This document shows positions 1 through 32,466 of a stretch of DNA of 32,466 nt, in pieces (the stretch's first letter is position 1; every line of letters starts with the position of its first letter). The notes below the pieces were generated by a model. It saw only the letters and a program-made list of their open reading frames with translations, made no database searches and was not told where the DNA came from. The position numbers and the translations under genes were made by a program. This DNA is from a virus, in the IMG/VR virus record IMGVR_UViG_3300049823_000224, positions 1 to 32,466 of that record; one strand, written 5' to 3'.

Positions 1-127
1 CTTACCAGGTCATGGTTGGCGGCCAATAGATGATGTAGCCAGCCGTCATGGAAAACTAAATCATTATTGGCTATCATGACCCACTCTGCTTTGCCAAGCC
101 CGGCGCCATGGTTGGCGAACGCGTTGT
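1..127. repeat. Terminal exact direct repeat, copy 1 (identical to 32340..32466); circular-assembly overlap
   Basis: cttaccaggtcatggttggcgg...ggttggcgaacgcgttgt is read at both window ends with no mismatch seen. Confidence 0.95.
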
Positions 128-932
128 AGTTAAACTTCTCGCGCTTATGTATCGTAGTTGCTCGGTTATATCTAAGCGCCGCGCCATTTTCAATGACGAT
201 TATATTGACCGGCAGACCATTGCTGCCATAAAAGCAAGTATCAATGGTGCGCTGTGTCATGCGCTCGGCCACCAGCCCGCTGGCCTTGGATAATATAATC
301 ACGTCCACCACTGGCTTGCCCTGGTTGATGACAGGGTTGCGGTTATAGCGCCATGCCTGTGTTTCGGTCGTCTGGCTGTTGTAGTCGTAGTAATACAGCA
401 CCTTATTGATTTTATGCTCGGTCTTTAGGTGCGGCAGTAATACCTTACCAAACCCCGCGTCCTCGCCATACAGCACATTTGGAAAGCTGGACTTTAGCGA
501 TACCTCGCGCTTAATGCAGCATATATGGTTGGGTATACGGTGATAGGCATTAGCTGTGTTGTAGTCTTTCTTAACATCTTTGGAGTAGTAACACCGACGC
601 GCCCGGCCACCGTCTAGGCTAACCTCGGCCTGGAATACTATACAGTCGGCATTGGACTTGGTAGCCTCTAGTAGCGTGGCAATAAAGTCTGGCGCCACGC
701 GGTCGTCATCATCTACGAACTGCACATATTTACCTTGCGCCATATTCACCATGACATTGCGTTTTGTACCTAACATTTGTTTTTTATTATCGGTCAATAC
801 AATTATTTCTACCCGGTCTTGGTCAGCCACAGCCAGCCCGGCGTACTGGTCGTAGAGTTGCTTTTGTATCTTTGGCAAAAATGTATCATACCTAGTATGA
901 ACACCACATACCAATATGCTTAGGTCTATCAT
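1..932 (-). CDS. Fused double GT-A/GT2-like glycosyltransferase, N-terminal ~310 codons; continues across the circular junction into 31955..32339 (about 438 aa in total)
   Basis: Manual translation from ATG at 932: MIDLSILVCGVHTRYDTF...GKYVQFVDDDDRVAPDF (DxD). A second domain starts at VVDVIILSKASG. AAGGTGG RBS lies ~7 nt upstream. Frame arithmetic (932+385=1317 nt) is in phase with ORF 31955..32416. Confidence 0.8.
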   Translation of the reverse strand, partial: MIDLSILVCGVHTRYDTFLPKIQKQLYDQYAGLAVADQDRVEIIVLTDNKKQMLGTKRNVMVNMAQGKYVQFVDDDDRVAPDFIATLLEATKSNADCIVFQAEVSLDGGRARRCYYSKDVKKDYNTANAYHRIPNHICCIKREVSLKSSFPNVLYGEDAGFGKVLLPHLKTEHKINKVLYYYDYNSQTTETQAWRYNRNPVINQGKPVVDVIILSKASGLVAERMTQRTIDTCFYGSNGLPVNIIVIENGAALRYNRATTIHKREKFNYNAFANHGAGLGKAEWVMIANNDLVFHDGWLHHLLAANHDLV

Positions 933-1072
933 GCTGGCACCACCTTATATTGGTTTGACTTTGTGTATAAATGTTTCGGTGTTTGCATACAAACTCCATT
1001 GCTTGCTGACTAGAATTATCAGGCAAAGTATAGCACAAACCGTAGGTGGTTTGTTGCGAGGCGATAGACAAG

Positions 1073-1140
1073 CCACAGCCAGCCTCTAGCCAGCGCTACC
1101 GGCCCCGTCGGCCTGGCTGGCCGGCGCCGGACGCCACCTG
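1073..1140. other. GC-rich island (roughly three-quarters G+C) with nested inverted repeats in the divergent intergenic region
   Basis: gccagcc(1078-1084)/ggctggc(1115-1121), ggcc/ggcc hairpin 1101-1113, palindrome ccggcgccgg 1121-1130, cgcca/tggcg 1132-1146. Confidence 0.6.
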
Positions 1141-1146
1141 TTGGCG

Positions 1147-1222
1147 AATATTTTAGAAAAAAATACAAAATAATTTATAAAAAAGTAAAAAATATTTTTT
1201 AATTTACTTTTTGAAAATTAAC
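1147..1222. other. Extremely AT-rich tract (about 6 G/C in 76 nt by my count) with an imperfect palindrome centred near 1196
   Basis: aaaaagtaaa (1180-1189) and tttacttttt (1203-1212) flank aaaatatttt; the tract directly abuts the GC-rich island. Confidence 0.6.
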
Positions 1223-1250
1223 AGGGGCGGGGGGCGTCCCTTTTTTATTT
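1223..1250 (+). terminator. Rho-independent terminator with no upstream same-strand gene (orphan)
   Basis: Stem ggggcg(1224-1229)/cgtccc(1235-1240), 5-nt loop, then TTTTTTATTTT. Confidence 0.6.
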
Positions 1251-1338
1251 TCAATCAAGCGTCCGCCGTGTAATCAACGAAAATATGGGGGTAAAATTGC
1301 CAAAGGTTTTTTGCCGGGCGGTTTGCGCAATGAAAAAG

Positions 1339-1347
1339 TGCTATAAT
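1339..1347 (+). promoter_or_regulatory. Extended -10 promoter TGCTATAAT; ATG 1354 lies 7 nt after the hexamer (leaderless)
   Basis: TATAAT at 1342-1347, TG at 1339-1340, no SD before ATG 1354. Confidence 0.6.
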
Positions 1348-1353
1348 TTGCTT

Positions 1354-1689
1354 ATGACTGGCGTAACGCTAACATTCACCAAAAAAGTGGCGTCCGGCAC
1401 CGACGCAATGAACAACCCGACCTATACGGACACCGATATTTCAGTTGATAATTGCCTTATTGCGCCGATCATTGAGCCGGTCAGTGTCCGCGAACAACAG
1501 GCCCAAAAGCAGAACCGCGAACAGGTCCGCATACACCTACCCAAGACCAGTGATGATGACGTAGGCGACAGTACGGTTGTTTGGGACGGCAAAGTTTTCC
1601 ATGTTGATAGCAGCAGCACAAAGTTTATGGACGAAAACACGCCAGGCGACTGGGATAGATATTTTAGGGCGGAGCTTGTAAATGGATAA
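1354..1689 (+). CDS. Head closure / head-tail adaptor-like protein (111 aa)
   Basis: ORF 1285..1689 trimmed to the ATG 7 nt after the -10. Assignment rests on size, context and weak resemblance to SPP1 gp16-type proteins only. Confidence 0.4.
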   Translation: MTGVTLTFTKKVASGTDAMNNPTYTDTDISVDNCLIAPIIEPVSVREQQAQKQNREQVRIHLPKTSDDDVGDSTVVWDGKVFHVDSSSTKFMDENTPGDWDRYFRAELVNG

Positions 1690-2056
1690 TCCGAATACTG
1701 AAAAATTAGTGATTGCTTGGCTGCAAACACTGGACGAAATAACCGGCGATTGGCCGGTCTATGGCGACAAGCCAGCGACACTGCCAGATCAATACATTTT
1801 GGTTGATAGAACCGGCGGCCCGCGCGAGGCAATGGTGCTTGATCGTGCGGCAATACTCATTGAGGTTTACCATAAAAACAGCCGAGTAACGGCCAGCGAT
1901 ATGGCCAATTATATTGCAGACCAAATACCGGCCGGCTTGCCGGCATATGCCGAGAGCATTACCGGCGCCAGCGTTAATAGCGTCGTCAACCTAGACGACC
2001 TGATTGCACAATACAGCCGCTACCAAGTTTACGCCGACGTGAACAACCGGCGCTAA
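1682..2056 (+). CDS. Neck / tail-completion-like protein (124 aa)
   Basis: ORF track; its start overlaps the upstream stop; function inferred from size and context only. Confidence 0.35.
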   Translation: MDNPNTEKLVIAWLQTLDEITGDWPVYGDKPATLPDQYILVDRTGGPREAMVLDRAAILIEVYHKNSRVTASDMANYIADQIPAGLPAYAESITGASVNSVVNLDDLIAQYSRYQVYADVNNRR

Positions 2057-2080
2057 AAATTGTTGTTGCATTTATTTTGG

Positions 2081-2092
2081 TTATGTTATAAT
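2081..2092 (+). promoter_or_regulatory. Extended -10 promoter TTATGTTATAAT
   Basis: Motif read directly; ~45-nt leader to SD GAAAGGA and ATG 2142. Confidence 0.6.
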
Positions 2093-2125
2093 CAGCGTAA
2101 GTCAGAAAAAACAGGCGACGGCCTG

Positions 2126-2144
2126 GAAAGGAAAAACGGCTATG
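2126..2144 (+). repeat. 19-nt translation-initiation region GAAAGGAAAAACGGCTATG, copy 1 (scaffold gene)
   Basis: Identical 19-mer at 18534-18552. Confidence 0.85.
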
Positions 2145-2621
2145 ACTAAATACTACACAAAAGAGGGCGACGACTTTAAGGAAGTTGCAGAACCTTTACA
2201 CACACAATCGGAAGTGGACGACGTGGTAACGTCGCGGCTAGACCGCCAGAAAAAGCAGTTTGCCGACTACGACGACCTTAAAGAAAAGGCCGGCAAAGTA
2301 GACACTATCACCAAAGAGCTTGAGGGAAAAGTCAAAAAGGTTGGCGAGGAAAAGGCCGACCTTGAGAAACAGCTAGGCGCAGCCAAGCTGGAAACCTCCA
2401 AGGTCAAGATTGTGAGCGAGTTTAAGCTATCAGATGAGCTAGCCGAGTTTGTAACCGGCGACACCGAGGACGATATGCGAGCTAAAGCAGAAAAGCTGGC
2501 AAAGGGCGTCACAGGTGGTGGCAAAGTCAAGGTAGATAAAAAAGAGAAACCTGGCGGCGACGGAAAAGCCGACAGCAAGAAACTCGCGAGCCAGTTATTT
2601 AGTCCAAAGTCTGACGATTAA
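2142..2621 (+). CDS. Scaffolding protein
   Basis: 159 aa, very K/E/D-rich coiled-coil, immediately upstream of the major capsid gene; N-terminus SEVDDVVTSRLDRQKKQ resembles DUF4355-type scaffolds. Confidence 0.6.
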   Translation: MTKYYTKEGDDFKEVAEPLHTQSEVDDVVTSRLDRQKKQFADYDDLKEKAGKVDTITKELEGKVKKVGEEKADLEKQLGAAKLETSKVKIVSEFKLSDELAEFVTGDTEDDMRAKAEKLAKGVTGGGKVKVDKKEKPGGDGKADSKKLASQLFSPKSDD

Positions 2622-2654
2622 ATATTAACTATTCCATAGAAAGGAATAATCGTT

Positions 2655-3569
2655 ATGGCCAATCCTCTATTAGCCGCTGACCTTGATCTTGCCAATCACA
2701 CTGGCGGGGCATGGTCCAAGAACATCAGGGGCGGTGTTCTATCTAAATTAGCCCCACAAGACCCGCAGCTTAAAGTTGGTAGTACCGACCACTTTACATT
2801 CACGGCTACACCAAAAGCCGAGCTGGTGGGCGAGGGCGACAATAAGTCGTCTAGCGACGGTACGCCTGTCAAAGTAACCGCCAAGACCTACAAGGTCCAA
2901 ATTACCTACCGCTTTAGCCAAGAGCTGATGTGGGAGGACGAGGACTACCAGGCTGGCGTTGTTGAGGGGCTGGTAGCCAACGTTGCAACCGCTTTGAGCC
3001 GCGCGCTTGACCTGATTGCAATCCACGGCATTAACCCGTCTACGGGCGACGTAGCTGCTAGCGTTAGCAACTACTTCACCAAGTCCGGCAACGACGTTAG
3101 TGTTGTCACCGCCACCGGTGACGCACAGGCAGACCTTGAAAACGCCGCAAGCGACTTGCAGTCTGCTGGTTACGTTGCAACCGGCATTGCCTTTGATCCG
3201 GTATTTGCTGGCCAGTTGGCCCGCAGCAAGGACGACAATAACCGTCCGCTATACCCGGAACTGGGCTTGGGCTTTAACTTTGATACTTTCCAGGGTCTAC
3301 AGGCCGCCTCAAGCGACACTGTATCTGGACGCCAAGAGTTTGGCGTAGCCGGCACCAAAGTTAAGGCAATCATGGGCGACTTTAACGCTTTCCAATGGGG
3401 CGTTGCCCGTGAAGTGCCACTGGAAACCATACAATATGGTGATCCAGACGGTAACGGCGACCTGAAACGCACCAACGAAATTGCTATCCGGGCCGAGGCT
3501 GTCCTCGGTTACGCAATCTTTGACGGCACCGCGTTTAGCGTCATTGAGAGCGCAGTAGCAAGCTCTTAG
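2655..3569 (+). CDS. Major capsid protein (HK97 fold)
   Basis: 304 aa; position after the scaffold; segment LSRALDLIAIHG and overall pattern typical of Phage_capsid family; strong terminator follows. Confidence 0.8.
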   Translation: MANPLLAADLDLANHTGGAWSKNIRGGVLSKLAPQDPQLKVGSTDHFTFTATPKAELVGEGDNKSSSDGTPVKVTAKTYKVQITYRFSQELMWEDEDYQAGVVEGLVANVATALSRALDLIAIHGINPSTGDVAASVSNYFTKSGNDVSVVTATGDAQADLENAASDLQSAGYVATGIAFDPVFAGQLARSKDDNNRPLYPELGLGFNFDTFQGLQAASSDTVSGRQEFGVAGTKVKAIMGDFNAFQWGVAREVPLETIQYGDPDGNGDLKRTNEIAIRAEAVLGYAIFDGTAFSVIESAVASS

Positions 3570-3586
3570 CCTAACCGCCGGCAAGC

Positions 3587-3618
3587 AAAAATGACCCTTT
3601 AACGGGGTCATTTTTGTT
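3587..3618 (+). terminator. Rho-independent terminator after the capsid gene
   Basis: aaaaatgaccc / gggtcattttt stem (3592-3597 / 3605-3610) followed by a T-run. Confidence 0.8.
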
Positions 3619-3629
3619 TATGTTAAAAT
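3618..3629 (+). promoter_or_regulatory. Extended -10 promoter TTATGTTAAAAT; second ATG (3636) is 7 nt downstream (leaderless)
   Basis: TAAAAT at 3624-3629; ATGs at 3630 and 3636. Confidence 0.5.
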
Positions 3630-3635
3630 ATGGCT

Positions 3636-3851
3636 ATGGCCGCAAAAAAAATACCCTATATAAATCGCTTTAATGGCGAAATTGTAATAGCGACCAGGCA
3701 GAGCGCCAAGCGCCTTAATGAGGACTGGGAAAAGATAGAGTTTACAGAAAACGACCAGGGCAAACGGGTGGCCCGCCTCCACCTAAATGGCGCCACCGTA
3801 GATATAAGCGAAAATGAGGTAGCAGAAAATGGCAACGCAAGATCAAAGTAA
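3636..3851 (+). CDS. Hypothetical protein (about 71 aa; alternative start 3630)
   Basis: ORF track 3630..3851; no recognisable motif. Confidence 0.5.
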   Translation: MAAKKIPYINRFNGEIVIATRQSAKRLNEDWEKIEFTENDQGKRVARLHLNGATVDISENEVAENGNARSK

Positions 3852-4140
3852 GTACATAGCCGATCTGACCGTGCTAAAAACCAAAGACTTTAAGGAAGTT
3901 AAAGAGCTGATTGTATCTGCCGGCATTGTGAACGCTAACAGCGAAACCGTGCGCAACGCAAAAACTATTGCCGAGATAACCGGCGCCATGACGGATTACC
4001 AAGCGTCCAGGCTCATAGACGCCCTTGTGGCCGCAAAAGCACCGGCCCGCGACCGGGCATACTCGCAAACGCGTATCAAAAAGACAGTTGGGATATTAGA
4101 TAACATCAAAAACACAATTGACGGTTGGGATTTTAACTAA
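3829..4140 (+). CDS. Hypothetical protein (103 aa)
   Basis: ORF track; GAGG 9 nt upstream; overlaps neighbours at both ends. Confidence 0.5.
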   Translation: MATQDQSKYIADLTVLKTKDFKEVKELIVSAGIVNANSETVRNAKTIAEITGAMTDYQASRLIDALVAAKAPARDRAYSQTRIKKTVGILDNIKNTIDGWDFN

Positions 4141-4685
4141 TGGACTACTCGCAACTAACACCTACGATTTTGCCTAAAGTAATGGAGGCAATGCGCCTTA
4201 TAAATAACCCCGAAATTGATCCCGAAGTGCGCCAGCTTAATCAGGAAATATTATTTAGAGAGGTGGGCCAGGCGGTTTATGCCAAGGTGTACGACATGAA
4301 CGCCTTTGATATGGAAATACCGCACACAACCGGTCCAGGGCTAGACGATCGTTATTATGGCCTCGCCAAGGTGGCCAGCGCCAGCGTGTCAAATGGTGAG
4401 CTAGGCGTATCTGAATATGTGGCGAGCTATATAAACTCCGTTACGGCCCTAGCCCAACAGCACGCTATGACAAATGCGCGCCAAAGCGGTAAACACCCTA
4501 CCGTTATACGCAGCACGGTTGGCACAAAAACATGCCAATGGTGCCGCAACCTAGCTGGGACGTACACAGACCCCTCATCAGACGTTTTTAGGCGCCACAG
4601 CTCTTGCGACTGCTCAATTAGGACAGAGGGCTACATGTCGCGCAATGGATTGCTAGATAACTATGTCAAGCCACAAAAAAATTAG
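4140..4685 (+). CDS. Minor head protein, Mu F / SPP1 gp7-like C-terminal domain
   Basis: TAATG overlap with the upstream ORF; Cys cluster CQWCRNLAGTY...SCDCSI typical of head-morphogenesis gp7-family C-termini. Confidence 0.5.
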   Translation: MDYSQLTPTILPKVMEAMRLINNPEIDPEVRQLNQEILFREVGQAVYAKVYDMNAFDMEIPHTTGPGLDDRYYGLAKVASASVSNGELGVSEYVASYINSVTALAQQHAMTNARQSGKHPTVIRSTVGTKTCQWCRNLAGTYTDPSSDVFRRHSSCDCSIRTEGYMSRNGLLDNYVKPQKN

Positions 4686-4691
4686 TTGTTC

Positions 4692-4720
4692 TTGACACTG
4701 GGTACATATAAAACTAACAT
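4692..4720 (+). promoter_or_regulatory. Sigma70-type promoter TTGACA-17-TAACAT; ATG 4727 lies 7 nt after the -10
   Basis: TTGACA at 4692-4697, TAACAT at 4715-4720. Confidence 0.5.
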
Positions 4721-4726
4721 GGCCTT

Positions 4727-5176
4727 ATGCGCCATAAAATAACAGTAAGAGAAAAACACAATTACGTCGGAACGCCAACTTATAGAAGTTGGTATAACAT
4801 GAAAAGCCGATGTAATAATCCTAAATATACAAACTCAAAATTATGGCATGGCAAGGGCATAATTTATGATCCAAGGTGGGAAAGATTTACGCTATTTCTT
4901 GCCGACATGGGCGAGCGGCCACCAGGCACCAGCCTAGATCGGATAGACGGCAACAAAGGATATTGCAAAGAAAACTGTCGGTGGGCTACGCGCATAGAGC
5001 AAAGCAATAACACCTCCCGCAATCACTATATAGAATACCGCGGTAATACAATGACCCTAACGCAATTAGCTGCCGAGCATGGATTAAAGCAACCAACCCT
5101 TAGAAAAAGATTAAGCCGTGGGTGGCCATTAGAACAAGCACTAAAAACACCCTTGGCTGATAGGGGACAAAATTGA
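4727..5176 (+). CDS. HNH/AP2-type homing endonuclease-like protein
   Basis: YRSWYNMKSRCNNP...GKGIIYDPRWERFTLFLADMGERPPGTSLDRIDGNKGYCKENCRWATRIEQSNN is the common phage 'YxSWxxMxxRC...SLDRID...NCRWAT' family. Confidence 0.65.
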   Translation: MRHKITVREKHNYVGTPTYRSWYNMKSRCNNPKYTNSKLWHGKGIIYDPRWERFTLFLADMGERPPGTSLDRIDGNKGYCKENCRWATRIEQSNNTSRNHYIEYRGNTMTLTQLAAEHGLKQPTLRKRLSRGWPLEQALKTPLADRGQN

Positions 5177-5541
5177 TAACAATTATATTAACTGGCTCAA
5201 CGCCGGCAAAAAAGAATAGCCGGGTTCGTACCCGCGCCGGCGCATATGTACCAAATAGGGCATTTTATGACTGGCAAAAATCAGCTTTATGGCAAGTCCG
5301 CAGCCAAACCAAACACCGTTTTTTTGAGCCGGTGGCTATTGACGTTGTAATAATATTTGGGACTAAGCGCCGGGCAGACCTAGACAACCGCCTGACAAGC
5401 ATTTTGGATATGCTGGTTGAGGGTTTAGTGTTGCGTGATGATAAATGGCAGGACGTACCGCAAATAACGGCCCAGGCTGCCTACAAAAAGGACGAGCCAG
5501 GCGCAATCATTAAAATTAAAACGGTAAAACCAGTGTTGTAA
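5173..5541 (+). CDS. rusA: RusA-family Holliday junction resolvase
   Basis: TTG start in a TTGA overlap with an AGGGGA RBS; KRRADLDNRLTSILDMLVEGLVLRDDKWQDV matches the RusA RRRDLDN...DAL...G...DD.QV core. Confidence 0.75.
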   Translation: MITIILTGSTPAKKNSRVRTRAGAYVPNRAFYDWQKSALWQVRSQTKHRFFEPVAIDVVIIFGTKRRADLDNRLTSILDMLVEGLVLRDDKWQDVPQITAQAAYKKDEPGAIIKIKTVKPVL

Positions 5542-5546
5542 TTAGC

Positions 5547-5576
5547 TTATGCTACAATTACAATATCTGTTATAAT
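5547..5576 (+). promoter_or_regulatory. Two tandem extended -10 promoters (TTATGCTACAAT 5547-5558; TGTTATAAT 5568-5576) upstream of portal
   Basis: Motifs read directly; ~55-nt leader to ATG 5636. Confidence 0.55.
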
Positions 5577-5635
5577 AATAGCGAAATTACAAACACGCTT
5601 ACGGGGCGGCAAAACCGGCAAAGAAAAGGTAAAAC

Positions 5636-7045
5636 ATGACGCCGCAACAGCAACAAGCCCTATTAGAGCAAATAGCGACACAAGCCGAAAGGCTGGTACT
5701 TAACCTTGGCAAATATGAGCGCTATGTGCAGATCAAGTACGATTATTACAATGCCGACAACGATACGCGCGACTATGGCATATCCGTGCCAACGAAAATG
5801 CGACGTATGCGGCCAGGCGTGGGCTGGGCCTCCCGCGCCGTAAATATTCTTAGCGACCGCGTTGTATTTGACGGGTTTATCAATGATACCTTTGGAGTTA
5901 ATGGCCTATTCAAACAAATAAATGCCCTGCCGGTTATCAACAAAGCCAAGCACGACGCCATTTTAGCTGGGTGCGCTTTCGTGGCCATAGGCGATAAAGA
6001 CGCTGACGATGATATTGACGGTGACGGGCCCATGCCTACACCTCCGCAAAAAATCCTCGTGCCATTCACGGCTACCGAGGCCACTGGCTGGGTTGATCCG
6101 CACACTGGTCTATTAAGGGCCGGGCTGGCAGTTACGCGCTGGGCCAAGCCGAGCAGCACCGGCCGACCGAACCGCAAACGGCTTTTCACATACGACCCGC
6201 AAGACTACATTTTATTCACCAAGCAATATACTGCGACCTTTGAAAATGCCGAGCTAGTTGAGGTTGTGCCAAACCCGACCGGCCGCTGCCTACTCCTGCC
6301 GATTATCCGCCGCCCAAGCGCCGACCGGCCGCTAGGCAAGGCCCGTATCAATAACACGGTCCGCCGCATTATTAACGAAGTTTCAAGGCTCAAACGGCGC
6401 GAGGAAATAGCCGAGGAGTTTTACGCCCTGCCCCAGCGCTATATAAATGGTCTGGCCGAGGGCGCCAAAAAAGACCAAAACCTAGATAGCGCTATTGGCA
6501 AGGTTTGGGCCATAACTAAAGATGAGGACGGCGACAAACCAGATATTGGCCAGCTCGGCCAAATGTCAATTAACCAATTTGAAACGGCCAAAAAAGACAA
6601 GGCGCGCGACTTTTGCGCCGAAACGGCGCTTACATTGCGCAACCTTGGATATGAAACCGGCAATCCTACGACAGCCGATAGCCTGGAGGCTATGAGCGAC
6701 GACCTAGTGCTTGAGGCACAGACCACCCAAAGCGAAATGGGCGAGCAGATCAAGCAAATCGCCATTACTTTGCGCATGGCCATTGACGGCATAAACACCA
6801 TACCTGACGGGCTAAAGGCGCTTGTGCCGGCCTGGAAACCTATTTTTAGGGTCAATATCGGCGAGGCCGGCGACGCCATGTTTAAGCTATTCCAGGCCAT
6901 GCCAGAGCTTGTAGGAACGGTTGAGGGCTACCAAATGCTGGGTATTAGCTTACGGCAAGCAGAACAGCTACAACAGGCCCGCGCCAAGTTACCAGCCACT
7001 ACGTTTATGCAGCCGAAACCACCGAAAGGGGATATAACATCATGA
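5636..7045 (+). CDS. Portal protein (SPP1 gp6-like)
   Basis: 469 aa; size, acidic/helical C-terminus and adjacency to the adaptor gene. Confidence 0.75.
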   Translation: MTPQQQQALLEQIATQAERLVLNLGKYERYVQIKYDYYNADNDTRDYGISVPTKMRRMRPGVGWASRAVNILSDRVVFDGFINDTFGVNGLFKQINALPVINKAKHDAILAGCAFVAIGDKDADDDIDGDGPMPTPPQKILVPFTATEATGWVDPHTGLLRAGLAVTRWAKPSSTGRPNRKRLFTYDPQDYILFTKQYTATFENAELVEVVPNPTGRCLLLPIIRRPSADRPLGKARINNTVRRIINEVSRLKRREEIAEEFYALPQRYINGLAEGAKKDQNLDSAIGKVWAITKDEDGDKPDIGQLGQMSINQFETAKKDKARDFCAETALTLRNLGYETGNPTTADSLEAMSDDLVLEAQTTQSEMGEQIKQIAITLRMAIDGINTIPDGLKALVPAWKPIFRVNIGEAGDAMFKLFQAMPELVGTVEGYQMLGISLRQAEQLQQARAKLPATTFMQPKPPKGDITS

Positions 7046-7455
7046 GCGCCTATGCAACCACCGATCAGCTAGCAGCCTTTTGGCGAACACTTACGGCCTC
7101 CGAAATTACGCGGGCGAACGTCTTGCTTGATTTGGCCAGCAACCGACTGCGGCAAATAGCCGAGGACGTAGAAGTTGACCTAGACGCCAAGGTTGCCGCT
7201 AGCACCGTTTTTGCGGCAAATGTGCAATGGGTGGTCATGGAGGCCGTAAAACGCGCCATGCTGGTGCCTACGGACGCCCCACCGGCAAATCAGGTCCAAC
7301 AAACGGCCGGTCCGTATAGCCAAAACATCGTATATGCCAATCCGGCGGGCGATCTGTGGTTTAAGAAAGCCGAGTTGCACGCTATAAGCCTTGATTACAA
7401 GCAGAGCCTTGATAGCCTTAGTACAACACCAAATAATGACATATACTCAAGCTAG
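7042..7455 (+). CDS. Head-to-tail adaptor (Gp19/Gp15/Gp42-like)
   Basis: ATGA overlap with portal; N-terminus YATTDQLAAFWRTLTASEITRANVLLDLASNRL fits the 'YAT.edl..rw..Lt..E...a..lL.dAs' adaptor pattern. Confidence 0.55.
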   Translation: MSAYATTDQLAAFWRTLTASEITRANVLLDLASNRLRQIAEDVEVDLDAKVAASTVFAANVQWVVMEAVKRAMLVPTDAPPANQVQQTAGPYSQNIVYANPAGDLWFKKAELHAISLDYKQSLDSLSTTPNNDIYSS

Positions 7456-7457
7456 CC

Positions 7458-7910
7458 ATGTTAAACGCAAATATACGAAAAGCCCGGCCTCCGCTAATAA
7501 TAGTAAGCCCGCTTAGTTTCTGGCTGTGCATTGGTTATGTTGGTCTAAATCTGGCGCTGGGGTATGTAGTCTATAGCGTGCCTGATACGTCGGGCCTGGC
7601 GCTTTATAGGTTATTCAGCCAGCACTTTATTGGCGCTGCCTTTGCCCTTAATGCGCTGGTATTATTATTTACTTTGGTAATAAACGCCTGGCGCGGCATA
7701 CGCTTTATGCTTGGCACCGGGCTTTTTATAAAGGCCATGTACGCATACTCGCTTATTGCCCTCGGTATAAAGGTTGGTTTTGAAAACATCAACGGGATCA
7801 TGGCAATATGGCTATTTATCACTTGGGTACAATTTTGCCTAATAGTATTTTTTGCACCGCCGCTATTAAACGGTCATGTGAAAGGTGGGGCGCATGGTAC
7901 AGCAAAGTGA
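7458..7910 (+). CDS. Integral membrane protein (about 4 TM segments)
   Basis: 150 aa with four long hydrophobic stretches; starts 2 nt after the adaptor stop. Confidence 0.6.
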   Translation: MLNANIRKARPPLIIVSPLSFWLCIGYVGLNLALGYVVYSVPDTSGLALYRLFSQHFIGAAFALNALVLLFTLVINAWRGIRFMLGTGLFIKAMYAYSLIALGIKVGFENINGIMAIWLFITWVQFCLIVFFAPPLLNGHVKGGAHGTAK

Positions 7911-8253
7911 TAGCACAGCACTAGCCATAGCGGCCATGAGCGCATTTACTGTGTTGGTTGCTTGGGTTTTCCGATATAAAATCGCCGAGCTGGCCCGCCG
8001 CAAGACCAAGGCGCCGCAGGAAGTATTGTTTGAGGGTTACGAAAAACTACTTAAAAGCTACCAGTCGGCTATCAGCGACCGCGATAATAAAATCGCCGAG
8101 CTGGAGGCTAATTTTGACAAAATGCAAGCAGACTTAGACGCTGCGCGCAATACGATTAACGAATTAAAAACCCAAGACGCCAAAAAAACCCGGATTATCA
8201 GCGAGCTAGAATTGCGATTAAGCGAACTGAAAACCCTGCACCAGCAAACATAG
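7894..8253 (+). CDS. N-terminally membrane-anchored coiled-coil protein
   Basis: ATG 7894 after AAAGGTGGGG; TM LAIAAMSAFTVLVAWVF followed by heptad-rich KIAELEANFDKMQADLDAARNTINELK. Confidence 0.55.
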   Translation: MVQQSDSTALAIAAMSAFTVLVAWVFRYKIAELARRKTKAPQEVLFEGYEKLLKSYQSAISDRDNKIAELEANFDKMQADLDAARNTINELKTQDAKKTRIISELELRLSELKTLHQQT

Positions 8254-8279
8254 ACAAATATTGCGCTAATGTTCCGCCA

Positions 8280-8288
8280 TGCTATAAT
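8280..8288 (+). promoter_or_regulatory. Extended -10 promoter TGCTATAAT upstream of the major tail gene
   Basis: TATAAT at 8283-8288; TTGCGC 16 nt upstream. Confidence 0.6.
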
Positions 8289-8355
8289 TAGACCATAAAG
8301 CCGAGCGCCTGGAACACGGCAGTTGGGCCAACAAAATAGACAACGGAGTATTACC

Positions 8356-8913
8356 ATGGCTAATGACGCTAGTAACGTGTCGTTTGGTAAGCCAAAGTCA
8401 GCCGGTGCGGTTTATGTCGCCCCTGCTGGCACGACCCTCCCCACTGACGCCACTACGGCGCTCAATGTTGCTTTTGTCAGCATGGGCTATATCAGTGATG
8501 ACGGTCTGGTTAATTCAGTAAAAACTGACGTTGAACAGGTCCACGCTTGGGGTGGCGACAAGGTACTTGTCGGCCAAACCACCTTTGGCGAAACCTTTAC
8601 CGTCAATTTGCTGGAAACCAACGCCGACGCGCTCAAAGTGTATTACGGTGATGACAACGTTTCGGTAAGCGGAGATGACATTACAGTTACACAGAACAGC
8701 GAGGAGCTGGACGAAGTAGTTGTAGTGTTTGAGCTGGTCCTGACCGGCGGCCGCGTCAAGCGTATCGTGGTGCCACACGCCAAGATCGCTGACCGCAGCG
8801 GTGACATTACCTACACCGACAAAGACGCCGTTATGTACCCAGCCGTGTTTGAGGCTTTGCCCGATAGCGACGGCAACTCTCACACCGAGTACATAGCTGT
8901 AGTATCGTCCTAA
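8356..8913 (+). CDS. Major tail (tube) protein
   Basis: ATG 8356 with GGAG 7 nt upstream (track start 8323 is a TTG); 185 aa; N-terminus SFGKPKSAGAVYVAPAGTTLPTDATT typical of siphovirus tube proteins; sits directly before the chaperones; strong terminator follows. Confidence 0.65.
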   Translation: MANDASNVSFGKPKSAGAVYVAPAGTTLPTDATTALNVAFVSMGYISDDGLVNSVKTDVEQVHAWGGDKVLVGQTTFGETFTVNLLETNADALKVYYGDDNVSVSGDDITVTQNSEELDEVVVVFELVLTGGRVKRIVVPHAKIADRSGDITYTDKDAVMYPAVFEALPDSDGNSHTEYIAVVSS

Positions 8914-8931
8914 TCGGTATAGCACGCAGGA

Positions 8932-8960
8932 ACAGCCCGCCAGCCGGGCTGTTTTTGTTT
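8932..8960 (+). terminator. Rho-independent terminator after the major tail gene
   Basis: acagcccg/cgggctgt 8-bp stem, loop ccagc, then TTTTTGTTT. Confidence 0.85.
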
Positions 8961-8967
8961 CTGGCGG

Positions 8968-8979
8968 TTATGCTATAAT
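8968..8979 (+). promoter_or_regulatory. Extended -10 promoter TTATGCTATAAT
   Basis: Motif read directly; GGAG RBS at 9000-9003 before ATG 9013. Confidence 0.65.
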
Positions 8980-9012
8980 TGGCGTGATATTAACAAAATG
9001 GAGTAAATACCC

Positions 9013-9321
9013 ATGAGCGATCAAGAATCGGCCAAAAGCGCCAAAACAGAAAACGCAAACATTAAAGAGGTGACGTGCGACGGCTATACATTTAGCGTTG
9101 ACCTAGACGCGGTGGACGACGTGGACAACGTGGAGCTGATAGACAAAATAGAGAACCAGCAAAACCTAAAGGCCATTGTTGATTTTCTAAAAAACATACT
9201 TGGCGACAAGGACTATGATAAACTCAAAGCCTACTTCGTTGAGAAAGAGGGGCGCCTGAAACTGTCAAAACTGGGCGACATTTACGAGGCGATATTTAAG
9301 GAGTTTAACCCAAAAGGTTAG
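9013..9321 (+). CDS. Tail assembly chaperone (gpG-like)
   Basis: 102 aa, acidic, located between the tube and tape measure genes; slippery site at its 3' end. Confidence 0.75.
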   Translation: MSDQESAKSAKTENANIKEVTCDGYTFSVDLDAVDDVDNVELIDKIENQQNLKAIVDFLKNILGDKDYDKLKAYFVEKEGRLKLSKLGDIYEAIFKEFNPKG

Positions 9322-9713
9322 CCTTACTTAAAATACGCCGGCAGTATTTTGACGAGCTAGAGGCAGATTTTCAGCAATATTATGGCCTAGACATTGCGGC
9401 GGTCCGGCCCGCCCGCGCTGCTAGGTTAATGTTCCAACTGCCAACTAAAAGCCGGCTTTTCCGGGCGCTTGAGCCGTCCAATAATTGGGACTGGCAAGAA
9501 ATGTTGCTGAATAAAGCCACCTACCTTTTAGAGGTGCTGGCGTGGCAACAAACCAAGGACGCCCAAAAAGGGCGCCGATCAACCGCACCAAAAATGTATA
9601 CACCTGATTTTATGAAACAGGCCGCCAAAAAGAACCTTGACCCCGACCAGGCGCTATATACAACCGACCAGATTAAAGATATTTTAGCCAAGCCAAGAAA
9701 GAAACAGGGGTAG
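9013..9713 (+). CDS. Tail assembly chaperone -1 frameshift fusion (gpGT-like, about 233 aa)
   Basis: The -1 frame is open from 9309 to 9713 and overlaps the 0-frame end only across the CCCAAAA heptamer. Confidence 0.7.
9309..9315 (+). other. Programmed -1 ribosomal frameshift slippery heptamer C CCA AAA
   Basis: X XXY YYZ heptamer in the correct phase (0-frame codons CCA 9310-9312, AAA 9313-9315), 4 nt before the 0-frame stop at 9319. Confidence 0.7.
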
Positions 9714-9728
9714 ACCCCTGTAATTTAT
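9704..9728 (+). terminator. Weak terminator-like hairpin at the end of the chaperone gene
   Basis: acagggg/cccctgt stem with loop taga (contains the stop codon), followed by an interrupted T-tract (aatttat). Confidence 0.35.
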
Positions 9729-9843
9729 CACTCCCCTGCCCCGACCATTTTTACTGTTCCACCCCAAGAGCGCCGACGGGCCAGGTATAAGCAGGGCAGA
9801 GCAGACTAAACCTATTTTGTCAAATAATAGTATAGTAGTAGGT

Positions 9844-10137
9844 ATGGCAAAAGACGTAACATTTCAGCTAGACACAACCGCCGCCGGCAAGATAATTTTG
9901 CAGGATATGTGCGCAAATATTGTTAAGCAATCCGCCCAGGCCATAAAGGATCGGGCAACCGGCATGGCGAGCGCACAGTCAACCGAGGCGCCAGGCTATA
10001 GTCTTTTCGTGAGCGTTGGCACAATTAAGCGTGGCCGCCGGGCCATAGCGACCGTTAAAGCCAACGACGGCGACGCCCACCAGGAATATATCGCCCACCA
10101 GGCGTTAATCAAGGCTAAAGACGCTGGTCGGGTCTAA
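9844..10137 (+). CDS. Hypothetical protein (97 aa) inserted between the chaperones and the tape measure
   Basis: ORF track 9817 (TTG) trimmed to ATG 9844, 8 nt after TATAGT 9831-9836; no SD. Confidence 0.45.
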   Translation: MAKDVTFQLDTTAAGKIILQDMCANIVKQSAQAIKDRATGMASAQSTEAPGYSLFVSVGTIKRGRRAIATVKANDGDAHQEYIAHQALIKAKDAGRV

Positions 10138-10141
10138 TAGC

Positions 10142-10153
10142 TTATGTTATAAT
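10142..10153 (+). promoter_or_regulatory. Extended -10 promoter TTATGTTATAAT upstream of the tape measure
   Basis: Motif read directly. Confidence 0.6.
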
Positions 10154-10226
10154 TTCATCAGAAAAAGCCAACGCTGACGGTTGCGGTAAAACTGGAAAAC
10201 AATAAAGGCAAAAACGAGCGCAACCA

Positions 10227-12962
10227 ATGGCAAACACAATAGGCACAGCTTACATAAACATAGCCCCGAATATGTCGGGTATTCAGGGCAAAATCGCGGG
10301 CGGATTACGCGGTAGTGGTACGGCATTTGCCAGCCAATTTGGTAATGAAATTAGCGGAAAATCCGCTTTTATAATCGGCGCCATTGCCGGCGTGGCCCAA
10401 AGTGCCGTTACTAAAGCCACGAGCCTTATAAGCAATTCTATCGGGGCCGCCGTCAAGCGCGTAGATACACTTAATTCAGCACAAAAAACATTTGAGTATA
10501 TGGGCTTTAAGGCCAGCGATAGCGCCAAAGCCGTAAAAGACGTAACCGCGTCCATTTTGGGTCTACCAACGCCACTGGACGGAGCCATACGGGGCATGAT
10601 GGGCCTCGCGGCAACATACCAGGACGTGAAACTTGGCCAAAAGGTATTTTCGGCTCTCAATGACGCCATTTTAGGTTTCGGTGGTAGCGCTGATATGGTA
10701 GACAATGCCGTACAGCAGTTATCACAATTACCACTGGACGGCCCACTGGACGCCCAAACCTGGAACAGCCTACGGAACAGCGGACTTACACCGGTTTTAG
10801 TTGCCATTGGTAAAGATATGGGGCTTTCTGTTAGCCAGCTAAAAGAAAAGCTGGGAAGTGGTCAGCTTACTGTCCGAGATTTTACAAACGAATTAACCAA
10901 ACTTGATACCAAGGGTGGCGGTGGTTTAACCTCGCTACATAAAATAGCCCTGACAGCCACCAGCGGGATTGGCACCGGCTTTGCTAATATGCAGACCGCC
11001 ATATCGCGCGGGTTGGCAAACATTATCCAGGCCGTAGGCCAAAAAAATATTAGTGCTGCGATTACCAACATCGGCAAAATCTTTGAACAGGCTTTTGATA
11101 AAATCGCCAAGATTATACCGATCGTAATACGCGACATAAAATCATTTTTTGACTTTGTAAGCAAAAACAGTCAGATTTTCGCACCTATAGCTGTGGGTAT
11201 TGCTGCCATAGTAGCCGCATTGGCCATTTGGAAAACCGCCCTGCTGGTCTGGCAGGGTGTCACAAAGGCCGGGATAGCCATACAGGCCGCCTTTAATGCT
11301 GTAATGGACGCCAACCCCATTGGCTTGCTGGCGCTGGCCATAATCGGCCTCGTGGCGGGTCTGACGTACTTATTCAGAAACACAGCAGCCGGTAAAAAAA
11401 TATTTGCCGAGCTATCAAAGATATTTGGTGCTGTTGTTAGCGGTGTTAAGGCATTATTTGGTGCGTTTACAAACGGCCGCACAACTGTCGGTGGTTTTAT
11501 TGGCGTTATGGAAACGCTAGGCATTGCACTAAAAAAGGTTTGGGATTTTGTAGGCAAACAGTTAGGTGGAGCATTTAACGCCCTTGGTAGCATTTTCAAG
11601 CAAACCAGCCACGCACTACAGCCACTAATAACCGCTATCGGCGGTTTTGTAAAAGGCGTATTAGCAAATAAAACCGTGATGACCATACTAAAAGATATTG
11701 GCATAGCATTACTCGCACTAGCCGCGGCACCAGTGATAGCGTTTTTTGGCATTTTGATAGGTACATTAACGGTTGTTTCCAAAGTCCTGCAATTTGTCGC
11801 CGATCATTTTAAGCTATTCAAGGTCATAGTGCTGGCCGCCCTCGCGCCTATCATCGCGCCGATAGCATTATTTGTAGCTGCCATAAAAGTAATACCGACC
11901 GTCATTAGTGCCGTCGCTGGTGCTATTTCCGCGGTTTTCGGCGCCATTGCGGCCGCCTATAACGCTACGCTCGGTCCAGTTTTCAGCCTAATGAAAACAG
12001 TTATAACCGACATTTTGACGATCTACGTTAGGGTGTGGGCTTTCATTGGCGTTATCGTCCTCGGTACGCTATTCATGATTGCCGGCGTAATAAAAAACGT
12101 CATGACAGCCATTTGGGGAGTGATTAGCAGCGTATGGTCCGCAGTTTGGGGGGTCATCAGCAACGTGCTTGGCTGGATCGGCACCCGCATTGTAACCGCC
12201 TGGAACTTCTATTATGGAATTATTAGCGGCGTCCTCGGTACGATTTGGGGCGTAATATCTGGCGTCTGGAACCGCATATGGGGCTTTATAAGCGGAGTAG
12301 CCGGCGCAATAGCAAATACCATAGCCGGCGCATGGAACCGCGCATACAGCGCCGTAGCTGGGCCCGTAAGCCGTATTTGGGGAGCCATTACGGGTACATT
12401 TAATCGGATTGTCGGGTATATCGGCAGTATCGGCGGCCAAATCGCCCGCATAGTCGGCGGCGCCGGAAGTTGGCTATACAATGCCGGCCGGAGTGTCATA
12501 CAGGGCTTTCTAAATGGTATGGGGTCATTGATTGGCAGCATAGCGTCCTTTTTCCTGAACAAACTGCCTGGCTGGATAAGAAAGCCGTTTGAACACGCAC
12601 TAGGCATACACTCGCCCTCTAAGGTATTCATGGATTACGGCGAAAACACCATAGCCGGTTATGTAAACGCTGTTAATGCCGGGCAGAATAAAGTCACCGG
12701 CGCAGTCAGCAATATGGCCGACGCCGCCATTAAAGGCATATCTGATACCAACCTGACGGCGCCCATATCTGCGACCCTGAACACCCCAAGCGCCAATAGC
12801 TTGGCGCCAGGCACGCAGGGCGGCAATAGTACCCACCAAGAGGTAAGAATAGGCCAGGTGGTCCTGGGCGACCAAGGCGCCGTAAAAGAGTTTTTCAAAC
12901 AGCTAGACCAAGATACAATAGCAGTAGGTATGGGATTAACACCGGCGCAGGGGGCGCGATAA
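10227..12962 (+). CDS. Tape measure protein (911 aa)
   Basis: Length, position, long Ala/Gly/Ile-rich hydrophobic core, 11-residue aromatic repeats, C-terminal LGIHSPSKVF motif. Confidence 0.9.
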   Translation: MANTIGTAYINIAPNMSGIQGKIAGGLRGSGTAFASQFGNEISGKSAFIIGAIAGVAQSAVTKATSLISNSIGAAVKRVDTLNSAQKTFEYMGFKASDSAKAVKDVTASILGLPTPLDGAIRGMMGLAATYQDVKLGQKVFSALNDAILGFGGSADMVDNAVQQLSQLPLDGPLDAQTWNSLRNSGLTPVLVAIGKDMGLSVSQLKEKLGSGQLTVRDFTNELTKLDTKGGGGLTSLHKIALTATSGIGTGFANMQTAISRGLANIIQAVGQKNISAAITNIGKIFEQAFDKIAKIIPIVIRDIKSFFDFVSKNSQIFAPIAVGIAAIVAALAIWKTALLVWQGVTKAGIAIQAAFNAVMDANPIGLLALAIIGLVAGLTYLFRNTAAGKKIFAELSKIFGAVVSGVKALFGAFTNGRTTVGGFIGVMETLGIALKKVWDFVGKQLGGAFNALGSIFKQTSHALQPLITAIGGFVKGVLANKTVMTILKDIGIALLALAAAPVIAFFGILIGTLTVVSKVLQFVADHFKLFKVIVLAALAPIIAPIALFVAAIKVIPTVISAVAGAISAVFGAIAAAYNATLGPVFSLMKTVITDILTIYVRVWAFIGVIVLGTLFMIAGVIKNVMTAIWGVISSVWSAVWGVISNVLGWIGTRIVTAWNFYYGIISGVLGTIWGVISGVWNRIWGFISGVAGAIANTIAGAWNRAYSAVAGPVSRIWGAITGTFNRIVGYIGSIGGQIARIVGGAGSWLYNAGRSVIQGFLNGMGSLIGSIASFFLNKLPGWIRKPFEHALGIHSPSKVFMDYGENTIAGYVNAVNAGQNKVTGAVSNMADAAIKGISDTNLTAPISATLNTPSANSLAPGTQGGNSTHQEVRIGQVVLGDQGAVKEFFKQLDQDTIAVGMGLTPAQGAR
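12108..12470 (+). repeat. Eleven tandem 11-residue repeats (consensus about xIWGxISGVWN) inside the tape measure
   Basis: AIWGVISSVWS/AVWGVISNVLG/WIGTRIVTAWN/FYYGIISGVLG/TIWGVISGVWN/RIWGFISGVAG/AIANTIAGAWN/RAYSAVAGPVS/RIWGAITGTFN/RIVGYIGSIGG/QIARIVGGAGS. Confidence 0.7.
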
Positions 12963-12963
12963 A

Positions 12964-13755
12964 ATGACTGGCGCATTAAGTTTTGACAGCAACAGCTTAC
13001 AGACATATAGTCCGACCACGCGAGTGGGTATTATTACCAATGATATAGACTTTTCCGACATAGCCACCAAGTCTATGAGCATGTTCCCGATCGCGAATAG
13101 CAATTTAAGCGCCATATCCTCGGTCAACTACCCCAATAAGACGATTACCATAACTGGTGGGGTCAGCGGCAGTAGCGCGTCTGATTTGGACAGCCGCCTA
13201 GATACGTTTAGGGGCTATTTCATAGGTACAGACAAAAACCTTGATATTACCTATAACGGTAGCACCCGGCGTTTTATAGCGACGGCCAACACGGTAAACA
13301 TTACGCGCGGCGCCAACGGGAAATATGCGACTTTCAGCATTGAGTTTATTTGTACCTCGCCATTTGGTACTGATACCAGCAATACTACCGCATTGAGCGC
13401 TACCGGCCGCACGGGCAGCAGCTACAGCGACGCCTACATATTTTTGGGGACAGCACCCGCGCAATTGCCTGTCATAACGATAACCATAAACTCGCTTACT
13501 GGCGGCACCGGCGCCTATATCTTGGTCGGCAACGATGACACGGGCCAACAGATCATAGTCACCAACAACTTTTCCGCGGACGATGTGCTAGAGATAGATT
13601 GCTACAACAAAACCGTAAAACTTAATGGCACGGACGTTGATTTTGTCGGCGGCTTTCCAGAGTTTGTGCCTGGCGCCAGCCACATAGACTATGCCGATAA
13701 TTTCACTACCCGGAACTTTGACATTAGCGTGGTATATAAAAAGCTCTATCTATAA
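12964..13755 (+). CDS. Distal tail protein (Dit)
   Basis: 263 aa immediately after the tape measure; pattern typical of the siphovirus tail family. Confidence 0.7.
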   Translation: MTGALSFDSNSLQTYSPTTRVGIITNDIDFSDIATKSMSMFPIANSNLSAISSVNYPNKTITITGGVSGSSASDLDSRLDTFRGYFIGTDKNLDITYNGSTRRFIATANTVNITRGANGKYATFSIEFICTSPFGTDTSNTTALSATGRTGSSYSDAYIFLGTAPAQLPVITITINSLTGGTGAYILVGNDDTGQQIIVTNNFSADDVLEIDCYNKTVKLNGTDVDFVGGFPEFVPGASHIDYADNFTTRNFDISVVYKKLYL

Positions 13756-13760
13756 TCACT

Positions 13761-15512
13761 ATGCAAAAAGAATATTTATATAAAGTTTATCGTAACGGTG
13801 CCTTTTTGGGCTGTCTGCCAAAAGTAAAAAGCACCTTTGGCTTTACGCAAAATGTCAATGCGGCCGGTCCGAACCAAATAACCGTCGTGCTTGGCCAGTC
13901 GGCCGACGTATCAAGGTTGGCGCCTGATCCTATTTTGGACGAGGCCGGCGAGGAGGTTTTGGACGAGGCCGGGCACATCGTATACCCCGAACGGGCGGCG
14001 GAAGTTGTCGGCAATAGCAACTCCAAGATTTTGGCCCGCAACGGCAACCAGGTAAAGATTTTTGAATATAGCGACCGCTACCCTAACGGCAAATGTATGT
14101 ATAACGGTCGTATTAAGAACTGGAAAGGCGTTTGGGGCGATGACGGCGATATTACGTTGGTCATTTATCCCGACGCCGCCGAGCTTGATAACAACCCGCT
14201 AGTAGGCAGCCCATACACGGCCGACCAAAGCCAAACGTCCAGCGATTCCACGGTGAGTATTTATCAGGTTATTGGTACGACGTGGGGCTACTATATGGCC
14301 GGCCAAACCTTTCAGACCGGCAGTGGCCAAACCAATATAGCGGCCATAGACTTGAAATTGGGCGGCGCTGGCGATACTGGCCTAACGCATACTGTCCTTG
14401 TTTCGTTGCACTCATCTGCCAGCGAGGCCACAATCTTGGGCCAAGCCAGCCGTGTCATAACTGGCGACGGCAGCGCGCATGTTTATAAGTTTGTGTTCCC
14501 CTCGCCAATAGAGATAAGCGCCAGCACTACATATTTCTTTAGTGTGCGGATTGGTGGCAGCAGTGGTGGCAGCGCGATATTGGCATACAAAGCTAGCAAT
14601 GTATATGCAAATGGCGTCAATTACGACCGCTACAACACTGGGGGCAAGGGTGGCACCGTCCGCGACTGGACTACTCCGCCAAACTCAAGTGTCGGCATGT
14701 CTACCGGCGATCTATATTTTGTAACCTATAATAGCGGCGGCGAAACCACTGCTGTATTCACGGACGCCGACCCGACAGCAGATATGATCAAAACCGCCAT
14801 GGACAACTACATTTCTAGTGGTGGCAATATTACCTATGACGACGCCGATATAGAGGCCACAGGCGAGGCAGTTGACTATACCTTTATCGGCGCCACGGTC
14901 TTTGCCGGCATACAAAAAGCATTACAGATGTGCCCGGCTGGCTATTACTGGACTGTTGACCCTGGAACCAACAAATTGAGCGTTAAAAACATGAGCGATA
15001 CCGCTGACATTGTGATAACCAAGGGCAAAGATATTAACGTGCTTGAGCTTAGTGCCAGCATTGAAAATGTTAAAAACGACATACCATTTAGCGGCGGCCT
15101 AGTAAGCGGCTCAAACCTCTATAAGCGATATACCAACCAGGAAAGCATAAACGAATGGGGCCGCGGCTACGACCCGCAGAGCGATAATCGCGTCACGATA
15201 GCAGATACCATGGATCAGCTCGGCACCACCAGACTGGCCATAGAAAAGGACGAACAATACCAAACCAGTGTTACCCTTTTGGACGCCAAGACAGATATAA
15301 CCCTTTGCAAGCCAGGCATGACAATAGGTTTTGCCGGCTTTGGCCCGACCGTAGACGCCTTGGTGCTTATGATTGTCAGTCTTGAATATACGCCCGATAC
15401 GGCAAAATTGGGCCTCGGCAGCCTACCGCCCCGCACGGTCGTAACGCTAGATCAAATAAATCGCGAACTGGACGCGTTGCAGACGGTGGACAATCCCGAC
15501 GCCCCGTCGTAA
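13761..15512 (+). CDS. Tail-associated (Tal-like) baseplate/tip protein
   Basis: 583 aa following Dit; assigned by synteny. Confidence 0.55.
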   Translation: MQKEYLYKVYRNGAFLGCLPKVKSTFGFTQNVNAAGPNQITVVLGQSADVSRLAPDPILDEAGEEVLDEAGHIVYPERAAEVVGNSNSKILARNGNQVKIFEYSDRYPNGKCMYNGRIKNWKGVWGDDGDITLVIYPDAAELDNNPLVGSPYTADQSQTSSDSTVSIYQVIGTTWGYYMAGQTFQTGSGQTNIAAIDLKLGGAGDTGLTHTVLVSLHSSASEATILGQASRVITGDGSAHVYKFVFPSPIEISASTTYFFSVRIGGSSGGSAILAYKASNVYANGVNYDRYNTGGKGGTVRDWTTPPNSSVGMSTGDLYFVTYNSGGETTAVFTDADPTADMIKTAMDNYISSGGNITYDDADIEATGEAVDYTFIGATVFAGIQKALQMCPAGYYWTVDPGTNKLSVKNMSDTADIVITKGKDINVLELSASIENVKNDIPFSGGLVSGSNLYKRYTNQESINEWGRGYDPQSDNRVTIADTMDQLGTTRLAIEKDEQYQTSVTLLDAKTDITLCKPGMTIGFAGFGPTVDALVLMIVSLEYTPDTAKLGLGSLPPRTVVTLDQINRELDALQTVDNPDAPS

Positions 15513-15526
15513 ACTGATATATAGCT

Positions 15527-16360
15527 ATGGGTAAAACATCAACATACGATTTAGACGAATCACCAGCCATAGAGGATTATTTTAGGGCTGTCAAAGCGGC
15601 CACCGGCGGTGATGTGCGGGTCCAGTTTGGCGACCTAGCCAGCCTAATATCTGTCGCGGACTGGATTAGTATAAGCGACGGATTAACATATAGCAGCTAC
15701 GACAGCACTAATAAAACGGTCGTATGGACGACCGCTAGCGATTGGCGCGCTAAAATCGGTCCAGGCACACGCATACGATTAAGTCAGTCTACGGGTGGCA
15801 CAAAGTATATGCTTGTGGTTGCGATTAGCTCTACCACAATTACATGCTACATGGGAACTGATTATAGCGCCGCCAGTGAAACCGTCACATCACCGGTTTA
15901 TTCAAATATGAAAGCCCCAATAGGTTTCCCCATTGATCCGACCAAATGGACGCAAACTGTTACAAGCACAAGCACCGCCGCCATGGTCAGTGGCAGCTGG
16001 GCTAATACTGGCTCAATCTCATTAAGTGTCCCGATAGGGTTGTGGTACCTGAGTTTTCAGGTACACTCCAACCCGGCCCGGTCGGCCAATAGTGTTATTG
16101 CCAAGTTTGGGCTTTCTGAGTCAACAACGGCTCTAACCAGTGGCTACGAGGATAGTTTGGAACTTCTAGGTCAGCAATCCACCGGGGCAACATCAGCCTA
16201 TATGTTCCAAACATGCCGAGGCGATATGAAACGTAGCTATGCCTCAGCTACAACCGTTTACTTGATACAAAATGGCTTACTTTTGGCCGGCTCATCTAAT
16301 CTGTATATTTCTGAAACTGGTTATCGCCATTATATTAAAGCATTATGCGCCTATCTATAA
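15527..16360 (+). CDS. Tail tip/fibre protein, possible receptor-binding protein
   Basis: 277 aa, Ser/Thr-rich, last gene of the tail block; function inferred from position only. Confidence 0.4.
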   Translation: MGKTSTYDLDESPAIEDYFRAVKAATGGDVRVQFGDLASLISVADWISISDGLTYSSYDSTNKTVVWTTASDWRAKIGPGTRIRLSQSTGGTKYMLVVAISSTTITCYMGTDYSAASETVTSPVYSNMKAPIGFPIDPTKWTQTVTSTSTAAMVSGSWANTGSISLSVPIGLWYLSFQVHSNPARSANSVIAKFGLSESTTALTSGYEDSLELLGQQSTGATSAYMFQTCRGDMKRSYASATTVYLIQNGLLLAGSSNLYISETGYRHYIKALCAYL

Positions 16361-16369
16361 GGAGTTATT

Positions 16370-16669
16370 ATGACTAAAACAACTACACCCAAAACCCACC
16401 AGCCAAAGCCGGGCGATGTTGCCATAGAAAAGGACGGCAGCTTTTATTTCCCGGCTTGGGGTATTCATGTAGCCAAGACAGCGCCAGCCATTAAAAAAAC
16501 CTATAAGCGGTTTAATAAGGACGGCCGGCATAAGGTCCGCGTCACAGAACGCGAAGTGCGCGTAAAGATTGCGGGCACCGTTGATGAGGCCAAGGCGCAC
16601 ATAAAAGAAAACCACGGCATAGACGTTGATAACGACACGCCGCCGCCACAGCCACCCAGCGAGGACTAA
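16370..16669 (+). CDS. Hypothetical basic protein (99 aa)
   Basis: ORF track; GGAG upstream; Pro-rich C-terminus. Confidence 0.5.
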   Translation: MTKTTTPKTHQPKPGDVAIEKDGSFYFPAWGIHVAKTAPAIKKTYKRFNKDGRHKVRVTEREVRVKIAGTVDEAKAHIKENHGIDVDNDTPPPQPPSED

Positions 16670-17008
16670 ATGGAACCCAAGACGGCCAAAAAACCGCGCC
16701 GCAAACTGCCATTTAATCAGACTTGGAATGATACGACGTGGAAAGAGGCCCGTAAGCGGGCCATGGCGAGCAAAGAGCCTTACTGTGCCGTCTGTGGTGG
16801 GTTTATTGACATGCAAGCCAAGGCGATGACACCAAACTCTTGCGAGGTAGACCATATAGTGCCTATTAGCCGCGGAGGCCAGCCGTATGAGCTTGATAAC
16901 CTCCAACTGACACATATGCGTTGCAACCGCAAAAAAGGCTCTAAAATGGCCTCTGACTATGCCGACGGCGTTATTGAGAACCCAGTACCGCTATCAAATG
17001 CCTGGTGA
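16670..17008 (+). CDS. HNH endonuclease
   Basis: CAVCGG...CEVDHIVPISRGGQPYELDNLQLTHMRCNRKKG. Confidence 0.8.
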   Translation: MEPKTAKKPRRKLPFNQTWNDTTWKEARKRAMASKEPYCAVCGGFIDMQAKAMTPNSCEVDHIVPISRGGQPYELDNLQLTHMRCNRKKGSKMASDYADGVIENPVPLSNAW

Positions 17009-17014
17009 TATAAT
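17006..17014 (+). promoter_or_regulatory. Extended -10 promoter TGATATAAT; ATG 17021 lies 7 nt downstream (leaderless endolysin)
   Basis: TATAAT at 17009-17014; no SD. Confidence 0.6.
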
Positions 17015-17020
17015 AAAACC

Positions 17021-17662
17021 ATGACGCTTGACCAAGAATATGCTAAATATGCCGGTCAATCAGTATTGGTGCCTGGCGCCGCTGCCGACGACCGCGGGCA
17101 ATGCGTACAGTGGGCCTGTTATGTACTCCACGACGTTTACGGCCAGCCATACGTTTGGGCCGACGCGATAGATTGGTGGAATAAGTTTGATAGCCTACCG
17201 CAACTCAAAAACAACTTTGACCGCATTACCGACGATACGGTTAAAAAAGGTGACTTTATAATTTGGAACCAAAAAGTTGGATCAATCTACGGTCATATTG
17301 ACGTGGCAATGGCCGACGGCAATATCAATAATTTCGTAGCCGCTGACACTAACTGGGCCGGCAATTTAACGGTGCACGAGGTTGCACATATTGGCCAGGC
17401 GGGGTATATAATAGGTATAATAAGGCGAAAGGGGGCCGTTGTGGCCGACAAAATCACCAGAGCGCAAGAACAGGTAATATCAATCATGCAGACAGGCGCA
17501 TTGCCGGGCAAGAATTATAACTACCGCTTTACGGGCTTGCCACTTACCCAAGCCAACCTAGACGCCATGCTTAATTTTTGGAAACAAATACCGCGTCCCA
17601 CGGTTTCCGGCGGTGTTTATACGCCATATAACGGCCCGCAACTTTATACAAAGAAAGGCTAA
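17021..17662 (+). CDS. Endolysin, N-terminal CHAP domain plus a C-terminal (binding?) domain
   Basis: GQCVQWACYVL (catalytic Cys) ... GSIYGHIDVAMADGN (His). Confidence 0.75.
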   Translation: MTLDQEYAKYAGQSVLVPGAAADDRGQCVQWACYVLHDVYGQPYVWADAIDWWNKFDSLPQLKNNFDRITDDTVKKGDFIIWNQKVGSIYGHIDVAMADGNINNFVAADTNWAGNLTVHEVAHIGQAGYIIGIIRRKGAVVADKITRAQEQVISIMQTGALPGKNYNYRFTGLPLTQANLDAMLNFWKQIPRPTVSGGVYTPYNGPQLYTKKG

Positions 17663-17664
17663 CC

Positions 17665-17958
17665 ATGGATAAGGTCAAAACGCTTTTAATTACACTCCAC
17701 CAATGGTCATTGAGCCACCCGCGGCTTGTAAAGCCACTGCATACATTTTGGCAAACCTTTGTGGGTATTTTCGCGGCCGCCGCGCTGCCTATCCTCAACA
17801 CGATACCCGCAATCCATAGCGCCAGCGATCTTAAAGTCGCCGTGGTGTCGCTTATTGCCGCTGCCCTCGCGTCTGCGCTTAGTGCCGCTAAAAATAGCCT
17901 GTGGCCGATGATTGTAGCTTGGGCTACTTCACAAGCCAACCATATTTCAACGCCGTAA
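17665..17958 (+). CDS. Holin-like membrane protein
   Basis: 97 aa with 2-3 hydrophobic segments, immediately after the endolysin. Confidence 0.55.
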   Translation: MDKVKTLLITLHQWSLSHPRLVKPLHTFWQTFVGIFAAAALPILNTIPAIHSASDLKVAVVSLIAAALASALSAAKNSLWPMIVAWATSQANHISTP

Positions 17959-17977
17959 AACAAAAACCATTAAACCG

Positions 17978-18008
17978 AAAAGCCCCCTCTCGCACAGGGG
18001 GCTTTTTA
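17978..18008. terminator. Bidirectional rho-independent terminator between convergent holin and HNH genes
   Basis: agccccct/agggggct 8-bp stem (17981-17988 / 17996-18003) flanked by an A-run and a T-run. Confidence 0.85.
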
Positions 18009-18050
18009 GTCGGTACTGTTTATTTTTACAGTAACCCGAATATGTTAGCA

Positions 18051-18431
18051 CTAATCTTTGACCTGTTCAACATCACGGCTGCCCTTTAGCATATTGCACC
18101 ACCAGCACGCCGGCTTTAGATTATCAATGTCAAAGCGTTTACTCGGATCGCGCGACCGGCTAACGACATGATCCAATGTCAGCATGGATATATCAATCTG
18201 GCCCGGACATTTCGGGCTAATCCGCAAATAGCACTCCCAGTATTTATCGTTAATCGGTGGGGGGTTTTTCCTAATCCAGGTCTTGCGGGTCATATCCCAT
18301 TGCTTGGCGTATTTGCCGCGCTTTTTGAGCTTTGGGCGCTCGGCCTGTTTTTTCGGGTGCTTAAAGCACTGGTATGGAAAATGCCCGCGGGAGCCACACC
18401 ACTTGCAGGGCTTTTTTGGGAAACGGTCCAT
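18051..18431 (-). CDS. HNH endonuclease with an N-terminal CCHC zinc knuckle
   Basis: CKWCGSRGHFPYQC ... LDHVVSRSRDP...DNLKPACWWCNMLKG. Confidence 0.8.
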   Translation of the reverse strand: MDRFPKKPCKWCGSRGHFPYQCFKHPKKQAERPKLKKRGKYAKQWDMTRKTWIRKNPPPINDKYWECYLRISPKCPGQIDISMLTLDHVVSRSRDPSKRFDIDNLKPACWWCNMLKGSRDVEQVKD

Positions 18432-18488
18432 TTGTCTATCTGTTTTCCCCGTTTAATATTTCCATTATAACGTAGGTAGTGCTTATGG

Positions 18489-18497
18489 TGATATAAT
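18489..18497 (+). promoter_or_regulatory. Extended -10 promoter TGATATAAT upstream of the packaging operon
   Basis: TATAAT at 18492-18497; ~45-nt leader with SD GAAAGGA. Confidence 0.6.
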
Positions 18498-18533
18498 AAC
18501 CCCACACCGTATTACGGGAACTAACCCGGTTAA

Positions 18534-18552
18534 GAAAGGAAAAACGGCTATG
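18534..18552 (+). repeat. 19-nt translation-initiation region GAAAGGAAAAACGGCTATG, copy 2 (ParB-like gene)
   Basis: Identical 19-mer at 2126-2144. Confidence 0.85.
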
Positions 18553-19059
18553 GCAAATAAGCAACAACCAGAGGTAAGCGTAAAAACTTATATAGAAAAG
18601 ATTGACAAACTAATAGCCAACGACGCCAACCCGCGCAAGATCAGCCGGGAGGCATACGAAAAGCTAAAAAAATCACTAAAAGATTTTCCCGAAATGAAAC
18701 AACTGCGGGAAATTGTCGTAGATGAGAACTTGCAAATCTTGGGCGGTCATCAGCGCATTTACGCGCTCAAGGATTTGGGCTACCAAGACGTGACCGTGAA
18801 ACAGGTCTTTGGCCTGACCGACAAGCAAAAGCGCGAGTTTATGATAAAGGATAATACCGCGTCAGGCACATGGGACACCGACATTTTAGCCAACCAATTT
18901 GACCTTGCCGAACTGAAAAACTGGGGTGTACCAGATTTTGGCGACCTTGGCGGTGAAAAAGAAAAAGAGAAACCGACCGGCGGCGACCGCGAGTGTCTTT
19001 GTCCGGCATGTGGCTATCAAGGCCCGGCCGACGAGTTTAACCCCAACACCAACAATTAG
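18550..19059 (+). CDS. ParB/Srx-like nuclease-domain protein with a C-terminal Zn-ribbon
   Basis: NPRKISREAYEKLKKSL...ILGGHQRIYALKDLGY; CLCPACGY. Confidence 0.7.
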   Translation: MANKQQPEVSVKTYIEKIDKLIANDANPRKISREAYEKLKKSLKDFPEMKQLREIVVDENLQILGGHQRIYALKDLGYQDVTVKQVFGLTDKQKREFMIKDNTASGTWDTDILANQFDLAELKNWGVPDFGDLGGEKEKEKPTGGDRECLCPACGYQGPADEFNPNTNN

Positions 19060-19069
19060 GTAATACTTC

Positions 19070-19807
19070 ATGGCGGTAGAAAGGGGTAAGCAGACGGCGC
19101 CGCCGGCACCCAAGGCCACGGCGAAAAAAACGGCGACCAAAAAGGCGCCGGTTAAAAAGTCTGCCAAAAAAAAGCCAGCCGCCAAGTTTACTGTCGTTGA
19201 TTTTGAGAAGTTTTTTTATAAATTACCGATTGAGGACTTAGTAGAATATACGAAACTTTGGAGCGAGCGCAGCCTAAAGATCAAGATACCCAAACATGAA
19301 AATTACGATGACTGGCTAAATTATTTCAAAACACTTAGCCCCAGCACCATACGCCAACTGGCCATAACCGGCGTGGATTTTCTGCCAACCGAGGGCTATG
19401 CCGCCTTGAGCCGTTGGCACGACATAATCAAAAGCCCCCACCGTATTGATAAAATCCACCAAGCCGGCCTGACAGGGCAACCAGACAAAACCAAAAAATC
19501 TATACGCGAATTAGCCGCACAGGGCGACCGTATGGGCGTTTTGTGTGCCGTCCGCGACCAACTAGCGGAGCAAATGGAAAAACGCGCCTCGCCGCGTGAT
19601 ACGGCCTCGCTGGCCCGCGAAATGGGCGACATACTGGATCAAATAGCCGAGCTTGAAAAGCGCAGCGGTCCTAGAAAAGGCACCAAGGTGTCTGAACTGC
19701 TTACCGAGTTTGACGTTAAGCGCAAACGACCGGGCAAGAATGGCGGCGGCGCGCGCAACACCAGCTTTAGGGCGCGCACGACCATTAAAGACGTGGAGGG
19801 CAGTTAA
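19070..19807 (+). CDS. terS: Terminase small subunit (putative) with a Lys/Ala-rich N-terminal tail
   Basis: Immediately upstream of, and abutting, terL; APKATAKKTATKKAPVKKSAKKKPAAK; helical C-terminus. Confidence 0.5.
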   Translation: MAVERGKQTAPPAPKATAKKTATKKAPVKKSAKKKPAAKFTVVDFEKFFYKLPIEDLVEYTKLWSERSLKIKIPKHENYDDWLNYFKTLSPSTIRQLAITGVDFLPTEGYAALSRWHDIIKSPHRIDKIHQAGLTGQPDKTKKSIRELAAQGDRMGVLCAVRDQLAEQMEKRASPRDTASLAREMGDILDQIAELEKRSGPRKGTKVSELLTEFDVKRKRPGKNGGGARNTSFRARTTIKDVEGS

Positions 19808-21289
19808 ATGCCGCGCAAAGGATATAAAAAGCGGTTTGGCAACCAAAAACCCCGCATTGATATTTACAATGACGGCGATATATGGCTGGCCGAACAGACC
19901 ATAGAGCTGTTAGACCACTACGGCATTGAGTTATTGCCTTGGCAGCGGTCCGTGCTTTACAGGTGGCTGGCGGTCGTTGATGACGGCGAGGGCGGCTGGA
20001 AGTGGGCCAACCCTGATTGCGGACTAAGCGTGCCACGCCAGAACGGCAAGACGGAGCTGTTAATCGCCCGTATCATTGGCGGCGTTGTATTCTTGGGTGA
20101 GGCGATAGTCTATACCGCCCAAAGCGTCAACACTGTGGAGGAAATTAAGCGCCGGGTGCTGCGCTTTTTCTATGACGCCGAGCAGGAAATTAACGAAATG
20201 ATGACGGACGAGTTTAAGGGCGAGCCGCGCAGCCTGGACTACATAGAGCTTAGAAACCATGGCCGCTGTATTTTCCGTACCCGGACGCGCACCAACGGCC
20301 TTGGCTCAAGCAACGATACCCTGCTAAACGACGAGGCGCAGGAATATACCGACGCCCAGCAAGAGGCATTATTACCGACCTTGGCCGCCGGCAAGAACCA
20401 GAACCGCCAGACGATTGCCGTAGGTACTCCGCCAACAGCTGGAACCAGCGGCACGGTTTGGGTCCGAACCCGCACAGCGGTGCTTGAGGGCAAGACAGCC
20501 AATTACTGCTGGCAAGAGTGGAGCGTTGCGACAATCACCGATCCGAGCGACCAGGAAGCCTGGTTTGAGGCTAACCCCAGCCTTGGGTATTTCCTGATGT
20601 TATCGGCGGTCCGAACCGAAAGCACCACCATGGCTACCGACAGCTTTAACAAAATGCGCCTTGGCTGGTATGCCGGCGTTGAGAATATGCGCGCCATATC
20701 TGATGACCAATGGAACCCGCTAGCTGTCACGGAGGTTAATTTGCCAGCTAACCCAAACATCGCTTATGCCGTGAAGTTTGCGCCCGACGGTAGCGCAGTC
20801 AGCCTGGCTGTAGCTGTAATAATGCCCGATACAAGGGTACACGTTGAGATTATAGAGCGCCGACCAATGAACGCCGGCATTAACTGGATCGCCGCCTGGC
20901 TATTGGAGCGCTGGCGCAAGTGCAACAAAATCATCATTGACGGCGCCGCCGGCACCCAGCTATTGGTTGAGGAGCTGGTGCGATCCGAGCGTAAAATCAG
21001 CAAGCGGATATTAACGCCCAATGCCCGCGAGGCCGGCGCGGCATACGCCGGATTTTATAACGCCATAGACAACCAGACGCTAACCCATTTCAACCAGCCA
21101 GCCCTTAACCTGTCCATACGCACAGTCAAAAAGCGGCCGATAGGCCGGGACGGCGCTTTTGGGTATGCGGCTATGAATAGCGATATACAGAGCGACCCAA
21201 CCGAGGCAGTGGCCTGGGCCCACTATGCCGCCGTGCGTTTCAAAAAAGAGCGCCCAGCGGGTGGTACTGGCCAATCGGTCATGATATGA
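19808..21289 (+). CDS. terL: Terminase large subunit
   Basis: Walker A VPRQNGKTEL, Walker B-like LLNDEAQEY, 493 aa. Confidence 0.9.
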   Translation: MPRKGYKKRFGNQKPRIDIYNDGDIWLAEQTIELLDHYGIELLPWQRSVLYRWLAVVDDGEGGWKWANPDCGLSVPRQNGKTELLIARIIGGVVFLGEAIVYTAQSVNTVEEIKRRVLRFFYDAEQEINEMMTDEFKGEPRSLDYIELRNHGRCIFRTRTRTNGLGSSNDTLLNDEAQEYTDAQQEALLPTLAAGKNQNRQTIAVGTPPTAGTSGTVWVRTRTAVLEGKTANYCWQEWSVATITDPSDQEAWFEANPSLGYFLMLSAVRTESTTMATDSFNKMRLGWYAGVENMRAISDDQWNPLAVTEVNLPANPNIAYAVKFAPDGSAVSLAVAVIMPDTRVHVEIIERRPMNAGINWIAAWLLERWRKCNKIIIDGAAGTQLLVEELVRSERKISKRILTPNAREAGAAYAGFYNAIDNQTLTHFNQPALNLSIRTVKKRPIGRDGAFGYAAMNSDIQSDPTEAVAWAHYAAVRFKKERPAGGTGQSVMI

Positions 21290-21350
21290 TGTTCGCTAGG
21301 TGCGGCAGGTGTCCAACCAGATGTACCTACAAACTCCAATTTGGCAAAAA

Positions 21351-21380
21351 CGTGCTGGCTTACGCCGGCCGTTTTTGTTT
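21351..21380 (+). terminator. Rho-independent terminator after terL
   Basis: gctggc/gccggc stem (one G-U pair), loop ttac, then GTTTTTGTTT. Confidence 0.7.
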
Positions 21381-21381
21381 G

Positions 21382-21390
21382 TGATAGAAT
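21382..21390 (+). promoter_or_regulatory. Extended -10 promoter TGATAGAAT
   Basis: Read directly, immediately after the terminator. Confidence 0.45.
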
Positions 21391-21396
21391 TATTAA

Positions 21397-21540
21397 GTGA
21401 AAGCCTATTAACGCCGACAGAGTGGATCAAGGGCAAATATGCTGGCAGCTCCCACCACCGGCGAGCTATGCGCGCAATCTGCGGCCGCGGAACGTTGCAG
21501 CTTTAGGCACGGCACCAACCGCCTTTGGGGCGGTTTTTGC
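21397..21540 (+). ncRNA. Candidate ~145-nt stand-alone transcript (sRNA or micro-ORF) bounded by a promoter and a terminator
   Basis: Promoter at 21382-21390 and terminator at 21517-21540; only a weakly supported 39-codon ORF (21439..21558) lies inside. Confidence 0.3.
21517..21540 (+). terminator. Rho-independent terminator
   Basis: aaccgcc/ggcggtt stem, 5-nt loop, TTTTT. Confidence 0.75.
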
Positions 21541-21547
21541 TTTGCGC

Positions 21548-21559
21548 TTATGCTATAGT
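21548..21559 (+). promoter_or_regulatory. Extended -10 promoter TTATGCTATAGT; ATG 21566 lies 7 nt downstream (leaderless)
   Basis: TATAGT at 21554-21559. Confidence 0.6.
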
Positions 21560-21565
21560 CAAACC

Positions 21566-21895
21566 ATGGAAAAACCAACAATCCGTCCATACGAAAAGAG
21601 CGCCATTGCTGACACAGCCGAGCGCGCCAAAAGACTAGCACCGCACATACACCATTACGCCGGCCGCCTAGCGGCACCAACCGCCCATATGAGCGACGGA
21701 CGACCGCTATATTTAGCCGATCCGCCCGAACATGGCTATGTTATCGGCGACAAGCCAGAACCAGCACCTGTGGAGCGTGAGGAGGATTTAGGCGTACTTG
21801 GTCCGCCAATCAGCCAACAACCAAAAATCTCTATCACCGACGGGGTGCCAATAATCCGCGAGGCGCCACCAGACCCACCACCATTGGCGGCATAA
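21566..21895 (+). CDS. Hypothetical Pro-rich protein (109 aa)
   Basis: ORF 21422..21895 trimmed: the upstream extension crosses a terminator and a promoter. Confidence 0.5.
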   Translation: MEKPTIRPYEKSAIADTAERAKRLAPHIHHYAGRLAAPTAHMSDGRPLYLADPPEHGYVIGDKPEPAPVEREEDLGVLGPPISQQPKISITDGVPIIREAPPDPPPLAA

Positions 21896-21950
21896 AATGG
21901 TAATTTATCAGTGTATACGCCACGGCTATAGCTCAACCGAGCCAGGCCGG

Positions 21951-21958
21951 TGTATAAT
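21951..21958 (+). promoter_or_regulatory. -10-like element TGTATAAT
   Basis: Read directly; GGAG at 21983-21986 and ATG 21994 downstream. Confidence 0.4.
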
Positions 21959-21993
21959 CTGCGGAGGGAAATTAAAAAAATCGGAGCCGATAC

Positions 21994-22152
21994 ATGGCAT
22001 ACGCAAAGCAGGGAATTGAAAAAGGCATACCGGCGCTGGTCTGTGTCCGCACCGATAAAAAACTTATTATCAAGGGCAAGCGCTACACCCTGCTCAAGAT
22101 GTTTTATGACACTAAGGGCGAGTATATGCCGATAGTCAAAAAGCACCCCTAA
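21994..22152 (+). CDS. Small hypothetical protein (52 aa; below the track cut-off)
   Basis: Manual translation MAYAKQGIEKGIPALVCVRTDKKLIIKGKRYTLLKMFYDTKGEYMPIVKKHP; GGAG RBS. Confidence 0.4.
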   Translation: MAYAKQGIEKGIPALVCVRTDKKLIIKGKRYTLLKMFYDTKGEYMPIVKKHP

Positions 22153-22157
22153 TTGCG

Positions 22158-22186
22158 TTGACAAAATCCGCCAAGTGTGCTATTAT
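22158..22186 (+). promoter_or_regulatory. Near-consensus sigma70 promoter TTGACA-17-(TGc)TATTAT; ATG 22193 lies 7 nt downstream (leaderless)
   Basis: TTGACA at 22158-22163, TATTAT at 22181-22186. Confidence 0.7.
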
Positions 22187-22192
22187 ACAATC

Positions 22193-22372
22193 ATGATGAA
22201 ATTAACACAAATCATCAAAGCAAAATACTTTACCTACCAGCCCGGCGACTTTCTGCCGATATACCGCGACGGCAAACTAGCCAACGCCCGCGAGTTTCAC
22301 GCCTACCGCATTGGTTGGATATTAAAACATCGCCGTGCGGCAATATATCAATTTACGCATTTTGCCGGGTAG
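22193..22372 (+). CDS. Small hypothetical protein (59 aa)
   Basis: ORF 22175..22372 trimmed to ATG 22193. Confidence 0.5.
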   Translation: MMKLTQIIKAKYFTYQPGDFLPIYRDGKLANAREFHAYRIGWILKHRRAAIYQFTHFAG

Positions 22373-22374
22373 CC

Positions 22375-22500
22375 ATGAAATGCGCAAATTGCGGTGGTCC
22401 GGTCTACGACCATAAAAGCAGTGTGCCAGATCGCAATATTTTGCTATGGACTTGCGACTGTTTGCCGCGGCAATTAAGCACAGGTTATTCACAGCCTTAA
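22375..22500 (+). CDS. Small Cys-rich (Zn-ribbon-like) protein (41 aa)
   Basis: MKCANCGG...WTCDC; starts 2 nt after the upstream stop. Confidence 0.4.
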   Translation: MKCANCGGPVYDHKSSVPDRNILLWTCDCLPRQLSTGYSQP

Positions 22501-22587
22501 CGGCGTCTAGTGCTGGTATTGTTTCCACAGCGCTATATGTGCCGGTTGCGCCGATCATAATATTTGCCTATAATAGCCAATCCAGTC

Positions 22588-22598
22588 GTACAAGTTCA
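22588..22598 (+). repeat. Direct repeat GTACAAGTTCA, copy 1
   Basis: Exact 11-mer also present at 22736-22746. Confidence 0.8.
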
Positions 22599-22735
22599 AA
22601 CCCTTAGAGGCGACACAAAAAAATCAGTTAAGGGGCCACACTCAAACTCAGGCGAAAGCGGAGGAGTGAACAGGCACTATACAGAAAACAAAAAGACCGC
22701 CAGTGACGACTAGCGGCCTCTTGCGCCCGTGGGCT

Positions 22736-22746
22736 GTACAAGTTCA
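22736..22746 (+). repeat. Direct repeat GTACAAGTTCA, copy 2
   Basis: Exact 11-mer, 148 bp downstream of copy 1. Confidence 0.8.
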
Positions 22747-22857
22747 CGAGGCTAGTATAGATATTGCCTAGCACATTGTCAATTAAAAACTGTCTTACTT
22801 AACCAAGTACCAGCCTAAATCTATGGCTCAAGACGAAAGAGTGATAGTGTTATAACC

Positions 22858-23049
22858 ATGAGAGTTAATACAACACGTATAGGCCGGGTGCTACAGCTCT
22901 ACAGCCAAATGGTTGAGCGCCAACCTTTCGGCCGGCATACGCGCGACAAAAAAGAAATGCGAGCAAACTGCGAATGGGTCCGCCGCGCCGAGGCTTGGGG
23001 TGAGCGCCATGTTGATGCTTGGGGCTACTTCATGGGGCTTTATCAATAA
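22858..23049 (+). CDS. Possible small protein (63 aa)
   Basis: ORF track only; competes with overlapping ORF 22913..23098; no SD. Confidence 0.3.
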   Translation: MRVNTTRIGRVLQLYSQMVERQPFGRHTRDKKEMRANCEWVRRAEAWGERHVDAWGYFMGLYQ

Positions 23050-23136
23050 AATACTTGCAATCATTACCATTATGTGCGTAATATTAGGTAACTCTTAAAA
23101 ACTTAGAAACGCCAAAAACGAATTGGAGGCAAAACA

Positions 23137-23238
23137 ATGTTACTAAAATTAGCAATATGGTATATCAACCGGGTAGCCACTGGCGTGCCGGCGCAACCAC
23201 ACTTTGACCCGACCACCGATAAAGTAATTTGGACTTGA
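23137..23238 (+). CDS. Possible micro-protein (33 aa)
   Basis: GGAGG at 23125-23129, 7 nt before the ATG; MLLKLAIWYINRVATGVPAQPHFDPTTDKVIWT. Confidence 0.3.
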   Translation: MLLKLAIWYINRVATGVPAQPHFDPTTDKVIWT

Positions 23239-23263
23239 CAGCCAAAACGGTAGGGGGTATATT
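23235..23263 (+). promoter_or_regulatory. Near-consensus sigma70 promoter TTGACA-17-TATATT for the long early operon
   Basis: TTGACA at 23235-23240, TATATT at 23258-23263. Confidence 0.7.
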
Positions 23264-23296
23264 GGCTGGGTAAGCATAAATCAAATTGGAGCAAAT

Positions 23297-23413
23297 ATGC
23301 AGCACGACCAAAAATCAACAACCCAAAAAATTGAAATAGCCGGCATATGGGCCGCAAGCATTGTCTTGCTGGCCTTTTTCATTGCCGCGCAAATAATTAA
23401 GGCTAGGGGGTAA
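23297..23413 (+). CDS. Single-TM micro-protein (38 aa)
   Basis: GGAG at 23288-23291; MQHDQKSTTQKIEIAGIWAASIVLLAFFIAAQIIKARG; its stop lies 1 nt before the next ATG. Confidence 0.5.
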   Translation: MQHDQKSTTQKIEIAGIWAASIVLLAFFIAAQIIKARG

Positions 23414-23414
23414 C

Positions 23415-24074
23415 ATGGCAGACTTGAAGTTTAAGCTAACCAGTGAAACGAAAATAAATATATTTGGCTATAAGCTATTCCGTATTGAGGCGACCGCAAC
23501 TTTCAAAAATGGCGATCAGCAAATTACTGCCGGCCAAAAAGGCGGTTGGGTTGATACCGAAAGATTAGAAAACGGCGAGGCGCGGGTGTCCGGCAATGCG
23601 TGGGTGTCCGGCAATGCGCAGGTGTACGGCGAGGCGCAGGTGTACGGCGAGGCGCAGGTGTCCGGCAATGCGCAGGTGTACGGCGAGGCGCAGGTGTCCG
23701 GCAATGCGTGGGTGTCCGGCAATGCGCAGGTGTACGGCGAGGCGCAGGTGTACGGCGAGGCGCAGGTGTACGGCGAGGCGCAGGTGTCCGGCAATGCGCA
23801 GGTGTACGGCAATGCGCGGGTGTACGGCAATGCGTGGGTGTCCGCTAAAAAGAACTTCACCAAAGGCTGGTTTGTTGCTGCCGATGATGACGATGAGCCT
23901 AAAAAGCTCACAGTATTACATGGTGAAGTTGATGAGGACGAAGACAGTCCCTATTGGGCTAATACTTACGTTCTTGGCGACTATGAAATAACCGATATTG
24001 AGGCTACAGAAACCGATGACGAGCCCGACATTATTGAACATAACGGCAAGCGCTATAAGCGCATTGAGGAGTAA
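23415..24074 (+). CDS. Hexapeptide-repeat (beta-helix-like) protein with an acidic C-terminus
   Basis: 15 consecutive G[NE]A[QWR]V[SY] hexads after N-terminal ...KLFRIEA...GQKGGWVDTERLENG. Confidence 0.8.
   Translation: MADLKFKLTSETKINIFGYKLFRIEATATFKNGDQQITAGQKGGWVDTERLENGEARVSGNAWVSGNAQVYGEAQVYGEAQVSGNAQVYGEAQVSGNAWVSGNAQVYGEAQVYGEAQVYGEAQVSGNAQVYGNARVYGNAWVSAKKNFTKGWFVAADDDDEPKKLTVLHGEVDEDEDSPYWANTYVLGDYEITDIEATETDDEPDIIEHNGKRYKRIEE
23574..23843 (+). repeat. Tandem 18-bp repeat x15 (GGC[GA]A[GT]GCG[CT][AG]GGTGT[AC]C)
   Basis: Units are near-identical at the nucleotide level; the repeat is stop-free in several frames (track ORFs 23516..23911-, 23596..23991+, 23600..23848+). Confidence 0.95.
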
Positions 24075-24076
24075 AT

Positions 24077-24454
24077 ATGTCAATATTCAATAGAAAAAAA
24101 CGCGTAATAGGCACCTACATGGGCGAGCCGGTCAAAGACGAAAGTATCGGCGTTGACTATGAGGAAGTGCTAAGTTTTCTGGCAAGCGTAAACCAGGCCG
24201 ACTTTGATAAAATCATAAAGGTAGCCCGGATTTACCGGGACGCCGATATAGCGGTCGCCAAGGTTACGGGTCTAAAGACCGAGCAAGTACCGTCAATATT
24301 TGAAACCAACAAAATTACCGACCACAAGCACGCCGAAAAGGTAGCCAAGTCGCTGTTGGACGAGGACGACGAGCTAGAGGCAGCATTTTTAGATGATGAC
24401 GAACCAGTACCACCTAACAAATCTAAAGCCGGCAAGGGCAATAAGGCGGGTTAA
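24077..24454 (+). CDS. Hypothetical protein with an acidic C-terminus (125 aa)
   Basis: GAGGAG RBS 7 nt upstream. Confidence 0.6.
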   Translation: MSIFNRKKRVIGTYMGEPVKDESIGVDYEEVLSFLASVNQADFDKIIKVARIYRDADIAVAKVTGLKTEQVPSIFETNKITDHKHAEKVAKSLLDEDDELEAAFLDDDEPVPPNKSKAGKGNKAG

Positions 24455-24457
24455 TAA

Positions 24458-24913
24458 ATGGCGCCAGTACCTACAGCACCGCCGCAACCTACGCCGACAA
24501 CTAAACCAGTTGACCGATCCGTTGATGTTGATAAGAGCCACCAAATACACGGCCAAGGGCGCCAGAAAATGCAAAAAATCCATATAGCCTACGACATTGA
24601 CGGCACCCTGCGGGCTAACCGCGAGGAGCGCCACCGCACAGAGATTGAGGCTAACCCGCGCATTGTGGAGTTGCTGAAAGCCAACGCCAACAGCAAGAAC
24701 GTTGTCACGCACCTATGGTCCAACCGCGGCGCCGACTATTGCCGGGTGATCCGCGAGCATTTGGGCCTAGAGCGATTTGTCAAACCAAACAACTGCCACC
24801 AGAAAGTGTGGCTGCGCGACTGGAAACCGGGCGAGTTTTGGCCCGACATAGCATATGACGATCAACAGCGCTTTGACGGCGCCGATAAAGTAATAGTAGT
24901 GAGGGAAAAATAA
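24458..24913 (+). CDS. HAD-superfamily phosphatase-like protein (alternative start near 24566)
   Basis: IAYDIDGTL = HAD motif I (DxDxT); Pro/Thr-rich 36-aa N-terminal extension. Confidence 0.6.
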   Translation: MAPVPTAPPQPTPTTKPVDRSVDVDKSHQIHGQGRQKMQKIHIAYDIDGTLRANREERHRTEIEANPRIVELLKANANSKNVVTHLWSNRGADYCRVIREHLGLERFVKPNNCHQKVWLRDWKPGEFWPDIAYDDQQRFDGADKVIVVREK

Positions 24914-24915
24914 CT

Positions 24916-25209
24916 ATGAGTACGGAACTAGAAAAATACGTCTTAGAGGCATTTGGGGAGGTTGCGTCGTTATTTATGAGCCAACCCACCAAAGGTACAC
25001 AAATAGAAATGCCAAGCCGAGAATTACAAGATATTGCAAGTAAGTTAGTGCCAAAAATACAAGGCTTATACGAACAGCCGTTTTTGGGTTATGCCACGAC
25101 ACGCGAGCTATTAGCTGAAATATCGGCGCGCATAGAAACCCGCAGCGGCGGCCTAGACTATAGCACAGTAAAAGGTGATAGCCATGACCTACAAATACCT
25201 AATCATTAG
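24916..25209 (+). CDS. Hypothetical protein (97 aa)
   Basis: ORF track; GAGGGAAA RBS. Confidence 0.55.
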   Translation: MSTELEKYVLEAFGEVASLFMSQPTKGTQIEMPSRELQDIASKLVPKIQGLYEQPFLGYATTRELLAEISARIETRSGGLDYSTVKGDSHDLQIPNH

Positions 25210-25372
25210 CCCGGTGCCGACCGTATGGGGCAAAAACAAACTGGATAAAGGATATTTTGTTAGTGCGGTCCAGCGCGGCGATCTGATTATTGATACCGAG
25301 GCCAACACCTACTTTGACAAAGACAGCAATAGCTGGAAACCGCTAAAGGGGGACGTAGACAATGACTTGTAA
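25184..25372 (+). CDS. Hypothetical protein (62 aa)
   Basis: Track start 25175 is a GTG; ATG 25184 follows AAAGGTG. Confidence 0.5.
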   Translation: MTYKYLIISPVPTVWGKNKLDKGYFVSAVQRGDLIIDTEANTYFDKDSNSWKPLKGDVDNDL

Positions 25373-25559
25373 AACCGGCCGCCTGGTAGGCAAAGTAACT
25401 TGGTCGCGGGCCGACGGTAGCATAACGGTATGGGTCAAAGTCATGGGTAAATACTACCCGGCCACCGGGCTTAACGCCGAACTTTTTGAGAGCTATTTAC
25501 AGACCGGCGATAAAACGCACCTGGAACAATTAACTAACGAACGGAGTACACAATCATGA
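25362..25559 (+). CDS. Hypothetical protein (65 aa)
   Basis: ORF track; overlaps neighbours. Confidence 0.5.
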   Translation: MTCKTGRLVGKVTWSRADGSITVWVKVMGKYYPATGLNAELFESYLQTGDKTHLEQLTNERSTQS

Positions 25560-25666
25560 AAAACGCACTTACAGCAATCACCACCGGCATAGTTATGCTT
25601 TGCATAGTAGCCGTAATAATAGCCATAACCTTGCGGATCATTGGCTGGATTTTGGGGGGACTATGA
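25556..25666 (+). CDS. Single-TM micro-protein (36 aa)
   Basis: ATGA overlaps at both ends; MKNALTAITTGIVMLCIVAVIIAITLRIIGWILGGL. Confidence 0.5.
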   Translation: MKNALTAITTGIVMLCIVAVIIAITLRIIGWILGGL

Positions 25667-26046
25667 AAAAGCGATTTATAGCCGTTTTAAGCGTGGCAAT
25701 TCTGATAGTAGGTCTTACTGCCAGTACGCCAGGTCTATTGCGCCCACGGGCCGTCAGCGCGGCCGAGAGCGATAAAAACGCCACAGGGTGCATTGGCAAC
25801 GAAACGACAGGCCGGTGCGCTGACAAATGCCCAGCTAACACAGACCAAGGCACATACTCATTGCAGGGCTACGATAAAGATACTGGCGCCGCCGTGTGCC
25901 AGTTTGAGTATTACCACGCTTGCCCTTTTGCTGATAGTCAGCCCGCGGACGGTCCAGTATGTGCCAAACTACAGGCCCAGCAACATACCGCCGACCAAAC
26001 ACCAGCACAAACACCAACAGACCCTAATTATTTCGGAGGCAAATAA
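25663..26046 (+). CDS. Secreted Cys-rich protein (signal peptide plus 6 Cys)
   Basis: MKKRFIAVLSVAILIVGLTAS...AVSA|AE; then C..C...C......C.......C............C. Confidence 0.65.
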   Translation: MKKRFIAVLSVAILIVGLTASTPGLLRPRAVSAAESDKNATGCIGNETTGRCADKCPANTDQGTYSLQGYDKDTGAAVCQFEYYHACPFADSQPADGPVCAKLQAQQHTADQTPAQTPTDPNYFGGK

Positions 26047-26047
26047 T

Positions 26048-26542
26048 ATGCCCGGCAAAATATCCAACTATCCCAGCGACGACGCATGGCGCCAACGGGC
26101 CCACGAGATAATAACCAAGATCGCAAAAAGCAATTCTATCGTCGTAAGCGATATGGTTGTCACCGAACTGGAAAAAGCCGGGCTGGGCCTAAACAACTAT
26201 AGTAAGCTAGGCGGGGTATTTACCCGCGCGGCTAAAGAGGGCTTAATTCAAAAGACCGACATTACCCAGCAAAGCACCCGCAAAAAATCCAAGAGCGCCA
26301 AGACCATATGGCGCAGCCTGGTCTATGTAGATGAGGGCGCCAGCGCCGAACAGAACACACTAAGCGCCCTGCTAATCGCCGCCCTGGACTTTAACGCTGA
26401 AACCATACGGCTTGCCAGCACGGTTTACGCCGGCGGCCAGCTAACCCAAGAAAGCTACATGGCAGCGATCCAGCAATTTAACGCTATCAGCGACAAATAT
26501 CAATCAAGGCAAGCTAAAGTAATGGGGGAAGTGACAAAATGA
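26048..26542 (+). CDS. Hypothetical protein (164 aa)
   Basis: ORF 25793..26542 trimmed to the ATG 1 nt after the upstream stop. Confidence 0.6.
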   Translation: MPGKISNYPSDDAWRQRAHEIITKIAKSNSIVVSDMVVTELEKAGLGLNNYSKLGGVFTRAAKEGLIQKTDITQQSTRKKSKSAKTIWRSLVYVDEGASAEQNTLSALLIAALDFNAETIRLASTVYAGGQLTQESYMAAIQQFNAISDKYQSRQAKVMGEVTK

Positions 26543-27000
26543 GCCGGGCAATAAAGTTTAGGACATGGGATAAACAAAACGACTGTTGGTTTCAGCCGAC
26601 CTACGAGGCATACAAGGGCAACCTTGAGGAACTTTTAATCAGTCCCAATGGCCGGGTGGCGTTGCGCACAACCCGCGGCATGGCCGACGAAAGCACCTTT
26701 CCAGGCCGCTTTGTTTTAATGCAATTCACCAACCTAACCGACCATGCCGGCACCGAGATTTACGACAAAGACATAGTCAGGTACACCAACAAGCGCCCCG
26801 GCAATAAGTGGCGCCGATCGCATGGCGACCGCGACTACAACGATATGATTGTTAGTTGGAACGCTAAAAAGGGTGGGTGGTATCTATTTTGGAAACACCA
26901 GGCCACTGGCGAACTGTGCTATATGAGCCTGGCCAAGGCGCTGGACGCCAATCATAAAGTCGTAGGCAACGTTTACGAGAACCCGGAGCTGGCCAAATGA
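26539..27000 (+). CDS. YopX-family protein
   Basis: IKFRTWDK...FTNLTDHAGTEIYDKDIV...VVGNVYENPEL. Confidence 0.7.
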   Translation: MSRAIKFRTWDKQNDCWFQPTYEAYKGNLEELLISPNGRVALRTTRGMADESTFPGRFVLMQFTNLTDHAGTEIYDKDIVRYTNKRPGNKWRRSHGDRDYNDMIVSWNAKKGGWYLFWKHQATGELCYMSLAKALDANHKVVGNVYENPELAK

Positions 27001-27191
27001 AAATGCTAAAGATAGTCTACACTTGCCCCGTAGGTGATTGTATTGTGGAGTTAATCCGCGAATATGATCGCGGCATATTAACCGAGCCTGGACTAATTCG
27101 CAACGCCAAAAGTGATATGCGTACGCTTTTAGCAACGGCTCATAAATCTGGTCAACACGACGAACATATGAAACGGGTTAGAAATGACTAA
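26997..27191 (+). CDS. Hypothetical protein (64 aa)
   Basis: ATGA overlap. Confidence 0.5.
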   Translation: MKMLKIVYTCPVGDCIVELIREYDRGILTEPGLIRNAKSDMRTLLATAHKSGQHDEHMKRVRND

Positions 27192-27405
27192 CTTAGCCAG
27201 CGACCTAGAGTGCGGATTTTTCGCGGTCAACGGCAAACACTGTGTCATAGGTGATCATTGCGTAGTATGCCGGGCGCCGGCGCCGCGGGAGCTTACAAAG
27301 GGCGAGGAAATAACATTTAGCGGTTTCGGTGAGGCACTAGACAACTACACATGGCGTATTGTCGGCGTCTTTGACGGAGCTATAAAATTGGAGTTGGTAA
27401 AATGA
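27184..27405 (+). CDS. Hypothetical Cys-containing protein (73 aa)
   Basis: ORF track; coupled to neighbours. Confidence 0.5.
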   Translation: MTNLASDLECGFFAVNGKHCVIGDHCVVCRAPAPRELTKGEEITFSGFGEALDNYTWRIVGVFDGAIKLELVK

Positions 27406-27533
27406 GCGACGAGGTTAGATTTATTATTTTGAGCGTAATTTTATTTGCGGCTTGGTATTTTTTGCCAGAGTTAGGCAAGGCCATATTATTTGGATCAGTA
27501 GTTGCTGCAATCGCAATAGGTGACGAAAAATGA
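27402..27533 (+). CDS. Two-TM micro-protein (43 aa)
   Basis: ATGA overlaps at both ends; MSDEVRFIILSVILFAAWYFLPELGKAILFGSVVAAIAIGDEK. Confidence 0.45.
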   Translation: MSDEVRFIILSVILFAAWYFLPELGKAILFGSVVAAIAIGDEK

Positions 27534-28207
27534 TAGACCTAGAGCAAGCCCAAAAGCTGGAAAAAGAGGCTCAAAACAACAACGGCCACTGTAGTAATTG
27601 CGGTCAGACAATCAAGATTTACCGATACGGCATAAGCACATCTATGGTCCAGGTACTCAAAGCCATGGCCAAGGCCACCCAGCACCCCGGACAGGCCATT
27701 GACGCCGATAAGCTCAACCTAAAGCACAGCGAGCGCACACAGCTTACTAAAATGCGCTTTCACGGCCTTATAGCCAAGGTCAAGCACGACGGGCGCCAGG
27801 TGCCGCGTAACTGGGTAATAACGACCAAGGGCTGGAAGTTTCTAGGTAATAAACCGGTCCAGGCGAAAGTCATAATCTACGAAAACCAAGTATTGGGCCA
27901 CGACGGCGGCGAAACTACCATACGCCGCATAGCGGGCCTTGCCGGCGACTTTGAGCAAGAGGCTGTTAGCGAGCCAGAGGCGCGGGCTTACAGCGATGTA
28001 CGCACTCCACGCAGCCAGCAGACCATTACAGCCACATACCGCGGCTATATGCGCCCAAATCTCGGTCAGACCGGCATACCCCAAACTCTAGCTGTGGATC
28101 GCCTACAAGTCGGCCACCCCGTAATGGTTACTGTCGTAGATACTGGCGATAAGATAGAATACAAGGACATTGCCGCATTTAAGCGGGATTGGCGGGTAGA
28201 GGCATGA
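27530..28207 (+). CDS. Zn-ribbon plus winged-helix-like putative DNA-binding protein (225 aa)
   Basis: CSNCGQ...; LTKMRFHGLIAKVK...NWVITTKGWKFLGNK. Confidence 0.5.
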   Translation: MIDLEQAQKLEKEAQNNNGHCSNCGQTIKIYRYGISTSMVQVLKAMAKATQHPGQAIDADKLNLKHSERTQLTKMRFHGLIAKVKHDGRQVPRNWVITTKGWKFLGNKPVQAKVIIYENQVLGHDGGETTIRRIAGLAGDFEQEAVSEPEARAYSDVRTPRSQQTITATYRGYMRPNLGQTGIPQTLAVDRLQVGHPVMVTVVDTGDKIEYKDIAAFKRDWRVEA

Positions 28208-28395
28208 ACCAGCAACGCGAAATTGAGCGCTTGAAAGCCAAGCTAGCCGAGCGGGGCATAGATATGCCGACATTATTTATGACACCCTACGGCTACAAAC
28301 GGGCCCGGTGCTTTTGCGGCGCCGAAACACTAATCAGAGGCTATACGCAACATTATAGCTGGGCGCACTCAAGCGCCAGAAAGGGTAGAAAATGA
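28204..28395 (+). CDS. Hypothetical protein (63 aa)
   Basis: ATGA overlap. Confidence 0.5.
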   Translation: MNQQREIERLKAKLAERGIDMPTLFMTPYGYKRARCFCGAETLIRGYTQHYSWAHSSARKGRK

Positions 28396-28568
28396 CTAAC
28401 CAACATAGACGCCCATTTGGCTTTGTGCATGATATAAGTCAGATTTATTTCAGGTTTCACGGCCAGCAATGGTTTTACCCAAATCCAGGCTATTCTCGCG
28501 GCATGGTCAAGAGAACCGGCTATAAGTTTGACGGGCAAATATTTCACAGAATTGCTGGTAGTAAATGA
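28392..28568 (+). CDS. Hypothetical protein (58 aa; below the track cut-off)
   Basis: ATGA overlaps at both ends; MTNQHRRPFGFVHDISQIYFRFHGQQWFYPNPGY... Confidence 0.45.
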   Translation: MTNQHRRPFGFVHDISQIYFRFHGQQWFYPNPGYSRGMVKRTGYKFDGQIFHRIAGSK

Positions 28569-28948
28569 TTAACGAACCACAAACCATTGATCTGCAATAT
28601 GCCGGCAAGCGTCACTTTTTCCGCGTCTACCGCTTTACCACCGACCAAGAGCTTATAGACGCCATGCATGCCGACAAAATCACCGACCCGGACGCCTACC
28701 AAAAAGACATTTTAGCCTATACCGACAATTACCCGACCGGCGAGGAGTGCGGCCGTATGTACTTGCTGGATAAAAGCGTCAATACGCTGGCCCACGAGGC
28801 GGTCCACATAGCGAACGGCATACTTGCCCGCCATGGCTACAAATCACTTGAATCAACAACCGATAAGGCGCCACAGCTAGAGGAGGATTTTTGCGATTTA
28901 GTAGGCACGATAACTAGCGAGCTGTATAGTAAAAGTAAGCATTTTTAA
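28565..28948 (+). CDS. Small HExxH putative metallopeptidase (127 aa)
   Basis: NTLAHEAVHIANGIL. Confidence 0.5.
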   Translation: MINEPQTIDLQYAGKRHFFRVYRFTTDQELIDAMHADKITDPDAYQKDILAYTDNYPTGEECGRMYLLDKSVNTLAHEAVHIANGILARHGYKSLESTTDKAPQLEEDFCDLVGTITSELYSKSKHF

Positions 28949-28956
28949 GGGGGAAT

Positions 28957-29310
28957 ATGAACGCAACCACATACAGAAAAAACCGCGAGGCCGGCAAACG
29001 GGGCCAAGGCGAAAAAGCAAAGCCTAAAATCATCAAAAAAGGCGAGCCTATAGAATACACTAACCGTGAGGGCCAAAAGGCCGAATATCCCAACGCCCGC
29101 GGCCAGCACATGATCCGCATTGACGGCAAACTTCGTATAGTCAACCGCCAAGACGCCCGCCGCAAGCAGCGGAGCAATCCAGCCACTAAGAAAAACTACC
29201 CGTTTCAACATCACGCCTATGGCTTTAGCCACCCAGTAGACGAACGCGCCAAAAACGCATATCCACATAAATTAAAAAATGCCGAAAGGAGGCAACATGC
29301 AAAAGCGTAA
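28957..29310 (+). CDS. Highly basic hypothetical protein (117 aa)
   Basis: AAGGGGG RBS; K/R-rich throughout. Confidence 0.5.
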   Translation: MNATTYRKNREAGKRGQGEKAKPKIIKKGEPIEYTNREGQKAEYPNARGQHMIRIDGKLRIVNRQDARRKQRSNPATKKNYPFQHHAYGFSHPVDERAKNAYPHKLKNAERRQHAKA

Positions 29311-29623
29311 ATATCTGATAATAGCGTTAATCGGCCTGGCGATTAACTTTATAGAAACCGGCCTTTTTGGCTGGCATTGGAAAGCTCAAAGCGGCGCCGA
29401 GCATTACTGGGACGTTTTCAGCGCCATATTGATTGCTTGGGGTGTTATAGGCGACATTTTAAGCAATGTGCAAATACACAAGCACTATAACGACACCAGC
29501 ACTACCAACATCACCACCAAAACCGTTAAAGTTGGCGGCAAGCCAGTAGTACACTACAACTTTGGCACTACCAAGCAGGAAACAGAGGCGTTACTAGCCG
29601 GCAAACCGAGCAAATCTAAATAG
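29297..29623 (+). CDS. Membrane protein (2 TM, 108 aa)
   Basis: AAAGGAGG before ATG 29297; its 3' end overlaps the integrase 3' end by 8 nt. Confidence 0.55.
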   Translation: MQKRKYLIIALIGLAINFIETGLFGWHWKAQSGAEHYWDVFSAILIAWGVIGDILSNVQIHKHYNDTSTTNITTKTVKVGGKPVVHYNFGTTKQETEALLAGKPSKSK

Positions 29624-30587
29624 CGCCAACTCGCCTAGATTTATGAAATTGCGCATGCACCTTTTTTAAGTGCGGGTCGGTAACGTGTGTATAAATCTGC
29701 GTGGTAGAAATATTGCTATGGCCAAGCATTACCTGGACTGACCGTAGATCGGCACCATTCATGAGCAAATCAGTGGCAAAGCTGTGTCGCAAAGTGTGCG
29801 GGCTGACATGCTTGCCAATACCGGCCAACCTAGCATATTTGGCAACCAACCGCTGGACACTCCGGGCGCTCAAGCGCATGTAATTACTATTGGCGGCCAC
29901 CCTTTTGGCACCAGCGTATCGTATAAACATCGGCTTAGCATTATCCTTGCGCTTATTAAGGTATTTTTTTATGTAGCGGGCCGCCTCGCGGCTCAAGAAT
30001 ATTGGCCGGTCTTTTTCGCCTTTACCGCGCACCGTAAACTCGCGCCGACGCAAATCTATTTGGTCGCGATCCAACTCCACCAATTCAGATACTCGTAAAC
30101 CGCTGGCAAATAGTAGCTCAATTATTGCCCGGTCGCGCAAACCAGTAATATTTGACGTTTCTGGTTGCGCTGTAAGCCTCTGCATATCTTCGGCAGTCAA
30201 AAACGTCACCTGTGGGCGTCGTACACGCGCCAGAGCCACGGCATTAGGCATTAAGGCGGGTATATTACGCTTGGCGCAGAAACTTAGAAATGAGCGCAAG
30301 GCTATAAGGTGGTAATTCTGCGTAGTTTTAGACAGGCCAATATCCAGCCGGTTGAGCCATAGCCGCCACTGGCGCACCAACTCCTCATTAATCTTAATCA
30401 CCTCAATATCACCGGCAAACTCGCCAAACCGCCCAAGCTGGTGCCGATAGCTGGCAATCGTGTGTGCCGACAGGTTTTGCTCAAGCTCTAAATATTCAAA
30501 ATATTGCCCTAATGCCTGGTCGTATCGCATGTGCTTATTATACAGCATATCTGACCCCTGTATCACGCTAGATATAGCGTAATTCAT
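29616..30587 (-). CDS. int: Tyrosine recombinase/integrase, XerC/XerD-like (alternative start 30548)
   Basis: LFASGLRVSEL, HTLRHSFATDLLMNGADLRSVQVMLGHSNISTTQIYTHV (R..HxxR..Y). Confidence 0.9.
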   Translation of the reverse strand: MNYAISSVIQGSDMLYNKHMRYDQALGQYFEYLELEQNLSAHTIASYRHQLGRFGEFAGDIEVIKINEELVRQWRLWLNRLDIGLSKTTQNYHLIALRSFLSFCAKRNIPALMPNAVALARVRRPQVTFLTAEDMQRLTAQPETSNITGLRDRAIIELLFASGLRVSELVELDRDQIDLRRREFTVRGKGEKDRPIFLSREAARYIKKYLNKRKDNAKPMFIRYAGAKRVAANSNYMRLSARSVQRLVAKYARLAGIGKHVSPHTLRHSFATDLLMNGADLRSVQVMLGHSNISTTQIYTHVTDPHLKKVHAQFHKSRRVGAI

Positions 30588-30636
30588 TTTATGCTTGGTA
30601 AAATTAGCGATTTACTTCTTAGCCGCGCGTCGCATA

Positions 30637-30642
30637 ATTATA
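30637..30642 (-). promoter_or_regulatory. Possible -10 (TATAAT on the minus strand) for the integrase
   Basis: Reverse complement of attata at 30637-30642. Confidence 0.3.
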
Positions 30643-30687
30643 CCTTACACGGCACGACCACAGTTAAACTACTGTTAGCAATGGACG

Positions 30688-30721
30688 CCAAAATAAAACC
30701 CGCTATAATAAAAAACGGGTT
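30688..30721 (-). terminator. Possible terminator at the end of the minus-strand GT/MT operon
   Basis: aacccg/cgggtt stem with a large 13-nt loop, followed on the minus strand by TTATTTT. Confidence 0.4.
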
Positions 30722-30786
30722 GAGTTTACGACCCGAAAGCGTCGGCCGGTAGTTTTTAGGCTACAATGCGGGCGCTTTTTGGTTGG

Positions 30787-31422
30787 TTAAATATCTAAAA
30801 CGCGGTTATTCCAAATAGGTTTTTTATCGCCAATGAAGTTATGGGCGATCCGTCGGCCCGGCGCCTCGCCGTGGCCCAATATGCTGCCTAAATCATCGTC
30901 GTGGTCCACTAACGACGGATTTGTATAAAACACAGGCAATCGTTGGCGCATATACGCCCAACCGATACGAAAGTCGTAAAGCTCTTTACGGTCCGACACA
31001 AAGTCCAGCATATCGGCTATATGGTTGGTTGGTATGACGATACAAACGCCCCAGTAGAGCAAATTAGAGCGTAGCCACGACACGTTTTTGGCTTTAGCCA
31101 CTGCTTTGGCCACCCGGTCCGGCAAAGGCCGTGATTGGCCCGTATATAGCGATATAAGCGATTTTACAGGCACGACACTAAGCGCATTTTCCAAATGGGC
31201 GTAAAAATCGGGCGCCAAAATGGCGTCATCTTGCACGACGATGTGCCAATCGCCCTTATCAATGCCGGCCCGCATAGCGCGCTCGCCAGTATGCCACTCA
31301 TCGTTTATTTGGTCCCAAGTAATGCTAACCTCGGCAAAGGGATACTTTTTGAGCTGTCTAGCCAGCGCCTCGGCTTGTTTCTTGCGCCTTTTGTGCGCCA
31401 TAACGGTAATGGTGATATTCAT
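30787..31422 (-). CDS. GT-A-like glycosyltransferase-like protein (211 aa)
   Basis: ITVMAHKRR...WHIVVQDDAILAPDF (DxD-like); ATGA-coupled to the methyltransferase. Confidence 0.5.
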   Translation of the reverse strand: MNITITVMAHKRRKKQAEALARQLKKYPFAEVSITWDQINDEWHTGERAMRAGIDKGDWHIVVQDDAILAPDFYAHLENALSVVPVKSLISLYTGQSRPLPDRVAKAVAKAKNVSWLRSNLLYWGVCIVIPTNHIADMLDFVSDRKELYDFRIGWAYMRQRLPVFYTNPSLVDHDDDLGSILGHGEAPGRRIAHNFIGDKKPIWNNRVLDI

Positions 31423-31958
31423 TGGCCGGCCCTTATGATAGCCGTCATGCTATCGTCTTTATTGTCGGCGTTTCGGAAGTGTGAAACCTCTAATTTAAGC
31501 CGGTCCAGCATTTCAAGCGTCGTATATCGGCTATTTACATACCTCGGCAACAATGAAGTGTGCAAATCCTCCAAAATGTAGTAACCGTTTTTGTTGAGCT
31601 GGTTATAGTACAACCAATAAAAGCTAATTTGCTGATCCAGCGTATAGTGGCTGCCGTCGTCAATGATAATGTCAAAATTGCCTAATTCTTTCAGCGCCTC
31701 TATGTCGGTAGCGTCAATTTTTAATATCTGAACGTCCGAATATTGCAAATGGTCTTTTGGCATAATGTCAATGCCGACAATCTCGGCCTTTGGGTAATAG
31801 TCGCGCCACATTTGAATACTGGCGCCGTCCATTACGCCTATCTCAAGCAACCGACCGCCAAACGTCCGTTTTGGTAGGTGCTTTTGGTAAAAATCCAAAT
31901 ATTTGTGATGTATAGCCTTATCGGTGCCGTAGCGCTCGCCTATCTGCTGTAAAGTCAT
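31419..31958 (-). CDS. Class I SAM-dependent methyltransferase (sugar O-methyltransferase-like)
   Basis: YGTDK..HKYLDFY...LLEIGVMDGASIQMW...IVGIDI...IIIDDGSH. Confidence 0.75.
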   Translation of the reverse strand: MTLQQIGERYGTDKAIHHKYLDFYQKHLPKRTFGGRLLEIGVMDGASIQMWRDYYPKAEIVGIDIMPKDHLQYSDVQILKIDATDIEALKELGNFDIIIDDGSHYTLDQQISFYWLYYNQLNKNGYYILEDLHTSLLPRYVNSRYTTLEMLDRLKLEVSHFRNADNKDDSMTAIIRAGQ

Positions 31959-32466
31959 TTTTTACCATTCCTCGCTAACCACGCCTTGTATTTCGGGTGA
32001 TCCGCGAACTTCTTATGTCCGTATTTGGTATTGAAAATATAGACGTTGCGCCATGTTAGGTCGTCCTGCTCTGTCGGCGCCGCCGTGCGCAAAGTGGCGC
32101 TGGTAACGTGGTCAACCTTGGCGTCGTATACAATCATTGGCTTTATGCCGATTGCCCGGCATTGCTCAATAACCACATCATCGCTACACCAAAAATCCAC
32201 GTCTGTATCAAAGCCGCCTATCTTTTCCCACGTCTTGCGCTTAATCATAAAGCACCAGCCAGACATATGCTTACCGGTGATATAGCCCTCTGTGTTTTTG
32301 GTTATCTCGGCTTGCCGCGGATCATTAGGCTCGCGTGGGCTTACCAGGTCATGGTTGGCGGCCAATAGATGATGTAGCCAGCCGTCATGGAAAACTAAAT
32401 CATTATTGGCTATCATGACCCACTCTGCTTTGCCAAGCCCGGCGCCATGGTTGGCGAACGCGTTGT
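31955..32466 (-). CDS. C-terminal part of the fused double GT2 glycosyltransferase (same gene as 1..932; 32340..32466 duplicates 1..127)
   Basis: IANNDLVFHDGWLHHLL...SGWCFMIKRKTWEKIGGFDTDVDFWCSDDVV, typical GT2. Confidence 0.8.
   Translation of the reverse strand, partial: NAFANHGAGLGKAEWVMIANNDLVFHDGWLHHLLAANHDLVSPREPNDPRQAEITKNTEGYITGKHMSGWCFMIKRKTWEKIGGFDTDVDFWCSDDVVIEQCRAIGIKPMIVYDAKVDHVTSATLRTAAPTEQDDLTWRNVYIFNTKYGHKKFADHPKYKAWLARNGKK
32340..32466. repeat. Terminal exact direct repeat, copy 2 (identical to 1..127)
   Basis: Same 127 nt as the window start; the reading frame of the minus-strand GT gene is continuous across 32339->1. Confidence 0.95.

Follow-up and report, generated by a model that had tools for sequence, protein, structure and literature searches.

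The three-gene cassette analysed here probably O-glycosylates the phage's own virion proteins, in the manner described for Che8 and Corndog, with the sugars carried on C-terminal serine residues; this assignment is drawn from sequence comparison and structure prediction. The cassette is most likely a further instance of a known virion O-glycosylation system, in this case in a widespread family of uncultured phages. The original prediction had offered two explanations: (a) lysogenic conversion of a host surface glycan by enzymes encoded next to the integrase, or (b) a Che8-type glycosylation of the virion itself. The second is well supported by homology, by conserved and co-varying serine tags on structural proteins, and by the loss of these tags in a relative that lacks the glycosyltransferases (GTs), whereas the first is disfavoured. 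To our knowledge, glycosylation of phage particles was first described in 2023 and has so far been tied to a few mycobacteriophages.

The window, i.e., the whole stretch of 32,466 nucleotides that was analysed (IMGVR_UViG_3300049823_000224, positions 1 to 32,466), is a circle of 32,339 bp with a terminal repeat of 127 bp (bases 1-127 are the same as bases 32340-32466). The cassette consists of three minus-strand genes, encoding a 438-aa double GT, a 179-aa SAM-dependent sugar O-methyltransferase (31419-31958), and a 211-aa GT-A glycosyltransferase of the Che8 gp110/Corndog gp38 family (30787-31422). The first of these had been predicted to cross the circular junction, running 932->1 and then 32339->31955. 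Its 5′ part (1-932, codons 1 to ~311) begins with a start codon at 930-932, preceded by the ribosome-binding site AAGGTGG, and encodes the N-terminal GT-A domain and the beginning of the second one; its 3′ part (31955-32339) holds the remainder of the second GT-A domain and the stop codon. In an independent Logan assembly (L092) the same 438-aa gene adjoins the head genes and is in one piece; this shows that the reading across the junction is right. The predicted ATGA overlaps, which indicate translational coupling, are likewise both present (TCAT on the plus strand at 31955-31958 and 31419-31422), so that the methyltransferase gene overlaps its neighbour at each end. A XerC/D-like tyrosine integrase gene (29616-30587, minus strand; Pfam Phage_integrase, 5e-45) adjoins the cassette but is not part of it.

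As had been claimed, the cassette is the only minus-strand block, at least for convincing open reading frames, apart from the integrase gene and a single HNH gene (18051-18431). The accompanying claim that the block is AT-rich overstated a minor difference: the cassette has a GC content of 48.0% compared with 49.7% for the genome, a value undercut by 11% of windows of the same size, and only the methyltransferase gene (44% GC) stands out in composition. The idea of a foreign AT-rich island was rejected on these values. Between the cassette and the divergently oriented head genes is an intergenic region (933-1284) that includes one GC-rich and one AT-rich stretch as well as a hairpin (1223-1241), and that presumably holds promoters; features of an attP site or an origin were sought in it, and none could be demonstrated. 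The ends of a syntenic contig, IMGVR_UViG_3300031215_000052, have a similar layout, with an AT-rich stretch followed by a run of G residues, and share no detectable sequence with this region.

All four catalytic domains that had been predicted for the cassette (two GT-A domains, a class I methyltransferase of the sugar-modifying type and a third GT-A domain) were recovered by Pfam, AlphaFold2 modelling and matches to known structures. In the 438-aa protein, the N-terminal domain gives a Pfam GT2 match (5e-13) and contains the motif FVDDDD at residues 72-77, of which DDDD (74-77) is invariant. The second domain has invariant NND (289-291) and SDD (363-365) motifs, as well as DTD at 355-357. The AlphaFold2 model (pLDDT 83) forms two GT-A domains; as a whole it is matched best, in fold, by enzymes that also carry two GT-A domains in a single chain, namely the K4CP chondroitin polymerase and the heparosan synthase PmHS2. 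However, the TM-scores are low (~0.33) and the sequence identity is ~10%, and these matches do not imply a polymerase activity. Pfam gives no match for the 211-aa protein, and its model (pLDDT 92) is likewise a GT-A fold, whose best viral fold match is gp87 of the cluster F Mycobacterium phage Ardmore (TM 0.84). Its residues QDD (64-66) and H174 are invariant. Both models combine a Rossmann-like domain with an acidic DxD-type motif, the features by which a GT-A enzyme was recognised, and together they match GnT-I, POMGnT1, COLGALT1, PBCV-1 A64R, ppGalNAc-T2 and K4CP.

The methyltransferase matches two sugar O-methyltransferases of solved structure over residues 3-140, MycE (3ssm, 1e-16) and a TylE-type enzyme (8ia9, 7e-13). 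The alignment covers the SAM-binding catalytic core (class I SAM fold); the phage protein, at 179 aa, differs in being without the large N-terminal auxiliary domain (MycE has 419 aa, and the macrolide enzymes in general roughly 400 aa).

The original prediction regarded the architecture of the cassette as unusual, a view that does not hold up. PHROGs contains full-length families for all three proteins (phrog_8858 for the double GT, 1e-102; phrog_21658 for the methyltransferase, 1e-40; phrog_854 for the 211-aa enzyme, 8e-41), and a fused GT with a methyltransferase is present in Mycobacterium phage Omega and in 22 records of Gordonia phages. Among sequenced proteins, the closest relatives of the double GT and of the methyltransferase are those of Omega and the Gordonia phages, where the gene order is the same: the double GT is 53% identical to Omega gp16 and 57% identical to GTs of Gordonia phages (53-57% overall; Ronaldo gp122 and Forza gp93 are examples), and the methyltransferase is 55% identical to Omega gp17. 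Gp16 and gp17 of Omega lie directly after the major head gene. A search of the literature found no experimental work on Omega gp16/gp17 or the Gordonia homologues. Unlike the phage described here, Omega and the Gordonia phages are actinophages of 68-115 kb.

For function, the comparison is with the operons gp108-gp110 of Che8 and gp35-gp38 of Corndog. The 211-aa enzyme is related to Che8 gp110 (BLASTP 1e-14, identity 29%) and to Corndog gp38 (4e-12), and the N-terminal part of the double GT to Che8 gp108 (42% identity, 3e-43). Between the methyltransferase and Corndog gp35, BLASTP at 1e-2 found no match. In common with the Che8 and Corndog operons, then, the cassette has a GT-A enzyme of the gp110/gp38 family and unites a gp108-related GT, an O-methyltransferase and several GT domains in one operon. 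It differs in that two of the GT domains are fused, and in that it resides in a genome of 32 kb, with about 50% GC, that belongs to an uncultured family. Che8 gp110 and Corndog gp38 are described as the two GTs essential for capsid glycosylation (PMC12363180), and in cluster O phages an O-methyltransferase and three GTs modify the capsid and the tail tube (PMC11600133). According to PMC12619734, which cites Freeman 2023, the glycans are located at the C-termini of the subunits of capsid and tail tube.

The virion proteins of the phage itself provide the second line of evidence. Four of them end in serine: the major capsid protein (2655-3569, plus strand; HK97 fold, phrog_10), ending ...ESAVASS with the terminal serine codons at 3561-3566; a Gp19-family head-tail adaptor (7042-7455, plus strand; Pfam Phage_Gp19, 7e-20), ending ...DIYSS; the major tail, or tail tube, protein (8356-8913, plus strand; phrog_117, 3e-50), ending ...IAVVSS; and a 583-aa tail protein encoded downstream of Dit (13761-15512, plus strand), ending ...NPDAPS. 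The first and third are predicted acceptors, the adaptor is a predicted additional acceptor and the 583-aa protein is a possible fourth. The capsid and tail-tube subunits of Che8 (...KTGS and ...SDGS) and Corndog (...LVGS and ...KGDS) are also Ser-ended, and by analogy the glycans would be attached here as well. In Che8 and Corndog the tag is confined to these two proteins, whereas here it is found also on the adaptor and the 583-aa tail protein. The portal ends in Ser in this genome and does so inconsistently in relatives, and it was dropped as a candidate acceptor.

The terminal serine is strongly conserved. It is found in 120/120 of the closest capsid homologues, in which the residues before it are variable, and in the adaptors of 25/28 relatives and the tail tubes of 22/25; the 583-aa tail protein ends in ...PS or ...PT in all seven of the relatives examined. 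Background frequencies are far lower, at 4/38 for outgroup prophage capsids and 23/150 for representatives of distant tail-tube homologues. Moreover, the flavour of the tag agrees between the proteins of one genome, with combinations such as SS/SS/SS, AS/GS/AS, DS/ES/DS and SA/SA/SA. The last two residues of capsid protein and tail tube are identical in 14 of 21 genomes, compared with 5.5 expected from shuffles, a contrast that overstates independence in that the genomes are related; roughly three to four independent changes of the tag can be made out. In one relative (L031) the tags are mismatched, with PSA on the capsid and AS on the tail tube. Ser-ended proteins are found further afield as well: in Gordonia phage Ronaldo, which has a 57%-identical GT, the capsid protein, connector and tail tube are Ser-ended, and gp43 ends ...EDES, and a distant lineage with Ser tags (L043) has other glycan genes.

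The syntenic contig mentioned above (29,316 bp) offers the converse situation. GTs are absent from it by both tblastn and Pfam, and none of the four proteins carries the tag: the capsid protein ends ...SVIADA, the adaptor ...GESIV, the tail tube ...EYIAVV and the 583-aa-type tail protein ...NPDQPD. The contig is without a terminal repeat, and it is conceivable that a cassette lies beyond the contig break. An alternative in which tags and cassette are unrelated, the terminal Ser serving assembly or proteolytic processing while the cassette acts on a different acceptor, would draw on this possible incompleteness, on the correlative nature of the link between tag and cassette, and on Omega, which has the fused GT without a Ser-ended capsid. 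We consider such a coincidence improbable, since the tag is common to four structural proteins that are unrelated to one another, and it changes in all of them together. As for Omega, its capsid ends ...PTFA and its second GT, gp23, is not gp110-like; because Omega has the fused GT and the methyltransferase together with this capsid ending, and shows no gp110-like GT, the fused enzyme by itself is not tied to the Ser tags.

The 211-aa enzyme is the only member of the cassette that is found in all cassette variants of the relatives. (Locus scans with the double GT or the small GT as single proteins returned almost nothing, and an alignment-based scan was needed to find the related loci.) The relatives keep the gp110-like enzyme and swap the other modules, having instead another two-domain GT together with a polysaccharide pyruvyl transferase or a different methyltransferase. 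Their cassettes occupy the same place beside the head genes, without an integrase nearby.

This last point bears on lysogenic conversion, in which enzymes expressed from the prophage would alter a polymer on the surface of the host (O-antigen, teichoic acid or another wall glycan) and so block superinfection or change the serotype. The proposal has a clear precedent, in that GT-A enzymes encoded next to int remodel the host surface in Shigella gtr phages and S. aureus TarP prophages, and the present cassette shares with these their GT-A chemistry, adjoins a tyrosine integrase gene and runs on the strand opposite to the late genes. The adjacency is, however, peculiar to this genome: an integrase homologue lies within 6 kb in 0/34 related cassette loci, and the gene neighbouring the cassette in L037 is not an integrase, so the conserved position beside int or att that characterises Gtr systems is not seen. 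Nor is there a GtrA/B/C layout, since the three cassette proteins are all without membrane segments (hydropathy over 19 residues peaks at 1.28), which leaves no transmembrane candidate for a flippase, a bactoprenol-linked GT or a multi-pass GT. A fold search with AlphaFold models had been proposed in the original prediction as a means of comparison with TarP; it returned GT-A folds, and TarP appeared neither in the 50 best fold matches for each of the two models nor among PDB sequence matches at E<=0.1, which argues against a TarP/TarS-type relationship. A repressor-like gene was not recognised within the window. Because the 34 related cassettes are without an integrase and the proteins are without membrane segments, lysogenic conversion is very unlikely; it would also leave the conserved, co-varying Ser tags, and their loss in the relative without GTs, unexplained.

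A target other than the virion might also be modified during lytic growth, such as hypermodified bases of the phage DNA, or a host cytoplasmic component or wall precursor. The label of PHROG 854, 'glucosyltransferase', is compatible with this, and GTs that glycosylate phage DNA are well known (Pyle 2024, as cited in PMC12619734). We give this idea very little credence. Among the proteins of the window, searches against PHROGs and Pfam found no hydroxymethylase, thymidylate-synthase-like protein, DNA kinase or other base-hypermodification gene; the nearest characterised relatives act on the capsid and tail tube; and the pattern of Ser tags would again be left without an explanation.

With glycosylation of the virion as the preferred reading, a plausible pathway can be outlined. 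The gene structures, folds and homologies, and the conservation and co-variation of the Ser tags, are observed, whereas the choice of priming enzyme, the sugars used, the timing of expression and the benefit to the phage are inferred. The cassette supplies three soluble, cytoplasmic enzymes from one coupled operon that diverges from the head genes. The 211-aa enzyme would recognise a short, flexible tail with Ser-COOH at its end and transfer the first sugar to that serine; such tails are borne by the major capsid protein and the tail tube, by the Gp19-type adaptor and probably by the 583-aa tail protein. The 438-aa protein, with its two GT-A domains, would then form two more linkages, or possibly build a repeating pair as two-domain polymerases do, and the MycE-like enzyme would O-methylate a sugar hydroxyl. 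An implication of module swapping among the relatives is that different glycans may be built on the same protein anchors. The pay-off for the phage may be shielding of the particle, its stability or its surface behaviour.

Several searches bear on the relatives and the host of the phage. When the cassette and 24 kb of the genome were compared by megablast with 50,697 phage records, nothing matched; the window contains no tRNA genes or Rfam families, and no att-like repeats were found beside int. A metagenome scan with the integrase gave relatives at <=33% identity and no integrated copy. A 95.9-kb contig with a 69%-identical GT was considered as a host chromosome and rejected, as it is a different, larger phage. 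In a scan of genome collections, the only close match was a 33.5-kb contig that binning had assigned to a Candidatus Saccharimonadales MAG, and the distant capsid relatives were mostly prophages of Actinomycetota. Saccharibacteria are episymbionts of Actinobacteria. Isolate phages in which the small GT has a homologue infect Actinobacteria without exception (607/607), and we know of no Che8/Corndog-type virion O-glycosylation system outside phages of actinobacterial hosts.

Finally, we note a broader scenario, which is possible but rather doubtful at present. Virion O-glycosylation might extend beyond the phages of mycolic-acid Actinobacteria and belong to the core traits of a large family of uncultured ~32-kb phages, which possibly infect Saccharibacteria. 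Such a system would rely on a portable code, in which a gp110-family enzyme primes any virion protein whose short flexible tail has a terminal Ser; on at least four proteins with such a tail, the head-tail adaptor among them; and on swappable modules that vary the glycan in much the way that O-antigen loci do.

The locus also yields a rule that can be checked by eye in sequence data: co-varying C-terminal Ser tags on structural proteins travel with a gp110-like enzyme, and the rule predicts glycosylated virion proteins, two of which (the adaptor and the 583-aa tail protein) were not reported before. If confirmed, a short tag and one small enzyme would make a compact tool for placing defined glycans on phage particles. 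For the family itself, whose capsid has more than 1,600 homologues in public data, the locus suggests that the same glycosylation machinery is a fixed feature of widespread uncultured phages, and the interchangeable tailoring modules point to diversification of the glycan on a constant protein anchor.

The best reading of the cassette is O-glycosylation of the phage's own virion proteins, a reading inferred from sequence. In the scheme that we favour, the 211-aa enzyme, a relative of Che8 gp110 and Corndog gp38, would prime a C-terminal serine; further sugars would then be added by the two-domain glycosyltransferase (GT), and methyl groups by the MycE-like enzyme.

The window holds a genome of siphovirus type. 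Its first and last 127 bases form an exact direct repeat (1-127 = 32340-32466), and therefore the sequence represents either a circle of 32,339 bp with the overlap written out at both ends or a genome with terminal redundancy. Read across the circular junction, the 438-aa double-GT ORF runs on the minus strand from 932 to 1 and then from 32339 to 31955. Downstream on the same strand are the ORFs of the 179-aa methyltransferase (31958-31419) and the 211-aa small GT (31422-30787), followed by a XerC/D-like tyrosine integrase (30587-29616). The junction-spanning gene of the original prediction is borne out, because in an independently assembled contig (Logan L092) the 438-aa gene is unbroken and divergent from the head genes; the ATGA overlaps claimed to join each cassette ORF to its neighbour are likewise seen at both borders. 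The supposed AT-richness of the cassette is weak, since its GC content of 48.0% is close to the genome's 49.7% and the methyltransferase gene (44%) is the sole outlier.

All three enzyme assignments made from the sequence alone hold up. The N-terminal half of the 438-aa protein matches Pfam GT2 (5e-13), its full length matches PHROG 8858 (1e-102), and its AlphaFold2 model (pLDDT 83) consists of two GT-A domains with a disordered linker between them. The top fold matches are the two-GT-A enzymes K4CP and PmHS2 for the whole chain and polypeptide GalNAc-transferases for single domains, and acidic motifs are invariant across 31 homologues (DDDD 74-77, NND 289-291, DTD 355-357 and SDD 363-365). 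For the 179-aa protein, a class I sugar-type methyltransferase, the closest solved structures are MycE (3ssm, 1e-16) and a TylE-type enzyme (8ia9, 7e-13), both methylators of sugar hydroxyls. The 211-aa protein has no Pfam match; it matches PHROG 854 (8e-41) and is modelled as a GT-A fold (pLDDT 92). Its fold neighbours include the protein-glycosylating GT-A enzymes POMGnT1 and COLGALT1/LH3, as well as GnT-I and the PBCV-1 capsid-glycosylation enzyme A64R, and among viral proteins Mycobacterium phage Ardmore gp87 comes closest (TM 0.84).

Isolated phages carry homologues of all three. The double GT shares 53-57% identity with Gordonia phage GTs and Omega gp16, and its N-terminal domain shares 42% with Che8 gp108. 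In Omega, gp16 comes after the major head gene and is followed by the methyltransferase gp17, which shares 55% identity with that of the window. The 211-aa enzyme matches Che8 gp110 (1e-14) and Corndog gp38 (4e-12); of 50,697 isolate phage records, 607 contain a homologue of it, and every one of these is an actinophage. [quoted passage not shown] 2023.

The candidate acceptors in the window are proteins that end in serine: the capsid (...AVASS), tail tube (...AVVSS), adaptor (...DIYSS) and 583-aa tail protein (...DAPS). The 120 public capsid sequences most similar to that of the window all end in serine (100 SS, 19 AS, 1 GS), and the three to four residues before the tag are highly variable. 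In the relatives' loci a terminal serine is found in 22/25 tail tubes and 25/28 adaptors, and the 583-aa-type protein ends in serine or threonine in 7/7; other structural proteins of these loci have no comparable pattern. The background is low: the capsid ends in serine in 4 of 38 distant prophage relatives, and the tail tube in 23 of 150 representatives (≤56% identity). The flavour of the tag shifts jointly across the proteins of one genome. In the order capsid/adaptor/tail tube, the tails are SS/SS/SS in the window's lineage, AS/GS/AS in a second lineage, EDS/GES/SDS in L043 and PSA/GSA/ASA in L045, and capsid and tail tube of L135 both end in NGGS. Capsid and tail tube share their last two residues in 14/21 genomes, against 5.5 expected from shuffles, a figure inflated by relatedness; about three or four of the coordinated changes can be seen to be independent. 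In the Gordonia phage Ronaldo, an isolate with a homologous GT, the capsid ends in ...YAGS, the tail tube in ...EPAS, and the connector gp43, encoded after the capsid gene (L184 990-1403), in ...EDES.

One relative, IMGVR_UViG_3300031215_000052 (29,316 bp, reassembled from three loci), shares the window's gene order from head closure through the last plus-strand genes. It gave no match to the GT, methyltransferase or integrase queries, its unassigned ORFs contain no GT domain, and none of its four proteins is tagged (capsid ...ADA, adaptor ...SIV, tail tube ...AVV, 583-aa-type ...QPD). The contig, which has no terminal repeat and may be incomplete, is a candidate natural knockout of the cassette. 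Its end, with a hairpin, an AT-rich stretch and a G-run, matches the layout before the window's head-closure gene, and so leaves little room for a cassette. Another gene of this relative, adjoining a glutaredoxin-like ORF, has a product clearly homologous to the Thoeris inhibitor Tad3 (L047 17757-18194; Pfam PF25185, 1.4e-34).

Two other functions can be considered for the cassette. Lysogenic conversion of a host surface glycan was suggested by its position beside the integrase; however, no integrase homologue lies within 6 kb of the cassette at any of 34 in-family loci, and therefore this adjacency is peculiar to the window genome. Because, in addition, none of the three proteins has a candidate membrane-spanning segment, and conversion would leave the serine tags unexplained, it is disfavoured. 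DNA glycosylation by the same enzymes would call for companion genes, and the scans of the window's proteins turned up none for base hypermodification.

The cassette is modular, and its constant element is the gp110-like gene, present in every ~32-34-kb relative represented by both capsid region and cassette locus. Among the 34 loci are three main layouts, each with this gene: the double GT and methyltransferase of the window (about 10 loci), a different 463-468-aa GT with a polysaccharide pyruvyl transferase (Pfam 3e-12; about 15 loci), and that same GT with another methyltransferase (2 loci). The module is evidently mobile between phage lineages, since an unrelated phage contig, L090 (Logan SRR29257392, 95,886 bp), has the cassette at 8562-12532 (double GT 69% and methyltransferase 65% identical), with a gp110-like GT and an upstream 479-aa GT akin to the alternative GT found in type B cassettes. 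The distant L043 lineage combines serine tags with a pyruvyl transferase, a rhamnosyltransferase-like GT, a Stealth-like protein and a methyltransferase. A more distant relative, IMGVR_UViG_3300010946_000876 (L185 11120-16988), has acidic serine tails on three virion proteins (EDS/GES/SDS). Its genes include those for a polysaccharide pyruvyl transferase, a methyltransferase, a rhamnosyltransferase-like GT and a Stealth-CR2-like protein, but BLAST found no gp110-like GT. Tags of this kind may be primed there by another chemistry.

The remaining genes include a head and packaging set (head closure, tail terminator, scaffold, minor head protein, terminase subunits), the major capsid (2655-3569), portal (5636-7045), Gp19-type adaptor (7042-7455), major tail protein (8356-8913), tail chaperones, tape measure, Dit, the 583-aa tail protein, a CHAP endolysin and a ParB-like protein. 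Across 1285-8913 the structural order is unusual and conserved in the family, with head closure, tail terminator, scaffold and major capsid preceding the portal. Between minor head protein and portal are genes for an HNH endonuclease (4727-5176) and a RusA resolvase (5173-5541), and further HNH genes at 16670-17008 and 18051-18431 (minus strand) make three in 32 kb. The genome is tightly packed except for ~900 bp at 22500-23415, which have no convincing ORF and no Rfam family match and could be an origin or regulatory region. Tandem repeats of VSGNAQVYGEAQ type make up most of a 219-aa protein (23415-24074), with an acidic tail after them; its only PHROG matches, 7964 and 5070, are both of unknown function.

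With regard to the host, a collection of species-representative genomes gave a single close match, at 76% capsid identity. This is a 33.5-kb contig standing alone (JBBSJF010000001.1, 33,546 bp; L051 / L037), a complete-looking member of the window's phage family whose cassette has the double GT and gp110-like GT without the methyltransferase. It is contig 1 of a Candidatus Saccharimonadales MAG, which either hints at the host or reflects misbinning, binning being weak evidence. All other matches are at ≤45% identity, mostly Actinomycetota prophages. Saccharibacteria live on Actinobacteria and have genomes near 45-50% GC; such a host would fit the phage's ~50% GC and actinophage-like genes.

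Finally, we note that virion glycosylation is already known as a kind of system, and the window locus adds another case. New here are the phage family, perhaps also its range of hosts, the tailoring modules that can be exchanged, the rule of tag co-variation, and two extra predicted acceptors, the adaptor and the 583-aa tail protein. Cultured phages, too, may glycosylate the adaptor, a target so far unreported.
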